Part shown: positions 1-64,000 of the stretch, in pieces
How positions within the stretch are numbered: position 1 is the first letter of the stretch
Layout of the letters: each line of letters opens with the position of its first letter
Assembly (NCBI GenBank): GCA_025999275.1
Contig: AP024680.1
Coordinates: 419,578 to 483,577, forward strand
Reading direction: 5' to 3'
DNA length: 64,000 nucleotides
From: Patescibacteria group bacterium
Lineage (GTDB): Bacteria > Patescibacteriota > Microgenomatia > UBA8517
Notes under the pieces: model-generated
Database searches by the model: none
What the model saw: the letters and a program-made list of their open reading frames with translations, nothing else
Told to the model about the DNA's origin: nothing
Position numbers and translations under genes: made by a program

Positions 1-1001
1 ACAGTACAGTTCCGGTTTTTGTTTTTGCCTCTCGAACAGCTATGCCTGAAACTTTAATATCTTTTTGTTTTACTCTCCTTGTTTATTTGGTTTTACTTTT
101 TAGGGAGAATGGTTCTTTGTGGTTTCTCTTGCCGATTCCACTTTTGGTGGGTATTGCTGGTCTTTCAAAGCCTACAGGTTTTTTAATTGTTCTTTTTGCT
201 GTATTCTTTATTTTTTGGAGCTTTTATCAAAGAAAAGATATAAAGAAAGCTGTTTCTTATAGTTTATTAATATTTTTTTTAACACTGCCTTTTGTGTCTT
301 TTTATTTTTGGTGGGGATACCATTTTGATTGGGATATCTTTTTGCAAATAAATTCTATTCAATCATCTCGTCCTGTTGGTTTTGGAAGTCTTGCTTGGTT
401 TTTTATAACCCCTTCTTATGATACTGTTATTCTTCGTGATAGTTGGTTTGTTTTTGCCTTGTTGTCAGTAGCGTTTTTTATTTTTAAGGGGGTTAAAGGG
501 GATAGATTCGTGGTTTTAATGGCTTTTGTTTTTTGGGTTTTGGTTGTTATGATTTCTGGTGGAGAAAATGATTTGTTGGCTTGGTACCGTTTTCCATCTT
601 ATCCATTTTTATCAATTATTCTATCTTGGGGTTTGGTTTATTTAGTTAAGAAAGCTAATTTCTTTACCATGTTTTTGGCAGCTGGATTGCTATTGGGTAA
701 TCGTATGCTTTTAGTTAATCCTTTCCATCCAAATATAAATCCATCAAGCTATAGAATATTAATCTTTATTTTTATGGTTTTTCCATTGCTTTATATTGTT
801 TTTAAAAAATCTTATTTTAAGAAAATTACCAGGTTTTTGATTTTAGCGATCATCTTAGTTGGCTTTTTCTTTAATGTTAAATATATTTACAACTCTTTTG
901 AACTTGCTTGCCAAAGCAGGTCTTGTGTAATAGTTGGTTCAAACTGGCTTTCTGAATTAAGAATTCCATTTTTTTGGAGGTTTTTGATAATGAATAGGTA
1001 G
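1..1001 (+). CDS. polytopic membrane protein, 5'-partial (reading frame open to window edge)
   Basis: Frame of ORF 42..1001 has no stop back to nt 3; multiple hydrophobic helices; likely C-terminal part of an upstream GT-C-like membrane protein. Confidence 0.45.
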   Translation, partial: STVPVFVFASRTAMPETLISFCFTLLVYLVLLFRENGSLWFLLPIPLLVGIAGLSKPTGFLIVLFAVFFIFWSFYQRKDIKKAVSYSLLIFFLTLPFVSFYFWWGYHFDWDIFLQINSIQSSRPVGFGSLAWFFITPSYDTVILRDSWFVFALLSVAFFIFKGVKGDRFVVLMAFVFWVLVVMISGGENDLLAWYRFPSYPFLSIILSWGLVYLVKKANFFTMFLAAGLLLGNRMLLVNPFHPNINPSSYRILIFIFMVFPLLYIVFKKSYFKKITRFLILAIILVGFFFNVKYIYNSFELACQSRSCVIVGSNWLSELRIPFFWRFLIMNR

Positions 1002-1007
1002 TAATCT

Positions 1008-2660
1008 ATGAAGATTAAATTAAATTATGAGAGCTTTTTAATAATTTTGTTTTTATTTTTCTCTTCTTTAATTACTCTAAAAAATATATTTCACCCAGGT
1101 ATTTATACGGCTCATGATATTTGGCATAACCTAGCTCGTCTAAATTATTATTTTCAATTTTTGAAAGATGGGCAGGTACCTCCTTATTTTGGTTCTAATC
1201 TCGCTTATGGTTTTGGTTATCCTTTATTTTTGTTTTCCTATCATTTGCCTTGGATTTTTGGGTCTTTTTTGATGTGGCTTGGTTTTGGTGATGTTAACAC
1301 GATTAAGTTTTTGTTTTTGTTTAGTTTTTTTCTTTCTTGCGTTTCGATGTATTATTTGGCTTTTGAGATATCGAAGAATAAATTTATTTCTTTAGTTTCT
1401 TCAATCTTGTATCTATGGGCTCCTTATAGGTTTTTTATTATCTATGTTTCAGCTGCTGTTGGCATATCTTTTACTTTTATTTTTGTGCCTCTTTTGTTTT
1501 TAGGATTAATTAAGATTTATAAGTCAGAATTTACAAAAGGATTAATTTGGATGACTGTAGGTTTAACTGGTTTAATATTGTCTCATTTTCCAACGTTGGT
1601 GGTTTTTTTGCCTTTGTTTTTACTTTTGTCTGTTTATTTCTTTTTTATGTCTTCCAAAAAAGGGCTTTTTATCAAGTTTTTATTTCTTTCTTTTGTTCTT
1701 TCTTTAGGCATATCTTCTTTTTATTTTATTCCGGCGTTTTATTATAAGGGTCTTGTTTTGGGTTTACCATCCGTTTTTCATATGGGTTTTGTAACCTTGA
1801 GACAATTAATTTATTCCAAGTGGGGCTTTGGAATTATTGTTAATTCGGCTTCAGAAAACCCGTTTTCTTTTCAGATTGGAATATCTCAGTGGTTAATATT
1901 TTTGGTTAGTTTTTTGTTTGTTTTTTTAAACAGGGGCAAATCTAAGAATTTTCCTTTAATTTTAATTTTGATTTTCATTTTTTGTTTTAATGTTTTTCTT
2001 TCAACGTCTTTATCAAAAGCTCTGTGGAGTTCTTTTATCTCAAAAACTGGTCTTGATTTTCCTTTTCGGTTTATTTATCCCAACGTCTTTATCTCAAGTC
2101 TTTTGTTTGTTTATTTAATTAGAGAGATAAAAAATGATTTTATTTACTATTTTTTCTCATTTTTGCTTTTATTTATCGCGTTTTATACCAACCGTAACCA
2201 TATTCGTCCGAATATGTTTTTATCTGAAAATGAGTTTCGTCAGTTTGTTAATTCTGAGGTAACGACCAGTACTTATGGCGAATATTTTCCCTCTTTTGTT
2301 GATTTGTCTTTGGCAAATTACAATTTTAGGGAGATGATTATGAAACAAAACAATCTTTCTTTGGTTTATGAAAACAGCACAAAAAGTGTTTATAAAGTGT
2401 CTTTAGATAATGATGGGGAGGTCGTGTTGCCAAAATATGCTTACTCCTTTATTTCTTTGTATATAAATGGCGTCCCTCATGGCTTTATGATGGGGGAGGG
2501 TGGTTTGATAACATTATCTGTTAATAGAGGTTTGCAGGAGATAGAGGTTGTTTTTAACAAGAGTTTTATAATGAAGTTATCTTTTTATATAACAGTTCTT
2601 AGCTTGTTTGTTTTTTTATTAATTCTTTGGAAGAATATAAAAAGAAATTATGAAATATAG
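1008..2660 (+). CDS. polytopic membrane protein with extracytoplasmic C-terminal domain and terminal TM helix (YfhO-like architecture)
   Basis: approximately 12 TM helices then soluble stretch '...VVLPKYAYSFISLYINGVPHG...' then final TM helix; same topology as the YfhO at 12686-14974. Confidence 0.4.
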   Translation: MKIKLNYESFLIILFLFFSSLITLKNIFHPGIYTAHDIWHNLARLNYYFQFLKDGQVPPYFGSNLAYGFGYPLFLFSYHLPWIFGSFLMWLGFGDVNTIKFLFLFSFFLSCVSMYYLAFEISKNKFISLVSSILYLWAPYRFFIIYVSAAVGISFTFIFVPLLFLGLIKIYKSEFTKGLIWMTVGLTGLILSHFPTLVVFLPLFLLLSVYFFFMSSKKGLFIKFLFLSFVLSLGISSFYFIPAFYYKGLVLGLPSVFHMGFVTLRQLIYSKWGFGIIVNSASENPFSFQIGISQWLIFLVSFLFVFLNRGKSKNFPLILILIFIFCFNVFLSTSLSKALWSSFISKTGLDFPFRFIYPNVFISSLLFVYLIREIKNDFIYYFFSFLLLFIAFYTNRNHIRPNMFLSENEFRQFVNSEVTTSTYGEYFPSFVDLSLANYNFREMIMKQNNLSLVYENSTKSVYKVSLDNDGEVVLPKYAYSFISLYINGVPHGFMMGEGGLITLSVNRGLQEIEVVFNKSFIMKLSFYITVLSLFVFLLILWKNIKRNYEI

Positions 2661-4290
2661 AATAACTCTTATTTTAATTATTATAATTTCCTTTTTTCTA
2701 AGATTTTATAAAGTCACAGAGGTTCCTCCTTCTTTAAATTGGGATGAGGTTTCAATAGGTTATAATGCCTATTCTATTCTAAAGACTGGCAAAGATGAGT
2801 GGAATGAGTTCCTACCCTTACATTTCAAGTCCTATGGAGAGTATAAACTTCCTGCTCAAATTTATTTTTCTATTCCAGCAATTGCCATTTTTGGTCTGAA
2901 TGATTTTTCTGTGAGAATTACACCTGTAGTTTATGGGACATTAACCATTATTTTTCTCTATTTTCTTGCTCTGGAGGTATCAAAATCAAAGGCCATAGCC
3001 CTAATTAGTTCGTTCTTTTTGGCTGTTTCTCCTTGGCATATTCAACTGACTCGTGCTTCTTTTGAATCGTCTTTTGCATTGATGTGGGTTATTTTGGGTA
3101 TGATTTATTTAGTTAAAGGATTTAAAAAAAGAAAATTTTTTATTTTTTCAGCTTTGTTTTTTGCCCTTTCAATGTATACCTACAACTCTGCTCGTGGTTT
3201 TGTTCCTATCTTTATCTTAACTCTAATTCCCTTTTATCTTAGAGATTTTTTGAGGGAAAAGAGAGCAAGTCTTTTTTCAGGTTTTTTGTTTTTGATATTA
3301 ATTTTACCGATTTTTAATTTCTTGTTATTTGGGGAAGGAGAGGCTCGTTATAAATTGGTCAGTGTTACTGATGAAGCAGGGCTTATTCCAAGAATTGAGG
3401 AGAAAAGAAATTTTTCTAATCTACCCCCATTTTTAAAAAGACTTTTTTATAACAGGTACACTTTTATAAGTTATTATATTGCCAGGAATTATTTAGCCCA
3501 TTTTACACCGGATTTTCTTTTTATTAATGGAGCTGGACACAAACAACACCATCCTCAGGGTATAGGGCAGTTGTATTGGATTCAGGCACCATTCTTGCTT
3601 TTGGGATTTTACCTTTTGTTTAAGAATAAAAACAAATATAGATGGATTTTAATTTTATGGCTTTTAACCGCTTTTATACCAGTTTCACTAACCCGCGATA
3701 GCATACCTCATGCTTTGAGAACTTTAAACGCCGCTCCGGTTTATCAAATAGTAACTGCTATAGGTATTTACTATTCTTTTTTTTATTTGTTTAAAAAAGA
3801 TCTTACTACTTACTACTTTCTACTTGCTACTATTGTTTTTGTTTTTCTTTACCAATTTATCAAATATCAGATTTATTTTTATAAACAGTATCCAGTTTTA
3901 TATTCTCGGGATTGGCAGTATGGTAATAAGGAGGCAGTTTATTTTATTAAAGAGCACTATCATGATTATGATTTAATTGTTTTTACTCGTGAGTATGGGG
4001 AGCCTCATATGTTTACATTGTTTTATCTAAATTATCCGCCTGAAAAGTTTCAAAATGATAAAAACTTGGTTCGTTTTGAGACTTTTGATTGGGTTAGGGT
4101 TTTGAGATTTGATAAGTTTTATTTTCCTGATCTTGGAGATGAAGGAACAAAGGTTGAGTATATAAGAAAAGAATTTCCAAATAAGAAGATCTTATTTATA
4201 GCAACTCCTAGTGAGACCCCTTCTGGCCAGGAGATTTTATATAGTATTGATTTCCTTAATGGCAGTCGTGCTTTTAATATTTTCGAATGA
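2650..4290 (+). CDS. GT-C fold membrane glycosyltransferase, PMT/ArnT (GT39/GT83, PMT_2)-like, paralog 1 of tandem array
   Basis: N-terminal 'RFYKVTEVPPSLNWDEVSIGYNAYSILKTGKDEWNEFLPLHF' acidic DE loop motif typical of PMT/ArnT GT-C enzymes; approx 10 TM helices; C-terminal soluble domain with 'WQYG' motif; 11-nt overlap with upstream gene. Confidence 0.75.
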   Translation: MKYRITLILIIIISFFLRFYKVTEVPPSLNWDEVSIGYNAYSILKTGKDEWNEFLPLHFKSYGEYKLPAQIYFSIPAIAIFGLNDFSVRITPVVYGTLTIIFLYFLALEVSKSKAIALISSFFLAVSPWHIQLTRASFESSFALMWVILGMIYLVKGFKKRKFFIFSALFFALSMYTYNSARGFVPIFILTLIPFYLRDFLREKRASLFSGFLFLILILPIFNFLLFGEGEARYKLVSVTDEAGLIPRIEEKRNFSNLPPFLKRLFYNRYTFISYYIARNYLAHFTPDFLFINGAGHKQHHPQGIGQLYWIQAPFLLLGFYLLFKNKNKYRWILILWLLTAFIPVSLTRDSIPHALRTLNAAPVYQIVTAIGIYYSFFYLFKKDLTTYYFLLATIVFVFLYQFIKYQIYFYKQYPVLYSRDWQYGNKEAVYFIKEHYHDYDLIVFTREYGEPHMFTLFYLNYPPEKFQNDKNLVRFETFDWVRVLRFDKFYFPDLGDEGTKVEYIRKEFPNKKILFIATPSETPSGQEILYSIDFLNGSRAFNIFE

Positions 4291-5849
4291 AAAACAAGTT
4301 TCTTTTTTTATTTCTGATTTCAATTTTTGTTTTTAGCAGGCTTTATAAAATTAGTCAGATCCCATCATCTGTCTATTGGGACGAAGCCTCGATTGGTTAT
4401 AATGCATACTCGATTTTAAAAACAGGTAGGGATGAATGGGGTGAATTTATGCCACTTCATTTTAGAGCATTTGGTGAGTTTAAACTTCCTGTTTATATTT
4501 ATTCAACTGTTCCTTTTGTCCATTTTTTCGGCTTAAATGAGGTTTCAGTTCGAATGCCTTCCTTTTTTTATTCCCTTTTTAGTTTATTAATTATTTTTGC
4601 TTTGGTTAAAACAGTTTTTGAAAGTGAATCTTTGGCTTTTTTGTCTGCTTTTCTTTTTACTGTTTTACCTTGGGATTTTATTTTTTCAAGAACTGGTTAT
4701 GAAGCATCTTGTGGTCTTTTCTTTTTTCTTCTCTCGCTTTTGATTTGGTTTTTATTCAAACCTTTTGATCTTAAAATCAAAAGATCTTTTGGAAAAAAGA
4801 TTTTATTTCTGCTTGTTTATTTATTTTCTTTAATTTTTTCTATATATTCATATAACTCTTTTCGTTTTTGGTCGCCTTTGTCTTTTGTTTTCCTTCTAAC
4901 TGCCAGTTTAATTAAACAAATTGGAAATATTAAGTATAAATTGATTTTCTCTTTAATATCTTTTCTTATAATATCTTTTTCTTTTTATCCTATTTATCGC
5001 CTTTACAAATTTGATTATGGTTCAAGCAGGTTCCAGGCCGTTTCTCTTCAAGGGAATTTTAAAGAAAAAACTTATTCTTTTGTCAAAAACTATCTTTCTC
5101 ATTTTTCTTTTGATTTTTTGTTCTTAAATGGTGATTCTAATTTACGAAGCCAAATGCCTGGCTTTGGAGAGATTTATGTTTTGAGTTTGCCATTTATTGT
5201 TTTGGGCTTTTTGTATTTATTAAGAAGAAAAGACGAATTTTCTTCGATTATTATTTTTTTGCTTTTGATTTCACCCATTCCAGCAAGCCTGACTAAAGAA
5301 TCACCGCATTCACTAAGATCAATTCTTTTAGCTTTTGTCTTTCCGGTTTTGATTTCTCTTGGAATTTATAGTTTTATTTCTGTCTTTGGTAGACAGAAAA
5401 AATTTGTTTTATCAATTATAGTCTTTTCTTATCTTTTGTTCTTTGGCTTTTATTACAGCAGTTTTATCAGAAATTATAACAATATTTCTTCTTCAGAGTG
5501 GCAATATTTGTATAAGGAGGTTTTTGTAAATAGGCGAGAAGTTGTTGAAAGAGCCAATAAAGTGATAGTTTCTGATTCTTATGGGCAGCCTTATATTTTT
5601 GCTCTTTTCTATAATGAATTTAGTCCTGAGGAATTTAGAAAGACTGTAAGATATAACTCTCCTGACAAATGGGGTTTTTCAACAGTTTATTCTTTTGATA
5701 AATTTGTATTTAAGAAAGTGGATTATCAAGATTTAGAAAAGGGTTCTATTATTTTTTCTGATGAAGAGATATTGGGAAAAGATAACAGCTTAATTGATAA
5801 GATTGTTAGTAGAGATGGAAAAGATTTGCTTTTTGTATATAAAATTTGA
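4287..5849 (+). CDS. GT-C fold membrane glycosyltransferase, PMT/ArnT-like, paralog 2
   Basis: 'RLYKISQIPSSVYWDEASIGYNAYSILKTGRDEWGEFMPLHF'; ATGA start/stop overlap with paralog 1; C-terminal 'SSEWQYLYKE'. Confidence 0.75.
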   Translation: MKNKFLFLFLISIFVFSRLYKISQIPSSVYWDEASIGYNAYSILKTGRDEWGEFMPLHFRAFGEFKLPVYIYSTVPFVHFFGLNEVSVRMPSFFYSLFSLLIIFALVKTVFESESLAFLSAFLFTVLPWDFIFSRTGYEASCGLFFFLLSLLIWFLFKPFDLKIKRSFGKKILFLLVYLFSLIFSIYSYNSFRFWSPLSFVFLLTASLIKQIGNIKYKLIFSLISFLIISFSFYPIYRLYKFDYGSSRFQAVSLQGNFKEKTYSFVKNYLSHFSFDFLFLNGDSNLRSQMPGFGEIYVLSLPFIVLGFLYLLRRKDEFSSIIIFLLLISPIPASLTKESPHSLRSILLAFVFPVLISLGIYSFISVFGRQKKFVLSIIVFSYLLFFGFYYSSFIRNYNNISSSEWQYLYKEVFVNRREVVERANKVIVSDSYGQPYIFALFYNEFSPEEFRKTVRYNSPDKWGFSTVYSFDKFVFKKVDYQDLEKGSIIFSDEEILGKDNSLIDKIVSRDGKDLLFVYKI

Positions 5850-7450
5850 TTATGAATAGATTAGCTTCTTTTTTGTTTTTGATAATTTTGTTGCTGGGGG
5901 CTTTTTTAAGATTTTATAAACTCGATTCTATTCCACCTTCTCTTAATTGGGATGAAACTGCAGCTGCTTACAATGCTTATACGATCAAAAACTGGGCAAA
6001 GGACGAGTGGGGTAAAACTTTACCTTTAGTGTTTACTTCTTTTCGCGATGATAAAAGACCTATTCATATTTATATAACTTCTATGTTTTTTAATTTATTT
6101 GGAGCTACTGATTTTTCTGCTCGCTTTCCATCTGCTCTTATTGGTTTCTTGATGATTCCTTTGTTTTTTTTATTCGGCAAGCTTTATTTTGGTAGTGATT
6201 TGGCAGGGCTTTTTTCTGCATTTGCTATTGCTTTTTCAAGTTATGATATTCATTATTCCAGGGGGTTGTGGGAAGCTCATTTTGCACTTTTCTTTTTTGT
6301 TTTGGGTTTAGTGTTGTTTAGGGCGGGTTTGACTAGGAAAGGAAGGGAAGCGCTTGTTCCGTTGGCTTATTTCTCTTTTGGATTGTCTCTTTTTTCTTAT
6401 CATTCAGCTTTGGTTGTTGTTCCACCAATGGTTTTTATTCTAACTTTATTTTTTCTTAAGGATCTTTTGAAGATACTCAATTCTTTTTCGTTTGGCATGT
6501 TTATTTTTATCTTTTTTATAAGTCTGCTTTTTTTTGAACCAAGGCTTTTGGGAATAGCAAGGATTAATCAAAATAAGTTGCCTAAAGAAACTGTAGAAAA
6601 GACTTATATTTTCCAAAAAACAGGTAACCATCTTTTGGGACAACTTGAGATTATGATCCCTAAGTACAAGGATTATTTTTCTTATCAATATCTTTTTGAG
6701 GAAGGGAATAAATCACCCCGAGCAAGTATGAATTATGGGGGGAAGTTTTCAAAAACAGTATTTTTTTTGGCAATAATTGGATTAATTTTCCTGATTGCAA
6801 AGGGTAACTTTAAAATTTTTCTTTTAATTCTTTTTTGGTTTTTATTAGCGCCGTTGCCAGCAGTATTTTCAAGTGGAGAGCCACATGCTACAAGAGCAAT
6901 TTTTATGCTTGGTCCTCCTCAAATTTTGGCTGGGTTTGGTTTTTTTAAGATCTGGCAATTTTTGAGAGCTAGTTCCCTGAGGTTTGTTCTTGTTTTGTTG
7001 ATATTGGTGTTTTTTGCCAAAGATAGAGCTCTTCAAATTTTAAATTACTTTGATCGTTATGATAAAGACTACCCTATAGAGTGGCAATATGGTATGAAGC
7101 ATGTGGTTGATATTGTAAGAGACTCTAAATACAAGAAAGTTTATGTAGATATAGTTCGCCAGCAACCTTATATTTTCTTTCTTTGGTATAACAAAGTGCC
7201 TTTGCCTGAGTTTTTGTCGACTGTAAAGTATGATTATTCTTCTTCCTCCAGTTTTAACACGGTTTTTTCTTTTGATAAATATCAATTTGGCGGTTGGGAT
7301 TGGGTAGAGAGTGCTCCTCTTGATAATGTAGCCTATGTTGTTGAACCCTATAAATATACCGGTTTAAGAAGAAGGACTGACTTTCTAAATGTTAACTTGG
7401 TAAAATATCCAAGTGGGGCAGAGGCTTTTTATGTTGTTTCAGTTTATTAA
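5846..7450 (+). CDS. GT-C fold membrane glycosyltransferase, PMT/ArnT-like, paralog 3
   Basis: 'RFYKLDSIPPSLNWDETAAAYNAYTI'; ATGA overlap with paralog 2; C-terminal 'PIEWQYGMKHV'. Confidence 0.75.
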   Translation: MIMNRLASFLFLIILLLGAFLRFYKLDSIPPSLNWDETAAAYNAYTIKNWAKDEWGKTLPLVFTSFRDDKRPIHIYITSMFFNLFGATDFSARFPSALIGFLMIPLFFLFGKLYFGSDLAGLFSAFAIAFSSYDIHYSRGLWEAHFALFFFVLGLVLFRAGLTRKGREALVPLAYFSFGLSLFSYHSALVVVPPMVFILTLFFLKDLLKILNSFSFGMFIFIFFISLLFFEPRLLGIARINQNKLPKETVEKTYIFQKTGNHLLGQLEIMIPKYKDYFSYQYLFEEGNKSPRASMNYGGKFSKTVFFLAIIGLIFLIAKGNFKIFLLILFWFLLAPLPAVFSSGEPHATRAIFMLGPPQILAGFGFFKIWQFLRASSLRFVLVLLILVFFAKDRALQILNYFDRYDKDYPIEWQYGMKHVVDIVRDSKYKKVYVDIVRQQPYIFFLWYNKVPLPEFLSTVKYDYSSSSSFNTVFSFDKYQFGGWDWVESAPLDNVAYVVEPYKYTGLRRRTDFLNVNLVKYPSGAEAFYVVSVY

Positions 7451-7456
7451 ATTTTT

Positions 7457-8317
7457 ATGAGCAAGCTTTCTGTAGTTTTGGCAACATATAACGAAGAGAA
7501 TAATTTAGGTAGATGCCTTGGTGCAGTTAAAGAAATTGCGGATGAGATAGTTGTTGTTGATGGTTCTTCGACTGATAAGACTGTTGAAATAGCTAAAAAA
7601 TATAAAGCTCGTGTTTTAGTTGTTGATAATCCGCCAATCTTTCATATTAATAAACAGAAAGCCCTTGATATGGCCAGATATCCCTGGATTCTGCAGCTTG
7701 ATGCTGATGAAGTTGTATCAAAAGAACTTGCAGAAGAGGTGAGAAAAATAATTAAGATGAGTGATGAGGAAATTGATAATTATCAAAAGAATCTTCCTGA
7801 AAGGGATCTTTTTTTGAGACACCAGTCTTTGCTTGAAAAAAGGGATGGTAAGTTTGGTAATAAAGGTGAGTATGCAGGCTTTTTTATTCCAAGAAGAAAT
7901 TATTTTTTGGGTAAATTCTTAAGGTTTGGTGGTGTTTATCCTGATGGGGTAATTAGATTGGTTAAGAAAGGCAAGGCGTATTTTCCTTGTAAAAGTGTTC
8001 ATGAACAGATTGTAATTGATGGTAGGGTTGGTTGGCTTGCTAATCCACTTTTGCATTATGACTCCCCAACTTTTAAAAGATATCTTGAAAGAAATTCTCG
8101 TTATATCGATTTAATAGTGAAGGATCTAAAGGATAAAAAAGTGGGTAAAAATTTATTTGAGTTTTTAAATTATTTTTTCTTTAAGCCTGTCTGGTGGTTT
8201 TTCTTAACACAAATAAGACACAAAGGAATTCTTGACGGTTGGCAGGGTGTTGTTTTTAGTTTCTTTTCAGCGCTTAGATTTCCAAGAGCTTATTTTAGGT
8301 ATCTTGCAAATAAATAG
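7457..8317 (+). CDS. glycosyltransferase family 2 (GT-A fold)
   Basis: 'LSVVLATYNEENNL...VVVDGSSTDKT...LQLDADEV' canonical GT2 N-terminal and DXD motifs. Confidence 0.85.
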   Translation: MSKLSVVLATYNEENNLGRCLGAVKEIADEIVVVDGSSTDKTVEIAKKYKARVLVVDNPPIFHINKQKALDMARYPWILQLDADEVVSKELAEEVRKIIKMSDEEIDNYQKNLPERDLFLRHQSLLEKRDGKFGNKGEYAGFFIPRRNYFLGKFLRFGGVYPDGVIRLVKKGKAYFPCKSVHEQIVIDGRVGWLANPLLHYDSPTFKRYLERNSRYIDLIVKDLKDKKVGKNLFEFLNYFFFKPVWWFFLTQIRHKGILDGWQGVVFSFFSALRFPRAYFRYLANK

Positions 8318-8326
8318 TTTATAGAT

Positions 8327-9517
8327 ATGATAAATCTTATTAAAAGAATTTCTATATCTGAATTGCTGGTGGTGGTTTTTTTATTTACACTGCATCTTTT
8401 TTTTGTTTTTTTTACTAAATCTAATCTTGGTTTTATAACACTTTTTCCTAAAAACCTTTTCCTCTTTCAGTTATTGGAGATAAGCTTTTCTAATCCCTCC
8501 TTTTTTATCTATATTGTTAGCTTTTTGAATTTTTTATTGATTTTTTGGTTGGCTAATATCTTTTTTGGTAAATCGGGCTTTTTATATCCCTTGATTGTTT
8601 ATTCATTTTCTCCTTGGATTTTTTATTCTGTTGCTTTTAATTCTCATTATGTTTTTTTGCTATTTATAGTTTTGCTTATTATAAGTGGAATTGTGTTTGT
8701 TGAAAAAGGAAAAAGAGGGGCTTTGTTCTTGCTTTTCTTTGCCATTTTTTTAGGTATGGTGAGCGATTTCTTTCTGTTTTTCCTAATTCCTGTTTTCTTT
8801 ATTTTGTATTTAATAATTTTTGGCAGTGAGTCTGTAAGAAAATTTATTTATCCCACAGTTTTCTCACTTTTTGTTTTATTTGTTTTCCTTTTTTTCTTCT
8901 TGTTTAAATTGAGACCCGGTTTTTTTGCAATTGCAGCCAATGAATTTGGAATTTTTGACGATCCTGGTTTTATGAATATGGTAAATACCTATAGGGGAGA
9001 ATCTTCACAAGAAGGTTTTGTTTTCCTGTCTCGTCTTGTTGAAAATAAGTATTTTCTCGGCCTTGAATTTTTAATTCTTAGGTTTCTAAGTTTTATAACA
9101 CCAGCTACTTATTTTACATCGCAAGAGAGGTTTTTTGGTTTTTCTTTCAGTCCACCTATCTTTATTGGTTTTCTGATTCCCTTTTTGTATGGTCTTTACA
9201 GACTTATTTCTGATAAAAAAGCTAGAAAATTTTTGTTTTTGAGTCTTATTTTAATTCTTCCTTCTTTTTTTTCTTCTTTATCAATCAACCTTTCTCGTTT
9301 GATTATTTTTTCTCCTATTATAATTTTTGCAATTTCTTATGGTTTTATTGGCTTATTAAATTTTAAGAAAAGTAAAGCACCAGTTGTCCTGGTTTGGATT
9401 AGTATTTTTCTTCTTATTTTTCAATTGTTTTTGACTGTTTATGATATTAAGTTAAAAGAAAAGGAGAGGTTTTTAAGGTACTATAACTTTGATAGCAGTT
9501 ATAAAATCAAAATATGA
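8327..9517 (+). CDS. polytopic integral membrane protein, function unknown
   Basis: 396 aa, almost entirely hydrophobic helices; embedded in glycosylation operon. Confidence 0.5.
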   Translation: MINLIKRISISELLVVVFLFTLHLFFVFFTKSNLGFITLFPKNLFLFQLLEISFSNPSFFIYIVSFLNFLLIFWLANIFFGKSGFLYPLIVYSFSPWIFYSVAFNSHYVFLLFIVLLIISGIVFVEKGKRGALFLLFFAIFLGMVSDFFLFFLIPVFFILYLIIFGSESVRKFIYPTVFSLFVLFVFLFFFLFKLRPGFFAIAANEFGIFDDPGFMNMVNTYRGESSQEGFVFLSRLVENKYFLGLEFLILRFLSFITPATYFTSQERFFGFSFSPPIFIGFLIPFLYGLYRLISDKKARKFLFLSLILILPSFFSSLSINLSRLIIFSPIIIFAISYGFIGLLNFKKSKAPVVLVWISIFLLIFQLFLTVYDIKLKEKERFLRYYNFDSSYKIKI

Positions 9518-11158
9518 AGATTAAAAAAAGAACGACCTTAATATTACTGGCTATAACTTTGATCGCTGCTTTTTTAAGATTTTACAAAATAGATAGAAAT
9601 CCTCCTAGTTTGACTGGTGATGAAATTTCTTTTGGCTATGCAGCTTACTCTATTTTGAAAACTGGTAGAGATGAATCTGGAAGATTCTTGCCACTTGTAA
9701 TTCAATCAATTGGTGATTACAAAAATCCTTTGCCAGCATATTTGATGGTTGTATCATTTAAATTTTTTGGAGTGAATGATTTTGCAGTTAGATTCCAGAA
9801 TGCACTTTTTGGGACATTAACAGTTTTTGTTTTTTTCTTTTTTCTTTTTTATCTCTTAAAGAATGATAAGCAAGCTTTATTGGGTAGTTTCTTTTTGGCT
9901 TTATCTCCATGGCATATTTTTTATTCTCGTTTTGCTTACGAACCATTGATTGCTAGTTTTTTTTGCTCTTTTAGGTATATGGTCTTTTATGAAGATGCTT
10001 GATAGCAAAAGCGTTAAATTTGCCTTCCTATCATCATTTTTTTTGATTCTAACCATGTATACAGGTTTTGCTCAAAGGTTATTTGTACCTGTTTTCTTCT
10101 TCTTTCTTGTTTTGTTTAATTTAAGAAAGTTGTTTAAGGTTAAAAAGATATTTTTAATTTTTTCTTTTTTATCATTCTTGTTTGTTTTGCCGCTAATCTA
10201 TGTCTCCTTATTTCAAGGAGCATCTACTAGATTTAAAATGGTTTTTATAGCTAATGATATAAATTATGTTCGTTATGTTATTTTTGGTTATGCAAGCCGT
10301 TTTATTGACTATTGTTATCTTTTCTTCTTCTGGATTAAAAGATATTTAAATTATTTACAACCTAGGTTTCTATTTTCAGATGCTTTGCAGATGGTTTTAC
10401 CAGGAAATATTGGATTAGGAATTTTATATCCTTTTGAGGGTTTGTTTTTGGTTTTTGGCATATTTGAGCTTATAAAAAGAAGAATTTTACATAAGGATAT
10501 GCTTTTAATTTGGCTTTTTACCGGTATAGTTCCTGATTCTATAACAAACAATGAGCAACATGCGGGTAGACTTCTTCATATAGCTCCACTTATATTTACT
10601 ATTACCACCTTAGGAGCAGTAAGTTTATGGCGTCTTTTAAATAAAAAAGTTAAGGGTATTAAAAGTTTTTTTATTTTATCTGTTCTTGTTGCCTTTTCTG
10701 TTTTAAATATTCTGTTTGCTTGGCTCTTGTTTAGAGTTCATTTTCCTTATCAAAAGAGTGAAGCTTTTGATGAGGGTTGGAGAGAAGTTGTTTATTCGGT
10801 AATGAAATATCAGGATAATTATGAAAAGATTATCTTTGATATCAGAAGGGGTGTTGATGGCCCATATATGGTGAGCAATCCTCATATGTATTTGTTGTTT
10901 TACTCCAAATATGATCCATCCAAATATCAAACAATAAAGAAAGTATTTAATGTGTATGGTGATAGTGAACCTTACTTTGCTTTTGATAAATATTCTTTTG
11001 GGTATATTAATTGGTACAGAGATTCTAAATATAAAAATACTCTTTTGGTAGGCAGTCCTTGGAGTTTCCCTAAGGAGGAAGATTTGGGAAATAAATTGAT
11101 TGAAAAGATTTATCTTTCGAACGGCAAACCCGCTTTTTATCTAGTTTCCACTGAATAG
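9514..11158 (+). pseudogene. GT-C PMT/ArnT-like paralog 4, interrupted by +1 frameshift inside a T8 homopolymer (9957-9964)
   Basis: ORF 9514-10002 carries the N-terminal 'RFYKIDRNPPSLTGDEISFGYAAYSILKTGRDE' motif and ends 'ASFFCSF...'; ORF 9950-11158 (TTG start in track) continues the paralog alignment ('ALLGIWSFMKMLDSK' matches 'FALMWVILGMIYLVKGF' of paralog 1); removing one T from the T8 run fuses the two into a single ORF of about 565 aa. Confidence 0.7.
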
Positions 11159-11164
11159 TTGCTA

Positions 11165-11188
11165 CTTTAAGGGAGCCTCCTTTAAAGG
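11165..11188. repeat. palindromic REP-like motif copy A (inverted orientation), between convergent gene ends
   Basis: CTTTAAGGGAGCCTCCTTTAAAGG; reverse complement shares the 17-nt core with copies at 11679 and 11897; may also act as bidirectional terminator. Confidence 0.7.
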
Positions 11189-11881
11189 TTAAGTGAGATC
11201 ATTATCTTCGATTATTAATTTTTTAATTTTTTGGGTGTTTAATGAATATCTTTCTACAAAGTCTTTATAGTTGTTTATCTTCTTGAATTCGGGTGCTGTG
11301 GGTTTATTAAAAACTTGTAGTATGATATTCGGATTTATCCAAGCTGTTTTGCGTATTCCTAGATACTCTGCGTAGGAGGAGTAAGAATCTACTAGATTGT
11401 TAGCATACTCTTTGGGGTTTAGGTGGATATATCGTGACAAGTGAATTAATTGCTCATCGTTTTTAACAATAACTGCTTTATAATGCCCCTGGAATAGTTT
11501 TCCAACACGCTTATACTTTTTATTGAAATACATAGAATATCTGGTGGAAATTGACCTCATAAAACTTTCCATACCATTTTTGTTTTCTTGCTTTATTAGT
11601 AAATGGAAATGATTTGGCATTAGACAGTAGGCAATTAATTCTATTTCTTTGTTGTAATTTTTAGGTTGTCTGGGTACACCTTTAAAGGAGGCTCCTTTTA
11701 AGGTAAAAGTTTTTCTAATATCATCTGGTTTGGGAGGGGGCAGTAAGGCTTGCTTTAGATAGTTTAAGAATACTTTATAATCTTGGGAATCAAGGAAAAT
11801 TTTTCTTTTTTCAACACCCCTATTGTAAATGTGGTAGTAACCTTGCTCAAAGTATATTTTAATGGAGTTCTTTTGAGGCAT
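11189..11881 (-). CDS. IS200-like / REP-associated tyrosine transposase (HuH Y1 transposase, PF01797-like)
   Basis: 'YYHIYNRGVEKRKIF' N-terminus, HuH motif 'LMPNHFHLLI', catalytic-Tyr motif 'RYIHLNPKEY' - all hallmarks of TnpA(IS200)/RayT. Confidence 0.8.
   Translation of the reverse strand: MPQKNSIKIYFEQGYYHIYNRGVEKRKIFLDSQDYKVFLNYLKQALLPPPKPDDIRKTFTLKGASFKGVPRQPKNYNKEIELIAYCLMPNHFHLLIKQENKNGMESFMRSISTRYSMYFNKKYKRVGKLFQGHYKAVIVKNDEQLIHLSRYIHLNPKEYANNLVDSYSSYAEYLGIRKTAWINPNIILQVFNKPTAPEFKKINNYKDFVERYSLNTQKIKKLIIEDNDLT
11679..11703. repeat. palindromic REP-like motif copy B, located inside the transposase CDS
   Basis: CCTTTAAAGGAGGCTCCTTTTAAGG; encodes the in-frame segment '...LKGASFKGVPRQ...' of the transposase. 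Confidence 0.7.
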
Positions 11882-11896
11882 ATTTGCATTATTATA

Positions 11897-11920
11897 CCTT
11901 TAAAGGAGGCTCCTTGGAAG
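11897..11920. repeat. palindromic REP-like motif copy C, upstream of transposase start
   Basis: CCTTTAAAGGAGGCTCCTTGGAAG. Confidence 0.7.
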
Positions 11921-11958
11921 TGTGAGAAGATTTTTAGATTTTTTGATAAACTTATACT

Positions 11959-12705
11959 ATGGAACTTTTGGGTAAAAATGTTGTTATACTCGGGGCGACA
12001 GGGGGAATAGGAAGATCCCTCGCCTTTGCTTTTGCAGCTAAAGGCGCCAATCTTATCTTGACTGGTAGGAGAAAGAGAATTCTTGATGCGCTTTCAAAAG
12101 AAATTCGTAAATTTTCTGTTTCAGTTGATACTTTTACTCTTGATGTCACAAAAGAAAAAGAATGGAGGCCTTTTATAAGAAAGGTGGAAAGTAAATTTGG
12201 CCATATTGATATTTTAATTAATTCTTTTGGCGTTGGTATTTATAAAAAACTCAAAGATTTAGAGATAGAGGATTTTAAAAAGTCCATTGATGTTAATTTA
12301 AACTCTGTCTTTTTGTCGATTAAGAATTTTTTGCCGCTTCTTGAAAAATCTCATAAAGCCTATGTTTTGAGTCTTGGTTCTGGTATGGGTAAAATTGGCG
12401 TCTCAGGCAGGTCTTCTTATTGCGCTAGCAAGTTTGGATTAAGGGGGTTAATGCTTTCTCTTGCTAAGGAGTATAAAAGTACTAATATTAATTTCTGTCT
12501 TTTGACCTTAGGTAGCGTTCTGACAGCGTTTGGACCTTTAAGTCTTGAGGAAAAAATAGAAAAGCAAAAGAAGGGGAAGGGATATCTTGATCCAGTAAGC
12601 CTTGCCAAGGCTATAGCTTCAAAGATAGAAAATGAAACATTAGAAGAAGAAGTCTCTATTTATCCGTCTAGGTATTTTAAGGAATCTAAAAGTGGTGTTG
12701 TTTGA
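11959..12705 (+). CDS. short-chain dehydrogenase/reductase (classical SDR)
   Basis: 'VVILGATGGIGRSLA' TGxxxGxG NAD(P)-binding motif and 'YCASKFGLRG' YxxxK catalytic motif. Confidence 0.85.
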   Translation: MELLGKNVVILGATGGIGRSLAFAFAAKGANLILTGRRKRILDALSKEIRKFSVSVDTFTLDVTKEKEWRPFIRKVESKFGHIDILINSFGVGIYKKLKDLEIEDFKKSIDVNLNSVFLSIKNFLPLLEKSHKAYVLSLGSGMGKIGVSGRSSYCASKFGLRGLMLSLAKEYKSTNINFCLLTLGSVLTAFGPLSLEEKIEKQKKGKGYLDPVSLAKAIASKIENETLEEEVSIYPSRYFKESKSGVV

Positions 12706-14974
12706 TTTTTGTCTTTCTTGCTTCTATGGCTAGTATTAAAAACCAAATTACAAATGATATTCCTGATATTTTTTTCCCTAGTTGAAACATCTTTGGATAA
12801 TAATAAAATCTGATTATTCCTTTTCCTTCTGGAACTTCTACAGATCTAAATACTTCTAAGTATTTTTTGATAGGTACATCCTTGTTGTTTAACTGAGCTT
12901 TCCAGTCATTTGTATAAGTATCAGTTAGTATAAGATTTCCTTTTTCTGGAGTTGAAAATTCGATAAAAACTTCGTTTGGGGAGTATTTTACAATTTTTGC
13001 TTCTCCAACTATTTCTCCTTTATCACTTTCTATTCTTACTCTTTCTTTATATTTAGTGTTTTCTAAGATGTATACTGATCCGTATTCGTATACTTTTTGC
13101 CAGTCTCTTAAATTTATTGCCCAATAGGTATGCTTTCCTTCTTTGTCTATATTTGTATCGTTAGAGTATTTAAGAGCCAGTAGATATTTGACTGACAATT
13201 TTCCAAGCATATCTGCATCGTAGTTTGATGACAAATTTGAGTATCTGGAAAGAAATTTCAAATTTTGTTTTGATATCTGCTTTTGATAGAAAGCGACATA
13301 TTCCTTTAGAGCTAGAGGGTCATACCCCGATAAACTGTATAGTCTGTAGAAAGCCCATGTGTTTGGTGGTAGCAATGGCCCTCTTTCACTTTCTACTCTA
13401 GCTAGATTAGCATTTTCTTTGAGATAGTTGATTATTTCTGTATTTGGGTATGCAAATTTATTAGGTGTAAATGGTAGATATTTCCAATTGTAATAAAAAA
13501 GTTCAAATATTGTTACAATAACTATTGATATAGTAAGCAATTTATTTTTTTTGTTGAATATTAAAGAAAACACAATTATGGTAAATAGAATTCCTGTTGG
13601 TATTAGTGAGTTCTTTATTGCGATTTTTAGGTGCGATGCAGACTGTTCATTTGATTGATTCAAGAAAAAAATATATGTTACAAACAGCTCTAATATTATT
13701 AGAACTATTGCTAATAAATTTTTTTGAATAAATTTTGATACTTTTGTTTTGCTGTTGTTATCTAGCCATTTTCCTATTAGAACACTTCCACAAAATATAT
13801 AAACAAAACCCATTCTTCCAGCTGCGCTTGTGGTAATTAGGGGGAGTTTTGTTTGGTAAATCATTTTAGATAGAGGATTGTCAAATATGAGTAACAAAGA
13901 TAATAAGCACCATATGGTGAAAAATTTTTCTTCTTTGGAAAGAAGTTTGAAATTTATTATTGACCATATTATTGCGAAGATTCCTACTATTCCAAGATAT
14001 ATTGTCGTTTCATGATAGTTAAAAAAGCCCCAATAATTGCCTGTAACTGGGTTGCCAAAGAAATTTGGGGCTATCAAAGTGGCTAGGTGCCTTAATGGTA
14101 GTAATCCATAGTTGTACATTTGTATATAGTTTTCATTGAAGCGTATAGATTCTGTTAGTTGTTGATATGTTGGTAATACTTGTATTAATAAAGTGCCAAT
14201 TCCTAGAATTTCTACCAACAGGAAGTATGATAGTTTAGAAAGTTTGTTTTTTAAATCTGGGTTAAGAATTTTAAGAAGAAAATAGCTGTTGAATATTATT
14301 AGAGAAAATATAAATGCTTGAAAATGACCCGAAGAACCAAGCAGAAATATTAAAGGAACAGCTAGTAACAAGTATATTTTTTTATTTTTTTCTTCGTATT
14401 GGTTTATAAGTAAGAGAAGCAGAGGCAAATAAATCATAGCAAATCCCAAATTTGCAAATTGCAACCATGTTATGGCGAAAGTTGAAAAGGTGTAACAGAT
14501 AGATCCAAGAATGGCAGGTAATTGGGATATTCTAAGTGATCTAAGGAAAAAGTACATAGATATTATAGAACCAATACTTTGAGAAATTATCATTAGGTTC
14601 CATCCTTTTAGATCTCCAAGAAATATTTGAAATAGGTTGAATGGATTTAGGGCTCCTGATTGAAAATTAGCCAATAGGGGGATTCCTGCATATTCATATG
14701 GGTTCCAAAGAGGCCACTGAAAGTTTCTATAAGATTCAGCAATCAATGACTTCCATATAAATATTTGAGAAAATATGTCAGATATTAAAGGATTTTTTAT
14801 TGGTACTCCTACTATATAGCCCCACTTATAATCTAGCCAAGGATAATATGCTCCAACCAAGAGATCTCCTGGAAATAATATTAGTCCTTTAAATATCGCT
14901 TTCCAGTAAAAAGCTATTACTATCAATATTAGAAGTGAAATAAAAAAAATTTCTTTGGTTTTTATTTTTTTCAC
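12686..14974 (-). CDS. YfhO-family polytopic membrane protein (GT-C-like glycan transferase)
   Basis: 762 aa; N-terminal '...LFPGDLLVGAYYPW', many TM helices, extracytoplasmic domain '...NDWKAQLNNKDVPIKKY...' followed by terminal TM - YfhO architecture; converges on and overlaps SDR gene by 20 nt. Confidence 0.6.
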   Translation of the reverse strand: MKKIKTKEIFFISLLILIVIAFYWKAIFKGLILFPGDLLVGAYYPWLDYKWGYIVGVPIKNPLISDIFSQIFIWKSLIAESYRNFQWPLWNPYEYAGIPLLANFQSGALNPFNLFQIFLGDLKGWNLMIISQSIGSIISMYFFLRSLRISQLPAILGSICYTFSTFAITWLQFANLGFAMIYLPLLLLLINQYEEKNKKIYLLLAVPLIFLLGSSGHFQAFIFSLIIFNSYFLLKILNPDLKNKLSKLSYFLLVEILGIGTLLIQVLPTYQQLTESIRFNENYIQMYNYGLLPLRHLATLIAPNFFGNPVTGNYWGFFNYHETTIYLGIVGIFAIIWSIINFKLLSKEEKFFTIWCLLSLLLIFDNPLSKMIYQTKLPLITTSAAGRMGFVYIFCGSVLIGKWLDNNSKTKVSKFIQKNLLAIVLIILELFVTYIFFLNQSNEQSASHLKIAIKNSLIPTGILFTIIVFSLIFNKKNKLLTISIVIVTIFELFYYNWKYLPFTPNKFAYPNTEIINYLKENANLARVESERGPLLPPNTWAFYRLYSLSGYDPLALKEYVAFYQKQISKQNLKFLSRYSNLSSNYDADMLGKLSVKYLLALKYSNDTNIDKEGKHTYWAINLRDWQKVYEYGSVYILENTKYKERVRIESDKGEIVGEAKIVKYSPNEVFIEFSTPEKGNLILTDTYTNDWKAQLNNKDVPIKKYLEVFRSVEVPEGKGIIRFYYYPKMFQLGKKISGISFVIWFLILAIEARKTKIKQHHF

Positions 14975-15034
14975 CCTATTAATTTTATATTTTATGAGTT
15001 TTTTTTCAAAAGTAGTAAAATGTTAAGGTATTTT

Positions 15035-16147
15035 ATGTATAATGTAGCCATAGATACAGGGCCACTTTTAACAGGGCATTCTTTTCGAGGAATAGGAGTT
15101 AACACAAGGGAGTTGTTATTTGCTTTAGAAAAGATTGAAAGGAAAGACATAAAGATTGAAGCTGTTGATTTTTCAAAGACTGATCTTTCCAAATATGATA
15201 TTGTTCACTACCAAAGTTTCAATCCTTTTTTTAAAACTTTGCCTGGCAAAAAGCTTGGTAAAAAAGTGGTAGTTACCATACATGACTTAATTCCACTTAT
15301 TTATAAAGAGCATTACCCGCCAGGTATAAGAGGGAAAATTAATTTTTGGTTACAGAAAAGTAGGCTTTTAAAATATGTTGATTTGGTTATAACAATTTCT
15401 GAAACTTCCAAAAAAGATATTGTTCGGTTTCTTAATTATAGTTCAGAAAAAATTAAGGTTGTTCATCTTGCACCTCGTGATATTTTTAGGCCTGTAAATG
15501 ATTTGAAAAAACTTCAAAAGATTAAGAAGAAGTTTAATCTTCCTGATAAATTTATTCTTTATGTTGGGGATGTTAATTACAATAAGAATATTTCAACTTT
15601 GGTCAAAGCCTGTAAGGATTTAGACATTACTCTTATAATCGTTGGTAAACATGCTTTGCAGATTGACGAAGGCCATTCAAAAAAGCCTTATCTTGGCGGG
15701 CCAAATGACTGGATAAGATTTTTGTTCAATAAACCCCATCCAGAAACTGCTCATTTTAAAACACTTTCACACCTTTTCTCCCAGAACAAAAAAATTGTTC
15801 GTCTAGGTTATGTTGAGGATGAAGATCTTGTTTCTGTTTATAATCTAGCATCTGTTTATGTTCAACCTTCTTTTTACGAAGGTTTTGGTCTTCCTGTTCT
15901 TGAGGCGATGGCTTGTGGAACACCAGTTATTGCAAGCAAAATTAATGCTCACAGGGAGATTGCAGATAATAAAGCTTTATTTTTTAACCCAAAAGATGTT
16001 TCAGATCTGAAAGATAAAGTAAGGTTGGTGATTGAAGATAAAAGGCTGGCAACTAAACTTTCTCAAAAATCTCTTGATAATGTCAAAAAATATTCTTGGG
16101 AAAAAACTGCTAAAGGTGTTCTTGAGGCCTATGAAGAAATTCTTTAA
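15035..16147 (+). CDS. glycosyltransferase family 4 (GT-B fold)
   Basis: 'EGFGLPVLEAMACGTPVIAS' GT4/GT1 signature; start could alternatively be ATG 15020. Confidence 0.85.
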   Translation: MYNVAIDTGPLLTGHSFRGIGVNTRELLFALEKIERKDIKIEAVDFSKTDLSKYDIVHYQSFNPFFKTLPGKKLGKKVVVTIHDLIPLIYKEHYPPGIRGKINFWLQKSRLLKYVDLVITISETSKKDIVRFLNYSSEKIKVVHLAPRDIFRPVNDLKKLQKIKKKFNLPDKFILYVGDVNYNKNISTLVKACKDLDITLIIVGKHALQIDEGHSKKPYLGGPNDWIRFLFNKPHPETAHFKTLSHLFSQNKKIVRLGYVEDEDLVSVYNLASVYVQPSFYEGFGLPVLEAMACGTPVIASKINAHREIADNKALFFNPKDVSDLKDKVRLVIEDKRLATKLSQKSLDNVKKYSWEKTAKGVLEAYEEIL

Positions 16148-17318
16148 GAGGGATATTTCTTTTGTATTTTTTATTTTTATTGTTTGGAGACTGGTTTTAT
16201 TTTTAGTTTCCTATTTGTCTTTATTTTTTATTCCAAAATACGGAGGCTGGTTTCCTTACGTTGAAAGAGTTCTTGAGATTACAAAATTACCTTCTTGGAT
16301 TTGGGGTTGGGGAGGGTTTGATGGAGTGCATTACCTGCGTATAGCTCAGAATGGTTATGATTTTATTCCTTCTCAAGCCTTTTTCCCTTTGTATCCGTTT
16401 CTAATAAGGTTTCTTAATTTCTTCCCTCGTCAAAAATTTCTTGACACCAGTGTCTATGTTGACCCTTCCTTTTTTATAGCAGGTATTTTAATTTCAAACA
16501 TTTTTGCCTTCTTGGCATTTTATGCTTTTTACAAACTTGTCAAAAACGATTTTGGTTCAAAGATTGCCGTTCTTTCTTTGTTTCTTCTTATTTCTTGGCC
16601 AACCTCTTTTTATTATGGCGCTATTTATACAGAATCTTTGTTTCTTTTTCTTGCTTCTTCTTCAATTTATTTTGTTAGGAAAAGGAATTTTATTTTTTCC
16701 GGCATATTTGCTTGTTTGGCTTCAGCTACAAAGGTGGTAGGTGTAGCCTTATTCTTTCTAATCTTGATTGAATTTTATTTAAATTACAAAGATAAATTTA
16801 AAATCTCTAAATCTTTCTTAAGGGATTTGTTTGGAGTTTTAATCTCACCACTTGGTCTTTTCTCTTATATGGCTTATCTTTGGCGTTATTTTGGCAAGCC
16901 TTTTTATTTTGTTTCTGCTCAGCCTCTTTTTGCTGCCGAAAGGAGTGATAAGCCAATTATTCTTTTACCACAGGTTTTTTATAGGTATTTCAAGATTCTT
17001 ACCAAAACACCTTTACTTTCTCACCAGTTTAATATTGCTTTTCTGGAGCTTTTTTTAACAGTTTTATTTTTATTTTTCCTAGTTCTATTTATTAAAAAGA
17101 TGAGGTTTTCTTATTGGATTTTTAGTTTCTTGGTTTTGATTATTCCCACGCTCACCGGGACACTAACTTCAATGCCTAGATACACCTTGACTGCCTTTTT
17201 GATGTTTCCTTTTTTGGCCAAGTATTATCCGAAATTAGTTAAAATATCCTTGCCATTTTTAGTTATTGTTCATATTTTTTTGCTTTTCAATTTTATTCGT
17301 GGATATTGGGTAGCATAG
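16131..17318 (+). CDS. GT-C-like membrane glycosyltransferase (PIG-V / DUF2029 mannosyltransferase-like)
   Basis: 'WGGFDGVHYLRIAQNGYDF...FFPLYPFL' motif typical of PIG-V/DUF2029-type GT-C proteins; start taken at ATG 16131 (17-nt overlap with upstream GT4) rather than track start 16032. Confidence 0.5.
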   Translation: MKKFFKRDISFVFFIFIVWRLVLFLVSYLSLFFIPKYGGWFPYVERVLEITKLPSWIWGWGGFDGVHYLRIAQNGYDFIPSQAFFPLYPFLIRFLNFFPRQKFLDTSVYVDPSFFIAGILISNIFAFLAFYAFYKLVKNDFGSKIAVLSLFLLISWPTSFYYGAIYTESLFLFLASSSIYFVRKRNFIFSGIFACLASATKVVGVALFFLILIEFYLNYKDKFKISKSFLRDLFGVLISPLGLFSYMAYLWRYFGKPFYFVSAQPLFAAERSDKPIILLPQVFYRYFKILTKTPLLSHQFNIAFLELFLTVLFLFFLVLFIKKMRFSYWIFSFLVLIIPTLTGTLTSMPRYTLTAFLMFPFLAKYYPKLVKISLPFLVIVHIFLLFNFIRGYWVA

Positions 17319-17710
17319 TTTTTGTTTTTATGAATTACAGAAGCGCCAAAAGAGAGGTGAAGCTTACTTTTTCAGATGATGATTGGAGGAACTTTTGGAT
17401 ATTGCAAAAGTAAAGGATCTTAATAAAGAATCTGTAAGGAAGTTGTTTTGCTTAGCTTTTAAACTTTTTATCAGCGATTAATACTCCATTGACGATTTAT
17501 CAGCAATTTGTGACAGATTATTTTCAGTCTTGGTTAGGTCTGGCACCAAAAAGTATCCCGAGCTTCTTGATGGAGTGGAAGCAGGTTCTGAGATTTCTTT
17601 TTACATCAGAGACATTAATCTTCTTCCTATTTTTAATAGATTTTTAAAAGATATTTTTGACGTTTATTATCTTGTTTCTAAAAAAAATAGGGTATTTTCT
17701 TTTTTTATTA

Positions 17711-17722
17711 TTGTTGTATAAT
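17711..17722 (+). promoter_or_regulatory. putative -10 element (TGTATAAT) 6 nt upstream of gmd ATG; leaderless-type arrangement
   Basis: TTGTTGTATAAT at 17711-17722, ATG at 17729; same TGTATAAT-N6-7-ATG arrangement upstream of 22190. Confidence 0.3.
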
Positions 17723-17728
17723 CTTCTT

Positions 17729-18742
17729 ATGGCTAAGGCCAAAAAGAAAGCTTTAATTACAGGGATTACTGGACAGGATGGATCTTATTTGGCAGAGCTT
17801 CTTCTTAAAAAAGGCTACGAGGTTTCTGGTATAGTGAGAAAAACTAGTCATTTTTATTATGCCAACATTGCCCATATTCAGCATAATTTGAATCTGATTC
17901 AAGCTGATCTTTTAGACCCTGTATCTATTCGTGAAGCAATTCAAAAAGTTAAGCCTGATGAAATTTATAATTTAGCCTCCCAATCTCATCCTGCAGAATC
18001 TTTCAGGCAGCCAATTCATACAGCTGAAATTACTGGAATTGGTGCTCATCGTGTAATGGACGCTGCGCTTGATGTTGTTCCTAATGCTAAGTTTTATCAG
18101 GCATCTTCAAGTGAGATGTTTGGATGGGTAAAGGAAATTCCTCAAAACGAAAACACTTCTTTTAATCCTGCCAACCCTTATGCTGCAGCCAAACTTTATG
18201 CTCATAATATCGCAAGAATTTATAGAAAGAGTTATAAGATGTTTATTTCTTGCGGTATTCTTTTTAATCACGAATCTCCTCGTCGAGGTTTGGGCTTTGT
18301 TACTCAAAAAGTTACCTATGCTGCGGCTTGTGCTAAGCTTGGTATAAGAACTAGTCAGCATTTGAATGAAGAAGGGGAGCCAATTGTTAAAGATGGTAAG
18401 GTGGCGCTTGGAAATTTGGAAGCAAAAAGAGACTGGGGCTTTGCTGGAGACTATGTTGAAAGTATGTGGTTGATGCTTCAACAGAAAGAACCTGATGATT
18501 ATGTGATTGGAACAGGAGAAACTCACACAATAGCTGAGCTTTGTGAAGAAGCTTTTTCTTACCTTGGTCTTGATTGGAAAAAGTATGTTGTTGTAGATCA
18601 GCGTTTTATAAGGCCAACTGAAACAGGTCCATTGGTGGCTGATTATTCAAAAGCAAAGAAGGTCTTAGGGTGGAAGCCAAAAACTTCTTTTAAGGAGCTT
18701 GTTCGTATGTTGGTTGATGCTCACTTGGCTCGTCTGAGATAG
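17729..18742 (+). CDS. gmd: GDP-mannose 4,6-dehydratase
   Basis: 'KKALITGITGQDGSYLAELLLKKGYEVSGIVR' and 'NHESPRRGLGFVTQKV' are near-canonical GMD motifs; start taken at internal ATG 17729 of track ORF 17657. Confidence 0.9.
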   Translation: MAKAKKKALITGITGQDGSYLAELLLKKGYEVSGIVRKTSHFYYANIAHIQHNLNLIQADLLDPVSIREAIQKVKPDEIYNLASQSHPAESFRQPIHTAEITGIGAHRVMDAALDVVPNAKFYQASSSEMFGWVKEIPQNENTSFNPANPYAAAKLYAHNIARIYRKSYKMFISCGILFNHESPRRGLGFVTQKVTYAAACAKLGIRTSQHLNEEGEPIVKDGKVALGNLEAKRDWGFAGDYVESMWLMLQQKEPDDYVIGTGETHTIAELCEEAFSYLGLDWKKYVVVDQRFIRPTETGPLVADYSKAKKVLGWKPKTSFKELVRMLVDAHLARLR

Positions 18743-18747
18743 CCTTA

Positions 18748-19833
18748 ATGTTCAAAAAGGTAGACTTTTTTGTTTTATCTTTTCTTCTTTTTTCATTTTT
18801 TGTCATTCTCTTTTTTAGAAAACCTGATATCTTTCATTATCGTTTTAATGAGAGGTTAATCTCTGATTATTTGCGAAGCCAAGATATAGAGGATAAAGAA
18901 AGAAAAATAAAGGACAGAATATTTTTGTCAGATGCTGATATTTATCTTGCTTCTGGCGTTCTTTATGCCATGGGAGAGGATCCAACAAAATTTAATTTCC
19001 AACATCCTCCTTTGGTTAAATATCTTTTTGGTTTTTCTAATCTATATTTTGGCAATCCTTACTATGTGCAAGTATTTTTTTCATCCTTAATTATTATTTT
19101 GACTTATATCTTGGGTCTAAAAATTTTTAAAAGCAGAAAAGTTGCTTTTTTATCATCTTTAATGTTAACTTTTGATCCGATTTTACTTTCAACCACTTCA
19201 CAAACTCTTCTTGATAACACAAATACAGCTTTTTCTTTGTTATTTGTTTTATTGTTTCTTTTATTTCCTAACAACTTTATTCTTAACGGCATTGTCTTGG
19301 GTCTTCTTTTTGCCTCCAAGTTTTGGAGTACTAGTTTGATTTTGGTCATTTTTGTTTTTGCTTATCATTATTTTGTTTTAAAGAAGAAGATTAAACCAAG
19401 GTCTATTTTTTTAACTTTTTTGATTGCTGTTTTCGTTTTTTGTCTTTTTTATCTGAAGACTTTTGTCAATCATGGTGGAAAATTTAATATTTTATTTTTT
19501 GAAATTAAGAATTTAAAATTTATGCTTTCTCACAATAGCTCGCCTGTTCTTGGCAATTCCTTGATTCTTTTTTTGACTGGTCATTTTGTTGATTGGTGGG
19601 GAAGCGGGAAGTGGCTTTCTGCTGATGTTTGGAGTTTTCTTTGGCCAGTTTCTTTTTTGTTTGTTTTGCTGAATCTTAAAAAAGGTTTAAAGGAAAAAGA
19701 GAAGGGCTTGTTTTTTCTTTATCCCTTTGTCTTCTTTTTAACCAGTCTTTTTAACACCGCCTTTACCCGTTATTTTCTTCTAATTTTGCCTTTTTTCTAC
19801 CTCTCTTTTTCTTATTTATTAATAAAAAAATAA
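18748..19833 (+). CDS. GT-C fold membrane glycosyltransferase, PMT-like (short form)
   Basis: 'EDPTKFNFQHPPLVKYLFGFS' resembles the conserved HPPLgK loop of PMT/PMT_2 proteins; polytopic. Confidence 0.55.
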   Translation: MFKKVDFFVLSFLLFSFFVILFFRKPDIFHYRFNERLISDYLRSQDIEDKERKIKDRIFLSDADIYLASGVLYAMGEDPTKFNFQHPPLVKYLFGFSNLYFGNPYYVQVFFSSLIIILTYILGLKIFKSRKVAFLSSLMLTFDPILLSTTSQTLLDNTNTAFSLLFVLLFLLFPNNFILNGIVLGLLFASKFWSTSLILVIFVFAYHYFVLKKKIKPRSIFLTFLIAVFVFCLFYLKTFVNHGGKFNILFFEIKNLKFMLSHNSSPVLGNSLILFLTGHFVDWWGSGKWLSADVWSFLWPVSFLFVLLNLKKGLKEKEKGLFFLYPFVFFLTSLFNTAFTRYFLLILPFFYLSFSYLLIKK

Positions 19834-19852
19834 TGGTCAATGGTCAATGGTT
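19831..19852. repeat. heptamer tandem array TAATGGT-CAATGGT-CAATGGT
   Basis: same YAATGGT heptamer arrays recur at 44451-44486 (direct) and 44877-44910 (inverted). Confidence 0.7.
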
Positions 19853-19920
19853 GAGGGTTAATATTCGTCAGCTCCTTTTCCACTTCTATATTTTACTTGC
19901 TACTGTCTCTTGTCTCTGCT

Positions 19921-19998
19921 TTTCTACCCTCTTCTACCCTTCCACTCTTCTATTCTTCCGCTCTCTTCTACTCTTCCACTCTTCTACTCTTCCACTCT
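19921..19998. repeat. G-poor C/T-rich tandem repeat, about 4.5 copies of a 16-18 nt unit (CTCTTCTACTCTTCCACT)
   Basis: 19929-19946, 19947-19962, 19963-19980, 19981-19996 degenerate copies; top strand has a single G in about 90 nt. Confidence 0.75.
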
Positions 19999-20042
19999 TA
20001 TTTATCATTGACTGCTTTTGGCGGTTTTGTTTTAATTAGATT

Positions 20043-20366
20043 ATGCAGAAGGAAAATCATCAAGAATTTATAACTAAAGACTTTCTCCAAGAGTCTCTTC
20101 AAGATTTTGCTGATACAATTCTTGCGGGTATGTATGATATGTATAACAAGTTAGACAGAAGACTAATGAACGTCGAGGAAAGGTTAATGAATGTTGAAGG
20201 AAGATTAACAAACGTTGAGGAAAGGTTAACTTCGGTTGAGTGGCAGGTTGATTCTTTGAACAGAAAGTTTGAAGCCCAGCAAGTTAGGTTGGATAGGCAT
20301 GATAGTCGGATTTCCAAGCTTGAGAAAATTCACCCCAATGGCAAACATTCTTTGCCTGCCTATTAG
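20043..20366 (+). CDS. small coiled-coil protein with four in-frame 21-nt (heptad) tandem repeats
   Basis: 'RLMNVEE RLMNVEG RLTNVEE RLTSVEW' encoded by 20159-20242 (4 x 21 nt). Confidence 0.5.
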   Translation: MQKENHQEFITKDFLQESLQDFADTILAGMYDMYNKLDRRLMNVEERLMNVEGRLTNVEERLTSVEWQVDSLNRKFEAQQVRLDRHDSRISKLEKIHPNGKHSLPAY

Positions 20367-20469
20367 CATTTGTTTTAATTAAGGGTGGCTTTTATAGCGC
20401 CCTACTTTCTACCCATCTAGCCTCTTCTTTCTGACATGGTTATTATCTAGAATTTATTCTCTTACCCCT

Positions 20470-20510
20470 TACCCATACCCCATAATTCTTAAATCTTAAA
20501 TCCACAACCT
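20470..20510. repeat. direct repeat copy A (TACCCCATAATTCTTAAATCTTAAATC)
   Basis: shares 'CCCCATAATT...ATCTTAAATC' with copies at 21626-21668 and 22049-22102. Confidence 0.6.
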
Positions 20511-21531
20511 AAAATTTATTATCTACAGCATTTCTTTGGATTATTATTTCTTTAAATGCTTGGATAAATGATATTGCTGTTATGAAGAATCTTCCGTTTT
20601 CAAGCAAAATTGGCTTTAATGTTAGGTAGTAGTAATTTTCTTTCTGATATTTTTGCCCATAGAATTGGTTATGGAGATTCGCGTAAAGCTTGCTTGGTTT
20701 TTTGGCATTGTTTTTATAAATAAAATATTCAAATAATCCATTTACAATAAGATCTTTTGTTTTAAACCACAGATAAGCCCAGAATTCTTCTTCTGGTGCA
20801 ATTTTCCTTGCAAGCTCTAAAGCAAATCTGTGAGCGTATTTTTCTTTTTGATAGTTGGTTAGCAAGAGATGATTTTTGTTTTCTTTTATCATTTCCATTT
20901 CTTGTCGTGCATGTCCTAACTCGTGTATGAAAGTGAATATAGAGGGTATTGTTTTATATTTTAGACTGCATCTTATTTCAAATATTTTTTTGTTCTTGTT
21001 GTAAAGGCAGGAGGCTTCTTCATCTTTTATTATTTTTATTTTTTTGATTATTTCTTTTGCTAAAGGGTCTGATTCTTGCCAAATTTTATATACTTCTTCC
21101 AATTGGTATTCCTTTTGAGATTTGTGTTTAGGGAAAGTTAAGTAGTGTTCCGACCAGTATTCTTTTGGCAATCCCTTTTTGAATCTTACTTTTTGATTTA
21201 TGAATGATGTAATTTTTTGGGAGTCTTTGACCAAATTTTCAAGATTTTTCTGAGGGATTTTGTTGTTTTTTGCTAATTCATCGATGAAGTTTTTATATCC
21301 TTTATGTACTGAGGATTTTTTTAGGAAGTCTGTAAATTTACAGAAATATTTTTCTGCCTCTTTTAAGTCTTTTTTGTAAGCCTCAAACCTTTTTAATTTC
21401 TGTTTGTAGCTGATTTTTGCGACTAATATCTTTCTTATCTTATTTGCTTTTTCTTCTGGTATTAAGTTTCTTATTTTTTGAAGTTCAATTGCAGCATCAA
21501 AGAGAGCGGCTTTATAGTATATGTTTATCAT
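20509..21531 (-). CDS. hypothetical protein with HExxH zincin-type motif (putative metallopeptidase)
   Basis: 'FTFIHELGHARQEME'; Lys-rich N-terminal half; no other recognisable family. Confidence 0.4.
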   Translation of the reverse strand: MINIYYKAALFDAAIELQKIRNLIPEEKANKIRKILVAKISYKQKLKRFEAYKKDLKEAEKYFCKFTDFLKKSSVHKGYKNFIDELAKNNKIPQKNLENLVKDSQKITSFINQKVRFKKGLPKEYWSEHYLTFPKHKSQKEYQLEEVYKIWQESDPLAKEIIKKIKIIKDEEASCLYNKNKKIFEIRCSLKYKTIPSIFTFIHELGHARQEMEMIKENKNHLLLTNYQKEKYAHRFALELARKIAPEEEFWAYLWFKTKDLIVNGLFEYFIYKNNAKKPSKLYANLHNQFYGQKYQKENYYYLTLKPILLENGRFFITAISFIQAFKEIIIQRNAVDNKF

Positions 21532-21625
21532 TTTTAAATTTGATTGATTTTATCAAATATTTTATTTTTTTCTTTCATTTAATTGCAGATTGATTGACGG
21601 TTTTATTTTGAGTGTGTTTTCTTTT

Positions 21626-21668
21626 TCCCAATAATTCATAATTCATAAATCTTAAATCATAAATCATA
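21626..21668. repeat. direct repeat copy B (CCCAATAATTCATAATTCATAAATCTTAAATCATAAATCAT)
   Basis: see copy A. Confidence 0.6.
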
Positions 21669-22048
21669 TTTATCTATTTAGGATTTATTTTGCTCTTATA
21701 TTATTCCAGCACTTCACTTTTAAGAAGCATTGCTTGTTTTATCCAGAAGTCTTGCCAAATTTCTTCAAGAAGACTCTTTTGTGTTGGTGTGAGTATGGTT
21801 TTTACCATAACCAAGAGGAAAGAACTTTCTTTCTTTTTGGGTCAATATCAAGCTTATCCCAATATTTTCTCAATAGTTTTTCTTTTATTTTTTTACCTCT
21901 GAGGCCAAAGTTTATTTGCTGCTCTAGTTTCCAGATTATATATTTTTCTTTGTCTTTTTTTAATTTTTTGGTATCTACACTCCAGTTATACATAGTTAAT
22001 TATGTCATTTTAGCTTTCCTTTTTCTTTATAGAATTATAGTCAAAATT

Positions 22049-22102
22049 ATTCTCTTAATCCTTACCCCGTACCCCATAATTAATAATTCATAGATCTTAA
22101 AT
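22049..22102. repeat. direct repeat copy C (CCTTACCCCGTACCCCATAATTAATAATTCATAGATCTTAAATCAT)
   Basis: see copy A; followed by (ATTTTGCAT/ATTTTGAAT) x4 and a TGTATAAT -10-like box before GT2 start 22190. Confidence 0.6.
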
Positions 22103-22189
22103 CATTTTTCCAATTTTTGACTTTTGAATTGTAATTTTGCATTTTGCATTTTGAATTTTGAATTATTATTTTGCTGTATAATATTCCCA

Positions 22190-22960
22190 ATGGCGCGCTA
22201 CCCTAAAATTTCAATTGTTGTTCCTTCTTTTAACAAAGTAGATTTTATTAAAGACACTTTGCGATCAATTGTTTCTCAAAAATATCCCAATTTAGAGGTG
22301 ATAATTCAAGATGGGGGATCAACAGATGGAACTTTAGAGGTAGTTAAAAAATATCAGAAGAAATACCCCAAGGTTTTTAAAGTTGAAAGTAAAAAAGATA
22401 AAGGCCAGCTTGATGCAATAAACAAAGGGCTAAAGAAGGCAACAGGGGAAATATTAAGTTTTATCAACGCGGATGATTTTTATGAAGATAAGGCTTTTTA
22501 TAAGGTGGCAGATTTTTATCTTAAAAATAAAGATGCTTTATGGTTTGCCGGAAAGGGGAGAGTGGTTAATAGAGAAGGGAAAGAAATTGCCAAAATCGCC
22601 ACACTTTATAAAAATTTTCTTTTGAACCTTTCTAATATTCAATTTCTACTTGTTACCAATTATCTTTTTCAGCCTTCAGTTTTTATAACTCGCAAAGCCT
22701 ACAATAAATACGGCCCTTTTACAGGCACTAAAACTGCGGTTATGGAATACGATTTATGGCTTAAACTTTTTTCAGTTTCAAAGCCAGTGGTTATTCCTTA
22801 CTATCTTTCCTCGTTTCGCCTTTACAAAGGTTCAATTTCAACTTCAAAATTCAAAGATATGATGAAAGAAGATGAAAAAATAGCCAAAAAATATACATCT
22901 GATCCTTTGGTTTTACTTCTTCATAAAATGCACAACTTAGCAAAATTTTTCTGGGCATAA
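22190..22960 (+). CDS. glycosyltransferase family 2
   Basis: 'KISIVVPSFNKVDFIKDTLRSI...EVIIQDGGSTDGT...FINADDF'; start at internal ATG 22190 of track ORF 22124. Confidence 0.85.
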   Translation: MARYPKISIVVPSFNKVDFIKDTLRSIVSQKYPNLEVIIQDGGSTDGTLEVVKKYQKKYPKVFKVESKKDKGQLDAINKGLKKATGEILSFINADDFYEDKAFYKVADFYLKNKDALWFAGKGRVVNREGKEIAKIATLYKNFLLNLSNIQFLLVTNYLFQPSVFITRKAYNKYGPFTGTKTAVMEYDLWLKLFSVSKPVVIPYYLSSFRLYKGSISTSKFKDMMKEDEKIAKKYTSDPLVLLLHKMHNLAKFFWA

Positions 22961-23019
22961 TTTGTTTTTAATTGAGATTTAGATAATTAAATTATAATAT
23001 TGTTTTAAGATTCTAATAT

Positions 23020-23727
23020 ATGTTTTTATCAATAATCTTGCCAGCTAGGAATGAAGAATTTTTAATTAGGGATACTCTTAAGGATATCACCTCTTTTCTC
23101 TCTAAAAGAAAGATTAATGATTATGAAATTTTGGTTGTATTAAATGGTTGTACTGATGGAACCGAAGGTATTGTTAGAGAATTAAATAAGAAAAACTCGA
23201 GGATAAAAATTTTAAAATCAGATCCTGGTTATGGGTTAGCTTTAAGAAAAGGGCTGGAAGGATCTAGAGGTAGATATGTTGTGGTTTTTAATGTAGATTT
23301 CTATGATTTAAAGATGATAGATCTGGCAAGTATAGATTTATACGGTAAGGATTTAATCATTGGTTCCAAAATGACCCACTGGTCTGCGGATAAAAGACCT
23401 CTTTTAAGAAGAACAATTTCCTATCTCTTTAATTTGTATTTGAGGCTTTTTTATGGCTTTAAAGGAAGCGATACTCATGGTATTAAGATAATGAAGAGAG
23501 AAGTTGTAAAGAAGGTTCTTCCTAAATGTGTGACAGATAGTGGTATTTTTGATACAGAATTTGTTTTAATAGCACAATATCTTGGATTTAAGTTTGCAGA
23601 TTTTCCTGTGGAGATTGTAGAGAAAAGGCCCCCCAGATTTTCAAAGAGAATGTTAAAAACACCATCTGATTTATTTAACTTACATCGTGTATTAATAGGA
23701 AATGATTTTAAAAATGAAATCAAATAA
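23020..23727 (+). CDS. GT2-family glycosyltransferase, DPM1/GtrB-like (polyprenyl-phosphate sugar synthase-like)
   Basis: 'LSIILPARNEEFLIRDTLKDI...ILVVLNGCTDGT'. Confidence 0.7.
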   Translation: MFLSIILPARNEEFLIRDTLKDITSFLSKRKINDYEILVVLNGCTDGTEGIVRELNKKNSRIKILKSDPGYGLALRKGLEGSRGRYVVVFNVDFYDLKMIDLASIDLYGKDLIIGSKMTHWSADKRPLLRRTISYLFNLYLRLFYGFKGSDTHGIKIMKREVVKKVLPKCVTDSGIFDTEFVLIAQYLGFKFADFPVEIVEKRPPRFSKRMLKTPSDLFNLHRVLIGNDFKNEIK

Positions 23728-25762
23728 CAAAAAAAATAATTTAAATTGGAAGAAGCCGATATTTGTTTTTTTTGTTTTTTTGGTGTTTTTACTTGTTATC
23801 TCAGAGGTTTTTATATATCCTGGCGTTGTTTTTAATAAATTGGGTATTAGAATTGAACTTTTTTTAGTTTTTTATTTTCTCCTGGTTGCTTTTTATAAAT
23901 TTAGTATTCCCAAGTCTTTTAATAAAATACTTTTATTTTCAACATGTTTAATTTTCTTGGGGTATTTATTCTTAGGTATCCAAGAAAAAATTAATTTTAA
24001 AAATTTTGTTTTTTCTAGATATCACATTTCTTTAACCCCATTGAGTTATTTGATTATGTTTCTTTCTTCATTTTTGTTTTTTGGTAATATTCAGAAAATA
24101 TCACCCAAAATCTTGGTTGATAGTTTTGAAAGATTTTTAGGTAAGTTTGAGGGATTTAGAAGATACTTTATTTTTTTGGGTAATATAGTCTCATTTTTGA
24201 ATTGGAAAAGAGTGTGGTTTTTGTTTATTTTTTCTTTCGTTTTTAGTTTTTTCATTTTTAGAGAGAATTTTGGATCAAGTTGGTCAATTATAGATGATCA
24301 TGAAATTGCTTATTTTTTAGGTAGTGATAAGAAAATTTTGGTTAATGAAATTCCAGGTTTAATCTTAAAAACTGAGGTTGGAAAATTTGGTGAAGCTTTG
24401 AGATTTAGGCCTTCTTATTATTTCTTAAGAATAGTTGAAAGTGCTTTGTGGAGGGACAATCCTTTACTTTGGTATGTCACTTTATTTTTAATACTTGTGA
24501 TTTTTGTATTTACCGTTTCTTATTTAATTTCTTCTTTTTTTGGATTCTTTGTAGGTATTGCTTTTACTATGTTTATTATGACAGATGTTTATTGGGCTGA
24601 TATTTTAGCTAGACTTGGGCCTGGGGAGATTTATGTTCTTCTTGGATTGTCTCTATATTCATTGGCGTTTTATAAAATATTTGTGCAAAAATCTGAAAAA
24701 TCTATCTACTGTCTGCTTTTTTTCTTGGGAGGCGTTATTGCTATAGGTTCTAAAGAGAATATGGTGATTTTGATGTTGCCTACTTTTTATCTAATCTTTA
24801 GTAGACTTAGATATCTTAAAAGTAGGCCATTTTTACTTTTAATGTGTGTATTACAGATTATTTTTTCCCTTTGGGTTTTTCTTGCTGTTTACCTTTCGAT
24901 TAGTAAATCTGGTCAAAATGTTTATGGGCAGAGTGTTGGTATTGGCAGTCTTTATCAAACCAGCATTTTGTCTTTTGAAAAGACGGTGAAGGAGTTAAAT
25001 CTTCCCTTTATTTTATTTGTTGTATTAATTATTTTTAGATTTTTGGGCATAAGCAAATCGATAAAACTTTTGATTAATAGCAATGGTGTTGTTTTCTTAT
25101 TTTTCTTCTTAATTTTTGGTTATATGTCTCAAATTGTTTTTTACTCTGGCGGTTTTCCGACCGGAATTAGGTATGATTTTCCTGGTGTTTTATTTAAGTA
25201 TCTTTTTTGGTTAACCAGTTTTTATATATTTATTTTGTCTTTTGAATCTTTTTTATACGAGTATAAATTTAGTTTTAAGAATTTTATTGTTCTTGTTTCA
25301 AGATTTTTGTTAGTAGTTATTCTTTTATATGAAGTAGCCACAAAAGGTTATTCAAACCTGATACTAGTGGAAAGAAAGGCTAGGGAAATTACTAATGCTT
25401 TTAACAATAAAGTAATTGATTTATCAAGTATTGCCAATAACAATCCCGATTATTTGATTATCTTTAGATCAGAAAACCCTTGGGATTATGAGCCTATTTT
25501 TTCTATGCAGAGATTTCTAGAATTTCAGGGTGTTAAGAATTTGATTGTTTTAAAATATACAGATAGTGATTTTGAGAACAGATCTGGTTTAACTAAGTTT
25601 CTTTCAGAAGAATTGTTTGAAGTTTCTAAAAATGGTGATAAAGAAAAAGGTTTTGCTGTTTTTAACCAACTTTATTTTGATAAATTTAGAAAAAGATGTA
25701 TATTGGTTTTATTTAGTAATGCTAAGGAGGATTTAAATTGTGAATACAAAATTTCTATTTAA
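23702..25762 (+). CDS. large polytopic membrane protein (686 aa), unknown function, possibly GT-C-like
   Basis: many TM helices; A8 run at 23735-23742 near 5' end. Confidence 0.45.
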   Translation: MILKMKSNNKKNNLNWKKPIFVFFVFLVFLLVISEVFIYPGVVFNKLGIRIELFLVFYFLLVAFYKFSIPKSFNKILLFSTCLIFLGYLFLGIQEKINFKNFVFSRYHISLTPLSYLIMFLSSFLFFGNIQKISPKILVDSFERFLGKFEGFRRYFIFLGNIVSFLNWKRVWFLFIFSFVFSFFIFRENFGSSWSIIDDHEIAYFLGSDKKILVNEIPGLILKTEVGKFGEALRFRPSYYFLRIVESALWRDNPLLWYVTLFLILVIFVFTVSYLISSFFGFFVGIAFTMFIMTDVYWADILARLGPGEIYVLLGLSLYSLAFYKIFVQKSEKSIYCLLFFLGGVIAIGSKENMVILMLPTFYLIFSRLRYLKSRPFLLLMCVLQIIFSLWVFLAVYLSISKSGQNVYGQSVGIGSLYQTSILSFEKTVKELNLPFILFVVLIIFRFLGISKSIKLLINSNGVVFLFFFLIFGYMSQIVFYSGGFPTGIRYDFPGVLFKYLFWLTSFYIFILSFESFLYEYKFSFKNFIVLVSRFLLVVILLYEVATKGYSNLILVERKAREITNAFNNKVIDLSSIANNNPDYLIIFRSENPWDYEPIFSMQRFLEFQGVKNLIVLKYTDSDFENRSGLTKFLSEELFEVSKNGDKEKGFAVFNQLYFDKFRKRCILVLFSNAKEDLNCEYKISI

Positions 25763-26738
25763 CAAAATAGTTATTTTTCTTGAAAAATATTTGAATATTT
25801 TTTTAAGTCGTCTTCTTGTTATTAACAAGATTCTGTTCCCGTATCTTATCAGTTTGACTTGTTTTTTCCTTTTTCTTGAATCTTATACCTATATTGGTTT
25901 TTTGAGGAAGTTTTTTCTTGTTGATTCGAGATTTTTCTTGATTTTGTCAATTTTTTCTGTTTCTCTTCTTTTTTATCTTAAACATGCACGAAAAGATTAC
26001 AAAGCTGATGCTCTTGAAAGTCTTGTCGTCAACTTAAACGCAGTCTTATTTTTACCCTTTGTTGTTTTATATTTTATTATGATTGCCACCAATGCTGCCA
26101 ATTACCCCAATTATGTCTTTGCAAATTATCACATCCAGCCTCAAAATTTTGTTAACTTGGTTTATTTATCATTTGTTATTTTTTTATTTAAAGTAGACCT
26201 ATTTTCCACAAAAGATGAGATAAATAAGTACCTAGCTTCTTTGAAGTTGTATTTAAAAAAATATTATTTATCTGTTGGAAACCTAAAAATCAACAGATCA
26301 AGATTCGCTTTTATTGAGATTGTTAAAAAGATGGGACTTAATGTAATTTTTTTATTTTTGATTCTTTTTTATTTTGTAAGTAACTTTTTAAATACTTTTG
26401 ATGACATAACTTCAGATTTAGTTTTTATTTTAACTCACAGAAACTATACCTATGAACAGAAAATGGAAAGGAGATGGGGCCTTTTGTATAAGTTTATTAG
26501 TTTGATAGAAAGGAATACTAGACCTGGTGATTCAATTTTACTTCCTGAAAACAAGCCTCCTCATAGTGTAGATGGTAGGATTGAGTACTATCGTTATTTT
26601 TTGGGTGGTAGAAAGTTAGTCAGCTATCATGACGATTTGAATTTAAAAGATTATGATTATATTGTAATTACAAAAGGATATCTGCATTCAATATATGATG
26701 GACCTCCAAAAAAAAGATTATATTTGGCCGGATTTTGA
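25740..26738 (+). CDS. membrane protein with C-terminal soluble domain, unknown function
   Basis: GTG start at 25740 preceded by AAGGAGG (25724-25730) at 9-nt spacing. Confidence 0.5.
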   Translation: MNTKFLFNKIVIFLEKYLNIFLSRLLVINKILFPYLISLTCFFLFLESYTYIGFLRKFFLVDSRFFLILSIFSVSLLFYLKHARKDYKADALESLVVNLNAVLFLPFVVLYFIMIATNAANYPNYVFANYHIQPQNFVNLVYLSFVIFLFKVDLFSTKDEINKYLASLKLYLKKYYLSVGNLKINRSRFAFIEIVKKMGLNVIFLFLILFYFVSNFLNTFDDITSDLVFILTHRNYTYEQKMERRWGLLYKFISLIERNTRPGDSILLPENKPPHSVDGRIEYYRYFLGGRKLVSYHDDLNLKDYDYIVITKGYLHSIYDGPPKKRLYLAGF

Positions 26739-26870
26739 TGTTGATTCTGATAAGATAGTTTACCTATTTAGGCGAGAGGATGGAAATTATATAGAGAGGA
26801 TCTCAGATTTATCTTATAAACCCGATGACTATAGGTATGATGATGTTTGGGGCTTAATTAGAATCAAAAA

Positions 26871-28268
26871 ATGATATACCACATCTTAATGCAATTATTC
26901 TTTTTATTGATGATCTTGTTTCTTGGAATTAATGTAATAAGGCTTTTCCGTTTAAGAATGGGTTTGGCTGAAAACATTTCTTCTGGATTTATGCTTGGCG
27001 TCGGTCTGACGACTTTTGGGCTTTTTTTATTGGGTTTTGTTGGCTACAGATTTAATTTTGTTGGTATTTTTTTATTCTTGCTTTTTGGGAATCTAATATT
27101 TGTATTGATAAATTTGTCTTTGAGGAATAAATATTCTTTAGATCTCCATTTGGGTTTCCTAAAGAATCTTGATAAATTGGATAAGTTCTTTTTTGGGGGA
27201 ATTACATTTCTGTTTTTAACTTTGCTTATCAGGGATTTGTATTGGCCAATCTGGATGTGGGACTCAATCCAAATGTATGATTACAGAGCAAAACTTATTG
27301 TTCAAAGCCAGAGTATTTTTTTCTCAGCGCAATCTTTTTATGATGCTTTCTATCCTCTTTTAACTTCTCTCGTTCACTCAATTTTGTATGTAGCGGGAAG
27401 TAATAATCCACAGTATGTTTATTCGTTCTTTTTTCTAGCATTGGTCTTGGGTGTTTACTCTTATATTAGTAGATTAACTAGTAGAAAAGCAGCGTTGTTA
27501 ATATCATTTATAATATCTTTTCTGCCTATTTTTTATCGTAAATTCTTAAATCCAGAAACTTCTACCGTTTTTTCTATTTTTATTTTGTTTGGCACATTTT
27601 ACTTGATAAGGTGGATGCATAAAAACGATATTTCTTATTTGATTTTGGGGTCTGTCTTTTTTGCCTTTTCCAGATTTACCAGGAATGAACCACTGTGGCT
27701 GCCCATATCTTTATTGCTATTTGTTGTCGTATTAATAGGCAAACACAAATCTAATATCATCAATTTGGGAAAGTTTAGGCAAATATTATATATTTTAATT
27801 TTCTTTTTGATACCCAATTATTTAGTGGGGGTAATTTTTAAAAAGTACTTGTCGATTTACAATTTTCCGGAATCTTTGCGTTTTGACTCTCAATTTTCTT
27901 TTATAGGTTTGTTTTTGCAGTATATTTATGGTTTCAAGCTTAAATTTGTCTTAGATTCATTCTGCTTAGTTTTTAAATATACGATCTTTGATATAGTTTT
28001 ACCGATGATTGTGATTTTTTTCCTTGGTTTCAGAAAACATTTGGTTGGAGAAACTTATTATCTGTTTCTTGTTGTGTTTTTTTATCTTCTTACGCTTTTT
28101 GTTGGGACATTTTTTTATAGAATTATTTATTTCTACTCTGATTCTAATTTCTGGGCATTAGGAACTTCTCTTGCTAGGTTTGGTATGTTCTGGCAAGTGT
28201 TGGTTTTTGTTCTTGGGGGTTTGGTGTTAGGTGAGTGTTTCAGCCGTATTAATAAAGAAATCCGTTGA
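26871..28268 (+). CDS. polytopic membrane protein, unknown function
   Basis: 465 aa, about 12 hydrophobic helices. Confidence 0.45.
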   Translation: MIYHILMQLFFLLMILFLGINVIRLFRLRMGLAENISSGFMLGVGLTTFGLFLLGFVGYRFNFVGIFLFLLFGNLIFVLINLSLRNKYSLDLHLGFLKNLDKLDKFFFGGITFLFLTLLIRDLYWPIWMWDSIQMYDYRAKLIVQSQSIFFSAQSFYDAFYPLLTSLVHSILYVAGSNNPQYVYSFFFLALVLGVYSYISRLTSRKAALLISFIISFLPIFYRKFLNPETSTVFSIFILFGTFYLIRWMHKNDISYLILGSVFFAFSRFTRNEPLWLPISLLLFVVVLIGKHKSNIINLGKFRQILYILIFFLIPNYLVGVIFKKYLSIYNFPESLRFDSQFSFIGLFLQYIYGFKLKFVLDSFCLVFKYTIFDIVLPMIVIFFLGFRKHLVGETYYLFLVVFFYLLTLFVGTFFYRIIYFYSDSNFWALGTSLARFGMFWQVLVFVLGGLVLGECFSRINKEIR

Positions 28269-28274
28269 TAATTT

Positions 28275-29237
28275 ATGAGGAAAAAACAGTTTGACATACC
28301 AATACTTTTTATAATTTTTCGTCGCAAAGATACGGCTTTGCAGGTTATTGACGCTATTGCAAAAGTTAAACCTAAGAAGCTTTATATATCTCAAGATGGG
28401 CCTCGTAATGAAAATGAGAAAAAAGAAGTTTTAGAAACAAGAAAGGCTGTTCTTTCAAGAATTAATTGGAAATGCGACTTGACTCTTTGGACACATAAAA
28501 ATAATTTGGGGCTTAAGAAACACATACCTCAAGCCTTTGACCGAGTTTTCAAAAGAGAAAAGTGGTGCATTTATCTGGAAGATGATACCCTTCCTTCTGA
28601 AGACTTCTTTTATTTTGAGAGAGAGTTGCTGAAGAGATATGAAAAAGACAAAAGAATATTTTCAATTAATGGGACCAACTTCTATCCAGATAAGGTGAGA
28701 TCAAAACATTCTTATTACTTGTCTAAGATGGGGGATATATGGGGTTTTGGTTTATGGAGACGAAGTTGGAAATTGTATAGTTCTAATATGGATGATTTTG
28801 GGATTATTTCAAAAACTGAGAGTTATAAGAATTATTTTTTTAGTAAAAGATATAGGTTTTATTTAGAGACTTTTTGGAACGCTATTATTAAAGGGAGATT
28901 AGACAGTTGGGCGATGCAGTTAGTTTATGCAGCTGTTAAGAATAATATGTTTTTTATTACCCCAAGTGTGAATCTTGTTAATAATCTTGGATATTCTAAA
29001 AGATCAACTAATATATCTATTCAGAAATATTATTGTGATTTTGGTAATCTATTTTCGATAGATTCTTCTATAAAGACTGGTTACTATAAACAATATGATA
29101 ATATGTATTTTGAGAACATGATTAAAGGTGGATGGTTGAGGCTTTTTTCTATTAGATTGTATCTTTGGTTGCCCGATTTTTTCAAAAGTTTGATAAAACA
29201 ATTATGGGCTAAGTTATTCTTTGAGATTATAATCTAA
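28275..29237 (+). CDS. GT-A fold glycosyltransferase, GnT-I (GT13)-like
   Basis: 'IPILFIIFRRKDTALQVIDAI...LYISQDGP' and 'YLEDDTLPSEDFFYFE' parallel GnT-I 'ILVIACDR...IIVSQDCG' and 'VEDDLEVAPDFFEYF'. Confidence 0.5.
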   Translation: MRKKQFDIPILFIIFRRKDTALQVIDAIAKVKPKKLYISQDGPRNENEKKEVLETRKAVLSRINWKCDLTLWTHKNNLGLKKHIPQAFDRVFKREKWCIYLEDDTLPSEDFFYFERELLKRYEKDKRIFSINGTNFYPDKVRSKHSYYLSKMGDIWGFGLWRRSWKLYSSNMDDFGIISKTESYKNYFFSKRYRFYLETFWNAIIKGRLDSWAMQLVYAAVKNNMFFITPSVNLVNNLGYSKRSTNISIQKYYCDFGNLFSIDSSIKTGYYKQYDNMYFENMIKGGWLRLFSIRLYLWLPDFFKSLIKQLWAKLFFEIII

Positions 29238-29247
29238 ATTTGTTGAT

Positions 29248-30057
29248 ATGATTGGTTTATTGAAGAAAATTTTAACAGCTTTGAGATATATTCTTTCTAA
29301 AAATAATATAAGTAATCTTGTTTTTGTTTATTATAAGAAGATCAGTGTTCCTAAAAAAATTGTTTCTGGCTATGAAGTTGATATGGATATTGTTGCAAAA
29401 AGGTATTTGTCTGGCGTTAAAAATTATAATTCCACAGTATTGCTAAATGATTTTATAGCTAGGGAGAATATTTCTTTTTTGGAAAAATCAATTCGTAAAA
29501 TTGGCTTTAGGGTAGAGGAAGGTATGAAATTTTTGGATGTTGGTTGTGGAAACGGGTTTTATGGAAAAATTATAAAGAAGAAAGGATCTATTTTTGAAGA
29601 TGTTGATTATGCTGGTTGTGAATTTCATCCTAAATTGGTTGAGGTTTGCAAAAAGCTAAACCCAAATTTTGTTTTTTTTCTGTCTCGGGCAGAAAAAATT
29701 GATTCACCTGATAATTTTTATGATTTTGTTTTTTCTAGTGGTGTTTTGCATTATACTCTTAGAAATTGGAAAAAATCTGTATTGGAATTTAAGAGAGTTT
29801 CGAAAAGTTTTATTTTTATCACTAGAATTCCTCTTTCTAAATACGAGAAGACTTTTTATGTTCAGCAAAAAGTTTGGAGTATTAGTGGTATTGAGACTCA
29901 TTATTTTGTTGTACCCAATAGAGATGTCTTTGAAAATTTTTTAGTTAGAAATGGGTTGGAAATTCTAGAAAGGGATTATTCTCTAGAGGAATATATTATT
30001 AATGGTGTTAAAGAAAAGATTATTCTTTCTAATTATTTTTTGAGAAAAGTCAACTAG
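29248..30057 (+). CDS. class I SAM-dependent methyltransferase
   Basis: motif I 'FLDVGCGNGFYG'. Confidence 0.7.
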   Translation: MIGLLKKILTALRYILSKNNISNLVFVYYKKISVPKKIVSGYEVDMDIVAKRYLSGVKNYNSTVLLNDFIARENISFLEKSIRKIGFRVEEGMKFLDVGCGNGFYGKIIKKKGSIFEDVDYAGCEFHPKLVEVCKKLNPNFVFFLSRAEKIDSPDNFYDFVFSSGVLHYTLRNWKKSVLEFKRVSKSFIFITRIPLSKYEKTFYVQQKVWSISGIETHYFVVPNRDVFENFLVRNGLEILERDYSLEEYIINGVKEKIILSNYFLRKVN

Positions 30058-30063
30058 CTGTTT

Positions 30064-31038
30064 ATGAAGAATAATAATCTGGTTTATTGTACTTATTTTG
30101 ATAAAGGCTTTCTGATTAAAGGATTAGCTCTTCACGCCTCGTTAATTAAAAACAATCCTAAAGCTAAGCTTTGGATTTTGGCCTTTGATAGCTATACGAA
30201 GGATATATTAAACAAAATGAAATTAAAAGGAGTTACGGTAGTATCTCTTTCTAGTTTTGAAGATAAGGAGCTATTATCAATTAAGAACACTAGACAAACT
30301 GTTGAGTATTATTGGACTTGCACTCCAAGTTGGATACTTTATGTATTGGAAAAAACTAAGGCTGATTATGTGATTTATTTAGATGCTGATTTGTATTTTT
30401 TCTCTAATCCTGACCCTGCTGTCTTGGAGATTGGGAATAAATCTTTATTAGTTGTTGAGCATAGATTTCCATCAGGACGTAAGGGAATGGAAATAAAGGC
30501 TGGTAGATTTAATGTTGCTTTTAATGTTTTTAAGAATGATAGGATTGGTAAGAAATGTCTTGAGAGATGGAGAAAGCAATGTATCGATTGGTGTTACTGG
30601 AAACCTGAGGGTAATAAGTTGGGGGATCAGAAATATTTAGATGAATGGCCAATGTTGTATGAAGATAAACTTGTAATTTCTGAAAACTTGGGTGTAGATG
30701 CCGCACCCTGGAACATATCGCAATATAGAATTTCAAGTAAAGATGGAGACATTTATATTAATGACGACAAACTTGTTTGTTATCACTTTCATCAACTTCG
30801 TATATTAGGTCCAAATCATTATAGCCGTGTTTTAGGTTATACTTTGCCAAAGGCTGTTGTTGATTTAATATACATTCCTTATGAGAAAGAGTTGGATAAA
30901 CAATACTCAAGAATTAAAAGTTATGATTCAGAGTTTGAATTGGTAGCGACAAAACAAAGTGCCAGTATGTTATTATGGCATAAACTTGCTAGGTATCTTG
31001 GCCCTATTTATTGGAAACTTAAGAGTATTTCTAGATGA
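30064..31038 (+). CDS. GT-A fold DXD glycosyltransferase (family uncertain; GT8/GT32-like)
   Basis: 'YVIYLDADLYFFSNPDP' DXD motif in nucleotide-diphospho-sugar transferase-like context. Confidence 0.45.
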   Translation: MKNNNLVYCTYFDKGFLIKGLALHASLIKNNPKAKLWILAFDSYTKDILNKMKLKGVTVVSLSSFEDKELLSIKNTRQTVEYYWTCTPSWILYVLEKTKADYVIYLDADLYFFSNPDPAVLEIGNKSLLVVEHRFPSGRKGMEIKAGRFNVAFNVFKNDRIGKKCLERWRKQCIDWCYWKPEGNKLGDQKYLDEWPMLYEDKLVISENLGVDAAPWNISQYRISSKDGDIYINDDKLVCYHFHQLRILGPNHYSRVLGYTLPKAVVDLIYIPYEKELDKQYSRIKSYDSEFELVATKQSASMLLWHKLARYLGPIYWKLKSISR

Positions 31039-31439
31039 AAAGAAAGTTAATAAAGATTATAAAAGCCCCTTCATTTATTACAGATGGGATGCTCACCCAA
31101 CTTCAGTATCCCGACGTTCCTTTTGAAATAAAGAGGGTATATTTTATACAGGGAGTTTCGGAAGGTGCCGTGAGGGGAGCGCATGCCCATGTGGAGACTA
31201 TTCAGGCTTTATTTTGTATCCAAGGATCAATAAAAATGGTCTTTGATGATGGTAAAGTTAGGGAAGAGATAATTTTAGATAAGCCTAATGTGGGGGTTTT
31301 ACTTGAACCTGGTGTTTGGCATGAGATGCAGGATTTTAAGAAGGATACTATAATTTTAGTGTTGGCGTCCAAAGAGTATGAACCTAAGGATTATATCAGG
31401 AGTTATGAAGATTTCTTAAACTTTTATGCAGGTAACTAG
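31035..31439 (+). CDS. sugar 3,4-ketoisomerase, FdtA/QdtA-like cupin (WxcM C-terminal domain family)
   Basis: 'FEIKRVYFIQGVSEGAVRGAHAH...LVLASKEYEPKDYIRSYEDF' matches FdtA family conserved blocks. Confidence 0.75.
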   Translation: MKRKLIKIIKAPSFITDGMLTQLQYPDVPFEIKRVYFIQGVSEGAVRGAHAHVETIQALFCIQGSIKMVFDDGKVREEIILDKPNVGVLLEPGVWHEMQDFKKDTIILVLASKEYEPKDYIRSYEDFLNFYAGN

Positions 31440-32535
31440 AAGTATTAAATATTTGGATTTTCAGAAAGAGGCGGCTCTCCGTGGCAAGAAATATCTTGCT
31501 GCTATGAGAAGGGTCCTTAATTCAGGGGTTTATATCTTATCTGATGAAGTCAAGAGATTTGAGCAGGAATTTGCTGATTATTGTGATATTAAGTATTGTG
31601 TTGGAGTTGGTAATGGACTTGAGGCAATTCAGATATCGTTGATGGCTTTAGGAATTGGCAAGGGCGATGAAGTAATAACCACGCCCCTTTCAGCAGTAGC
31701 TACAACACTAGCAATTTTAGCGGTTGGGGCAGAGCCTGTTTTTGTGGATATAAAGGAAAATGGACAAATAAACGAAGATCTTATTGAAAAAGCAATAACA
31801 AAAAGAACTAAAGCCGTTCTACCTGTTCATCTTTATGGACAGCCAGCAAATGTAAAGAAGATTAGTGATATTTGTAAAAAGCACGATTTGTTTTTGGTTG
31901 AGGATTGTGCCCAAGCTCATGGAACTACTTTAGATGGTAGGAAAGTTGGGACTTTTGGTGATATAGCATGTTGGAGTTTTTATCCCACCAAGAATTTGGG
32001 TGCTATAGGAGATGGTGGGGCTATCACTACCAATAGTCCAGAATTAGCTAAGATTTGTTCGGAGATACGCGATTATGGCCAAGAAAGTAAATATGTTCAT
32101 GTAAGGTTTGGCCTAAATAGTCGTTTGGACGAACTTCAGGCTGCAATACTTAGAGAAAAGTTGAAATTTTTGGATAGGGATAACCTTAAAAGAAGGAAAA
32201 TTGCAAAATTTTATGTGGATAAATTAAAAAATGTTAAAGGTATTGAAGTTGTTTTGCCTGAGAGATTTGAGGATTCGGTTTTTCATCTTTTTGTTATCAA
32301 AACGGACAAGAGAGATGAACTTAAGAAATATTTAGCCAATAATGGTATTCCTACTTTGATCCATTATCCAATTGTTATTCCAGACCAGCCTATGTTTGGG
32401 GAGAGGTTTAAAAAACTGGATATTCCAGTTTCGAAGCGGTTTGTAATCGAGACATTGTCTTTGCCCATGTATCCATTTACTAAGAATATAGAAGCTAATT
32501 ATGTAGTATCTAAATTGTCGGATTTTTTTTGTTAA
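31426..32535 (+). CDS. DegT/DnrJ/EryC1/StrS-family PLP-dependent sugar aminotransferase
   Basis: 'CVGVGNGLEAIQISLMALGIGKGDEVITTPLSAVATTLAIL' and 'NSRLDELQAAILREKLKFLD'. Confidence 0.85.
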   Translation: MQVTRSIKYLDFQKEAALRGKKYLAAMRRVLNSGVYILSDEVKRFEQEFADYCDIKYCVGVGNGLEAIQISLMALGIGKGDEVITTPLSAVATTLAILAVGAEPVFVDIKENGQINEDLIEKAITKRTKAVLPVHLYGQPANVKKISDICKKHDLFLVEDCAQAHGTTLDGRKVGTFGDIACWSFYPTKNLGAIGDGGAITTNSPELAKICSEIRDYGQESKYVHVRFGLNSRLDELQAAILREKLKFLDRDNLKRRKIAKFYVDKLKNVKGIEVVLPERFEDSVFHLFVIKTDKRDELKKYLANNGIPTLIHYPIVIPDQPMFGERFKKLDIPVSKRFVIETLSLPMYPFTKNIEANYVVSKLSDFFC

Positions 32536-33524
32536 ATAATTTTGTTTACATGAAATGTGTAAATTTTTTTAATTTTATTAATTTTGGATCTAAGAAAGCT
32601 CTAGAGGATTTAATGGATAAAGTTGAAGTCAGATTTAGGAAGCCATTAACCAAACTACAAAAGATTTCTTATTTTAATAATAAACTTTATTTTAAGTTAG
32701 AAAACGAAAATTCAACTGGTTCTTTTAAGGATAGAGTTGCTGGTTTAATTTTATTGAAAATGAATAAATTGGGTTATAAAAAATTTTTTGTTAATACTAG
32801 TGGAAATATGGGCTTGGCTTTAACTGCTCTTTCTAATAAAAAAAAAGTTTTTTCGTATGTTCTTTTGGATGATCCTTACTATTCAAATATAGGTTTGTTA
32901 AGCAATAAGTCTTCTTTTTTGGAGATTAGGCCAAATAGAATTTCTTTTATTAGCCGTATTTTAAGTTTTTTTTGTGCTGAAATTGGCGTTTGGGATTTTT
33001 GGTGGTTTATTTATAAGAAAAGATTTTTCCAATCTTTCAATGATCGAGGTTTCTTTATTGCTCAGCCGAGTATATATATAAATCCAGATTGCATTTTGGG
33101 ATACGCGGATATATCTTTTGAGATTTTTAAACAATTGGGCGATATGGTTCCTGATTATTTAATTACACCTGTTATAAATAGCGATAATGCTATAGGTCAG
33201 TGGTTGGGTTATTATGCTCTTTTTAAGTATAAATTTGTAAATAAGATTCCACATTTTATTTTGGTTGAAAGGGAGAAAGTATATAGGCATTTCAATTACC
33301 CGGATGCTTGGCAAAAAATTAAAAGATTTTCAAAGATATCTTTGATTGGAGTTAGAGAAGATGAAGAATTTTGTGCTAGAAAGTATGTTTCTGATAATTT
33401 TGGTAAAAATATTAATGGAGTGTCGGCAGGTTGTTGGGCCGCTTATAGTAAATTATGTGATAGAGGTTTTTTTAGAACAGACGATGTTGTAGTATTAGTT
33501 TTATCTGGTTCTGATAAATTATGA
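32529..33524 (+). CDS. divergent fold-type-II PLP enzyme-like protein (Trp-synthase-beta/Thr-synthase superfamily), possibly degenerate
   Basis: 'NSTGSFKDRVAGLIL' PLP-lysine motif and 'VNTSGNMGLALTAL'; no clear Gly-rich phosphate loop downstream; A9 run at 32840-32848. Confidence 0.45.
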   Translation: MLNNFVYMKCVNFFNFINFGSKKALEDLMDKVEVRFRKPLTKLQKISYFNNKLYFKLENENSTGSFKDRVAGLILLKMNKLGYKKFFVNTSGNMGLALTALSNKKKVFSYVLLDDPYYSNIGLLSNKSSFLEIRPNRISFISRILSFFCAEIGVWDFWWFIYKKRFFQSFNDRGFFIAQPSIYINPDCILGYADISFEIFKQLGDMVPDYLITPVINSDNAIGQWLGYYALFKYKFVNKIPHFILVEREKVYRHFNYPDAWQKIKRFSKISLIGVREDEEFCARKYVSDNFGKNINGVSAGCWAAYSKLCDRGFFRTDDVVVLVLSGSDKL

Positions 33525-33784
33525 TTTCCAGGTTCTTGCTGTTTTTTTTATCTGGTAAAAGAAAGGATATGCCAATAGACGAAATTGCACATATATTGGC
33601 AGTTAAAAAACTTAAAAAGATATCGAGGTTATATAGAATTAATCAGAATTTTTTTCAGATTTCTGATCTGGGTTACTTTTTACCAGAATTTAATTCATAT
33701 AATCTTTTAAGTCTAAGCGATCTTGATAAAAAGAGATTTGCTTTTAAAAATAATTATGTTTTTTATTCACTCACCGTCGAATAA
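33521..33784 (+). CDS. small hypothetical protein (could be spurious or part of next gene's 5' region)
   Basis: ORF only; overlaps track start of next ORF. Confidence 0.2.
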   Translation: MISRFLLFFLSGKRKDMPIDEIAHILAVKKLKKISRLYRINQNFFQISDLGYFLPEFNSYNLLSLSDLDKKRFAFKNNYVFYSLTVE

Positions 33785-34898
33785 TTTTTTGAGAGATCTA
33801 TATTATGTTAAAAACAAACCAAGGATAATTATTTTGTTGGCACATAACTACTTCTCTTTAGATAACTTAATAACACGAATTGGCTTACGTCTCGGTTTAT
33901 CAGAATCTGACCCTAATAGATTTGTTTCTAAAAAGGATATTACAAATATCTTAAAAGATTGTGGTTACGAACTTGTTTTTGACGAGGGTTCTTTTTATTT
34001 TTCTAAGCTATTTTTAGTTCTTTTCCCTAACATATTCCAGAAGATTTTGGGTAAATTTATATGGAAATTTGAAGGTTCTGATAAATTAAGATTTTTAAGA
34101 TTAGTCTTTAAGCCTTTTTCTAGAAACAGATTTATGGTTTTTAGGATAAACAATTACTTTATTCTTGGTAAAAAACACCTTGGTCTAGACTATTTATTAG
34201 GTACTGTTAATTTTGACAAGCTCTACAATAAATCTACTTCTCAAGGCAAATTTTATTTCGCTAATGTTAAGAGACTTATGTTTGTTTCTAAACCTGGTTT
34301 GGGAGATTGTGTGTTGGACGTTGGTACTGGTACTGGAAGTTTTGCAATAGAAGCTGCAAAACTTGGAGCTAGGGTTTTTGCCATAGATATATTACCCCAG
34401 ATGCTTTTGAAGGCAAAGAGAAAAGCGGCTAGAGTTGGTCTAGAAAAGAGAATTAAATTTGTAGAAGCTGATGCAGAGAAAATTCCTTTTCCTGACAATA
34501 AATTTGATATTGTTTATTCTGCAAGTGTTCCTCACGATGTTCCTGATTTTAGCAATTTTATGAAGGAATTGTCGAGGGTGACAAAAAAAGGAGGTCATAT
34601 TTATTTGAATATTTTTAATTTTTATAGTTTAGCTGGTTTGTATCATTTATTTAGAATGTTTATATTAAAGTCAACTAAATTAAATTTGATTACAAGAAAA
34701 AGATTGTTATATGAAGCAGAAAAAAATAATTTGTATTTAGTAGGCAGATTTGGTATAGAGCTTTTTCAAGGTTGGCCAATTCCTTGGAAGTTACGCTGGT
34801 TTTTGTTCAAGAAGTTTTGTAATTTTGAAAAAAGGCTTTCTTTTTCTAATTTTAACTTCTTGTATTCTCAATTTTTTTACCGTCTAGTTAAACTTTAA
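33723..34898 (+). CDS. two-domain protein with class I SAM-dependent methyltransferase domain
   Basis: 'VLDVGTGTGSFAIEAAKLGARVFAIDILPQML' motif I / post-I; true start may be an internal ATG (e.g. 33756). Confidence 0.65.
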   Translation: MIKRDLLLKIIMFFIHSPSNNFLRDLYYVKNKPRIIILLAHNYFSLDNLITRIGLRLGLSESDPNRFVSKKDITNILKDCGYELVFDEGSFYFSKLFLVLFPNIFQKILGKFIWKFEGSDKLRFLRLVFKPFSRNRFMVFRINNYFILGKKHLGLDYLLGTVNFDKLYNKSTSQGKFYFANVKRLMFVSKPGLGDCVLDVGTGTGSFAIEAAKLGARVFAIDILPQMLLKAKRKAARVGLEKRIKFVEADAEKIPFPDNKFDIVYSASVPHDVPDFSNFMKELSRVTKKGGHIYLNIFNFYSLAGLYHLFRMFILKSTKLNLITRKRLLYEAEKNNLYLVGRFGIELFQGWPIPWKLRWFLFKKFCNFEKRLSFSNFNFLYSQFFYRLVKL

Positions 34899-34905
34899 TA
34901 TACAA

Positions 34906-35757
34906 ATGGTGAAAATTTTAATAGATATTTTAAGTTTGACAAGATCATCTTTTAAATCTTTTGGGATTTTATTTGTTTTTAGAGTTATTTTTTGGAAAAT
35001 TAACAAAATACTTATTAAATTACCAATGATCATGGCTTTAACAGAGGATATAAAATGTATTTGTTACCCTTCTAGTTCTTTTGGTAGTTTGGTTGTTTAT
35101 ACAAGGTTGCCGGAGTATTGGGAGATGAATTTCTTGTTAGATAATCTTAATGAATTATCTACTTTTATTGATGTGGGGGCGAATATTGGAGTTTATACTC
35201 TTCTTGCCGCATCAAAAATTAAAAAGGGTAAAATATTTTCTTTTGAAATAGACCCTAGGGCCTTGAAAAATCTTTACGAGAATATCAGGTTAAATGATTT
35301 GGGAAACAGAGTAGAGGTTATAGAAAAAGTTGTTTCTGATAAAAATGGCTATGAAAGTTTTGTTTTTTCTAAAGAATCAGAAGTAAGTCACATTCTAACG
35401 GATGAGAAGGAAAACAAAAATATTAGTAAGATTGCGTCTATTAAACTAGATGATTTTATAGATAGTAGAAAAATTAGGTTTGTAGATTTTTTGAAGATAG
35501 ATGTAGAAGGTGCGGAATATAAAGTATTGAAGGGTTTAAGCAAAACATTGAAGGGAAAAAGGGTTGGTATGATTTTGTTTGAGCTGAATAGTAATTTAAC
35601 TAGATATGGTGCTGGAAGCAATGATGTTTTTAATTTATTATCAGGTTTTGGTTATAAAGTTTACTCCTTTTTAAATAATGGCAAAATAAGGAGAATTAAA
35701 AATGTGGAAGATTTTCCTTCAAATAAAACACAAAATTTTTTGGCAAAAGTCAGTTAA
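34906..35757 (+). CDS. FkbM-family methyltransferase
   Basis: 'IDVGANIGVYTLLAA...FSFEIDPRALKNLYENIRLN'. Confidence 0.75.
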   Translation: MVKILIDILSLTRSSFKSFGILFVFRVIFWKINKILIKLPMIMALTEDIKCICYPSSSFGSLVVYTRLPEYWEMNFLLDNLNELSTFIDVGANIGVYTLLAASKIKKGKIFSFEIDPRALKNLYENIRLNDLGNRVEVIEKVVSDKNGYESFVFSKESEVSHILTDEKENKNISKIASIKLDDFIDSRKIRFVDFLKIDVEGAEYKVLKGLSKTLKGKRVGMILFELNSNLTRYGAGSNDVFNLLSGFGYKVYSFLNNGKIRRIKNVEDFPSNKTQNFLAKVS

Positions 35758-35828
35758 ATCTATTTAACAAGATTCTTGCTTTTAGGGAATTGTTTTTTCC
35801 TCTCTTATGTTAGAATAAATTATATTTT

Positions 35829-37394
35829 ATGTTTAATTTATCCTATCTTACTTTTTCTGATGCGGCGAAGTTTGCTGATTTGGCAAGGAATTTTGTTTTA
35901 GGAAGAGGGTGGGGTTCTTCTTTTTCTTTCTTTTCTCCCTCTATTTTCCAACAGTTGGAAAAAACTCTTTTTGATATGGGTATTTTTCCTTTGACTCCTT
36001 TTTTTATTTCTTTATCTTTTAGAATTTTTGGAATCTCTGATTTTGCAGTAATTGCCACTTCATTTTTCTTTTATGTTTTATCTTTGGTTTTTACATTTTT
36101 ACTTTCAAGAAAGATTTTTAAAAGCAGTTTAATTGGTTTTCTTTCTTTGCTGGTTGTTGGTTTTAATCTTAATCTTATTGATTATGCAACAAGCGGGGCG
36201 TCGGAGGCTTTGTTTATCGCTGAGATATTGCTTCTTTTTTATCTTCTTTCTTTCAAGAAGAAAGTTTTTGATTTATTTTCTTTACTGGTTATTGTACTGA
36301 TGTATTTTACTCGAGCTCATGCATTTATTTTTATAGCAGGCGCTTTACTTTTTTGGCTTCTTTTACGATTTGATGTTAAAAAATCTCTTTTTTATTTTTC
36401 TTTCATTTTGATTTTGGGTCTTTTATTTGATCGTTTTGTTCTTTCCTCTTTATCTGGCAAGTTTTTCATTTATTCAATTTTGGGAGGGGGGAAGTATGCA
36501 GTTTTACAACACAATTCTTCATGGGCGGTTTCTGACACCTTGCGAGGTCTTCCTCGCCAGTCTTTTGATTTGATTTCTGTTTTAAAGAAAGTTTTTTACA
36601 ATCTTTACAACTTCTATAAATTGATGCCACAGATTATGAATCCTTATTTATTTGCTCTTTTTCTCATTGGTCTTTTTGCTTGGGGTAAAGATAGGCTGCA
36701 AAATTCATTTAAGATTGCCTCATTGTTTATGGTGTTTTTAACTTTTTTGGTTGCTGCCGCTTCTATTCCGTTTTTCCGCTATATTCATCCAGTTGTTCCA
36801 CTAGTTTATATCTTGGCAGTAGGAACACTTGTAGAGATAATTTCTAAATTAGAAATTCTAAATTCTAAACTAAAGATATCAAAACAAAAATTAGTTATTT
36901 TTTCTTCCTTATTTCTTATTCTGTTTTTTGGGGTTGGGCAGAGCGTTGGCGTTCTTCTTCTTGATAGACGTTTTGAAAGGAGAGTTTATAATTTTGATAA
37001 GCCCCCAGTTTATGTTTTGCTTTCAAAAATTATTAAGGAAAATACAGATCCTAACGAGGTTATTTTGACTAATCTTGATACTTGGGGCAGTTGGTATGGG
37101 GAAAGGAGAACTGTTTGGTTTCCATTAACACCGAAGCAGATAATTAATCCTGAAAATGGAAAAATTCCTTTTGACGCTATTTATCTTACAAGCTACAAAA
37201 TGGACGACCCAAATTATTATATGGGAAATGAGTGGAGACTTATTTTTGAAAACCCCCAAAGTCCTGAAAAATGGAATTGTGAAGGGTGTGATCAGATTGC
37301 AAAGGAATTTACCCTAAAGGGTGTTTATAAAGTTATTCCTGACGATGATTATGAAAGACAAGGTGAAATTAGTATTATTTTAGTTAAGAATTAA
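35829..37394 (+). CDS. GT-C fold membrane glycosyltransferase, ArnT/PMT_2-like
   Basis: 'FSDAAKFADLARNFVLGRGWG' resembles ArnT-type acidic/Arg motif; polytopic with C-terminal soluble domain. Confidence 0.55.
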   Translation: MFNLSYLTFSDAAKFADLARNFVLGRGWGSSFSFFSPSIFQQLEKTLFDMGIFPLTPFFISLSFRIFGISDFAVIATSFFFYVLSLVFTFLLSRKIFKSSLIGFLSLLVVGFNLNLIDYATSGASEALFIAEILLLFYLLSFKKKVFDLFSLLVIVLMYFTRAHAFIFIAGALLFWLLLRFDVKKSLFYFSFILILGLLFDRFVLSSLSGKFFIYSILGGGKYAVLQHNSSWAVSDTLRGLPRQSFDLISVLKKVFYNLYNFYKLMPQIMNPYLFALFLIGLFAWGKDRLQNSFKIASLFMVFLTFLVAAASIPFFRYIHPVVPLVYILAVGTLVEIISKLEILNSKLKISKQKLVIFSSLFLILFFGVGQSVGVLLLDRRFERRVYNFDKPPVYVLLSKIIKENTDPNEVILTNLDTWGSWYGERRTVWFPLTPKQIINPENGKIPFDAIYLTSYKMDDPNYYMGNEWRLIFENPQSPEKWNCEGCDQIAKEFTLKGVYKVIPDDDYERQGEISIILVKN

Positions 37395-37400
37395 ACCAGT

Positions 37401-39044
37401 GTGAATTTCATGTCAGTTGTTTTTATAAAATTTATAAAATTTTACAATTCTTTTAGAAATGTATTCTTGGTGTTTTTTGTAGTAGTTATTTTTATTTTTT
37501 TTAGCCTTTATATTTTTTCCCAAGATAGAACTACTGGTGATGCTGCATCACATCTTCTTTTGGCTGTTGCGCCGATAATTAAAATAGGTGCTCCTTATAA
37601 AGATTACTGGGATATAAAACCTCCTATGATGCCTTTAATCCTTTTTGTTTGGAGCAAAATATTTGGATTTGGAATAGTTTCAATTAGGCTTATTAATATA
37701 CTTTTGTCAGCACTTAGCGTTTTCCTGACCTATTTTTTGTACAAAAGGTTTTTTAAAAAGCCTGTATTTGAAATAGTTTTCTTAAGTACTTTATTAATTC
37801 TTCTTTCACCGTTTCTTCACTCAATTATGCTTCCAACTGAAATTTTAGGTCTTTGTATGTCTTTATTGGCTTTATTATTCCTAATTCAATCAAAAAATCA
37901 GTTTTATAAATTTTTTATTTCAGGCCTACTTTTCTTTTTTTCTAGTCAGTCAAAAGAACCTTTTTCTTTTACTGTAATAGCTGTGTTGCCATTTTTTGTT
38001 TATTCCTTTTTAATCAGCGGTATTAATGGATTTATAAAGAATTTTCTATTATTTCTGGCCGGTCTTTTTTTTGGGTTTGTAATTATTTTTATGTATCTAT
38101 ATTTTATGGGATCAGTTAGTTCCTACAGAGAAGTGTTTATTGCAAAAAGCATTGCTTACCCGCTTAATTATAGCAATGTTTCTAAAAATTTTATTTTAGG
38201 TTTAGAAGCTGCTGAAAGAACTTTTACTGAATTCTCATCAGGTATTTCTATTCTCATTGTTTTCTTTTTGGTATCTCTTTTTATGGTAAACAAATACAAA
38301 AAACTGTTATTTTTTGATCGTGTAAGGTTAAAATTAAAATTTAATTCTTTTTATGTCTTAGATAAAAACATGTTGGTAAGTTATTCAGCGTTGTTTTATG
38401 CAATTGGTTCGTTTCTAGGTTTTGGTCTTGGAAAAGTATTTGGATCTCATTATTTAATTCAAGTTGTTGTTCCATTTTATATAATTTCAGGATTTATTAT
38501 CTCGTCTATACTTGGTAGAACAAGTTTTCTTATACATAAATCAAAAATACTTTCTTTTATATCTTTGATATTGTTTTTGTTTTCAATAGTTATAATCCTT
38601 CCCAAGAGGCAGTATTTGAAGAGTTTTTTGTCTGTTAATTTTAATTTTGTAATGAAAGACAGAGTCTACGATTTTGAGGAAAGAATTACTGATATCACAA
38701 CAAATGATCAGTGTATTTTAAGTGTATATGGTTGGGGAGCTGGGGAAAATTATTTATATTCTGGGAGAAGGTCTTGCACAAGATTTTTTTTACCAAATAT
38801 TGTTAGGGAAGAGTGGCAGCGGGAAGAATATAGAAGTAGTATTTTGAAAAATCCTCCAGCAGCCATTATATATCAAACGAATGCTTCAGATATGGATGTA
38901 AAAAGATTTGAGTATCAGGTAATAAATATTGGTAATATAGTAAACAATTGTTACAAGAGAGATATTGAAAATAATGAAATCTTTGTTCCTGCGGTATTGA
39001 ATATCAATGATTTAAGAGAATGTATAAAAGACAATTCCACATAG
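37401..39044 (+). CDS. GT-C fold membrane glycosyltransferase, PMT_2-like
   Basis: 'TGDAASHLLLAVAPIIKIGAPYKDYWDIKPPMMPLI' (D..H...KPP loop typical of PMT_2); polytopic. Confidence 0.55.
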   Translation: MNFMSVVFIKFIKFYNSFRNVFLVFFVVVIFIFFSLYIFSQDRTTGDAASHLLLAVAPIIKIGAPYKDYWDIKPPMMPLILFVWSKIFGFGIVSIRLINILLSALSVFLTYFLYKRFFKKPVFEIVFLSTLLILLSPFLHSIMLPTEILGLCMSLLALLFLIQSKNQFYKFFISGLLFFFSSQSKEPFSFTVIAVLPFFVYSFLISGINGFIKNFLLFLAGLFFGFVIIFMYLYFMGSVSSYREVFIAKSIAYPLNYSNVSKNFILGLEAAERTFTEFSSGISILIVFFLVSLFMVNKYKKLLFFDRVRLKLKFNSFYVLDKNMLVSYSALFYAIGSFLGFGLGKVFGSHYLIQVVVPFYIISGFIISSILGRTSFLIHKSKILSFISLILFLFSIVIILPKRQYLKSFLSVNFNFVMKDRVYDFEERITDITTNDQCILSVYGWGAGENYLYSGRRSCTRFFLPNIVREEWQREEYRSSILKNPPAAIIYQTNASDMDVKRFEYQVINIGNIVNNCYKRDIENNEIFVPAVLNINDLRECIKDNST

Positions 39045-39233
39045 TTTTTGGTTTGTATTTATATGTTTTAATCAGTTTTAGGATTCATTTTCAAAATATT
39101 TAGTTTTTTATTTACGAAGAGGTGATCTTTAATTTATAAATGGTATTTATTAAGTTACTGTTTTAACAACATAATTTTTATCAGTGGATTAGAAAAGCAA
39201 AAAGCTTTTACTAATAATCTATAATTTAATTAG

Positions 39234-40541
39234 ATGGTAAAAAGAATTATTGTTTATCTATCTTCTGTTATTTTTATTTTGGTCTCTTTTTATTTTATTT
39301 TTACAACCTCGCCTTTTGTTAGATATTGGGTTGATGATTTTTGTTCTGCGGCTTTTCTTAAAAACAATGGCTTTTGGGGTGCTCAGATTGGCTGGTGGAA
39401 AAGTTGGACTGGAAGATATTCAGCAGTTTTCTTTACTGATATTTTTGAGTCAATTGGTCCTTGGGTTGTAAAGTTTTTACCCATTTTAATATTATTTTTA
39501 TTGTCAAGTTCTTTTTATAAAGTTTTTAAAAATATTGTTTTTACCTTTCTTTTTGTTGTTATTTTATTGGTAAATGCCCCAAATATCGTTCAATCTTTTT
39601 ATTGGCAAACTGGGTCGCTAAACTATACAGCACCGTTTATTTTTTTAGGTATCTTTCTTTCTCAACTATTTTCAGATAGAAATAAAAGTATATTTTTGCC
39701 TTTTATTTTAATGTTTGTTGCTGGTGGTTTTTCTGAAGCTTTTGCTCTTGGTGCGTTGGTTTTTTTATTTTTTGCTTTACTGGTTAGTTTTGGTTGGTGG
39801 CCAGGGAAGGTTGTTTTGGAAAAAAGAAAAATAATTATTGCTGGCCTAGTCGGGGTTTTGCTTTCTTTAGTTTTAATGTCTTTTTCGCCCGGTAATGTGG
39901 CGCGAGGAGGAGAGATAATTAAGCAGGATAAAATATTTTTTGTTATAAAATCTTCTATTTTGGGAACAAAATGGTTCCTTTTTAGAATGCTTTCTATTAA
40001 AACTTTTATTTTTTCTCTTTTTTCCTTATTTATCTTTGTTTATTTTATTTTTAAGAAACCTAAATTTGGGCCAAGAAGATCGTTTATTCTTATCTTTTTG
40101 TCTTTGCTTGCGATAGTGTTTACGACAATGGCAGTTTTGGCTTCCGGCTTTTATGCAATGGGCATTCTGCCGCCCGAGCGAGCTTTGTTTGTGGCCACTT
40201 CTATGATTTTAGGAATTTGGGTTTTTATTTCTTGGGTTTTATCTGGGATTTTGAGCAATTATTTAGTTAGTGGAATTAGAAAGTTGTTTAGTTTTGTATT
40301 GATTTTGTTTTTGCCATTATTGTTTGCCTCATTGACTATTTTAACTTTTTCTCATTGGAAGAGCATAAAAGAGGAAGTGAGATCTTACGCTTTAAGTTGG
40401 GATAAAGAGGTAAATAATTTGCCTAAAATCAGGAATATAAGGTCTGTTGGGGGATTAGATAGTTTTACTGATAATAAAGGTTGGGTTTCATCTTGCGTTG
40501 CTAATTATTTTGGTTATAAGGAAATTGAAATAATTGAGTAG
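39234..40541 (+). CDS. polytopic membrane protein, unknown function
   Basis: 435 aa, many TM helices. Confidence 0.45.
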   Translation: MVKRIIVYLSSVIFILVSFYFIFTTSPFVRYWVDDFCSAAFLKNNGFWGAQIGWWKSWTGRYSAVFFTDIFESIGPWVVKFLPILILFLLSSSFYKVFKNIVFTFLFVVILLVNAPNIVQSFYWQTGSLNYTAPFIFLGIFLSQLFSDRNKSIFLPFILMFVAGGFSEAFALGALVFLFFALLVSFGWWPGKVVLEKRKIIIAGLVGVLLSLVLMSFSPGNVARGGEIIKQDKIFFVIKSSILGTKWFLFRMLSIKTFIFSLFSLFIFVYFIFKKPKFGPRRSFILIFLSLLAIVFTTMAVLASGFYAMGILPPERALFVATSMILGIWVFISWVLSGILSNYLVSGIRKLFSFVLILFLPLLFASLTILTFSHWKSIKEEVRSYALSWDKEVNNLPKIRNIRSVGGLDSFTDNKGWVSSCVANYFGYKEIEIIE

Positions 40542-40547
40542 AGTTAT

Positions 40548-42072
40548 TTATATTTTGTAGATTTTCGCGATAATTGCATTGTGGAATTCTATATCTTTAA
40601 TTAGATTTTTGTCCTCAATAAATTTTAGAACTTGACTTTCTGGATGTTGCTTGGCAAAGTAAGTTTCAAGAATAATATATTCTGCTTCTAAGAAATTATA
40701 GGTAAGATTAAAATCAGAGTAATATCTTACTGCTTCTGGACAACCTGCTACAAAAATACTTCCTTTTATATTTTCCTTTTTAAGATATTCAACGGCTAGT
40801 CTTGAACTTGCACAGAAACCAACCATGTCATATTTTTGGGCCCCTTTTGGCCCACCTGCGAGGTAGTTGTAGTAAAAGTAATAATCGGGATTAAAAGAAA
40901 GTGGGAGAATTAAATTAAATGTGGTTAAAATAAGGAAAATGAATTTCAGACTTTTGTTTTTTTAGTATTTCTAATATTTTTAGCCATCCGGATGCAGAGG
41001 CTATAACAAACCATGGCAAGAGTGGAAGAGCATATCTTATCCCCAGTTTTTTATTTGAGATACTTATTATGATTAGAAAAATGAGGACATAGGTGATTAT
41101 GGTGATATTTTGTTTTTTAGTCTTTATGTTTTTGTTTTTAATCAAGTAGAGAATTGAGATTAAGTTGACAAAAAATCCTAGTATTAATATTTCAGGCATT
41201 CTTATTAAGTACTGGAATAAATAGAAATCAAACGGGGGATTGGTGGTGATTTTTCCTCTGTAAAATACTGTCATACCGTCTTGAACAAGGTGAAATTGCC
41301 TTATAAGATATTCGAATATAGAATATATTGGTTTTTCCCAAGAATATGGCCACATGATGTTGGTGAAAACTAAGAAAGATATTGTGTTAATTGCTAATTG
41401 TTTGCTAGGGAAATTATTTCTTTTTTGATATAGATCATAAACTAACCAACCTATTATTGGTAATATACCATTTGGTTTTGTGAGAAAGGCTAGTGATAAG
41501 AATATTCCAGGTATAAAACTAATCTTATTTTCTTTTGAGTAGTATAAGTATGAAGTTAGGGCCGTAAAACTGAATAGGGTTAAGAAACTATCGTTGATAG
41601 ACATCCTGTCAAATGCGATGGCGATAGGATTTATGAGGTAAAATATGGCTGATATCAATGCCAATTTTTCTCCTATGAGTTTGGAGCCGAAGTAAAAAAT
41701 AAAAACTGGAGTTAGAGAGGATATTATTGCAATGGGCAATCTTGAAGCGAAGATATCATTAAATATCTTAAGGCTGTACTTTCCGTTTCCTGCTAGAAAG
41801 AATTGTGAAATACCACTAAGTAAAGTTAAAGGAAGCGCTATAGCTTCTGTATCGTTTGTTTTTTTCCACCAGGCATTTTCAAAGAAATTTTTGTTGGCGT
41901 GAATTAAAGCGTAGATTATTTCTTTTCCTCTTACTGTCCATGTTATTTCATCCGAGTATATTGAGGTGTTTTCTAGATCAATTAACCTTAGGCTTAAACT
42001 TAATATGTATATGAGAGCTATTAATATTATTTTTCTTTTTTTAAGAAGTATGCTGAATCTACCTTTTTTCAT
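40548..42072 (-). pseudogene. GT-C PMT/ArnT-like paralog interrupted by frameshift inside an A7 (minus-strand) homopolymer at 40957-40963
   Basis: ORF 40915-42072 encodes N-terminal GT-C part ('SIYSDEITWTVRGKEI'); frame of ORF 40548-40826 is open up to 40961, immediately after the A7 run; deleting one A gives '...ILKN KSLKFIFLILTTFNL...' and a single ORF of about 513 aa, the length of intact paralogs. Confidence 0.6.
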
Positions 42073-42149
42073 TTTGTTTTTATGTTTTTATTTTATACCC
42101 TTTAGGTTATGAAGAAGCAATATTGATGGTAAATAATTTATCTTTTGAC

Positions 42150-42170
42150 TGACAAGGTCCGTCTTTGTCA
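42150..42170. repeat. 21-nt hairpin repeat, copy 1 (TGACAAGGTCCGTCTTTGTCA)
   Basis: identical copy at 42448-42468; the two flank small ORF 42211-42438. Confidence 0.75.
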
Positions 42171-42210
42171 ACTTGTTTTGTTAGAAAGATAAAACTATAT
42201 TTAAAATATT

Positions 42211-42438
42211 ATGGAGCTAAAGAAAAGTCTTAAAGCTGATGCTGTTGCCAATCTTTATAGAGCTTCTATTTATTTTGCTAAAGGTAATGAAAAGATGGGT
42301 AATTTTTTTGTCAGTAGAGCAAGTAAGTTCATTGATCTTGGGAGTTTAAGAAGACAAATCTCTTACTTAAGAGATAATAAAATTATTGCAGAGAAGGTGT
42401 TAGATTTTTATTTACGTCTCAAAAGGAAGATTTGGTAA
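42211..42438 (+). CDS. small hypothetical protein (75 aa) flanked by identical hairpins
   Basis: ORF only. Confidence 0.3.
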   Translation: MELKKSLKADAVANLYRASIYFAKGNEKMGNFFVSRASKFIDLGSLRRQISYLRDNKIIAEKVLDFYLRLKRKIW

Positions 42439-42447
42439 AGTTGTGGG

Positions 42448-42476
42448 TGACAAGGTCCGTCTTTGTCATTTTTTAA
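42448..42476 (+). terminator. hairpin repeat copy 2 followed by T-run; putative intrinsic terminator
   Basis: TGACAAGGTCCGTCTTTGTCA then TTTTTTAATTT. Confidence 0.45.
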
Positions 42477-42526
42477 TTTACATCTTCAGTTTTTTGCTTA
42501 AAGGTAGATAATGTTAAAATATAAGA

Positions 42527-43120
42527 GTGAAAAGATTTCTTTTTGTTGATGGAACCAATCTTTACGCGGGGCAGTTTTCCCTATTTGGCCCAGATAAGTA
42601 TCTTGTATTTTCTGATTTTTTAAGATTTATCGAGGATGCTATAGGTAAAAAATTTGATAAGATATTTTTTTATGCTTCTTATTCTCCTAGAAGTAAAAAG
42701 CTTACCGAGAAAGAAAAGATTTATCTTAAAAATGAATACTTTTTTTATAAAAGTGCCAAATTAACCCCAAAATTATCTTTTTTCCGTGGATATCGTTCTA
42801 GAAAAAGTGGAAAAGAAAAAGGGGTTGATGTTAAACTTGCGTGTGATTTAGTCTCTTTATCTATTACTGGAAAGTATCAAGAAGGTTTTATTTTAAGCGG
42901 AGATGCTGATTTTTTGGAGGCTCTCTTTATATCAAAGAAGTATTCTAAAGGAATTAGGCAAAATATAATTTGCTTGGAAAATAAAATAATGTATCGAGGT
43001 TCTTATTTTTTTCCAACTTATGTAATCAGATTTACCGGAAAGAATTTAAAAATTAAAGAGAAGTATTACAAATTTATTTATTTGGATCAGAAATTTTTGG
43101 TTAGGGATCTTAATAATTAG
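42527..43120 (+). CDS. NYN-domain (LabA-like) protein
   Basis: GTG start; 'KRFLFVDGTNLYAGQF...' matches N-terminus of NYN/LabA domain proteins. Confidence 0.55.
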   Translation: MKRFLFVDGTNLYAGQFSLFGPDKYLVFSDFLRFIEDAIGKKFDKIFFYASYSPRSKKLTEKEKIYLKNEYFFYKSAKLTPKLSFFRGYRSRKSGKEKGVDVKLACDLVSLSITGKYQEGFILSGDADFLEALFISKKYSKGIRQNIICLENKIMYRGSYFFPTYVIRFTGKNLKIKEKYYKFIYLDQKFLVRDLNN

Positions 43121-43124
43121 AAAT

Positions 43125-43161
43125 CCCGACATACAAGTATGTCGGGAAGGTTGTTTTTATT
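43125..43161 (+). terminator. intrinsic terminator
   Basis: perfect 9-bp stem CCCGACATA/TATGTCGGG with CAAG loop, followed by GTTGTTTTTATT. Confidence 0.7.
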
Positions 43162-43169
43162 AAAACATA

Positions 43170-44438
43170 ATGGAAGAAAAAAAGCAAGTCTTAAAATCAA
43201 TGATTTTTTCTTCGACTGCCAAGGATACTTATATTCTTTTTTTTAGCAATGTTGCTACCGCTTTTCTGGGTTTTGTTTTTACTTGGTTTGTTGCGAGAGC
43301 TCTAAGTGTTTCTGATTTTGGTGTTTTCTCTTCGGTCAACAATCTTGCTTTAATGCTTTCTCCATTAGTTGATCTTGGCGTGAGCTCAGCTTTAATCAAT
43401 TTCATTGCCTATTTTCAGGCAAGAAATGAATACAAAAAGACTTTTGAGTATGTTAAGGCAGGACTTGTTATTCGATTTGTTATTTTGCTTTTAGTTTCAA
43501 TCTTTCTTTTTGCTTTTAGGGGCTTTGTTTCAGATAAGCTTTTGGCTGGTGGAGGTGTTTATTTAGTTTATTGGACAATAATTATTCTTCTTGGTCTTGT
43601 TTTCTCAAGTTTTGTTACTTCTGTTCTTCAGGCTTATAAGAAATTTTTTAGGTCGATGATTTCTGAAGTTTCTTATTCTTTTGGCAGAGTGATTTTTGTT
43701 CTTATTTTTGCTTTTAATGGTTTGACTTTAACAGGCTCTTTAAGCGCTTTTGCTTTGGCAGGTTTAGTTTCTTTGGTGATTACTGTTTTTGTTTTGGGTT
43801 ATGGCTTTTTGAAATCGCATCCACCAAAAAGTATTTATCTTGATTTGCTTAGATTTTCCGGGTGGCTTGGGGTAAATAGGATTTTGTCTTCTATTTCAGG
43901 TAGGGCTGATGTTCAAATGCTTGCAGCTCTTTCTGGGGCTGTTGCTGTTGGTTATTATTCCATCGCTGGAAGACTCGCTTTTTTTATTGCTGTTTTGTCT
44001 TCAAGTTTATCGGCAGTTATTGCTCCCCGTCTTGCCTCTTTTGGCAATAAAGAGAGAGAAAGGGCGTATATTTTAAAATCTCTTTTGGCAATAGTTGGGG
44101 TTAGTTTTGGAATAATTTTATGGGTAATTTTTGCCAAACCTTTTATACTTCTACTTTTTGGAGAAAAGTATCTTAATTCTGTTGGTATCTTTCAGGCCTT
44201 GGCCTTGGCTATGATCCCATTTTTGTTTACCTCTCCTTCTGTTTCAGCGATTATTTATGCAATGAAAAAGCCAAAAATTATTGGCGTTTTTTCTATTTTT
44301 CAGACAGCTGCAATTTTAATTTTGAATTATCTTTTGATTCCCAAATTTGGCGCTTATGGACCAACTATAACACTGGCGGTTACAAATACTGTTCTAATGG
44401 CGTATAGCTGGGTGGTGGTGGTTAGATACTATAGATAA
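43170..44438 (+). CDS. Wzx-like oligosaccharide flippase (MOP superfamily, Polysacc_synt)
   Basis: 422 aa, about 12-14 TM helices, N-terminal region typical of polysaccharide biosynthesis/flippase proteins. Confidence 0.65.
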   Translation: MEEKKQVLKSMIFSSTAKDTYILFFSNVATAFLGFVFTWFVARALSVSDFGVFSSVNNLALMLSPLVDLGVSSALINFIAYFQARNEYKKTFEYVKAGLVIRFVILLLVSIFLFAFRGFVSDKLLAGGGVYLVYWTIIILLGLVFSSFVTSVLQAYKKFFRSMISEVSYSFGRVIFVLIFAFNGLTLTGSLSAFALAGLVSLVITVFVLGYGFLKSHPPKSIYLDLLRFSGWLGVNRILSSISGRADVQMLAALSGAVAVGYYSIAGRLAFFIAVLSSSLSAVIAPRLASFGNKERERAYILKSLLAIVGVSFGIILWVIFAKPFILLLFGEKYLNSVGIFQALALAMIPFLFTSPSVSAIIYAMKKPKIIGVFSIFQTAAILILNYLLIPKFGAYGPTITLAVTNTVLMAYSWVVVVRYYR

Positions 44439-44450
44439 GATAAAAGCTGA

Positions 44451-44486
44451 TAATGGTTAATGATTGATGACTAATGGTTAATGATT
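44451..44486. repeat. heptamer array: two direct copies of TAATGGTTAATGAT; second copy contains the start codon of the 4HB gene
   Basis: perfectly complementary to 44877-44890. Confidence 0.75.
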
Positions 44487-44870
44487 AAGAAAAAGAATAA
44501 TCTTTATAGGACTGTTGAAGACGTGCCTGTGTGGCAATTGTCGCATCAGCTAACTCTTAGAGTTTATAAATTAACAGAGGCCTTTCCTAGGGCTGAGGTA
44601 TATGGTCTAACCTCTCAGATTAGGAGGTCTGCCAGTTCTGTGTCAGCGAATATATCTGAGGGTTTCTATAGGAATAGCACAAAAGAGTTGATAAATTTTC
44701 TATATAACGCGAGAGGGTCGTTGGGAGAAACGCTTTATCACATAAGGCTTGCAAGAGATTTGGGTTTATTAAATTCTTCTGATTTTGAAAGTCTTAAAAA
44801 TGGCTATAATTTACTTGGTAGACAATTGAATGGATGGATTAGGAGTCTTAAATTGAAAATTAATGGTTGA
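44481..44870 (+). CDS. four helix bundle protein (TIGR02436 / 23S rRNA intervening-sequence protein family)
   Basis: 'VYKLTEAFPRAEVYGLTSQIRRSASSVSANISEG'. Confidence 0.85.
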   Translation: MIKKKNNLYRTVEDVPVWQLSHQLTLRVYKLTEAFPRAEVYGLTSQIRRSASSVSANISEGFYRNSTKELINFLYNARGSLGETLYHIRLARDLGLLNSSDFESLKNGYNLLGRQLNGWIRSLKLKING

Positions 44871-44876
44871 TAAGTA

Positions 44877-44910
44877 AAGATCATTAACCATTAACCATTG
44901 ACCATTGACT
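44877..44910. repeat. inverted heptamer array (ATCATTAACCATTAACCATTGACCATTGACTATT)
   Basis: reverse complement of the upstream array and of 19831-19852. Confidence 0.75.
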
Positions 44911-44917
44911 ATTATTT

Positions 44918-45763
44918 ATGTCTAATTCTATCTTTGCTCATACCCTAGTAAGAAATGAGGAGCGGTATTTGTGGTTTGCTATTTCTTCAGTCGTTGATTA
45001 TGTTGATAGGGTTTTTCTTTGGGATACTGGAAGCACGGATAAAAGCCTTGAGATAGAAAAGGAAATAAAAAAGAAGTGGCCTGGGAAAATTGACTTAAGA
45101 CAAATTGGGGAAGTTGATGCAAATGAGTTTACCAGTGTCAGGCAAAAAATGCTTGATCAATCAGATTGTGATTGGGTAATGATTTTGGATGGTGATGAAG
45201 TTTGGTGGAAAGATTCAATAAAAAGAGCGATTGATCTTATAAATGAGAAGGGAAACGAGTTGGATTCTTTGGTTCACAGATACTACAACTTAGTGGGGGA
45301 TATATTTCATTATCAGGAAGAGAAAGCGGGACGTTATGTTATTGACGGCAAGCAGGGAAATTTAACTGTTAGGTTTTTTAGGCGAAATATTCCTGGTATT
45401 CATTTTGACAATCCTCATGGGACTCAGGGTTTGTTTGATAAAGATGGAGTTTTAATTCAGGAAAGAGATCCAAAAAGGAGGTTCCATTTGGATGATTATT
45501 ATCTCCACTTTACCCATCTTGTTCGCTCAACTAGCCTTATCGAAGACAAAAAAGTGATTAAGAGAAATTTAAAGTACAAATATGAGCTAGGTATTCCTTT
45601 TCCTTTAGATTTTTATTATCCAGAAGCGTTTTTTAAAGATAGGCCAGATATTGTTGAAAGTCCTTGGAGAGTAATGGATGCTTCGTTTAGGATTAGATCA
45701 TTTTTTGAAACTCCATTAAGGAAGATAAAAAGGAGGATTTGGTGGGGGAAGACTGGTTATTAG
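44918..45763 (+). CDS. putative GT-A-like glycosyltransferase (GT2/GT92-like), low confidence
   Basis: 'HTLVRNEERYLWFAISSV...FLWDTGSTDKS...VMILDGDEVWW'. Confidence 0.4.
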   Translation: MSNSIFAHTLVRNEERYLWFAISSVVDYVDRVFLWDTGSTDKSLEIEKEIKKKWPGKIDLRQIGEVDANEFTSVRQKMLDQSDCDWVMILDGDEVWWKDSIKRAIDLINEKGNELDSLVHRYYNLVGDIFHYQEEKAGRYVIDGKQGNLTVRFFRRNIPGIHFDNPHGTQGLFDKDGVLIQERDPKRRFHLDDYYLHFTHLVRSTSLIEDKKVIKRNLKYKYELGIPFPLDFYYPEAFFKDRPDIVESPWRVMDASFRIRSFFETPLRKIKRRIWWGKTGY

Positions 45764-45792
45764 ATTGTAGGCAAGAGTTTCAAGTTATAAAA

Positions 45793-47163
45793 ATGTTAGA
45801 AAAATCAGAATATACAAAAATAAATAAACGAGATGGCATTTTACTTATTGGCATTTTAGCCTTTCAGTTGTTTTTTCTTTTTAATCTTAAATTTACAGCT
45901 TGGCCGGAAATGTTAGCATGGCCTTATTTGATGATTAAGGGCTGGATGCCATATAGGGATATTGCCATAGCTCATAACCCATTATTGCTTGTTGACTTGG
46001 CAATCTTTTATAAATTTTTTGGGGTAGGCGTTTGGCAGTTAAAATTTTTTACTTGGCTCTTGATTATCTTGTCTGAGATGGTCTTGTTTTTAATTGCAAA
46101 GGAAATTTGGGGCAGGAAAGTTGCGTTGTGGTCGGTCTTGTTTTACAGCTTTTGGGTTATCTTTTATGAAGGTAATGGAATTTGGTTTGATTTTTATATG
46201 GGCATTTTGGCCTTTATTTCTTTTTACCTTGTTTATAAGAAGGATTGGTTTCTGGCGGGTGTTTTTTGGTCTTTGGCTTTTTTGTCAAAGCAAACGGCTA
46301 TTTGGTTCTTGTTCCCAATCCTGTTTGAGATTATTGTGCGACCACCTTTAAAGATTGAATCTTTAAAGATGGTTTTTGGGGCAGGTGCTGTCTTGAGTAT
46401 ATTTTTGTTTTTGCTTTGGAAATTGGGTATTTTGTTTTATTGGTGGAATTGGGCGGTTAATTTTGGGGTTTTTGTTCTTCCAAAATCAACAGGCCAAATA
46501 AAATTGCCAGGTTTTTCAGAGCTTTTTGTTTCTCTTTTTCCATTTTTTGTGTTTTTACTTTTATTCCTAAATCATAAATCTAAATTGTTAAATCTATTTC
46601 TTTGGTCTTTGGCTGGTATTCTTGGTGCCTATCCGCGTTTTGAATATTTTCATTTTCAGCCTGCAATTTTTTATCTTTCGATTGCCGCAGCTCTTGTTTT
46701 TTCGGATTTTAAAAAGATAAGTAAGATTGGGCAGATGTTTTTGATATTTTTTGTTTTGGGCAATACATTTTTGTTTGCAAGATTTTTGGAAAGGAATTTT
46801 AACAAAGAAACTAGATTTTATGAATCTGATTTTAGAAAGGTAATTGATTATGTTAGGGAAGAAACTAAACCTGGTGATTATATTTTTGTTTTGAATTGGT
46901 GGGATAGTCTTTATGCTTTAACTGAGACTATACCAGCAACAAAGCCATTAGTTCCTCAACTTGCCTGGTATCAAGAGTTTGATAAGATTCAGAAAAAAGA
47001 AGTAGAAGACATTGCTTCTATAAGGCCAAAACTTGTAGTTCTTAATTCTTATACGGATAGCGGCCTTTCTTCTTATATTCCCAAAGAGCTTTATAATTAT
47101 ATTGATAAAAACTACATTATGGTAGACGAAATTGGGGATGTAAAAATATTAAATCTAAGATAA
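45793..47163 (+). CDS. polytopic membrane protein, GT-C-like (DUF2029/GT87-like)
   Basis: 'WPEMLAWPYLMIKGWMPYRDIAIAHNPLLL'; start at internal ATG 45793. Confidence 0.45.
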   Translation: MLEKSEYTKINKRDGILLIGILAFQLFFLFNLKFTAWPEMLAWPYLMIKGWMPYRDIAIAHNPLLLVDLAIFYKFFGVGVWQLKFFTWLLIILSEMVLFLIAKEIWGRKVALWSVLFYSFWVIFYEGNGIWFDFYMGILAFISFYLVYKKDWFLAGVFWSLAFLSKQTAIWFLFPILFEIIVRPPLKIESLKMVFGAGAVLSIFLFLLWKLGILFYWWNWAVNFGVFVLPKSTGQIKLPGFSELFVSLFPFFVFLLLFLNHKSKLLNLFLWSLAGILGAYPRFEYFHFQPAIFYLSIAAALVFSDFKKISKIGQMFLIFFVLGNTFLFARFLERNFNKETRFYESDFRKVIDYVREETKPGDYIFVLNWWDSLYALTETIPATKPLVPQLAWYQEFDKIQKKEVEDIASIRPKLVVLNSYTDSGLSSYIPKELYNYIDKNYIMVDEIGDVKILNLR

Positions 47164-48240
47164 ATGAAAATTGCTTTTTTAAATATTTATAACGGTATAG
47201 TCAATAGAGGGGCAGAAACTTTTGTTAAAGAATTAGCTAGTCGTTTGACTTTAAAACACAAAGTGACTGTTTTTCAATCAGGGGGTAAAGAGGGTTTTGA
47301 AAGATATGAAGTTGAAAAGATAAATATAAATTTTGAAAGCAATAGAGGACTAAAATCTTTTTTTATTTTGCGTCGTCTTTTTCTTGACTATCAAAACAGA
47401 TCTATTTTGGTTTTTACATTAAAATCTTTACCTAAAATTTTAAAAGAAAAATATGACGTTGTTATTCCTGTTAATGGTGGTTGGATGCCGGCAATATTAA
47501 GAATTGCAACCTGGCTTTATGGAGGGAAAATGGTTATTTCGGGGCAATCGGGAATTGGTTGGGATGACAGGAACAACCTTTGGTGTTTTCCTGATGTTTT
47601 TGTAGCTCTTTCAACTTATGCCAAAAATTGGGCTAAAAAAGCTAATCCTTTTGTAAAAGTTACATATATACCAAATGGAGTTGATACTAATAAATTCAAA
47701 GATGAAAGAAAGGCAAAGAAAAAGGATAAAAGAAAAACTATTTTGGCAGTAGGGGCTTTTGTTTCTGATAAAAGGCTAAATCTTGCAATAGATGCAGTTG
47801 CAAAAATTAAGGATGCAAAGTTGATTATTGCAGGTGGAGGTGGAGATTTAAAAGAAGAAATATTTAAGTATGGAATGAAAAAACTTGGAAAGGATAGGTT
47901 TGAAGTATTAAGCGTTTCTTATGAACAAATGCCTGAGGTCTATCAGATGGCTGATGTTTTTACTCTTCCTTCAAGGTCTTCTGAGGCTTTTGGGAATGTT
48001 TTAGTTGAGGCTATGGCGACTGGTCTTCCTGTGGTGGCGACAAATGATCCGATAAGACAGGAGATTGTAGGCAGGGCTGGAATTTTGATCGACCCGACTG
48101 ATGTTGATCAATATGCAAAGGCCTTAAAACAGGCTCTTGAAAAAAAATGGGGAAATCTACCCAGAAAACAAGCGGAGAAGTTTGGTTGGGATAAAGTTTC
48201 GATTTTATATGAAGAAATATTTAAAGAGGTTTCTAAATAA
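47164..48240 (+). CDS. glycosyltransferase family 4 (GT-B)
   Basis: 'SEAFGNVLVEAMATGLPVVATN'. Confidence 0.85.
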   Translation: MKIAFLNIYNGIVNRGAETFVKELASRLTLKHKVTVFQSGGKEGFERYEVEKININFESNRGLKSFFILRRLFLDYQNRSILVFTLKSLPKILKEKYDVVIPVNGGWMPAILRIATWLYGGKMVISGQSGIGWDDRNNLWCFPDVFVALSTYAKNWAKKANPFVKVTYIPNGVDTNKFKDERKAKKKDKRKTILAVGAFVSDKRLNLAIDAVAKIKDAKLIIAGGGGDLKEEIFKYGMKKLGKDRFEVLSVSYEQMPEVYQMADVFTLPSRSSEAFGNVLVEAMATGLPVVATNDPIRQEIVGRAGILIDPTDVDQYAKALKQALEKKWGNLPRKQAEKFGWDKVSILYEEIFKEVSK

Positions 48241-49477
48241 TAAAAATAATTTATTACTGTTTTTGATTTTGCTTTTTGCCTTTTTGGTTAGGTTTTATAA
48301 TTTTTCTAACAGAGTTACTTTTGGGCCCGAGCAGGCTATTAGTTTGATAACATCTGGTAGAATGATAAATAAAGGTTTGAGTTTGTTGGGTCAAGAAAAT
48401 GTTCAAAGGATAACTTCAGATGGACATAAATTGTTTTCTGGGGTTCTTTTTACTTATTCTCTTATACCCCTTCAAATATTGTTTAGATTTCAAGTATTAC
48501 CTATTACTGCTTATTTTTCTGTATTAAATCTATTTACTGGGATTGTTTTGTACATAATGGTCAGGAGATTATTATCTGAAAAAGTGGCTTTGATTTCTCT
48601 TGTTTTGTTTTTATTTAATAGTTTAATGATTTATCACTCTTTGTTTATATGGATTTTAAATTATATGCCTCTTATTGGAATTTTGAGTTTTTATTTTTTA
48701 ATTAGGTTCAGGAAAGAAAAATCTTTTGTTTATTTGATAATGTTAGGAATTTTAACAGGTGTGGGAATTTCTTTGGAGTATGTTTATTTATTTTTCGCTT
48801 TTATTATTTTGTTTTTTGTGCTTAAATATTCAAAGAAAAAATTTTTGTCTTTGTTTATTTTCGTTTTGTCTACAATTGTTCCCAATTTTCCTACTTTGAT
48901 TTTTGACTTGAGAAATAATTTTTATCATTTTTTTGCTCTTGTTAGATACACTGCTGATGTTTTAGATGGTAGAGCAAAGAGTGGCATTACGTACTACCAT
49001 TTTTTACCGATACTGCCTTTGTTTATAGTGTTCTTCTCATATTTATTGGTAAGAGTATTTGATAGATCTAAATCTTTTTTGTTATTTTTTTTCTTTTTTT
49101 ATATTTTATTTAATTTGAAAAGTGAATTGGTGAATTTTGATTCTCCTACCGGTATGCCTTCTGATCTAACATTACCAAACATAATGAAATCCTCAAGAAT
49201 TATTGCTAAAGATTGCCCTAATAATTTTAACGTTGTTGTTATTAACGACTTTGACACACGTGGTCATATACTGCGTTATCCGCTTGAGTTTATTTGGAAA
49301 TGTTTTCCAAATGGTGTTGAGGATTATCCAAATTCTGATATTATTTACGTTTTATCTCCTGTCGGATATGATTTTACAGAAAACTCTGCCTGGGAGATTA
49401 GAAGTTTTAATTATAAACACAGACAGGAAGTGGCAACGGTGGGTAAAAGTTATAGTTTAGTTAAGTTCTCAAAATGA
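48209..49477 (+). CDS. polytopic membrane protein with C-terminal soluble domain, GT-C-like
   Basis: N-terminal 'FLVRFYNFSNRVTFGPEQA'; start at ATG 48209 (32-nt overlap with upstream GT4). Confidence 0.45.
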   Translation: MKKYLKRFLNNKNNLLLFLILLFAFLVRFYNFSNRVTFGPEQAISLITSGRMINKGLSLLGQENVQRITSDGHKLFSGVLFTYSLIPLQILFRFQVLPITAYFSVLNLFTGIVLYIMVRRLLSEKVALISLVLFLFNSLMIYHSLFIWILNYMPLIGILSFYFLIRFRKEKSFVYLIMLGILTGVGISLEYVYLFFAFIILFFVLKYSKKKFLSLFIFVLSTIVPNFPTLIFDLRNNFYHFFALVRYTADVLDGRAKSGITYYHFLPILPLFIVFFSYLLVRVFDRSKSFLLFFFFFYILFNLKSELVNFDSPTGMPSDLTLPNIMKSSRIIAKDCPNNFNVVVINDFDTRGHILRYPLEFIWKCFPNGVEDYPNSDIIYVLSPVGYDFTENSAWEIRSFNYKHRQEVATVGKSYSLVKFSK

Positions 49478-50313
49478 AAATATCAGTTATTATTCCAACC
49501 TATAATGAAGAAAAAGTTATTCTTGATTGTCTTTCCTCTTTAGATAGTCAGACAATCAAAGGTTTTGAAGTTGTTGTGGTTGATGACGGAAGCGCTGATA
49601 AAACACTTGAGGTTTTAAAAAAAATAAAAAGTAAGAATTATAAATTAAAGATATTAAAGCAAGATCATAAAGGGCCTGGAGCGGCAAGAAATCTTGGAGC
49701 AAAGAACGCAAAAGGTGAAATCCTTGTTTTTGTTGACGCTGATATGACTTTTGATAAGGATTTTTTAAGGAAACTAACCAAGCCTATTGTTTTAGGTAAG
49801 CATAAAGGCACTTTTAGTAAGGAGGAATATGTGGCTAATTGGGAAAATGTTTGGGCAAGATGTTGGAATTTAAATGAAGGTTGGGAAGAAAAAAGAAGAC
49901 ACCCCAAAAATTATCCTGATAAACAGCCAGTGTTTAGGGCAATTTTAAAGTCTGAGTTTGAAAGAGTTGGTGGTTTTACTCCTGGTGGTTATGATGACGA
50001 CTGGAGTCTTTATAAAAAATTGGGATATGAGGCCATAAGTGCACCTGGGGCGATTTTTTATCATAAAAACCCAGAAAGTTTAAAGGAAATCTTTGATCAC
50101 TCAAGGTGGGTGGGGAAGAGAAGATATAAAGCCGGTTTTTTTGGTTATATTGTTGCCTTGGTTAGATCTTCATTGCCTTTTTCTATTTTAGTGGGTCTTG
50201 CCAAGTCAATTAGAAGCTCTAATTTTAGGTTTTTAATTTTCAAAATTGTGTATGATTTTGGTGTTTTCTTGGGAATTTTGGAAATGCTATTTACAGGTAA
50301 AAGAGGAAAGTAG
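49474..50313 (+). CDS. glycosyltransferase family 2
   Basis: 'KISVIIPTYNEEKVILDCLSSL...VVVVDDGSADKT...FVDADM'. Confidence 0.85.
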   Translation: MKISVIIPTYNEEKVILDCLSSLDSQTIKGFEVVVVDDGSADKTLEVLKKIKSKNYKLKILKQDHKGPGAARNLGAKNAKGEILVFVDADMTFDKDFLRKLTKPIVLGKHKGTFSKEEYVANWENVWARCWNLNEGWEEKRRHPKNYPDKQPVFRAILKSEFERVGGFTPGGYDDDWSLYKKLGYEAISAPGAIFYHKNPESLKEIFDHSRWVGKRRYKAGFFGYIVALVRSSLPFSILVGLAKSIRSSNFRFLIFKIVYDFGVFLGILEMLFTGKRGK

Positions 50314-50667
50314 TTATTTTTTCTTTGCTGCTTCTTTTAAGGATATTTCTCTTACAATCTCAGTTATTCTTTGTTCAATATTCTCAATTATAGAAAGTAT
50401 TTTGAAGATAAGCATAAAAGTGACGACGAAACCGAGGAAAATTAATGTGTTTAGATTTTCTCCCATTCCCAATTTTCCTGAGATAAAGTAAGCGAAATCG
50501 GGGAATATTGAAATTATTAGTATTATTCCCCAAATAACAAAAGTTGCCAAGAATTTTAGGATTGATTGACCGGTTTGTTTTTTTAAGAAACGGTTTATTC
50601 TTTCAATAAGCATCAGTGAAGAAAAGATAATTAAAACCCAGCGCATTATGGATATTCCTGCTATCAT
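50314..50667 (-). CDS. small two-TM membrane protein, DUF2304-like (GT2 partner)
   Basis: 117 aa, two hydrophobic helices; immediately downstream of a GtrB/ArnC-type GT2 on the same strand, the usual DUF2304 context. Confidence 0.5.
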   Translation of the reverse strand: MIAGISIMRWVLIIFSSLMLIERINRFLKKQTGQSILKFLATFVIWGIILIISIFPDFAYFISGKLGMGENLNTLIFLGFVVTFMLIFKILSIIENIEQRITEIVREISLKEAAKKK

Positions 50668-50707
50668 ACCTTTATTTTATTAAATTTCAGACTTTAATTC
50701 AAAAAAG

Positions 50708-51385
50708 TTAATAACCAATAATTTTAATTAGCGTCTTGATGCCGTTAATTAAGTTTTGTTTTTGTTTTTTGGAGATAGAGTAGGGAGTATAGAAAACATC
50801 GATTGGTATTTCGCAGAATTTTAGCTTGTTTTTGGCAATTTCTCTTATCACTTCGCTATCGAATTCATACCTGTCAAGTTTTGTATTTATTACCTCTAGT
50901 GCCTTTTTGGAATATGCTCTAAACCCAGATTGAGAATCAGAAACCCAAAGGTTGTAAATAAAAAATACCAGTATATTGGCAATATGATTGGCAATTCTAT
51001 TAAAAAGCGGCATTTTGTTTTTCTTTTTTATGAATCGTGAACCTAATACAATTTCATACCCTCTTTCTATTTTTTCAATCATTTTTCTGATATCTTTGGG
51101 GTTATGCTGACCATCACCGTCGATTGTGACGGCTATTTCTGCCTTTTTTAACTTGGCATATTCAAGTCCAGTTTTAACTGCTGCTCCTTTACCTCGATTT
51201 ATAATGTGTCTTAGAACAACAGCCTTTTCTTTTGAGGCGGTACTTTTAGTTTTGTCTTTGGATCCGTCGTCAACAACGACTATATTTTTAAATCCTTCTT
51301 TTTTAATACCCTTTATTACACCATCAATTACTTTTTCTTCGTTGTATGCGGGAATGATTATAAATACTTTATCTTTTTTTCTCAT
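50708..51385 (-). CDS. GT2 polyprenyl-phosphate sugar transferase (GtrB/ArnC/DPM1-like)
   Basis: 'VFIIIPAYNEEKVI...VVVDDGSKDKT...VTIDGDGQHNP'. Confidence 0.85.
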   Translation of the reverse strand: MRKKDKVFIIIPAYNEEKVIDGVIKGIKKEGFKNIVVVDDGSKDKTKSTASKEKAVVLRHIINRGKGAAVKTGLEYAKLKKAEIAVTIDGDGQHNPKDIRKMIEKIERGYEIVLGSRFIKKKNKMPLFNRIANHIANILVFFIYNLWVSDSQSGFRAYSKKALEVINTKLDRYEFDSEVIREIAKNKLKFCEIPIDVFYTPYSISKKQKQNLINGIKTLIKIIGY

Positions 51386-51467
51386 TTAGTCGATTTTAAC
51401 AAATTTTAATTTTGTACGCATTTTTAGGAAGAAAAATAGCTTCTTAAGTGGTATAATTTAGGTATAA

Positions 51468-51761
51468 ATGGATAATTTTTCAGCCTCTTTTAAGAAACTT
51501 TTTTGGGATGTTGATTTATCATCTCTCGATGAAAACAAAAACAAGGATTTTATTATAGAAAGGGTGCTTGAGTTTGGAAACTTGGAGGATTTTGCTGAGC
51601 TTAAGAAGCATTATGCTCTTGAGGATATAGTTTCGGTTTTGAAGAATTCTTCTAATTTGTCTTACAAAACTGGCAATTTTTATGCTTTAATTTTAGGTGT
51701 GCCAAGAAAGGAGGTTCTATGTTTGAGGAAGCCATTGACACAAAGACAAGACAGGTTTTAG
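51468..51761 (+). CDS. small hypothetical protein, putative partner of downstream AbiEii-like nucleotidyltransferase
   Basis: 97 aa; overlaps downstream gene by 43 nt in a different frame; TGGTATAAT box at 51449-51457. Confidence 0.4.
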   Translation: MDNFSASFKKLFWDVDLSSLDENKNKDFIIERVLEFGNLEDFAELKKHYALEDIVSVLKNSSNLSYKTGNFYALILGVPRKEVLCLRKPLTQRQDRF

Positions 51762-52339
51762 ATAAGATAAAAGAAACAGGAGCTTTGGATAATTTTTATT
51801 TAGCAGGTGGAACTGCCTTGTCTTTAATTTTGGGACACAGAAAATCCATAGATCTTGATTTTTTTTCTGATAAGTTTCCAAAAACAGAAATTTTGCTTGC
51901 CAAGCTTAAAAAACTTTCTCCTGTTGTTATAAATCAGGATAAAGGCACTCTTGATTTATATATTGATGATGTAAAGGTAAGTTTCTTGGAGTATAGGTAT
52001 CCTGTTGTTGGTGATTTTCTTGAGTTTGATGGAGTAAAAATTGCCTCACTTTATGATATTGCTTGTATGAAGTTAACGGCTATTTCCTCTCGTGGTAGTA
52101 AGAAGGATTTTATAGATATTTATTTTATTCTTAAAAAAATCAGTTTTGAAAAACTTCTTGATATTTTCAAGAAAAAATATAAGGGTGTTGATTATCAAAT
52201 GAGCCACATTCTAAAGTCCTTGGTTTATTTTGAAGAAGCCGACACTCAACCAGATCCTCAATTTTTGGTAAATGTTGATTGGGAGGAAGTTAAGAGATTT
52301 TTAGAAAAAGTTGTTACCTTATCTTTCCAATTTTTGTAG
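51719..52339 (+). CDS. nucleotidyltransferase, AbiEii/AbiGii-toxin family-like (DUF1814)
   Basis: 'NFYLAGGTALSLILGHRKSIDLDFFS' matches AbiEii 'GGTAL...R.S.DiDf' N-terminal motif. Confidence 0.55.
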   Translation: MFEEAIDTKTRQVLDKIKETGALDNFYLAGGTALSLILGHRKSIDLDFFSDKFPKTEILLAKLKKLSPVVINQDKGTLDLYIDDVKVSFLEYRYPVVGDFLEFDGVKIASLYDIACMKLTAISSRGSKKDFIDIYFILKKISFEKLLDIFKKKYKGVDYQMSHILKSLVYFEEADTQPDPQFLVNVDWEEVKRFLEKVVTLSFQFL

Positions 52340-52340
52340 T

Positions 52341-54059
52341 TTATAAAGGAATATTTATCCAATTTGAGCAAAAATCTTCATAGCTTAGATTTTCTAAATC
52401 ATAGTATTTAAGATAATGGAATCTTCTGTAAACATCTTTGCTGATTCCTTGGCAAATGTCACTGTTGTAAATATTAATTATTACGCCAGCATCTTTTTGG
52501 TCGATTATGGTAAAAGTTGGTTTAAATGGAATATCGCATGCTAATCTTGAACTTTTTATATAAATTGTGTTCTTGCTTATAGTTTCTGGGCAAAGTTTGG
52601 TAAATGTTATACTTCCCAATTGGTATTCTTTGTTTTCCTCAATGTATGGCAAAGGATTTTTGATTGCATCTTTTATATCTTTGTTTTTTGATAAAATTAG
52701 AAATCGGAGTAAGGCTGATCTTGGATTAGGGGTGATTATTTTTACTTCTTTATTTATATCTTTATACTCCAGGTATTTGCAGATCACATTTTCACTTAAC
52801 CAGTATTTTTCCTGTCCAGTTATTGGCATTCTGAATAAGTAGAAGTGATAAAAGTAAGTAATTGATGTTATATATAGGCAGATTAGTATGGGGATGACTA
52901 ATTTTTTAATTTTTTTTGGGACAATGTTAACAAGAAATGTAAAGCCATATGCAGAGAATATTATAATTACAGGGAGTAATAGAAACGATCTGTTAATTAC
53001 GGATATTTCTATTTTACTTATGGCAGTTGGAATTGGGGCGATTACTGCGAGACTGATCAAGAATAGGAATGAATATATCTTCTTTTTATACATTTCAAGT
53101 AAACCTATGGAAATTAAGATTATGTCAATTAGATAAAAAAGTCCGTGGTATTCAAATCTATATAATGCTCTAGTATCCCCACTTATAAAAATTACTTCAG
53201 GGGAAAAGGCACTCAGGTATTGTTTAGTTTTTTGTCTAAATGACTCGGTATATTTATTTATAAAAATATTTGTCAAAGGGTTTTGGATTATTTGTGTTCG
53301 GTTTTTGTTTACAGAAGATATTATTTCAGGAGTGAATAACGATATTTCTTTCGATCTAGCATTTATGTCTGAATTGGGTAGATTTAGACTAATAATTAGA
53401 TATGTTAGAAGAAAGATTGTGGTTAGGATTGTAATTATTATAAATTCTTTAGGCTTTATTTTCTTATCGACCTTTTTCTTAAACAGTAGGGTTATAAGTA
53501 GGATTGGTAAGAGTATTATCTTACCTCCGTGGTAGGAGAAAAAAGCCATTATAAGAATTAAGAATGGAATAATTAATTTCCAGCCGTTAAAAATTAGCAG
53601 TGTTGCTATGAAAGATAAGTAAAAAAGAAGCGCGAATGGAGAATCTCCTATATATGTTGAGAGATATATGCTCCAGGGATTTACTAAAAAAAGGATACTT
53701 CCCAATAAGGCTGTTTTTTTACTATTTGTTAACCTTAATGTAAGTATGTAAACGAAAAAGGCAGTTATTAGATTGACAAACATATATAAGATTCTGAGGT
53801 TGGTAACATTGAATTTGATAATTTTTAGTGGTACTGATGTTAAAATTGGGGGGATAGCGCTAATTTTCCCATAGGTTTGACTTTCAAAAAGAGATATGGG
53901 GAATCTTGAACCTGAAATATCCCGATTATATAAGGAATAGCTTTCTGCACTTATTGCGTATTCTACTTCATCATCTGAGATTCCCGGTGGAATAAGGTTG
54001 ATGGAAAAGAAGCGAATGATGACAATAGCTATTATGGTTATTATGGCGATTTTTTTCAT
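52341..54059 (-). CDS. GT-C fold membrane glycosyltransferase, PMT/ArnT-like paralog
   Basis: 'LIPPGISDDEVEYAISAESYSLYNRDISGSRFPISLF' parallels the tandem paralogs; start at internal ATG (54059) of track ORF. Confidence 0.65.
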   Translation of the reverse strand: MKKIAIITIIAIVIIRFFSINLIPPGISDDEVEYAISAESYSLYNRDISGSRFPISLFESQTYGKISAIPPILTSVPLKIIKFNVTNLRILYMFVNLITAFFVYILTLRLTNSKKTALLGSILFLVNPWSIYLSTYIGDSPFALLFYLSFIATLLIFNGWKLIIPFLILIMAFFSYHGGKIILLPILLITLLFKKKVDKKIKPKEFIIITILTTIFLLTYLIISLNLPNSDINARSKEISLFTPEIISSVNKNRTQIIQNPLTNIFINKYTESFRQKTKQYLSAFSPEVIFISGDTRALYRFEYHGLFYLIDIILISIGLLEMYKKKIYSFLFLISLAVIAPIPTAISKIEISVINRSFLLLPVIIIFSAYGFTFLVNIVPKKIKKLVIPILICLYITSITYFYHFYLFRMPITGQEKYWLSENVICKYLEYKDINKEVKIITPNPRSALLRFLILSKNKDIKDAIKNPLPYIEENKEYQLGSITFTKLCPETISKNTIYIKSSRLACDIPFKPTFTIIDQKDAGVIINIYNSDICQGISKDVYRRFHYLKYYDLENLSYEDFCSNWINIPL

Positions 54060-54121
54060 TATCGTTTTTATTATACATTTTTCTCTTAATATTAATCTTT
54101 TTGTATGAGATAATAGGAAAA

Positions 54122-55210
54122 ATGAGAATAGGGATTGATATATCACAGATCGTTTATAAAACTGGTGTTTCAACATACACGGAAAACCTAGTCAAGTCTT
54201 TGCTTGAAGTGGACAAGGAAAATGAATACCTCCTTTTTGGTGGTTCTTTAAGAAGAAGAGAGGGTTTGATTACATTTGCCAGGGAGCTTGATTATAAATA
54301 TGGTTCTCGTGTTAAAAGTCGTATCTTTCATTTTCCTCCCACTTTTCTTGATTTGATTTGGAATAAATGGCATATATTGCCAGTTGAAACTTTTACTGGC
54401 AGACTCAATGTTTTTCATTCTTCAGATTGGGTTCAACCGCCTAGCTATTCTTTTAGAGTAACAACAATTCACGATCTTTCTCCTTTGAGGTTTCCAAAGC
54501 TTACAGACCCCAAAATAGTTGAAGTAACCAAAAATAGGCTAAAGTGGATTAAAAAAGAAGTTGATAGGATTATTGTCCCAAGCCAAGCTACTCGTGAAGA
54601 CCTCTTGCTTTTGAAGTTTGATAAAAAAAAGATAAGAGTAATTCCAGAGGCTGTTGATCCATTTTTTAAAGAGATTGGGCAGAAAGAAAAAGATGCTGTT
54701 AAAAGAAAGTATAGGGCTGAGAAGTTTATTTTGGCTGTTGGGACCAATAAGAGGAAAAATTTGGAAAGAGTTATTTCTGCTTTTGATTTGGTTAGAGCTG
54801 GCAAGGGATTAAAGCTTATTGTGGTAGGAGAAAAACCAGAACCTCATCCAACTATTAGAGGGGTTGTTTTTGCTGGCCATATTAGCAAGGAAGAGCTAAG
54901 GCGGCTTTATAATTCTGCTGAAGCTTTGGTTTACCCCTCACTTTATGAGGGTTTTGGTTTGCCAATTTTGGAAGCTTTTGCCTGTGGATGCCCTGTGGTA
55001 ACCTCCAATCTTTCAAGCATGCCTGAGGTTTCAGGTAAGGCGGCAATTCTGGTTGATCCCTATAGTGAATCTTCTATAGCAGATGGCATTAAAAAGGCAT
55101 TATTAAGAAGAAAGAGTTTAGCAAGAATGGGGAAGAGCAGGTTGTCTTTATTTTCTTGGCAGGAAACAGCTAAGAAAACTCTTGAGGTTTACAAGGAGGC
55201 TTTCTTATGA
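54122..55210 (+). CDS. glycosyltransferase family 4 (GT-B)
   Basis: 'YEGFGLPILEAFACGCPVVTSN'; divergent from the GT-C gene. Confidence 0.85.
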   Translation: MRIGIDISQIVYKTGVSTYTENLVKSLLEVDKENEYLLFGGSLRRREGLITFARELDYKYGSRVKSRIFHFPPTFLDLIWNKWHILPVETFTGRLNVFHSSDWVQPPSYSFRVTTIHDLSPLRFPKLTDPKIVEVTKNRLKWIKKEVDRIIVPSQATREDLLLLKFDKKKIRVIPEAVDPFFKEIGQKEKDAVKRKYRAEKFILAVGTNKRKNLERVISAFDLVRAGKGLKLIVVGEKPEPHPTIRGVVFAGHISKEELRRLYNSAEALVYPSLYEGFGLPILEAFACGCPVVTSNLSSMPEVSGKAAILVDPYSESSIADGIKKALLRRKSLARMGKSRLSLFSWQETAKKTLEVYKEAFL

Positions 55211-56346
55211 TTGTTATTGGCATAGATGGAAATGAGGCTAATATTGCCCAAAGGGTGGGGGTTAATATTTATGCCTTTAATTTGCTTCAAGCTCTGCATA
55301 AACTACAGGATGAAATATCTAAAGACTATAGGTTTGTGATATATTTGGCGGAAAAACCACTCCCTGACATGCCAAAAGAGGTAAAAGGTTTTTGGGAATA
55401 CAAAATCATTCCCGGTAAGGGATTATGGATAATTAAAAAACTAATGCCTTATCTTTGGTTAAACAAAGATCATATCGATCTTTTATTTACCCCAAGTCAT
55501 TATACTGTTCCTCTTTTGCCAATTTCAAGAGTAGTCTCGATAACAGATTTAGGATACCTTGAATTTTCGGAACAATTTGAAAAAAAAGTGTTTTGGCAGT
55601 TAAAGTATTGGAGTGCTATCTCAATTTTTGTATCAAAAGGTATCATTGCTATTTCTAAGAATACTGCTGATGACATTTTACGACATTATCCTTTTGCCTC
55701 AAAGAAGATCAAAGTTACTCATTTAGCGTATGACAATAGCAGGTTTTACTTTCCAATACCCAAAAAAAATGTGCGACAAGTCAAAAGAAAGTATAAAATT
55801 GATAAAAACTATATCCTTTACCTTGGAACCCTTAAACCAAGTAAGAATGTCGAAGGATTAATTGATGCTTTTGATATTGTTTCCAAAGATTTTCCTGATC
55901 TTCAGTTGGTAATAGCCGGCAAAAAAGGTTGGCTTTTTGAATCTATATTTAAAAAAGTTGAAAGCCTGGGACTTGAAAGAAAAGTTATATTTACCGATTT
56001 TATTAGCGAAGATGATAAGGCTCCTCTTATGGCAGGAGCGTCTGTTTTTGTTTGCCCTTCTTTTTGGGAGGGTTTTGGTTTAATTGCCCTTGAAGCGATG
56101 GCTTGTGGGACGCCGGTTGTGGTTTCAAATATAGCCAGTTTTCCTGAAGTTGTGGGTGATGCTGGAATTTTAGTTGATCCTTACAAAAAAGAGTCTATTG
56201 CTAAAGGAATTTCTAAAGTTCTTAAAATGAATTCTTTAGAGTATAATAAGCTAGTTGAGGCCGGTTTGAAACAAGCTGCTCTTTTCTCTTGGGAAAAGAC
56301 TGCTAAAGAGACTTTATCTTTTTTGAAAGATATTGTTAAAAAATGA
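55207..56346 (+). CDS. glycosyltransferase family 4 (GT-B)
   Basis: 'WEGFGLIALEAMACGTPVVVSN'. Confidence 0.85.
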   Translation: MIVIGIDGNEANIAQRVGVNIYAFNLLQALHKLQDEISKDYRFVIYLAEKPLPDMPKEVKGFWEYKIIPGKGLWIIKKLMPYLWLNKDHIDLLFTPSHYTVPLLPISRVVSITDLGYLEFSEQFEKKVFWQLKYWSAISIFVSKGIIAISKNTADDILRHYPFASKKIKVTHLAYDNSRFYFPIPKKNVRQVKRKYKIDKNYILYLGTLKPSKNVEGLIDAFDIVSKDFPDLQLVIAGKKGWLFESIFKKVESLGLERKVIFTDFISEDDKAPLMAGASVFVCPSFWEGFGLIALEAMACGTPVVVSNIASFPEVVGDAGILVDPYKKESIAKGISKVLKMNSLEYNKLVEAGLKQAALFSWEKTAKETLSFLKDIVKK

Positions 56347-56948
56347 AAAGCTTTTTTAAAGATAAAAATGGGAAGCCTCTCTCTTGGGGTGAGGCTATCA
56401 AAAAAATTTATAATCGTTTTCTGAATATTTTTCTTGATTTTGAGCTTATGCTTCTTCGTTGGGTGGGCCATATTCCTCTCCATTCAGTTAGAAGGTTTTT
56501 TTATTCTTTAGCTGGCATTAAGATGGGTAGGGGTTCTACTATTCATATGTGGGCAAACTTTTTCAATCCAAAGAATATCTCTATTGGCGAGGATACTATC
56601 ATTGGGGATCATGTTTTTATAGATGGGAGAGATAAAGTTAAAATTGGCAGTCACACCGATATTGCCTCCTCTGTCATGATTTATAACTCTGAACACGATT
56701 TGGGGGATGAAGAGTTTAAAGCACGAGAGGAACCAGTTGAAATAGGAGATTATTGTTTTATTGGTCCAAGATCAATTATTTTGCCGGGAGTAAAGATTGG
56801 CAAAGGGGCGGTTGTTGCAGCCGGTGCTGTTGTTACAAAAGATGTTGGTAATTTGGAAATTGTTGGTGGTGTACCTGCCAAGGTTATTGGTGTAAGGAAG
56901 GTTAAAAAACTCAATTATCGTTTGGGTAGGGCTCGCCTTTTCCAATAA
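56343..56948 (+). CDS. left-handed beta-helix (hexapeptide-repeat) sugar O-/N-acetyltransferase
   Basis: 'IGDHVFIDGRDKVKIGSHTDIASSVMIYNSEHD...IGDYCFIGPRSIILPGVKIGKGAVVAAGAVV'. Confidence 0.85.
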   Translation: MKSFFKDKNGKPLSWGEAIKKIYNRFLNIFLDFELMLLRWVGHIPLHSVRRFFYSLAGIKMGRGSTIHMWANFFNPKNISIGEDTIIGDHVFIDGRDKVKIGSHTDIASSVMIYNSEHDLGDEEFKAREEPVEIGDYCFIGPRSIILPGVKIGKGAVVAAGAVVTKDVGNLEIVGGVPAKVIGVRKVKKLNYRLGRARLFQ

Positions 56949-56949
56949 T

Positions 56950-57513
56950 ATGCTGCGTTTTTTAAAAGTCTTGCTTTCCTTTTTTTCTATAATTTTCCTT
57001 TTGTATTTAATTTGGCCTTTTGAGCCCAAAAGAATAGATGATTTTTCTGCACTTCCTCAATCAACAAAGTCTGACCTAACTGGGGATACCATTGAAGTTC
57101 CCAATGTTGCTGCTTATTTTTCTAACAACTACCGAAATTTTGTCACTAAGTACTATCGCAATGAATTTCAGTACAAAACAAAGTTTCCTTTTCCTCCCCT
57201 GACCTTAAATCATCCTCCAGAATATGCTTTTAATTATATTAAAGATCAAACTCAAAGTACTTATCTTGAGGAATATGTTTATCCGCTAAGAGGTTCGTTG
57301 TTTGTTAATGGTCTTGAGCCATTTGATGAAAAAACAAAGAAGCCTAGATACTCTGCTGCTAGTCATTTTTCAGCTGGTGGGATGCTTTATGAAACGAAAG
57401 TTACACTAAGGTATTACCCAACAAAGATAATAAACAGGATTGGGGTTTGGTCAGGAATTAATTTGATAGTGGTTTTTTTGTGGAAATTATCACGTAAATT
57501 GGTAAATGGTTGA
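56950..57513 (+). CDS. hypothetical membrane-anchored/secreted protein
   Basis: N-terminal hydrophobic helix then soluble domain. Confidence 0.35.
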   Translation: MLRFLKVLLSFFSIIFLLYLIWPFEPKRIDDFSALPQSTKSDLTGDTIEVPNVAAYFSNNYRNFVTKYYRNEFQYKTKFPFPPLTLNHPPEYAFNYIKDQTQSTYLEEYVYPLRGSLFVNGLEPFDEKTKKPRYSAASHFSAGGMLYETKVTLRYYPTKIINRIGVWSGINLIVVFLWKLSRKLVNG

Positions 57514-58399
57514 AATACTCGTAGTTGTATTAAATTACAATACTAAAGTTTTGACAGAAAAGTGCTTAAAAAGCATAGTGGATAAAAAGTGGAAAAGAAA
57601 AATTAAGGTGGTAGTGGTTGATAATGCTTCAACGGATGGTTCTTTGGAATACCTTAAAAAGAAATTTAAGACTGTTTCTTTTATTGTCTCTAAATCCAAT
57701 TTGGGTTTTGCTGGTGGAAATAACTTGGCACTTAAGAGGCACTTTAAAGATGCTGAATTTTGTTTAATTCTTAATTCTGATACAGAAGTCTTAGAAGGTT
57801 CTCTTGATAGTCTTTATGATTTTGCTAAATCTGGTTTTGATATTGCTTCTCCAAAGCTTATTAATAAAGATGGTTCTTTTCAGCCAAATGGGGGAGAATT
57901 GCCATATCTTTGGCCTTTATTTTTATGGCTTTCTGGACTTGATGATATATTTCGTCGATTTATAAATATTCCTTCTTATCAAGAGAGAAGTTTGTCTTAC
58001 TATAAAAAGGGTAGGGTTGGTTGGGTTTCGGGAACTGCAATGCTTGTTAAAAATGAGGTTTTTGATAGGATAGGCTTTTTTGATGATAATATTTTTATGT
58101 ATGGGGAAGATGTTGACTTTTGCTTTAGGGCAAGAAAAGCTGGATTTAAGATAGGATGGACAGATAGTGCAGAAGTTATTCATCTTGGGGGTGGTAGTCT
58201 TGATAGACCGCAATTTAGACAGTGGTTGGGTGAATTTAAGGGCCTTTTGTATTTTTACAAAAAACATTTTGGGAAAATGGCTAAAGTTGGTCTTTTAATC
58301 TTAATTTATATTTTTGTTTTCTTTCGTATAATTGCTTTTTGGTTTATTGGTAAGAAGGAATATGCTAAAACATATGTCAAAATACTTAGAGAGATTTGA
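57506..58399 (+). CDS. glycosyltransferase family 2 (rhamnosyltransferase-like)
   Basis: 'VVVLNYNTKVLTEKCLKSI...VVVVDNASTDGS...LILNSDTEV'. Confidence 0.85.
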   Translation: MVEILVVVLNYNTKVLTEKCLKSIVDKKWKRKIKVVVVDNASTDGSLEYLKKKFKTVSFIVSKSNLGFAGGNNLALKRHFKDAEFCLILNSDTEVLEGSLDSLYDFAKSGFDIASPKLINKDGSFQPNGGELPYLWPLFLWLSGLDDIFRRFINIPSYQERSLSYYKKGRVGWVSGTAMLVKNEVFDRIGFFDDNIFMYGEDVDFCFRARKAGFKIGWTDSAEVIHLGGGSLDRPQFRQWLGEFKGLLYFYKKHFGKMAKVGLLILIYIFVFFRIIAFWFIGKKEYAKTYVKILREI

Positions 58400-59828
58400 G
58401 GAGTTTTTATTTTGGTTTTTAATTACAATTTTATCGTTTGTAATTTTGTACCAAAAGTTTCCTTTTATTGAGATACCTAAAAGCGTTGTTTCAATAAGAC
58501 TTGAGGATTTTTTGATTTTGACTGCAGTTATTTTTTGGTCATTTTATGTTTTGGTTTCGGGAAAATTTAAAGATTTGGTTAAAGACAATTTATTTCAAGC
58601 CGTTGTTATTTTTTGGTTTGTTGGATTGGTTTCATCTTATTCTGCTATTTCGCTTATCCAGACTGTTTCTTTTTCTTCTGTTGTTTTTCATTTCTTAAGG
58701 AGAGTTGAACTTTTGATTCTTATATTTTTAGGAATGAGTATAAAGATAGACAAAAGGAGGTTTAATTTATTTCTTGCAACTTTGTTTTCGTCTTTATTGT
58801 TGGTCAATATTTATGGTGTAGGCCAACTTTATTTTCATTTTCCTAGTATATCAACCACAAATACTGAGCTTGCCAAAGGTAAGATAGTTTACTTGACTCA
58901 GGGTCAGAGAATAAATTCAACCTTTGCTGGTCATTATGATCTGGCTGTTTTTTTGGTGATGTGTATGATTTTGGTTTCTGCTTTTGTTATTTACCACTGG
59001 CCGTTTAAAGGTTTTTCTTTGCAAAAAAAGAGAAATAATATTTTTCTTTTCTCTATTTTTATATTTCTTTTAGCGTTTTCTTTTTATGTTTTTATGTTGA
59101 CTGCTGCTCGGCTTTCTTTTATTGCACTTGTTTTTGGTATATTGGCGCTTCTTGTCCTCTTGGGTAAAAAGAAGCTTATTTTTGTTGCATCTTTGATATT
59201 CTTGCTTGTTCTTGCCTATCCATCTCAGCTTAGAGATCGTTTTATTTTGACCATCAAGGTAAATATAAATAAGGAGTGGAATTCTTTTAATGCTTTAAAT
59301 AAAGAGCAAGAGCAAAGAAGTCAACTTAATATTCCAACTCTTCCATCTGGAAGTAAAAGACTTGATGTAGGTGAGGGTTTGCCTGCTGATGTTGTACCCG
59401 GAGAGCCTGTTAATATTGCTGAAGTGGCAGTTTATCGCTCTTTTGAGATAAGGACAAAAATCGAATGGCCAAGAGCTTGGCGCGCTTTTTTGAGAAACCC
59501 AATTTTGGGAAGTGGTTATTCTTCTGTTGATTTGGCAACTGATAATGATCTTTTAAGACTTTTAGCTGAGGTTGGAATTTTGGGGTTGTTAAGTTTTTAT
59601 TTGCTTATTTTTGCAATAATCAAAAGGCTCTTTTATTTTTGGCAGAATTCAAAAGGCTTTTTAAAGTACTATATTTCTGGATTAATAGCAATGCTTTTGG
59701 CATTTATAGTTAATAGTTTCTTAATCGATGTTTTTGAGGCAAGTAAGGTTGCTTCTTTACTTTGGCTTTTAATTGGAGTAACTTTTGGTTATTTGAATTA
59801 TAATTCTGGAAAGAAAACATATGTCTAA
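58374..59828 (+). CDS. O-antigen ligase / Wzy-type polymerase family membrane protein (Wzy_C domain)
   Basis: polytopic; 'RAWRAFLRNPILGSGYSSVDLATDNDLLRLLAEVGILGLLSFYLLI' matches O-antigen ligase domain; start ambiguous (58362 or 58374). Confidence 0.65.
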   Translation: MSKYLERFEEFLFWFLITILSFVILYQKFPFIEIPKSVVSIRLEDFLILTAVIFWSFYVLVSGKFKDLVKDNLFQAVVIFWFVGLVSSYSAISLIQTVSFSSVVFHFLRRVELLILIFLGMSIKIDKRRFNLFLATLFSSLLLVNIYGVGQLYFHFPSISTTNTELAKGKIVYLTQGQRINSTFAGHYDLAVFLVMCMILVSAFVIYHWPFKGFSLQKKRNNIFLFSIFIFLLAFSFYVFMLTAARLSFIALVFGILALLVLLGKKKLIFVASLIFLLVLAYPSQLRDRFILTIKVNINKEWNSFNALNKEQEQRSQLNIPTLPSGSKRLDVGEGLPADVVPGEPVNIAEVAVYRSFEIRTKIEWPRAWRAFLRNPILGSGYSSVDLATDNDLLRLLAEVGILGLLSFYLLIFAIIKRLFYFWQNSKGFLKYYISGLIAMLLAFIVNSFLIDVFEASKVASLLWLLIGVTFGYLNYNSGKKTYV

Positions 59829-61272
59829 AGTCAAAAAATTTATTTTTAGTGAACTGTTTTGGTTGTTTTTAATTTTGATTTTTGGTTTTTTGGTTAGAAT
59901 TTATAAGATTAATAACCCCTTGGCTGATTGGCATTCGTGGCGTCAAGCTGATACCTCCTCGGTCTCAAGAATTTATTTTGAAGAAGGAATAAACATACTT
60001 TATCCTCGATATTATGATATTTCAAGTATTCAATCTGGTTGGTTTAATCCAAATGGATATAGATTTGTTGAGTTCCCTCTTTTTAATGTTATTCATACAG
60101 TTTTGGCAAAACTGGGAGGGCCTTTGAATTTTGAGGGGTGGGGTAGGATGACAAGTATTATCTTTTCTCTTTTTTCTGTTGTCTTTGTTTACCTACTTGG
60201 AAAAAGGTTTATTTCTCCTCTTGGGGGATTGTTATCGGCATTTTTCTTTGCCTTTTTGCCCTACAACATTTATTACTCTCGTGTTATTTTGCCAGAGCCA
60301 ATGGCAACCAGTCTTGCTTTGTTTTCAGTTGTTTTATTTGTTTGGTTTTTAGACAGAAATAAACTCTTATTCTTTTACCTTTCTTCTGTTTTTTTATCTT
60401 TGGCTGTTTTAGTTAAGCCTCATGCAATTTTTTATCTTGTGCCCATAATTCTTTTGTTTATTGAAAAATACTCTCTTGATGGAATTTTCAAGAATTCTAG
60501 GAACTTTATTAGGCTGCTTTTGTTTTTTGTTATTTTAATTTTGCCTTTTTTAGCTTGGAGGGTGTGGGTTAATCAATTTCCAGCAGGTATTCCTTTTATG
60601 AAATGGTCTTTTAATGGTGATATGATTCGTTTTCACCCAGCGTTTTGGCGTTGGATTTTTGGTGAGCGTTTGGGATATTTAATTTTGGGCGTTTACGGTG
60701 TTTTTATTTTTGGTCTGGGTATAATCTCAAGGACAAGAAAGGAAAATTTTATTCGTTTCTTTTTAGTGGGAATGTTTTTATATGTTTCTATTTTTGCCGC
60801 AGCTAATGTTAGACATGATTATTATCAGATATTTATAATTCCTTCGGTAAGTTTAGCTTTGGCACAAGGTGGGGTTTTTCTAGTTTCTGATAGAAGAGTT
60901 GGTAAGATTGGTGTTTTTGCTTTTTCTGTTTTTATGATGTTTTTTATGTCTTTTTACAAAATTAAAGATTACTATCAAATTAATCATCCGGAAATTATAG
61001 AAGCGGGTAAGGCAGTAGATGAATTAACTCCAAAAAATGCTAGAATTATAGCACCATATAATGGGGATACTGCCTTTTTATACCAGACTAAACGTTTTGG
61101 CTGGCCAGCGGTTGACAGCTCGTTTGATAAACTAATTAATGAAAGAGGAGCTAAGTTTTATGTAAGCGTGGAGAAGGAAAGCCAAGATTCTAAATTTATT
61201 AGATCTCATTTTAAGTTGATAAAGGAAACAGACAGTTATTTTATTGCAGATTTAACTCAAAAAATAAAATGA
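59821..61272 (+). CDS. GT-C fold membrane glycosyltransferase, ArnT/PMT_2-like
   Basis: 'YKINNPLADWHSWRQADTSSVSRIYFEEG'; polytopic with C-terminal soluble domain. Confidence 0.6.
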   Translation: MSKVKKFIFSELFWLFLILIFGFLVRIYKINNPLADWHSWRQADTSSVSRIYFEEGINILYPRYYDISSIQSGWFNPNGYRFVEFPLFNVIHTVLAKLGGPLNFEGWGRMTSIIFSLFSVVFVYLLGKRFISPLGGLLSAFFFAFLPYNIYYSRVILPEPMATSLALFSVVLFVWFLDRNKLLFFYLSSVFLSLAVLVKPHAIFYLVPIILLFIEKYSLDGIFKNSRNFIRLLLFFVILILPFLAWRVWVNQFPAGIPFMKWSFNGDMIRFHPAFWRWIFGERLGYLILGVYGVFIFGLGIISRTRKENFIRFFLVGMFLYVSIFAAANVRHDYYQIFIIPSVSLALAQGGVFLVSDRRVGKIGVFAFSVFMMFFMSFYKIKDYYQINHPEIIEAGKAVDELTPKNARIIAPYNGDTAFLYQTKRFGWPAVDSSFDKLINERGAKFYVSVEKESQDSKFIRSHFKLIKETDSYFIADLTQKIK

Positions 61273-62486
61273 AAATCTTAATGCTTACTCCATATCTTCC
61301 TTTTCCTCCCTCATCAGGAGGGCAAATAAGGTCTTACAACTTGATTAAACACCTATCAAAAAAACACCAAATTACTCTTTTTTCTTTAATCAAGAGTGAC
61401 GATGAAAAAAAGTATATTTTTGAACTTGAAAAATATTGTGATAAAGTTAAGGTTTTCAAGAGGTCAAAAAGCCCTTGGACAGTCAAGAATATTCTGAAGA
61501 CAGGTTTTGGTACATATCCATTTTTGGTGGTAAGAAATCATGTTGATGAAGAGAAAGATACTATGGAGAAAGAATTAAAAAAGACTCAGTATGATGTTAT
61601 TCATGCCGAGACTTTTTATGTAATGCCACATATTCCAGAGACAAAAGTTCCTGTTTTATTAGTTGACCAGACTATTGAATATTTGGTTTACAAACATTAT
61701 GTAGATGAACAGGCTCCTTTTTTCTTAAGACCTCTTTTTTCTATTGATGTTGCCAAACTTAAATATTGGGAAAAGAAATATTGGGAGAAAGCAAATAGGG
61801 TGGTGGCAGTTTCTGAGGCAGATAAGAAAGAGATGCTTAAGGTTTCGCCACAACTTAAAGTTGATGTTTTGCCAAACGGTGTCGACCTGGGTTTTTTTAA
61901 GGCAAAGAACAACTGGTCTGATAAAGAACCAAAGATTCTTTTTGTTGCCAATTTTAAGTGGTTGCAAAATACAGAAGCAGCTGAAGCCTTGCTTGATATT
62001 GTTTTCCCTTTGATATCCAAGGAATTGCCTGCGGCAAAGCTTTGGATTGTTGGGCAACATATTCCAGATAAAATTAAAAAGAGATCAGGGAAGAATATTT
62101 TGATTAGCGATCTTGATTACGATGATGAGGAAACTATAAAGAAAGCTTATTACGAATCTTCTATTTTTATATCTCCTCTAAAAGGTCCTGGTGGAACTAG
62201 ACTAAAGCATTTTGCTGCCATGGCTTCAAAATTGCCCCTTTTAACCACTTCTGTAGGGGCTGAGGGATTGGGTGCAAAAAGAAATGTAAACATTTTAGTT
62301 GAAGATGATTTTGAAAAGATGGCCAAATCAGCTGTTTTTGTTTTAAACAACCCTAAAGTAGCCAAAAGACTTGCTGAATCTGCTCGTTTATTGGTTGAGA
62401 AAAACTTTAGTTGGGAAGTTATTTCGAACAAACTCGACAAGATTTATGAGGAAACTGTAAAAAGTTCTTATGGTAAAAAATCCTAA
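61269..62486 (+). CDS. glycosyltransferase family 4 (GT-B)
   Basis: 'MKILMLTPYLPFPPSSGGQIRSYNLIKHLSKKH' Glyco_trans_4-like N-terminal domain, C-terminal GT-B domain. Confidence 0.8.
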   Translation: MKILMLTPYLPFPPSSGGQIRSYNLIKHLSKKHQITLFSLIKSDDEKKYIFELEKYCDKVKVFKRSKSPWTVKNILKTGFGTYPFLVVRNHVDEEKDTMEKELKKTQYDVIHAETFYVMPHIPETKVPVLLVDQTIEYLVYKHYVDEQAPFFLRPLFSIDVAKLKYWEKKYWEKANRVVAVSEADKKEMLKVSPQLKVDVLPNGVDLGFFKAKNNWSDKEPKILFVANFKWLQNTEAAEALLDIVFPLISKELPAAKLWIVGQHIPDKIKKRSGKNILISDLDYDDEETIKKAYYESSIFISPLKGPGGTRLKHFAAMASKLPLLTTSVGAEGLGAKRNVNILVEDDFEKMAKSAVFVLNNPKVAKRLAESARLLVEKNFSWEVISNKLDKIYEETVKSSYGKKS

Positions 62487-63393
62487 ACTTTCAATTGTAA
62501 TTTTAAATTACAATACGAAAGATTTACTTTTTGATTGTTTGTCTTCTCTTCGCCGGGTTAAGAACGAGGTTGATTTTGAGATTATTGTTATTGACAACGC
62601 CTCTTTGGATGGGAGCTCTTTAATGATTAAAACTAATTTTCCAGAGGTTTTATTGATTGAAAATAAAAGTAATCTTGGTTTTGCTGCAGGAAACAATAAA
62701 GCAAAGATGTTCGTAAAAGGTGAATATGTACTTTTTCTTAATTCTGATACTGTTGTTTATAAAGGAGCGCTTAGGCAAACAGTTAAATATTTGGATAAAA
62801 ATCCTGATGTTGGGGCTGTGAGTTGTAAGCTGGTTTTATCTGATGGAAAGCTTGATAAAGATACTAGGAGGAGTTTTATTACTCCATGGATTGGGTTAGT
62901 TCACTTGGTTTTGAGGCTTGATAGAATTTTTCCTAGATCACCCCTTTTTGGACGTTATTGGTATGGTTATATTCCAGAGGATGAAGTTCATGAGGTAGAT
63001 GCTCTCCAGGGCGCTTTTTTTATGACTAGAAAAAAAATACTGGATGATGTTGGTTGGTTTGATGAAGACTATTTTCTTGATGGAGAAGATATTGACCTTT
63101 CTTGGAAAATAAAAGAAAAAGGTTGGAGATTGGTTTATTATCCCAAAGTGAAAATACTTCATCTAAAAGGTGCTTCTAAAGGAAAATTGGTTTCTAGGAG
63201 GAGGAGAAAAATTGGTTTGAGAGAAAGAGTAAGGATAAAACTTCAAGGAGTTAGATCGATGGAGATTTTTTATCGAAAAAGACTTTGGAGAAAATATCCT
63301 ATTTGGCTTAATATCTTAGTTTTGCTTGGTATTAGATTTCTTTTATTTTTGAGGTCTATTAAGGCTTTTTTTGAATGGATTATTTTTAGGTAA
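62470..63393 (+). CDS. glycosyltransferase family 2
   Basis: 'LSIVILNYNTKDLLFDCLSSL...IIVIDNASLDGS...LFLNSDTVV'. Confidence 0.85.
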   Translation: MVKNPKLSIVILNYNTKDLLFDCLSSLRRVKNEVDFEIIVIDNASLDGSSLMIKTNFPEVLLIENKSNLGFAAGNNKAKMFVKGEYVLFLNSDTVVYKGALRQTVKYLDKNPDVGAVSCKLVLSDGKLDKDTRRSFITPWIGLVHLVLRLDRIFPRSPLFGRYWYGYIPEDEVHEVDALQGAFFMTRKKILDDVGWFDEDYFLDGEDIDLSWKIKEKGWRLVYYPKVKILHLKGASKGKLVSRRRRKIGLRERVRIKLQGVRSMEIFYRKRLWRKYPIWLNILVLLGIRFLLFLRSIKAFFEWIIFR

Positions 63394-63405
63394 AGATGAA
63401 AGTTG

Positions 63406-64000
63406 TAATAGATGCCAGACTTTATGGGCTTGAAAATGCGGGTTTGGGTAGATATCTGATAAATCTTATCAATGAGATTGCAAGAATAAAAAAACCAAAG
63501 TTTGATTATGTTGTTATTTTAAGAAAAAAGTATTTTGATAGTTTAGATTTACCTTCGAATTTTAAGAAAGTTTGTCTTGATGTCAGACACTATTCTTTTT
63601 CAGAGCAATTTTTGCTGCCATTGTTTTTGTATAAGGAAAATCCGGATTTAGTTCACTTCCCCCATTTTAATGTTCCGATTTTATATTTTGGTAAGTATGT
63701 AGTTACCATACACGATATGCTAATGCATAGGTTTAAGGGAGTATCAAGCACTACCCTGCATCCATTTCTATATTTTATTAAAAGAATTTTCTATTATTTT
63801 GTTTTTTGGAAAGCGGTTGGGTTTGCAAAGTTTATTTTTGTTCCATCAGAATTTGTTGGTGGAGAAATAGGAGAAAGATTTTCATTTTCTAACCCTAAAA
63901 TAAGGGTTATTTATGAAGGAGTGAGTAATTTATTTTTAAATGATTTTCAAAGTAAAAAACTTTTATACAAAAAATATAATCTATCTCGAGATTACATAAT
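63406..64000 (+). CDS. glycosyltransferase family 4, 3'-partial (runs off window)
   Basis: 'MKVVIDARLYGLENAGLGRYLINLINEI' GT4 N-terminus; frame open to end of window. Confidence 0.7.

Follow-up and report, generated by a model that had tools for sequence, protein, structure and literature searches.

The window, a 64 kb stretch of DNA analysed at its full length, comes from a small Patescibacteria genome (~0.8 Mb) and contains a sugar-coat gene cluster. Within it, the GT-C ORF and the following GT2 gene are separated by 2.36 kb with non-glycan genes, referred to here as the island. The features are as follows, with positions counted in the window:

18748-19833, GT-C ORF
~19832-19852, plus strand, AATGGTC heptamer array, x2.9 (TRF), overlapping the GT-C stop codon
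19929-19999, plus strand, G-poor tandem repeat CTCTTCTACTCTTCCA, x4.3 (TRF; period 8/16; 84% matches)
20043-20366, plus strand, ORF of a 107-aa coiled-coil protein with a 21-nt in-frame repeat, x3.1 (TRF), giving RLMNVEE-type heptads
20461-20504, plus strand, repeat copy 1: CTTACCC CTTACCC ATACCCC ATAATTC TTAAATC TTAAATC
20509-21531, minus strand, gene of a predicted 340-aa compact M3-like (gluzincin) zinc oligopeptidase, HELGH at residues 203-207
21626-21668, plus strand, repeat copy 2: ATAATTC x2, then TAAATCT/TAAATCA x3 (TRF: ATAAATC x5.4)
21701-21808, minus strand, candidate 35-aa AbiEii (PF08843) toxin remnant
21802-21993, minus strand, gene of a conserved 63-aa protein, the usual upstream partner of AbiEii toxin genes
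22054-22105, plus strand, repeat copy 3: CTTAATC CTTACCC CGTACCC CATAATT AATAATT CATAGAT CTTAAAT
22115-22174, plus strand, TTTTGAA/TTTTGCA heptamer array, x7.3 (TRF), 15-75 nt upstream of the GT2 start
22190, ATG of GT2

All elements that an earlier note had listed for the island are present at or near the positions it gave. Its low-complexity stretch with small ORFs does contain small ORFs, but these are a real 63-aa gene plus the AbiEii remnant. An independent Logan assembly, probably derived from the same sample as the window, shows 100% identity over 12,432 nt including the island, and this base-for-base match rules out an assembly artefact.

Coiled-coil, peptidase and AbiE genes

In family libraries, the 107-aa protein revealed only weak matches of a generic coiled-coil type. 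Its counterpart L008:11197-11565 (BLASTP E 2e-17, 30% identity) follows GT-C at the same position in Woesebacteria Ch104a (L008) and lies there between 26-nt direct repeats. The G-poor repeat of the window carries, on its reverse complement, the core GAAGAGTAGAAG, with six matches within 19931-19992 versus 0.41 expected, and the same 12-mer core is found within the 26-nt repeats of L008.

The 340-aa protein showed no sequence matches in Pfam, NCBIfam or PDB. Its AF2 model (pLDDT 87.5, pTM 0.88) was most similar in Foldseek to Pz-peptidase A and oligoendopeptidase F (3ahm, 3aho, 2h1n; E 4e-5, TMq 0.56-0.61), with M32, neurolysin and ACE ranking next. With these M3 enzymes and the M2/M3/M32 fold it shares HExxH and a Glu 26 residues after the second His, but it has only 340 aa compared with about 560-680 aa, at a sequence identity of 9-15%. 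In the alignment of homologues, H203 and H207 are invariant, while E204 and E230 are present in at least nine of ten, the truncated outlier P0010 differing at E204. None of 147 distant related clusters is named, and one distant relative has a sub-threshold match to Peptidase_M3. The model suggests a compact M3-like zinc oligopeptidase; its gene is intact and probably single-copy.

The peptidase gene has a different, unrelated context in each related genome, such as topA and a dCMP deaminase gene in L002 or queA and rpmG in L004. In L002, about 200 nt of arrays lie on either side of the homologue, with 46 nt at 89% complementarity; in Ch104a the gene occupies another locus and has no arrays around it. 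Peptidase homologues share 48-53% identity, compared with 47-50% for the syntenic GT-C, and this similar divergence points to a relocation within the lineage rather than an acquisition from outside. Decay is also seen at 17404-17667, where there is a pseudogene from a family whose members adjoin the peptidase gene in other genomes.

For the 63-aa protein no Pfam family reached the threshold in a direct search. It has 178 homologues across Patescibacteria and in one Cytophagales bin (~58-98% identity among the matches listed). In L013-L018, the homologous gene runs into the start of a ~220-aa PF08843 gene, and from this adjacency the 63-aa protein is a putative antitoxin. The arrangement resembles type IV toxin-antitoxin modules of the AbiE kind (AbiEii nucleotidyltransferase, PF08843) in having a small overlapping upstream partner. 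Known modules combine a DUF6922-type small partner with a full toxin, and the window carries such an intact analogous pair, DUF6922 plus AbiEii, at 51468-52339; in the island, however, the toxin appears as a 35-aa in-frame stub. The stub translation, MVKTILTPTQKSLLEE joined to IWQDFWIKQAMLLKSEVLE, matches the two ends of the L016 AbiEii, MVKTILTTKQTSLLKQL...WQNFWLEEARKLKKKALLN. As ~16 N-terminal and ~19 C-terminal residues are fused in frame, ~185 codons would have been deleted. By themselves the tblastn matches are weak (E 0.009-0.4); what argues for an AbiEii remnant is the agreement at both ends, together with its location and its overlap with the gene upstream.

Heptamer arrays inside and outside the island

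A 35-40 nt motif had been described as occurring three times in direct orientation and partitioning the island into two modules. The three direct copies are confirmed, with local alignment scores between copies of 41-58 versus a maximum of 29-49 for ~2,900 random 81-nt windows, and they bracket the two minus-strand modules. The motif is, however, no discrete att site but a composite of heptamer tandem arrays with the units TTACCCC, ATAATTC and TAAATCT/A (TRF). Copy 1 lies where the coiled-coil and peptidase genes converge with their 3' ends, copy 2 separates the AbiEii stub from the start codon of the peptidase gene, and copy 3 is found upstream of the 63-aa gene. Copies 1 and 3 are a 7-nt indel apart and share the non-repeat 5' flank ATTATTCTCTTA. 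Relative to the adjoining arrays, the TTTTGAA/TTTTGCA array before GT2 is of inverse type, reading AAAATTC on the opposite strand, and two inverted repeats support this.

The window contains 12 period-7 arrays, compared with 1.85 expected from shuffles. Counted as heptanucleotide tandem arrays of the motif type there are about nine in the window, six of them within the island. The exact 12-mers TACCCCATAATT and ATCTTAAATCAT have two occurrences each in the window, all in the island, but the array family itself recurs elsewhere. The exact 17-mer GTCAATGGTCAATGGTT is found at 19836-19852 (plus) and 44893-44909 (minus) only, with 0.07 expected. Other related genomes, at least four of them, also carry arrays of this family, oriented either directly or inversely, and the units (AAATTCC, AAATCAC, TAAATCA, AAAATTC, AATGGTC and others) occur in five genome sources. 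A 22-mer of copy 2, ATAAATCTTAAATCATAAATCA, is identical to arrays flanking the peptidase homologue in L002, and a motif related to copy 3, CCCCATAAT.ATAATTCATA, lies inverted just after GT-C in L024, the closest GT-C relative. Within each array the unit sequence shifts little by little, and differences between copies amount to whole 7-nt units.

Genes of four-helix-bundle proteins (PF05635/TIGR02436; E 1e-36 and 2.4e-36) are flanked by inverted arrays in all three cases seen. The matched inverted pairs around these three genes and the L002 peptidase comprise 36-55 nt with 81-89% complementarity, and folding of the four-helix-bundle cassettes gives a stem that closes their ends (z = -3.6 and -7.4). 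A full cassette is present in the window at 44.45-44.9 kb and another at the GT-C|GT2 junction of L006. Since the AATGGTC array at the GT-C stop is of the same type as the inverted flanks at 44.45/44.88 kb, it is possibly the solo scar of such a cassette.

These results bear on the suggestion that the motif is an att- or attC-like recombinase site and the two modules are horizontally acquired cassettes. The three direct copies do partition the minus-strand modules, the AbiE-type pair, a kind of module that is typically mobile or selfish, has a small partner 58-76% identical across distant Patescibacteria, and a gene for a RAYT-like Y1 transposase is located 8 kb upstream. The Y1 gene, however, is syntenic in relatives although their cargo differs, and the scanned island ORFs (107, 340, 63 and 119 aa) gave no integrase or recombinase family match. 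No palindromic attC-like structure was detected in the motif, and the motif was absent from 185,579 reference genomes, among which the source genome is not represented. Peptidase divergence is typical of the lineage, searches for phage or viral relatives, those of the peptidase included, gave no matches, and the proposed composition check revealed no deviation, the tetranucleotide composition of the island lying at the 47th percentile. With the unit family recurring at 44893 and in other genomes, the repeats are not a specific att site. An origin as a classical integrated element is in our view very improbable, and we do not read the island as one; the att-like interpretation is partly supported by the variable insert, the relocating peptidase, the bracketing direct repeats and the 26-nt direct repeats around the coiled-coil gene of L008.

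A variable junction in a conserved glycosylation locus

The order GT2-Y1_Tnp-adh_short-GT4-ManT2-gmd-GT-C-[X]-GT2 is kept in the window, L006 and L008, and in L024, which is represented by a short contig, the genes covered follow the same order. X consists of the coiled-coil gene, the peptidase and the AbiE remnant in the window, of a four-helix-bundle (23S-IVS-type) gene plus inverted arrays in L006, and of a coiled-coil gene, arrays and an HTH_3 gene in L008; in L024, GT-C is followed by arrays and an AbiEii gene. Comparison of syntenic loci, as the earlier note had proposed, revealed different cargo between GT-C and GT2 in every genome; as the coiled-coil gene is syntenic with L008 and the peptidase appears to have relocated within the lineage, the island is not a single unit. 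The relatives compared show no recombination event directly: even the closest share only about 50-59% protein identity, too little for a matched pair of empty and filled sites at high nucleotide identity. Within the block shared by the three long loci, arrays are found only at the GT-C|GT2 junction. The glycosylation locus of this Woesebacteria-like Patescibacterium is vertically inherited, with an intergenic hotspot of variable cargo within it: a real and instructive site of rearrangement in a sugar-coat gene cluster.

As to the mechanism, we infer, as a moderately probable reading, that the interval is permissive and recombination-prone and that small genes are exchanged from array to array. 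Small dispensable or selfish genes would be gained, lost and left to decay here: the coiled-coil gene, a relocated M3-like mini-oligopeptidase and an AbiE-type toxin-antitoxin, or four-helix-bundle (IVS-type) and HTH genes in relatives. The arrays separating the modules would belong to a lineage-wide unit family dispersed around the genome, a distribution extrapolated from one 64 kb window and ~10 loci. Ectopic recombination between similar arrays at different loci could excise and re-insert array-bounded segments, possibly helped by slippage, and a re-inserted segment would end between directly repeated hybrid arrays, like copies 1 and 3 around the peptidase and AbiE genes. Around the four-helix-bundle genes the arrays are inverted and would also form an IVS-like terminal RNA stem. 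The AbiEii toxin may have been inactivated by in-frame deletion after insertion, while the peptidase gene, which we propose to be of use to the host, remained intact for that reason. Against this reading, array orientation is not uniform, being direct in the window and inverted in L002, and similar arrays could arise convergently from biased slippage in any tolerated spacer.

The latter thought leads to a neutral account, which we consider possible but rather unlikely: an operon boundary tolerating insertions, with arrays as by-products of biased replication slippage that fill whatever non-essential spacer this lineage has, have no part in gene movement, and include three copies similar by local duplication or convergence. 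As cited in PMC4679880, the long SSRs of many prokaryotes are most often heptanucleotide repeats, which are attributed to polymerase slippage. The gradual unit drift, the whole-unit differences between copies and the native composition of the island would fit. In L002, an array-only spacer adjoins the essential gene topA; together with the peptidase of Ch104a, which relocated without arrays, this means that arrays are neither sufficient nor necessary for relocation, a point that also counts against the recombination reading. Against such neutrality stand the 17-22-mers that recur unchanged at a distance of 25 kb and in different genomes, the non-repeat flank common to copies 1 and 3, and the concentration of arrays at one variable junction of a conserved block in three genomes. 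Matched inverted pairs around all three four-helix-bundle genes and the L002 peptidase would likewise be unexpected from independent local slippage.

The arrays, especially TTTTGAA x7 before GT2, might instead tune the downstream glycosyltransferase operon and the flanked genes, by copy-number change or by protein binding to DNA or RNA. They would then resemble the heptanucleotide promoter and 5'-UTR repeats of Haemophilus; passages in PMC4679880 and PMC12721329 offer precedents, and the TAACTGA repeats of Beggiatoaceae have been proposed as translational regulator sites (PMC4679880). The window and L006 each have a T-rich heptamer array right in front of their orthologous GT2, and the conservation of the unit family among genomes with only ~50% protein identity hints at constraint. 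In L008, however, the arrays are 550 nt away from GT2 with one gene intervening, and orientation relative to the flanked genes is inconsistent. The arrays are imperfect unit mixtures, which slip poorly, and copy number is equal in the two assemblies, probably of the same sample. Promoter-like and terminator-like sites were not enriched over shuffles and no Rfam family matched. We judge this regulatory role to be improbable.

Cyanobacteria carry STRR-type heptamer repeats. Heptamer-repeat arrays are already known from Cyanobacteria, Beggiatoaceae and the Coxiella IVS. For Patescibacteria, the literature yielded no description of them. As in the heptanucleotide repeats of Beggiatoaceae, Cyanobacteria and Bacteroidetes (MacGregor 2015), short 7-nt tandem arrays lie almost exclusively in intergenic DNA and, as for the TAACTGA type, several unit types are mixed in one spacer. 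Shared, too, is their occurrence in spacers that exceed those of close relatives in length, and TAACTGA repeats have been suggested to take part in gene rearrangement (PMC4679880). The latter are placed mainly just upstream of start codons, whereas the units here are A/T-rich (AAATTCC, TAAATCA, AATGGTC, plus TTACCCC) and form matched direct or inverted pairs around single relocating genes.

With integron cassettes and att-flanked islets the island shares small promoter-poor modules in one orientation with a repeat after each, toxin-antitoxin genes in the cargo, and variable content at a fixed chromosomal site. In contrast to integrons, its scanned ORFs include neither IntI nor another recombinase, tandem heptamers take the place of imperfect-palindrome attC sites, and the repeats are also seen as single copies, in inverted orientation and around core genes.

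The 23S rRNA IVS of Coxiella and Leptospira resembles the four-helix-bundle cassettes in its S23p-type PF05635/TIGR02436 ORF, terminal inverted repeats and long stem, and in Coxiella tandem heptameric repeats of variable number lie beside the ORF (PMC4990558). IVSs reside in helix 45 of the 23S rRNA, whereas the cassettes lie between protein-coding genes and their inverted termini are themselves heptamer arrays. The IVS-type trace in the island is the solo AATGGTC array only.

A variable junction in a conserved glycan locus

The junction between the GT-C and GT2 genes was found to be a variable hotspot within a conserved glycan locus. Its cargo consists of small genes, accessory or relocated, and one of these has decayed. 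In the window, which has a G+C content of ~30%, it is occupied by an island at 19834-22189. The features of the island, its neighbours and two further genes of the window are as follows.

11189-11881, minus strand: Y1 transposase-like gene (PF01797; NCBIfam REP-associated tyrosine transposase E 7e-13, below cutoff)
18748-19833: GT-C-type membrane glycosyltransferase gene, left neighbour of the island
19832-19852: period-7 array of AATGGTC at the left edge of the island (TRF)
20461-20504: motif copy 1, direct
20463 and 20483: period-7 arrays (TRF)
20509-21531, minus strand: gene of a 340-aa HExxH protein, a putative peptidase
21626-21668: motif copy 2, direct
21631: period-7 array (TRF)
21701-21808, minus strand: apparent AbiEii toxin remnant, 35 aa
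21802-21993, minus strand: 63-aa gene, conserved small protein
22054-22105: motif copy 3, direct
22115: period-7 array of TTTTGAA x7.3 (TRF)
ATG at 22190: GT2 gene, right neighbour of the island (Pfam Glycos_transf_2, E 5e-31)
44481-44870: four-helix-bundle (4HB) '23S rRNA IVS protein' gene, 129 aa (PF05635 E 1e-36; TIGR02436)

Every island element listed in the earlier note was recovered by ORF, repeat and TRF analyses, and since an independently built Logan assembly (run DRR290133) agrees at 100% identity across 12,432 nt, covering the entire island, these features are not an assembly artefact. The check for GC or k-mer deviation proposed in the earlier note found none: the composition is native, with an ordinary G+C profile and a tetranucleotide distance at the 47th percentile, and the synonymous codon usage of the peptidase gene is unexceptional (rank 7th of 46 genes). 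The most atypical of these 46 genes in synonymous usage all lie on the minus strand; a raw codon-frequency distance that made the peptidase gene the most atypical was discarded as an effect of amino-acid composition. Rfam revealed nothing credible between 19000 and 23000, promoter and terminator scans did not rise above shuffles, and phage and viral searches with the peptidase and the coiled-coil protein gave no match.

Two long-contig comparators, L006 from a JGI hot-spring metagenome and L008 from "Candidatus Woesebacteria bacterium Ch104a", have kept the gene order GT2-Y1_Tnp-adh_short-GT4-mannosyltransferase-gmd-GT-C-[X]-GT2, in which X is the content of the junction, with locus proteins ~47-50% identical to those of the window. 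A further locus, L024, carries the closest relative of GT-C (59% identity).

Gene content following GT-C in the window and in related loci
Window, X: coiled-coil gene, putative peptidase gene, apparent AbiE remnant
L006, X: 4HB gene within inverted heptamer arrays (55 nt, 87% complementary)
L008, X: coiled-coil gene, heptamer arrays, HTH_3 gene (minus strand)
L024, after GT-C: heptamer arrays, inverted CCCCATAAT.ATAATTCATA motif copy, AbiEii gene (minus strand), then contig end

The junction is regarded as a hotspot because its cargo differs in the four genomes. Heptamer arrays are present at it in 4/4 genomes and, within the shared block, are confined to it. The earlier note had asked whether the segment is present or absent as a whole in syntenic loci; the junction content does vary, but not as one unit, as the coiled-coil gene is common to L008, where the peptidase gene lies elsewhere and the toxin-antitoxin pair is absent.

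Two other differences were seen in the same block. A YfhO-family membrane protein gene (762 aa, 12686-14974, minus strand) stands between adh_short and GT4 with no flanking heptamer arrays; since adh_short and GT4 are direct neighbours in L006 and L008, it is either a further insertion specific to this lineage or a gene that the relatives have lost. The 410-nt gap between the mannosyltransferase gene and gmd, which is 45 nt in L006 while the genes overlap in L008, is occupied by a pseudogene (17404-17667, plus strand) with in-frame stops and no N-terminus. It belongs to an unnamed 129-147-aa family, which adjoins the peptidase homologue in loci L011 and L012 (tblastn E 5e-26, 51% identity).

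Genes carried by the island

The 340-aa sequence recurs unchanged in a hypothetical protein from the MAG "Patescibacteria group bacterium KatS3mg088" (785,860-bp contig). Only ten close homologues were found among 5.8 billion proteins, Ch104a being the sole carrier among reference genomes, and the distant relatives form 147 clusters, all unnamed. Scans with Pfam, NCBIfam, PHROGs and PADLOC assigned no family above threshold, and the family profile gave only chance matches to PDB sequences. In the alignment, H203 and H207 are invariant, and E204 and E230 are found in at least 9/10 homologues, with the truncated outlier P0010 deviating at E204; thus the protein shares with family M3 an HExxH motif followed by a third Glu ligand ~25 residues downstream. 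Its AlphaFold model is confident (pLDDT 87.5, pTM 0.88), and the best Foldseek matches were the M3B oligoendopeptidases Pz-peptidase A and PepF (E 4e-5, TMq 0.56-0.61, ~40% of the targets covered), followed by M32 carboxypeptidases, neurolysin and ACE. Compared with family M3, the protein is ~220 residues shorter and falls below the profile, with no Pfam or NCBIfam match, while one distant relative scores 20.8 bits for Peptidase_M3, under the cutoff of 27. Our reading is a putative zinc oligopeptidase of compact, M3-like type, with a fold predicted from the model. An ImmA/IrrE-type protease, indicated by a weak PADLOC capP match (E 0.0027), was dropped once the structure search gave an M3/M32/ACE fold.

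The 107-aa protein had only generic coiled-coil matches in Pfam, NCBIfam, PHROGs and PADLOC, which were read as noise, and is homologous to a 122-aa protein encoded directly after GT-C in Ch104a (E 2e-17). There, 26-nt direct repeats with 92% identity (L008 11105-11130 and 11600-11625) bracket the gene and look like a duplication or an att-like signature of its insertion. They contain the core GAAGAGTAGAAG, which is common with the G-poor 8/16-nt repeat at 19929-19999 of the window, where it lies on the opposite strand. The first 26-nt copy is also the 3' end of the GT-C coding sequence.

To judge from its homologues, the 63-aa gene encodes a genuine, widely conserved protein: it has 178 of them, with ~58-98% identity among the matches listed, and was assigned no family in the Pfam, NCBIfam, PHROGs and PADLOC scans. 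In L013-L018 these homologues are encoded immediately upstream of, and overlapping, ~220-aa AbiEii toxin genes. The overlap is preserved in the window with a 35-aa stub, in which the first ~16 residues of AbiEii (MVKTILTPTQKSLLEE) appear joined in frame to the last ~19 (IWQDFWIKQAMLLKSEVLE); the island holds this fusion and no intact AbiEii (PF08843) toxin. The 63-aa gene and the stub are read as a decayed toxin-antitoxin module. A second AbiE-type pair at 51468-52339 (plus strand), consisting of DUF6922 (E 4e-20) and AbiEii (E 6e-17), is apparently intact.

Heptamer arrays and four-helix-bundle cassettes

The earlier note had described a 35-40 nt motif occurring three times in direct orientation. 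The three copies are indeed significantly similar, with local alignment scores of 41-58 against null maxima of 29-49 from ~2,900 random windows, but they are composites of tandem heptamer units (CTTACCC, ATAATTC and TAAATCT/A in series) rather than a discrete att site. Copies 1 and 3, which score 58 where the null reaches at most 29, bracket 20505-22053 as direct repeats; they are one 7-nt indel apart and have a non-repeat 5' flank in common. Exact 12-mers of the motif are restricted to the island, and the pattern TACCCCATAATTN{1,15}ATCTTAAATC had 0 matches across the genome contig collection, which shows that the source genome lies outside it; copy counts therefore refer to the window.

Period-7 arrays number 12 in the window, compared with 1.85 in dinucleotide shuffles (maximum 6). 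With T-rich low complexity excluded, six of the roughly nine window arrays fall in the island. Arrays are also seen as a pair at 44.45/44.88 kb and within two ORFs. Arrays inside long ORFs comprise CTTACTA x4 at 3798-3833 (ORF 2650-4290) and TAAATTC x4 at 36845-36874 (ORF 35829-37394). Arrays from five genome sources contain tandem units that follow the pattern AAAT[TC][ACT][CT], and the AATGGTC array at the left edge of the island shares an exact 17-mer with the 4HB cassette at 44.45-44.9 kb (chance expectation 0.07). The island repeats are real heptamer arrays, and within the 64 kb covered of the 786 kb genome such arrays are dispersed over several sites. Being head-to-tail 7-nt units beyond chance, they agree with STRR or TAACTGA-type heptanucleotide arrays. 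Intergenic heptanucleotide arrays have been documented in Beggiatoaceae, Cyanobacteria and Bacteroidetes, where mixed heptamer assemblages also fill spacers that close relatives lack (PMC4679880). A full-text literature search combining "heptamer repeats" with "Patescibacteria" found no paper.

The 4HB gene at 44481-44870 lies within inverted heptamer arrays (44450-44485 and 44880-44915; 36 nt, 81% complementary), and the L006 4HB gene (11342-11677) is placed at the orthologous junction. In RNA folding, these cassettes form a terminal stem (z = -3.6 in the window, z = -7.4 in L006). The IVS-like cassette at 44449-44915 stands between protein-coding genes, and the same anatomy was noted at L006:11100-11780 and L021:149-717. 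It matches that of the S23p-type IVS of Coxiella, which combines a 4HB ORF, a 28-bp terminal inverted-repeat stem and a variable number of tandem heptameric repeats (PMC4990558). In contrast to Coxiella, the cassettes lie outside rRNA, all copies seen being between protein-coding genes and none within a 23S rRNA gene, and it is heptamer arrays that make up their inverted termini. Terminal inverted repeats of the IVS type are absent from the island, which has a solo AATGGTC array only, at 19832-19852; tblastn with two 4HB proteins found nothing at E<1 between 19834 and 22189, and a 4HB remnant sought beside the AATGGTC array was likewise not found. CTGACAG, CTGATGT and CCGATGT arrays at L011 2400-2483 and L024 1860-1920 resemble the GACAGAT heptamers of the Coxiella IVS, which may be coincidence.

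Proposed relocation of single genes between array-marked sites

In locus L002 the peptidase homologue sits between topA and a dCMP deaminase gene, in L004 (Ch104a) between queA and tRNA/rpmG, and further contexts were seen on short contigs. The homologues are 48-53% identical, close to the divergence of the syntenic GT-C. This GT-C-like divergence, the ordinary composition of the island and the lack of phage or viral relatives suggest that the gene changed place inside the lineage and was not acquired from a foreign source. In three genomes a conserved 63-66-aa 'MGPGxK...' gene is found directly upstream of the peptidase homologue (L004 9665-9865, L011 130-321, L021 2702-2893), and in L004 and L011 a hairpin separates it from that homologue; the window has no 'MGPGxK...' gene, and its 63-aa ORF, when compared with the three 'MGPG' proteins, proved unrelated.

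The L002 homologue is flanked on either side by ~200 nt of heptamer arrays, inverted with 46 nt at 89% complementarity, and these include a 22-mer identical to copy 2 of the window. A short Logan contig of this gene starts inside the arrays and stops just beyond them. No arrays flank the Ch104a gene. The favoured explanation is that similar arrays at separate loci recombine and so move array-bounded segments, which would leave direct copies such as 1 and 3 around the segment with the peptidase and AbiE genes. Against a strict form of this proposal stand the varying orientation of the arrays, the fact that the data include neither a recombination intermediate nor a near-identical empty site, and the array-flanked topA. 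The dprA-topA spacer (L002 7542-7696) holds little but heptamer arrays, in inverted orientation to those beyond topA, so arrays can bracket an essential gene too. Neutral slippage in a permissive spacer is one rival explanation; another, that the arrays are regulatory simple-sequence repeats, is suggested by a T-rich array that directly precedes GT2 in both the window and L006.

A classical att/integrase element is the least likely. The att-like reading of the earlier note is right in that direct repeats flank a segment, but the island is not a single unit, its composition is native, and family-library scans, run on the island ORFs and a few neighbouring genes, gave no recombinase match for its ORFs of 107, 340, 63 and 119 aa. 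Nor was a palindromic attC structure present: integron attC sites are imperfect palindromes with R''/L''-L'/R' boxes, while copies 1-3 show no internal inverted symmetry. The Y1_Tnp gene at 11189-11881, the nearest to the island, keeps its place within the glycan locus of L006 and L008 despite different cargo, which suggests a domesticated RAYT-like gene.

An improbable, more far-reaching reading is that the heptamer arrays are termini of undescribed recombinase-less or trans-mobilised mini-cassettes, kin to the S23p 23S rRNA IVS, and that an array-recognising 4HB protein or the syntenic RAYT-like Y1 transposase shuffles single genes, housekeeping ones including the mini-peptidase, between array-marked intergenic sites in the Woesebacteria-like lineage. 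If true, it would amount to a dispersed gene-shuffling system of ultra-small genomes.

Patescibacteria genomes are tiny and usually held to be streamlined and largely syntenic. Here a fixed site in a conserved cell-surface glycosylation cluster turns over toxin-antitoxin pairs, 4HB genes, a coiled-coil gene and a putative peptidase gene, accompanied by heptamer arrays whose unit family is common to genomes with only ~50% protein identity. Three "hypothetical" genes could be given tentative annotations, namely a predicted M3-like mini-oligopeptidase family (~150 unnamed clusters), a probable AbiEii partner and an apparently decayed toxin. If the arrays mediate exchange, they would explain single-gene relocation in genomes poor in classical mobile elements and link the long-puzzling S23p/IVS elements with heptamer repeats outside rRNA. 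They would also be a likely cause of assembly breaks at such genes, as many homologues lie on 1-4 kb contigs.

Follow-up and report, generated by a model that had tools for sequence, protein, structure and literature searches.

What is a fold-type-II PLP protein doing among genes for a surface amino sugar, and on which nucleotide sugar do its neighbours act? The locus lies in a 64,000-nucleotide stretch of the genome of a Patescibacteria group bacterium (contig AP024680.1; "the window"). A first-pass annotation described an FdtA-like ketoisomerase, a DegT aminotransferase and a divergent, possibly degenerate fold-type-II PLP protein at 31035-33524, and we found all three ORFs there, each matched to its family by Pfam. 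Comparison with related loci indicates that a Woesebacteria-like CPR bacterium carries at 30064-34898 a conserved cassette for glycan tailoring. The genes of the module, and the one that follows it, are:

30064..31038, + strand: GT8-like glycosyltransferase, 324 aa (weak PF01501 match, 22.2 bits, E 1.2e-4)
31035..31439, + strand: FdtA/QdtA-type NDP-4-keto-6-deoxyhexose 3,4-ketoisomerase (cupin), 134 aa (PF05523 FdtA, 135.5 bits, E 1.3e-39)
31426..32535, + strand: DegT-family C3-aminotransferase, QdtB/FdtB type, 369 aa (PF01041 DegT, 375 bits)
32529..33524, + strand: threonine-synthase-derived fold-type-II PLP protein, 331 aa (PF00291 PALP, 89.8 bits)
33521..34898, + strand: two-domain SAM methyltransferase, ~458 aa after repair (family ~450 aa), split in the window into 33521-33784 and 33723-34898
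34906..35757, + strand: FkbM-family methyltransferase, 283 aa (PF05050, 84.5 bits)

The ketoisomerase had FdtA (2PA7, 108 bits) as its top solved-structure match and scored 90 bits with QdtA, and it retains the His-x-His motif (RGAHAH versus RGFHAH in 2PA7). Its gene overlaps that of the aminotransferase by 14 nt. The best solved matches of the latter were QdtB (3FRK, 341 bits), 7B0D (328), 7N63 (327), DesV (303), 5U1Z (302) and WbpE (271), and its PLP-lysine motif, SFYPTKNLG, aligns to SFYPAKNLG of QdtB. An earlier suggestion that this protein might be perosamine-synthase-like did not hold: C3-aminotransferases lead the matches, whereas perosamine synthase scored 159 bits, and by sequence the protein is placed in the C3 clade (QdtB/FdtB/DesV). 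FdtA and DegT are thus predicted to form a genuine gene pair for a 3-amino-3,6-dideoxyhexose, an ordinary two-gene pathway. By homology, FdtA would act on an NDP-4-keto-6-deoxyhexose, isomerising it to the 3-keto form, which the DegT enzyme of QdtB/FdtB type would then aminate at C3 to yield an NDP-3-amino-3,6-dideoxyhexose. The GT8-like gene, which overlaps the start of the FdtA gene by 4 nt, has orthologues (61-74% identical) directly upstream of FdtA in loci L001 and L012, and in L002 with one 200-aa gene in between; its product is probably the amino-sugar transferase.

The closest described systems are those for dTDP-Qui3NAc and dTDP-Fuc3NAc (QdtA-QdtB-QdtC of Thermoanaerobacterium and FdtA-FdtB-FdtC of Aneurinibacillus), in which a DegT C3-aminotransferase likewise comes after a His-x-His cupin ketoisomerase. 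In distant relatives of the module, moreover, the gene directly after that of the aminotransferase encodes an LbH acyltransferase. Unlike these systems, the module lacks a QdtC/FdtC-type N-acetyltransferase (its LbH proteins are of the WbbJ/WcaF/maltose-O-acetyltransferase type), has no linked rmlA/rmlB, and adds two proteins without counterparts there, one of PLP fold and one a long methyltransferase. One LbH gene in the window bears on this comparison:

56343..56948, + strand: LbH acyltransferase, WcaF/maltose-O-acetyltransferase type (99 and 65 bits), not a demonstrated part of the module

This gene had been assigned to a "classic trio" with FdtA and DegT. That grouping is not upheld: the gene lies 23 kb away, and the WcaF (99 bits) and maltose O-acetyltransferase (65 bits) models outscore QdtC (37) and FdtD (35), so the protein looks like an O-acetyltransferase, not a QdtC/FdtC. 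It is nonetheless the best match in the window (30-37% identity) to the LbH proteins whose genes separate DegT from the PLP gene in distant relatives, on which serine acetyltransferase models (36-58 bits) score no better than sugar O-acetyltransferase models.

The PLP protein may start at TTG 32529 (331 aa) or at ATG 32550 (324 aa, as in NCBI record KatS3mg088_464); the ATG is more likely. PF00291 matches it only piecewise, although well above the cut-off of 35 bits; it falls far below every cut-off of the threonine-synthase equivalog models, and the SbnA and CysK models score only 27-29 bits. Its AF2 model (pLDDT 81.8, pTM 0.84) found short threonine synthases as the closest folds in Foldseek (TM 0.64-0.71, 17-21% identity). 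These class I enzymes (T. thermophilus 1UIM/1V7C, A. aeolicus 2ZSJ, B. subtilis 6CGQ) are nearest in both sequence (profile, 48 bits) and fold, sharing GSFKDR, the SGN loop, an NP motif, a post-loop xWxGY and a C-terminal (T/S)G. An exhaustive profile search of 1.84 billion representative proteins recovered only four PLP-protein clusters below 1e-30, after which scores fell from 149 to 85 bits. The protein is therefore a member of a tiny clade descended from threonine synthase, and its gene lies among glycan genes rather than in a threonine operon; this bears out the earlier impression of a repurposed PLP protein in an unusual context. Two sites define its presumed cofactor pocket:

32727..32729, + strand: codon of Lys67 (GSFKDR motif), which presumably forms the PLP Schiff base and aligns with the Lys of GSFKDRG in threonine synthases 1UIM and 2ZSJ
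33174..33188, + strand: re-modelled, glycine-free cofactor-phosphate loop I216-N217-S218-D219-N220, sequence PVINSDNAIGQW, aligned with G-N-A-G-N of threonine synthases

The family shows no variation at S65, F66, K67 or R69. The SFKDR motif reported in the first-pass annotation is thus present, but it is the threonine-synthase version of the fold-type-II lysine motif and not the Trp-synthase-beta type. That annotation was right not to see a Gly-rich phosphate loop: the segment aligned with PVGNAGNITAxW of threonine synthases is PVINSDNAIGQW, which holds no glycine. Across the clade the loop reads INSDNA(I/L)GQW, with NSDNA invariant in nine family members, and it ends a gradation from GNAGN in threonine synthase through GGGDN (P0012), ASGDN (P0013) and ITGDL (P0010) to INSDN. 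The loop Asp is no sign of decay, because threonine-synthase-like groups nearby have it too (GGGDN, ASGDN), and in one of them the gene adjoins an ornithine-cyclodeaminase-family gene, as does that of SbnA. No solved relative has an Asp at this position. In the model the helix after the loop begins at residue 219, with Ser-Asp at its N-terminus; a glycine-free loop with Ser-Asp capping this helix could in principle exclude the phosphate.

Relatives are 29-48% identical to the window protein, yet 43 columns are invariant over nine sequences, including S65-F66-K67-x-R69, S91-G92-N93, N217-A221, G223-W225 and S299. Ser326, which faces the ring nitrogen, is kept in all members except P0005. The window protein retains 43 of the 46 columns invariant among its eight relatives, departing only by I270V and at two C-terminal tail positions, and so shows no excess deviation at invariant sites. 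Judged by these columns and by a loop that is odd but invariant, the protein does not appear degenerate or inactive, as had been suspected: the lysine, SGN and ring-nitrogen Ser are intact, whereas the canonical phosphate loop is absent. The substrate site has changed as well. Positions aligned with threonine-synthase residues T88 and R160 and with EGQKT are replaced by L/M94, C/S188 and LxGYS, so the protein has lost the residues that bind substrate phosphate; 18-26 residues are also deleted, and a WDxxW helix has been gained.

The PLP gene overlaps the start of the long methyltransferase gene by 4 nt in the window. A tblastn search with P0158 hit the methyltransferase twice, at 33530-33730 in one frame and at 33762-34895 in another, and NCBI annotates two proteins (_465 and _466). 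The break maps to a single run:

33759..33764, + strand: T6 run at the methyltransferase frame break; one T fewer restores NNYVFIHSPSNNF, as in orthologues

Two further genes in the window are broken likewise, at A8 and T8 runs, relative to intact orthologues, and both methyltransferase halves retain residues conserved in the family. Because such breakage is typical of homopolymer indel errors, the split is probably an assembly error. The C-terminal half is an intact class-I SAM methyltransferase domain with motif I, resembling small-molecule methyltransferases, while the N-terminal half is a degenerate, methyltransferase-like domain with no sequence match found; hhalign related the two domains weakly (E 0.055). 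Tandem-domain phosphoethanolamine N-methyltransferases (Haemonchus PMT-2, 4KRH; plant PMTs, 5WP5) were among the PDB matches (59-66 bits) and likewise have two class-I methyltransferase-like domains per chain, one of them vestigial in the nematode enzymes, but the likeness is limited to the generic SAM-binding domain.

A word-based search of 5.8 billion proteins recovered six relatives each of the PLP protein and the methyltransferase. Both genes occur on five contigs, and the other PLP-protein relatives sit on short contigs. Wherever context is available, in seven lineages, the PLP gene is followed by that of the methyltransferase; the two overlap by 8 nt in L001, L002, L007, L010 and L012 and are separated by a 79-nt gap in L005. 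The two genes are an obligate pair, usually translationally coupled. FdtA-DegT-PALP-MTase is contiguous in the window and L012, and the order FdtA-DegT-LbH-PALP-MTase-Wzx recurs in L005/L006 (44% GC) and L007 (37% GC). Identity of FdtA to the window copy is 74-77% among close relatives and drops to 44-50% among distant ones. FdtA and DegT were found in every pair locus with more than ~5 kb of upstream context, and in four of six lineages (30-44% GC) the pair either adjoins them or is set off by one LbH gene only. This conserved linkage ties the pair to the amino-sugar genes. In L001 and L002 other genes intervene: the pair is found 3.5-7 kb away from FdtA/DegT, flanked by GT-C and GT2 genes and adjoining a flippase. 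The link is therefore to the cluster and not strictly to FdtA/DegT. The FkbM gene is only loosely tied to the module, since it is the next gene only in the window and in L012 (53% identical).

We infer that the pair most likely works as an active PLP/SAM unit that tailors the amino sugar. The PLP protein would hold its cofactor by three retained elements: a lysine forming the Schiff base, an S-G-N loop whose Asn reaches cofactor O3', and a C-terminal Ser contacting the pyridine nitrogen. It may act on a non-phosphorylated amino-acid substrate by beta- or gamma-elimination or replacement, as in its ancestors. SbnA/CysK-type enzymes, also fold-type-II PLP proteins, swap a leaving group for a nucleophile (SbnA makes a C-N bond), and the CysE-CysK pair is echoed by the LbH acetyltransferase adjoining PALP in L005-L007; given the scores above, this likeness is one of chemistry, not of membership. 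Together with the methyltransferase, and probably in a complex with it, the PLP protein would supply the 3-amino sugar or its glycan with a methylated substituent derived from an amino acid, either by making that group or by attaching it.

Alternatively, the PLP-fold protein could bind no PLP and serve as a structural or regulatory subunit while the methyltransferase alone modifies the sugar, for example by N-methylation like TylM1 in mycaminose. Its phosphate-loop glycines are all lost, with Ser-Asp at the N-terminus of a helix that normally binds phosphate, and its ancestral substrate site is dismantled. The dTDP-mycaminose and dTDP-ravidosamine pathways (Tyl1a-TylB-TylM1) join a ketoisomerase, a C3-aminotransferase and a SAM methyltransferase on one sugar, the same three enzyme kinds as in the module and already a full pathway. 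TylM1 and DesVI are single-domain proteins of ~250 aa that need no PLP partner, whereas the module methyltransferase, at ~450 aa, has an additional degenerate domain and only generic class-I similarity; neither was recognisable among its 60 best PDB profile matches. In the same genome pairs the PLP protein (47-49% identity) evolves faster than FdtA/DegT (68-77%), but the methyltransferase evolves equally fast (50-56%). Moreover, invariance of the lysine, SGN, S299 and the loop at such divergence, with Ser326 lost only in P0005, is the pattern expected of a constrained cofactor site, and the intermediate P0010, already paired with the methyltransferase, retains the more ordinary ITGD loop and scores 178 bits on a threonine-synthase model. 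We consider a cofactor-free role unlikely. Were the T6 frameshift real, as the broken ORF and the two NCBI proteins would allow, the methyltransferase would be a pseudogene and the PLP protein a leftover; the similar breaks at A8 and T8, the conserved residues in both halves and the unremarkable substitutions in the PLP gene make this very improbable. It is distinctly unlikely, though slightly less so, that the pair serves another glycan substituent or metabolite and merely shares a surface-glycan island: such islands contain many other methyltransferases and transferases, and the L001 and L002 arrangements would suit this, but the recurrence of FdtA/DegT and their proximity across lineages of differing GC argue against it.

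The nucleotide carrying the sugar calls for a similar weighing, which turns on one further gene:

17657..18742, + strand: GDP-mannose 4,6-dehydratase (Gmd), judged outside the module (TIGR01472, 368 bits, versus RmlB model TIGR01181, 87 bits); true start probably near 17732

Our survey used Pfam and/or NCBIfam on window ORFs of at least 120 aa, except a 139-aa ORF (18107-18526) antisense in gmd. It confirmed that gmd, a true Gmd by these scores, is the sole 4,6-dehydratase in the 64 kb, and that RmlA and RmlB are absent from the scanned ORFs, as previously claimed; these ORFs held no other nucleotidyltransferase either, and rmlA/rmlB were also not seen in any related locus. The window shows no recognisable enzyme of the Fcl, Rmd, Per or ColD type that would consume the Gmd product. 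These observations would fit a route in which Gmd supplies GDP-4-keto-6-deoxymannose to FdtA and DegT, yielding a mycosamine-type GDP-3-amino-3,6-dideoxyhexose. Against it, the DegT matches are led by dTDP-sugar C3-aminotransferases (QdtB and DesV, 303-341 bits, versus 159 for GDP-perosamine synthase) and every FdtA match is a dTDP enzyme. Gmd lies 13 kb upstream of the module in a separate block (PMT-SDR-GT4-ManT-Gmd-unknown-GT2, the conserved unknown gene always directly following gmd) that is syntenic with Woesebacteria CP058602.1; the Gmd proteins are 93% identical, the surrounding gene order is conserved, and no PALP or long-MTase protein was recovered from CP058602.1. No related module locus has gmd within 10 kb, and no 3,4-ketoisomerase specific for GDP sugars is known (PMC8944477). 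The GDP route is thus highly improbable; dTDP is the most likely nucleotide, and RmlA/RmlB encoded elsewhere in the genome would supply the precursor.

Our literature searches turned up no nucleotide-sugar or O-antigen cluster that includes a fold-type-II PLP enzyme. On sequence grounds, we give an even chance to the reading as a whole, in which an amino-sugar cassette is joined to an active PLP/methyltransferase unit making a methylated amino-acid-derived substituent. Together, a rare but conserved PLP protein and its methyltransferase beside amino-sugar genes suggest an undescribed sugar decoration in uncultivated CPR bacteria.

The window (GC ~30%, coding almost wholly on the plus strand) is a single very large surface-glycan island rich in GT2 and GT4 genes; it also encodes a Wzx flippase (at 43170) and, at 58332, a Wzy_C protein. 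Paralogues of GT-C (PMT_2/PMT-like) membrane glycosyltransferases are unusually dense, with at least a dozen in 64 kb (examples at 2650, 5846, 8327, 9514, 16032, 26871, 35829, 37401, 40915, 45739, 48137 and 59821), and YfhO and DUF6056 proteins add to these across the window. Non-glycan genes occur inside the island at 42527-43120, 44481-44870 and 51719-52339; their products are a protein with a NYN domain, a four-helix protein of the '23S rRNA intervening sequence protein'/bAvd-like kind (126 bits) and a nucleotidyltransferase toxin of AbiEii type. The three overlapping ORFs picked out by the first-pass annotation are all present as it described them, and a fourth gene follows:

31035-31439, FdtA cupin, 134 aa (PF05523, 135.5 bits, cut-off 23)
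31426-32535, DegT aminotransferase, 369 aa (PF01041, 375 bits)
32529-33524, fold-type-II PLP protein (PALP), 331 aa (PF00291, 89.8 bits, cut-off 35, matched piecewise)
33521-34898, long two-domain methyltransferase, with SAM-binding motif I and a Methyltransf_11 domain

FdtA matches the WxcM/FdtA cupin profile over its full length (positions 14-129 of 131). Its closest solved structure is the dTDP-sugar 3,4-ketoisomerase FdtA 2PA7 (108 bits), followed by QdtA (90 bits), a pair of scores that does not discriminate between a galacto (FdtA) and a gluco (QdtA) product from dTDP-4-keto-6-deoxyglucose. The catalytic His-x-His, which we take to be His49/His51 in FdtA numbering, is kept (RGAHAHVE aligned to RGFHAHKK of 2PA7), and deposited H-to-N mutant chains flag the same two positions. 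The DegT protein, also a full-length match to its family, has an intact PLP-lysine motif (SFYPTKNLG aligned to SFYPAKNLG of QdtB) and matches solved C3-aminotransferases (QdtB 341, 7B0D 328, 7N63 327, DesV 303, 5U1Z 302 and WbpE 271 bits) better than C4 enzymes (perosamine synthase 159, ArnB 148, WecE-type 125 bits). GDP-perosamine synthase (Per) ranks about 20th; the suggestion that the enzyme might be perosamine-synthase-like is rejected, and on bit scores against solved structures its placement (Per versus FdtB/QdtB) favours the C3 clade. At the sequence level these are two ordinary enzymes, predicted to make an NDP-3-amino-3,6-dideoxyhexose, and this part of the cassette is routine and belongs to a known pathway.

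The first-pass annotation had joined both genes to the LbH acyltransferase gene at 56343-56948 as a classic trio for 3-acetamido-3,6-dideoxyhexoses. This gene lends the trio no support, because its product scores higher against the WcaF family (99.5 bits) and maltose O-acetyltransferase (65 bits) than against QdtC (37 bits) or FdtD (35 bits); a role as the QdtC/FdtC N-acetyltransferase is rejected on similarity. It is nonetheless the window's best match to the module-linked LbH proteins of distant relatives, which are of the WbbJ/WcaF/maltose-O-acetyltransferase type.

The third gene codes not for an enzyme in decay but for one member of a PLP/SAM pair that is rare, conserved and without a described counterpart. 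Its product is 100% identical to NCBI record KatS3mg088_464 (Patescibacteria MAG). An AF2 model (pLDDT 81.8, pTM 0.84) gave 500 PDB matches at E ≤0.001 in a fold search, and the best 50 of the 500 are all fold-type-II enzymes; the model has the two-domain alpha/beta fold of that class. Threonine synthase is the nearest relative in profile comparison (48 bits to 2ZSJ and 1UIM) as well as in fold (Foldseek TM 0.64-0.71 at 17-21% identity, on the AF2 model). Scores on threonine-synthase models are 67 bits for PRK08329 (cut-off 358), 65 for PRK06381 (266) and 44 for TIGR00260 (167), and the relatives P0008-P0010 likewise fall below the cut-offs. The family has few members. Among 5.8 billion proteins, a word-based search found six relatives; an exhaustive profile search against 1.84 billion representatives found four clusters below 1e-30, after which scores drop from 149 to 85 bits. 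The family is present on only three JGI metagenome contigs and absent from GTDB species representatives.

In nine sequences with 29-48% identity to the window protein, 43 columns are invariant, including S65-F66-K67-x-R69 (with the Schiff-base lysine), S91-G92-N93 (whose Asn faces cofactor O3'), N217-S218-D219-N220-A221, G223-Q224-W225 and S299. K67 and N93, the lysine of the SFKDR motif and the Asn of the S-x-G-N loop, align with threonine-synthase residues, as does Ser326 with the C-terminal (T/S)G motif of threonine synthases; Ser326 is kept in all members except P0005. Of the 46 columns that are otherwise invariant, the window copy deviates at three (I270V and two tail residues), a number that most other family members match or exceed. 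Given this constraint and the lack of excess deviation, decay to a pseudogene is rejected, and the earlier impression of a degenerate or inactive protein finds no support. As to whether the PLP-binding residues are intact, K67, N93 and both Asn of the phosphate loop are kept, whereas both Gly of that loop are lost.

Several further features depart from threonine synthase. The cofactor-phosphate loop GNAGN has become INSDN, with both Asn kept and both Gly replaced. Neighbouring threonine-synthase-like groups have graded loops (P0012 GGGDN, P0013 ASGDN, P0010 ITGDL); the Asp is common to them and so is not a family-specific inactivating change, whereas only this family has lost every glycine. 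The residues that we take to bind the phosphate of O-phosphohomoserine (T88, N154/S155 and R160 in T. thermophilus numbering, 1V7C) align with L/M94, P180/S181 and C/S188, the EGQKT motif reads LxGYS, 18-26 residues are deleted after strand 242-248, and a new Trp-rich helix (WDxxW) lies at 155-159, the lowest-confidence part within the fold (block mean pLDDT 59-66). Given these changes, the protein is not a threonine synthase, and a phospho-amino acid is an unlikely substrate for it.

A methyltransferase of 379-456 aa is encoded after the PLP gene in every lineage. The two genes overlap by 4 nt in the window and by 8 nt in L001, L002, L007, L010 and L012, with a 79-nt gap in L005. A search with the methyltransferase found only six relatives, five of them on contigs that also carry a relative of the PLP protein. 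Its N-terminal domain has no PDB sequence match and only a weak signal of internal duplication. Similarity to solved methyltransferases is of the generic class-I kind, and the sugar N,N-dimethyltransferases TylM1 and DesVI could not be recognised among the 60 best PDB profile matches. The pairing extends to the intermediate P0010, which scores 178 bits on a threonine-synthase model, and ends beyond it: P0012, the next-best threonine-synthase-like protein, adjoins an ornithine-cyclodeaminase-family gene. In that locus (L014, 77-2295), P0012, the nearest threonine-synthase-like protein outside the family, has a Cys-rich N-terminal region and is followed by the ornithine-cyclodeaminase/mu-crystallin-family gene and a ferredoxin, an arrangement that recalls SbnA/SbnB.

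The window methyltransferase frame breaks (+1-type) at a T6 run (33759-33764), and NCBI lists two proteins, KatS3mg088_465 and KatS3mg088_466. Removing one T from the run restores the orthologous sequence; the orthologues are single ORFs. Two more genes show breaks of this kind relative to intact orthologues in CP058602.1, a related complete Woesebacteria genome, so the break is most likely a homopolymer assembly error. One is the GT-C/PMT gene at 9514-11158, split into ORFs of 162 and 402 aa at a T8 run (9957-9964) where two frames meet in alignment with the intact 545-aa orthologue; the other (25740-26871), whose 330-aa orthologue has no known function, switches frame at an A8 run (26708-26715). 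This third homopolymer break suggests systematic indel errors in the assembly.

The PLP and methyltransferase genes are strictly co-inherited with each other, and the pair lies in the same cassettes as FdtA and DegT.

Gene order of the module in the window and related loci (LbH, acyltransferase; MTase, methyltransferase)
Window, L012; GC ~30%; FdtA-DegT-PALP-MTase, adjacent
L005/L006; GC 44%; FdtA-DegT-LbH-PALP-MTase-Wzx
L007-L009; GC 34-37%; FdtA-DegT-LbH-PALP-MTase-Wzx
L001, L002; GC ~31%; pair and FdtA/DegT in one cluster, 3.5-7 kb apart

In close relatives FdtA and DegT are 68-77% identical, versus 47-56% for the pair. L001 also encodes a 617-aa asparagine-synthase-like amidotransferase (GATase_7 plus Asn_synthase; 19020-20873, minus strand) adjoining the flippase; it is without a window counterpart and might be an alternative tailoring enzyme, one that forms amides.

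The nucleotide carrier of the sugar was addressed through the only dehydratase noted earlier, at 17657. The protein narrowly misses the cut-off of the Gmd model TIGR01472 (367.9 bits; cut-off 415), compared with 87 bits on the RmlB model TIGR01181, and is 80-94% identical to Woesebacteria/Microgenomates proteins named Gmd by several sources. The Pfam GDP_Man_Dehyd model fits both enzymes; on the TIGRFAM scores a mis-called RmlB is rejected, and by this measure 17657 is a true Gmd (GDP-mannose 4,6-dehydratase). The scanned window ORFs of at least 120 aa include no RmlA, RmlB or other nucleotidyltransferase, so the first-pass premise of a genuine gmd without RmlA/RmlB in the window was correct. 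No Fcl, Rmd, Per or ColD-type user of the Gmd product is recognisable in the window either, and these facts would fit a GDP route in which FdtA acts on GDP-4-keto-6-deoxymannose. However, Gmd lies 13 kb upstream of the module, in a separate block (PMT-SDR-GT4-mannosyltransferase-Gmd-unknown-GT2) that is syntenic gene for gene with CP058602.1, a genome to which protein searches attributed no PALP-family or long-methyltransferase protein (the single NCBI-sourced match was the window's own). Gmd and its own unknown gene recur as a pair in four loci, and none of the related module loci has a 4,6-dehydratase within 10 kb. Moreover, known 3,4-ketoisomerases are dTDP-specific only, and none has been found for GDP-4-keto-6-deoxymannose (PMC8944477). 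We consider a dTDP route, with rmlA/rmlB elsewhere in the genome, most likely, and the GDP route very improbable; if true, the window FdtA would be the long-missing 3,4-ketoisomerase for GDP-4-keto-6-deoxymannose.

Strong conservation of Gmd makes 90% clusters merge genomes. Gmd is always followed, after a gap of 6-10 nt, by a conserved protein of 337-399 aa (window 17657-19833; L015-L018), 59% identical between the window and CP058602.1. The window gene (18748-19833) has no match in Pfam, NCBIfam or PDB; with no Fcl or Rmd nearby, its product is a candidate user of GDP-4-keto-6-deoxymannose, as an enzyme or transferase not yet recognised. An IS200-type Y1 transposase gene (11189-11881, minus strand) and a YfhO-family membrane protein gene (12686-14974, minus strand) interrupt the PMT-SDR-GT4 part of the window block, which is contiguous in CP058602.1.

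What the pair does can be approached from its conserved residues and its gene order. The PLP protein is probably catalytically active, since its cofactor-contacting residues are conserved; its substrate would be an amino acid without a phosphate group, given the dismantled phosphate site and a more hydrophobic pocket; and it may work with the methyltransferase, possibly as a complex, because the two genes are translationally coupled. The pair would then furnish the amino sugar with a methylated group derived from an amino acid, either building it or attaching it. We give this general model, an active PLP protein and a methyltransferase jointly tailoring a 3-amino sugar, an even chance, and regard any specific chemistry as unlikely at best. 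One such scheme starts from a substrate pocket that has given up phosphate binding and become hydrophobic and rich in Trp, so that the ancestral gamma-elimination might act on SAM, an O-acyl amino acid or another substrate that carries no phosphate. The resulting amino-acid fragment would be linked to the sugar's 3-amino group and N-methylated by the partner, giving a betaine-like or N-methyl-amino-acid decoration on the CPR cell-surface glycan. Taken whole, this reading of the pair as a new two-component PLP/SAM enzyme making an undescribed glycan decoration is rather doubtful. The main rival of the general model, which we judge unlikely, makes the PLP-fold protein a non-catalytic subunit of a methyltransferase that simply N-methylates the sugar amine, which would parallel the mycaminose pathway.

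No threonine-synthase-like gene turned up in literature searches on O-antigen, FdtA or polysaccharide settings. To our knowledge, every characterised PLP enzyme of nucleotide-sugar pathways (aminotransferases and ColD/E1 dehydrases) is of fold type I, and the solved DegT-family matches of the window aminotransferase agree. If active as proposed, the PLP protein would be without precedent as a fold-type-II PLP enzyme that tailors nucleotide sugars or glycans, and a conserved protein of this fold tied to a methyltransferase in 3-amino-sugar cassettes hints at an undescribed tailoring reaction. To PLP enzymology, the family offers a natural test of whether a glycine-free phosphate loop can still hold the cofactor. 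For CPR bacteria, whose envelopes are almost unknown, the clonable four-gene unit offers a concrete route to a surface-glycan decoration.

What the first reader, a model, noticed from the sequence alone, without database searches (positions are those of the whole stretch)
40915..40965. Second GT-C paralog broken at an A7 homopolymer; a one-base deletion restores a 513 aa ORF
On the minus strand the N-terminal ORF reads ...LKKQKSEIHFPYFNHI* through AAAAAAA (40957-40963). The downstream ORF's frame is open from the codon immediately after that run. Removing one A yields ...LKNKSLKFIFLILTTFNLILPLSFNPDYYFYYNYLAGGPKGAQKYDMVGF..., contiguous with ORF 40548-40826. Two independent GT-C paralogs are therefore each interrupted precisely at a homopolymer, and each is corrected by a -1 change. 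This points to a systematic cause, either a sequencing artefact or programmed variation.
Basis: seen in the sequence. Interest (0 to 1): 0.6.

Follow-up and report, generated by a model that had tools for sequence, protein, structure and literature searches.

The report
Frameshifted glycosyltransferase gene at an A-run
One membrane glycosyltransferase gene in a hot-spring Patescibacteria genome is split in two by a single extra A in a run of A's, most likely a young strain-specific loss-of-function mutation; this is ordinary and shows no sign of a programmed mechanism.

Summary
On the minus strand, ORF 40915-42072 (385 aa, GT-C/PMT_2) runs through A7 (40957-40963) and stops 14 codons later. 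Removing one A joins it to the frame ending at 40548. The repaired protein is 507 aa, not 513.

The window is KatS3mg088 (AP024680), a circular Patescibacteria genome assembled with metaFlye from 9.6x PacBio HiFi reads. A 97%-identical syntenic contig from an Indian hot spring carries A6 and an intact 507-aa gene. The second broken paralog (T8, 9957-9964) has an intact T7 allele in another metagenome. These are the only coding indels in 14 kb of aligned sequence.

Logan, an independent k-mer assembly of the same HiFi reads, matches the window at 100% with no gaps over 33.8 kb, including both long runs. So this is not an assembler artefact. Random read error is improbable at this coverage, and the known HiFi bias shortens runs rather than lengthening them.

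- **Best reading (0.6):** real, very recent +1 slippage mutations that inactivate two of about 16 redundant GT-C paralogs.
- **Main rival (0.27):** a systematic HiFi miscall.
- **Programmed recoding or evolved phase variation:** not supported. Orthologs are unbroken, the run is not conserved, long A/T runs are depleted in coding DNA, and no RNA structure follows the run.

The parts
40548..42072 (-). The whole frameshifted GT-C (PMT_2/ArnT-like) glycosyltransferase gene. It encodes 507 aa once one A is removed from the run.
   Evidence: Repaired translation. Pfam PMT_2 45.1 bits and PMT 31.7 bits. Homologs of about 500 aa cover 97-100% of it, with a gap-free alignment across the junction. AF2 model has pLDDT 87 and pTM 0.89, and the top Foldseek hits are all GT-C enzymes (ALG9, ArnT 5f15, ALG12, STT3).
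40915..42072 (-). N-terminal ORF as it stands in the assembly: 385 aa, of which the last 16 (from the second Lys of the run onward) are out-of-frame. GenBank annotates it as KatS3mg088_472 (BCX14789.1).
40957..40963 (-). A7 homopolymer (T7 on the + strand). This is the site of the +1 expansion; the intact allele has A6 (CTA AAA AAC).
   Evidence: L002 from SRR16606022 has A6, and this is the only coding indel in 2.9 kb at 97.3% identity. Codon view.
40915..40917 (-). Premature TAA stop reached in the shifted frame, 14 codons after the run.
40548..40961 (-). Open +1 frame encoding the C-terminal 138 aa: the last transmembrane helix (residues 373-393) plus a conserved alpha/beta periplasmic domain with the PDYYxYYNxLxGGPKGAQKYDMVGFC block.
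   Evidence: Open-frame scan. Conservation with invariant P390, N402, G407, C420, C444, E469. Secondary structure and pLDDT 85-95.
40548..40826 (-). 92-aa ATG-started remnant, annotated in GenBank as KatS3mg088_471 (BCX14788.1). It is the tail of the same gene, not a gene of its own.
9514..11158 (+). The other frameshifted GT-C paralog (KatS3mg088_441 plus _442). It is broken inside the PMT domain and encodes 547 aa when repaired.
   Evidence: Pfam PMT positions 2-154 of 245 in the 162-aa piece. An intact 547-aa allele, P0078, is on L003. It differs from that allele by 1 aa.
9957..9964 (+). T8 homopolymer. The intact allele in SRR23829991 has T7.
   Evidence: It is the only indel in 6.3 kb at 98.8% identity.

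Best explanation
Window 40548-42072 (minus strand) is a single GT-C, lipid-phosphate-sugar-dependent membrane glycosyltransferase gene. It is one of about 16 paralogs in a 64-kb glycosylation island of the Patescibacteria genome KatS3mg088.

In the Katase hot-spring population the coding-strand run A6 (CTA AAA AAC, Leu-Lys-Asn) has expanded to A7, by slipped-strand mispairing during replication. Translation then leaves the frame after Lys369 and stops 14 codons later. The product lacks the last transmembrane helix and the conserved periplasmic C-terminal domain, so it is most probably inactive.

The same kind of event (T7 to T8) has broken a second paralog at 9957-9964. Both events are very young: strain-specific loss-of-function alleles in a highly redundant, fast-turning-over gene family.

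- **Shown:** the one-base difference from intact near-identical alleles; the continuity of homology across the break; agreement of two independent assemblies of the same reads.
- **Inferred:** that the reads are right; that the truncated protein is inactive; that slippage was the mutational mechanism.
For: **Intact near-identical alleles exist elsewhere**
- P0075 (507 aa, 12 aa differences) sits on a syntenic 10.5-kb contig from the Sativali hot spring, with A6.
- P0078 (547 aa, 1 aa difference) carries T7.
- Over 14,245 aligned bases containing 113 homopolymers, only these two runs differ in length.

**The +1 alleles are in the reads**
- Logan contigs of DRR290133 are built from 31-mers seen at least twice, followed by Minia3 graph simplification.
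- DRR290133 is the Katase HiFi run.
- These contigs are 100.000% identical to the metaFlye sequence, with no gaps, over window 1-21158, 40460-42237 and 42208-53120. That span includes both T8 and A7.
- The repaired proteins do not occur in that collection.

**Random read error is an unlikely cause**
- With 9.6x coverage, independent read errors would give two or more majority-wrong runs among 134 with P <= 0.017, even at a 10% per-read +1 error rate.
- The documented systematic HiFi bias shortens homopolymers. Here both runs are lengthened.

**Slippage is a real hazard in this lineage**
- A/T runs of 7 or more and of 8 or more are strongly depleted in coding DNA relative to synonymous-codon shuffles (z = -5.5 and -6.7), whereas runs of 6 or more are not.

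**The lost domain matters**
- The C-terminal 138 aa hold the most conserved block of the family and fold confidently as part of one GT-C chain.
Against: - No read pile-up was available, so 'dominant allele in the reads' is inferred from two assemblies of one dataset.
- Homopolymer length is the main error mode of HiFi reads, coverage is low, and no short reads were used.
- Both broken alleles are in the HiFi genome and none is in the two short-read relatives. This is expected with probability about 0.25 under real mutation and 1 under artefact.
- dN/dS downstream of the break is not raised: 0.24, against 0.43 upstream and 0.23 in the neighbouring gene.
- The segment around paralog 1 differs from the intact allele by one substitution in 3.2 kb. 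If the mutations are real, they must therefore be extremely recent.
Confidence: 0.6

Rival explanations
1. Sequencing artefact. The organism really has A6 and T7, and PacBio HiFi reads systematically over-call these two runs, so every assembly of the reads inherits the error.
For: - HiFi's primary error mode is misestimated homopolymer length.
- The MAG has only 9.6x coverage and was assembled with metaFlye 2.8.3 without short-read polishing.
- Both breaks are in the HiFi genome and none is in the short-read relatives.
- There is no sign of relaxed selection downstream.
- The surrounding DNA is nearly identical to the intact allele.
Against: - An independent k-mer assembly of the reads agrees at every base over 33.8 kb, so the fault cannot lie in the assembler or polisher.
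- Independent read errors cannot reach a majority twice at about 10x.
- The known systematic HiFi bias shortens runs, and in CHM13 it amounted to about 500 sites in 3 Gb.
- 25 other runs of 7-8 in the aligned regions agree with the relatives.
Confidence: 0.27
2. Evolved phase variation. The A/T tracts are contingency loci that switch individual GT-C paralogs ON and OFF reversibly, diversifying the cell-surface glycan repertoire. The assembly caught two paralogs in the OFF state.
For: - The affected genes are surface-glycosylation enzymes, the classic targets of tract-mediated switching in Campylobacter, Neisseria, Haemophilus and Helicobacter (plus established knowledge).
- ON alleles (A6, T7) and OFF alleles (A7, T8) are both observed among near-identical populations.
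- Sequence downstream of the break remains under purifying selection.
Against: - The tracts are short (6-8 nt).
- Long A/T runs are depleted, not enriched, in the coding DNA of the island.
- The tract is not conserved in orthologs: A5 in L007 and none in L010.
- The breaks sit at 27% and 73% of gene length, with no 5' bias.
- 25 of 27 long runs compared are invariant between populations.
- No within-sample length polymorphism could be examined.
- No report of phase variation in Patescibacteria was found.
Confidence: 0.09
3. Programmed recoding. The full-length enzyme is made from the A7 gene by +1 ribosomal frameshifting or by transcriptional slippage on the A-run.
For: Lys-tRNA can re-pair on AAA in the +1 frame, and RNA polymerases are known to slip on A/T runs (established knowledge). 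The rescue window contains the run.
Against: - All 70 or more homologs, including a 97%-identical one, are single unbroken ORFs.
- The A_AAA_AAA heptamer favours a -1 shift, whereas +1 is required.
- No rare or stop codon sits at the A site.
- The downstream RNA is unstructured (MFE -1 kcal/mol, z = +0.97).
- A7 is below the run length (about 9 or more) at which transcriptional slippage is efficient (established knowledge).
Confidence: 0.02
4. A natural split gene. The 385-aa membrane part and the 92-aa tail are two separately translated, functional subunits.
For: GenBank annotates them as two proteins. An ATG exists at 40826.
Against: - The split is caused by a single base relative to an intact allele.
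- The ATG-started piece omits the last transmembrane helix and the start of the conserved block.
- No family member in the search is split this way.
Confidence: 0.01

Closest known systems
GT-C fold glycosyltransferases of the ArnT / PMT_2 (GT39/GT83-like) type
   Same: - Pfam PMT_2 and PMT hits above threshold.
- Invariant first-loop Asp-Glu (D41-E42, 'YSDEITW').
- Multi-helix membrane domain plus a C-terminal soluble domain. Foldseek top hits are ALG9, ArnT 5f15, ALG12 and STT3, with TM 0.5-0.58.
   Different: - No detectable sequence match to any solved structure, and only 10-14% identity in the fold hits.
- The small (about 110 aa) C-terminal domain with a PDYYxYYNxLxGGPKGAQKYDMVGFC block defines a Patescibacteria-centred subfamily.
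- Acceptor and sugar are unknown.
- This copy is frameshifted.
Homopolymer-slippage pseudogenes in AT-rich, reduced genomes (such as insect endosymbionts and Mycoplasma)
   Same: A single-base expansion of an A/T run inside an otherwise intact ORF, in a small AT-rich genome. The gene belongs to a redundant family.
   Different: - The run is only 7 nt. Endosymbiont cases that are rescued by polymerase slippage have about 9-10 or more A's (established knowledge).
- An intact allele still circulates in sister populations.
Simple-sequence contingency loci in surface-glycan genes (Campylobacter poly-G, Neisseria lgt, Helicobacter fut, Haemophilus lic)
   Same: A glycosyltransferase ORF switched off by a +1 change in an intragenic mononucleotide tract. 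ON and OFF alleles are found among close relatives.
   Different: - The tracts are shorter and made of A/T.
- They are not enriched and not conserved.
- No within-population switching has been demonstrated.
PacBio HiFi homopolymer-length miscalls
   Same: Same platform, with a one-base length difference at a homopolymer.
   Different: - The direction is lengthening, whereas the documented bias is shortening.
- The result is reproduced by an assembler-independent k-mer assembly.
- The runs are short (7-8 nt).

Membership tests
GT-C glycosyltransferase (PMT_2 / ArnT-like) | Sequence match to the PMT_2/PMT profile above the curated cut-off | tested here: met
   PMT_2 scores 45.1 bits against a cut-off of 26.1, and PMT scores 31.7 against 22.7.
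GT-C glycosyltransferase (PMT_2 / ArnT-like) | GT-C fold: a polytopic membrane domain followed by a soluble periplasmic domain in one chain | tested here: met
   AF2 model of the repaired protein has pLDDT 87.1 and pTM 0.89. The 18 best PDB matches are all GT-C enzymes.
GT-C glycosyltransferase (PMT_2 / ArnT-like) | Conserved acidic motif in the first extracytoplasmic loop | tested here: met
   D41 and E42 are invariant in 15 sequences. The catalytic role is inferred, not tested.
GT-C glycosyltransferase (PMT_2 / ArnT-like) | Use of a polyprenyl-phosphate-linked sugar donor | not testable with these tools
   Requires biochemistry.
Frameshifted gene caused by homopolymer slippage | Homology to full-length relatives continues in another frame directly across a mononucleotide run | tested here: met
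   Gap-free alignment across the junction. A6 versus A7 is the only coding indel against a 97.3%-identical allele.
Frameshifted gene caused by homopolymer slippage | The variant allele is present in the organism's DNA, not only in the consensus | tested here: inconclusive
   Two independent assemblies of the same HiFi reads agree. No read pile-up or second sequencing technology from this sample was available.
Phase-variable contingency locus | Tract-length polymorphism (ON and OFF) within one population | not testable with these tools
   Needs reads. Only between-population A6/A7 and T7/T8 differences were seen.
Phase-variable contingency locus | Repeat tracts over-represented or maintained by selection in the target genes | tested here: not met
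   Runs of 7 or more: 128 observed against 173 expected. Runs of 8 or more: 33 against 71. The tract is absent or shorter in orthologs.
Programmed ribosomal frameshift / transcriptional slippage recoding | The two-frame arrangement is conserved among orthologs | tested here: not met
   All homologs are single ORFs of about 500 aa, and the closest allele is unbroken.
Programmed ribosomal frameshift / transcriptional slippage recoding | A slippery motif suited to the required direction, plus a stimulatory element | tested here: not met
   A +1 shift is required, but A_AAA_AAA is a -1 heptamer. The downstream RNA has MFE -1 kcal/mol and z = +0.97.
HiFi/assembly homopolymer artefact | Platform and workflow prone to homopolymer indels | tested here: met
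   Sequel II HiFi reads above Q20, metaFlye 2.8.3, no short reads, 9.6x coverage.
HiFi/assembly homopolymer artefact | Run length is unstable between independent reconstructions of the same reads | tested here: not met
   Logan contigs are 100% identical with 0 gaps over 33.8 kb, including both sites.
HiFi/assembly homopolymer artefact | Direction of the error matches the known platform bias | tested here: not met
   The known HiFi bias is repeat shortening. Both runs here are one base longer than in the relatives.

The most novel reading that the evidence does not exclude
Patescibacteria (CPR) cells may vary their surface glycome stochastically by switching individual members of a large GT-C paralog array ON and OFF through slippage at short intragenic A/T tracts. 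In that case A7 and T8 would be OFF states of two such switches, and this would be the first contingency-locus system described in the CPR.
Probability: 0.09. Interest if true: 0.6.

Novelty: new member of a known kind. Interest (0 to 1): 0.2.

Why it matters
- **Annotation.** Two pairs of GenBank 'hypothetical proteins' (KatS3mg088_471/472 and _441/442) are each one frameshifted GT-C gene and should be flagged as such.
- **Method.** The case shows how an assembler artefact can be excluded without read access, by comparing the deposited genome with an independent k-mer assembly of the same run and with near-identical alleles in other metagenomes.
- **Biology.** It adds a small data point that the very large GT-C arrays of Patescibacteria turn over quickly: gene presence/absence differs between springs, and individual paralogs are knocked out by slippage.

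It would become interesting only if read data showed mixed tract lengths within one population.

Tried and rejected
- **Whole-window scan for other split genes.** I scanned for overlapping open frames of at least 80 codons on one strand. Every candidate other than the two sites (for example 15020/16032, 47164/48137, 51468/51719) proved to be an ordinary neighbouring gene pair from different families.
- **Search for more alleles.** The search for related loci in JGI metagenomes and GTDB genomes found no close relative. The 90% protein cluster holds only one intact allele per paralog, so tract-length variation across many populations could not be surveyed.
- **Exact look-up of the repaired 507-aa and 547-aa proteins** to detect an A6/T7 path in the Logan assembly of the source run. 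Neither is present.
- **dN/dS upstream versus downstream of the break**, as a test for decay. There was no difference in the expected direction, and the counts are small.
- **PDB sequence search** with the family profile gave no hit. The fold search was needed instead.
- **Literature search** for empirical indel rates of about 10x HiFi metaFlye MAGs. No usable number was found.
- **Promoter/terminator scan and RNA fold around the site.** Nothing exceeded the shuffled controls that bears on the frameshift.

Full report
**1. The observation**

On the + strand the window has T7 at 40957-40963, which is A7 on the minus (coding) strand. The minus-strand ORF 40915-42072 encodes 385 aa ending ...GWLKILEILKKQKSEIHFPYFNHI*.

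The +1 frame is closed by a TAA made of T40964 and the first two A's of the run. It is then open from 40961 to the stop at 40548. Removing one A gives CTA AAA AAC AAA AGT..., which reads ...LKNKSLKFIFLILTTFNLILPLSFNPDYYFYYNYLAGGPKGAQKYDMVGF... and runs into ORF 40548-40826.

Apart from that, and the detail that the frame opens inside the run rather than after it, the description is accurate.

**2. One gene, not two**

- The repaired protein matches Pfam PMT_2 (45.1 bits) and PMT (31.7 bits).
- A database search returned 73 homologs.
- In a 15-sequence alignment there is no gap at the junction. 'LKILEIL' in frame 0 and 'KNKSLK' in frame +1 align with 'LIKLIEAI KNKYLK' (P0003) and 'KNRYLK' (P0004). 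This places the frame change between Leu368 and Asn370, which is inside the run.
- The part cut off contains the most conserved block of the family, PDYYxYYNxLxGGPKGAQKYDMVGFCASS, with invariant P390, N402, G407, C420, C444 and E469.
- An AlphaFold model of the repaired chain is confident throughout (pLDDT 87.1, pTM 0.89, C-terminal blocks 85-95). The break falls between helix 345-369 and the last membrane helix 373-393, ahead of an alpha/beta domain.
- The best 18 PDB fold matches are all GT-C enzymes: ALG9, ArnT 5f15, ALG12, STT3 and AftA. No PDB sequence match was found.

**3. Source of the window**

The 385-aa ORF is identical to BCX14789.1 (KatS3mg088_472) and the 92-aa remnant to BCX14788.1 (_471).

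KatS3mg088 (AP024680) is a circular 785,860-bp Patescibacteria MAG (Microgenomatia; o__GWA2-44-7; g__Ch104c) from Katase hot-spring sediment. Its coverage is 9.6x. It was produced from PacBio Sequel II HiFi reads above Q20, assembled with metaFlye 2.8.3, with no short-read polishing.

The window is a glycosylation island with at least 15 GT-C-type ORFs plus GT2, GT4, methyltransferase, flippase and Wzy genes.

**4. The second broken paralog and the rest of the window**

ORFs 9514-10002 (162 aa, PMT profile positions 2-154 of 245) and 9950-11158 are separated by T8 at 9957-9964. T7 restores a 547-aa protein.

A scan of all overlapping open frames in the window found no further split gene. The other overlaps are normal neighbours from different families.

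The window holds 134 A/T runs of 7 or more, and 39-44% of them lie in GT-C ORFs. Two random hits would therefore both fall in GT-C genes with P about 0.15-0.19.

**5. Intact alleles exist elsewhere**

| Feature | Paralog at 40548-42072 | Paralog at 9514-11158 |
|---|---|---|
| Intact protein in the 90% cluster | P0075, 507 aa, 12 aa differences | P0078, 547 aa, 1 aa difference |
| Contig | L002, 10.5 kb, syntenic | L003, 6.3 kb |
| Sample | SRR16606022 (Sativali hot spring, India, short reads) | SRR23829991 |
| Nucleotide identity to window | 97.3% | 98.8% |
| Run in relative vs window | A6 vs A7 | T7 vs T8 |

In the DNA alignments these two one-base differences are the only coding indels. Of 113 homopolymers compared over 14,245 aligned bases, only these two differ in length, which is 2 of the 27 runs of 7 or more.

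More distant orthologs have A5 (L007) or no run at all (L010) at this codon pair.

**6. Artefact or real?**

The obvious suspicion is a HiFi homopolymer error, because misestimated homopolymer length is the platform's main error mode. Three results argue against it.

- **An independent assembly agrees.** Logan assembles each SRA run from 31-mers seen at least twice, followed by Minia3 graph simplification. DRR290133 is the Katase HiFi run. Its contigs are 100.000% identical to the window, with zero gaps, over 1-21158 (part of a 58-kb contig), 40460-42237 and 42208-53120. That is 33.8 kb in total and includes both T8 and A7. The repaired proteins are absent from that collection. The long runs are therefore the dominant allele in the reads, not a product of the Flye polisher.
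- **Random read error cannot explain it.** With Poisson coverage of 9.6 and independent errors, the chance of two or more majority-wrong runs among 134 is 4e-4 at a 5% per-read +1 error rate and 0.017 at 10%.
- **The direction is wrong for the known bias.** The documented systematic bias of HiFi reads is repeat shortening, and it affected about 500 homopolymer sites in a 3-Gb genome. Here both runs are longer than in the relatives.

Points in favour of an artefact remain:

- I could not see the reads.
- Both broken alleles are in the HiFi genome and none is in the short-read relatives.
- dN/dS downstream of the break (0.24) is no higher than upstream (0.43) or in the neighbouring gene (0.23).
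- The 3.2 kb around paralog 1 differ from the intact allele by a single substitution.

If the frameshifts are real, they are therefore very young.

**7. Programmed mechanisms**

- *Recoding.* The two-frame layout is not conserved. The required shift is +1, whereas A_AAA_AAA is a -1 heptamer. The downstream RNA is unstructured (MFE -1 kcal/mol, z = +0.97). From established knowledge, A7 is shorter than the runs on which transcriptional slippage is efficient.
- *Evolved phase variation.* Tract-mediated switching of glycosyltransferases is well known in Campylobacter, Neisseria, Haemophilus and Helicobacter. Here, however, A/T runs of 7 or more and of 8 or more are depleted in coding DNA relative to synonymous-codon shuffles (128 vs 173, z = -5.5; 33 vs 71, z = -6.7), while runs of 6 or more are not. 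The tract is not conserved, and 25 of 27 long runs are invariant between populations. The depletion suggests that long runs are a mutational burden, which fits sporadic slippage knock-outs rather than maintained switches. I found no literature on phase variation in Patescibacteria. Within-sample tract polymorphism could not be tested.

**8. Conclusion**

| Reading | Confidence |
|---|---|
| Real, very recent +1 replication-slippage mutation inactivating this GT-C paralog (and a second one by the same kind of event) in a redundant, rapidly changing glycosylation island | 0.6 |
| Systematic HiFi miscall | 0.27 |
| Evolved phase variation | 0.09 |
| Programmed recoding | 0.02 |
| True split gene | 0.01 |

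The case is ordinary. Its practical value is correcting the annotation of four GenBank 'hypothetical proteins'. A pile-up of the public HiFi reads at the two sites would settle the question.

Noticed in passing
window 1-64000: The whole window is one glycosylation island. It holds at least 15 GT-C-type ORFs (PMT_2, PMT, PIG-V-like, YfhO, DUF6056) interleaved with GT2, GT4, methyltransferases, a Polysacc_synt flippase (43170-44438) and a Wzy_C protein (58332-59828). GC is 31.4% against 35.4% for the genome.
   Followed up: partly
window 42143-42170 and 42441-42468: A 28-nt direct repeat contains a perfect 21-nt hairpin, TGACAAGGTCCGTCTTTGTCA (2 copies; 0 expected by chance). The two copies bracket a 75-aa ORF (42211-42438) with no Pfam match. 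The two Logan contigs of the source run meet with a 30-nt overlap at 42208-42237, which marks a graph branch point there.
   Followed up: partly
window 37331-39214, 42090-43205 and 45763-45881, compared with L002: Gene content of the island differs between springs. The Sativali relative lacks GT-C ORF 37401-39044, and also lacks the 75-aa ORF plus the NYN-domain gene 42527-43120. It carries an extra 411-aa gene between the homologs of 44918-45763 and 45739-47163.
   Followed up: partly
window 5960-12302, compared with L003: Divergence from the SRR23829991 relative is mosaic. There is 1 substitution in 8154-11347 (3.2 kb), against 3-6% divergence in 7460-8153 and 11348-11957. This suggests recent recombination or a sweep of the segment holding the T7/T8 paralog.
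   Followed up: no
window 11189-11881 (-): An IS200/IS605-type Y1 transposase (PF01797) lies immediately downstream of the broken paralog 9514-11158. It is also present in the relative L003.
   Followed up: no
window 51468-52339 (+): A DUF6922 (AbiEi-like) plus AbiEii nucleotidyltransferase toxin pair, a type IV toxin-antitoxin / abortive-infection module, sits inside the island.
   Followed up: no
window 44481-44870 (+): A 129-aa 23S_rRNA_IVP four-helix-bundle protein (125.9 bits) with a weaker bAvd-like match that is below the Pfam cut-off. It lies between the flippase and a GT2 gene and is conserved in L002. No reverse transcriptase was looked for.
   Followed up: no
all coding DNA of the window: A/T homopolymers of 7 or more and of 8 or more are strongly depleted relative to synonymous-codon shuffles (z = -5.5 and -6.7), while runs of 6 or more are at expectation. 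This implies selection against slippage-prone tracts with a threshold near 7 nt.
   Followed up: yes
window, + strand overall: There is a strong strand asymmetry of long runs: 106 T-runs of 7 or more against 28 A-runs of 7 or more on the + strand. This reflects nearly all genes being on the + strand and rich in Phe codons.
   Followed up: no
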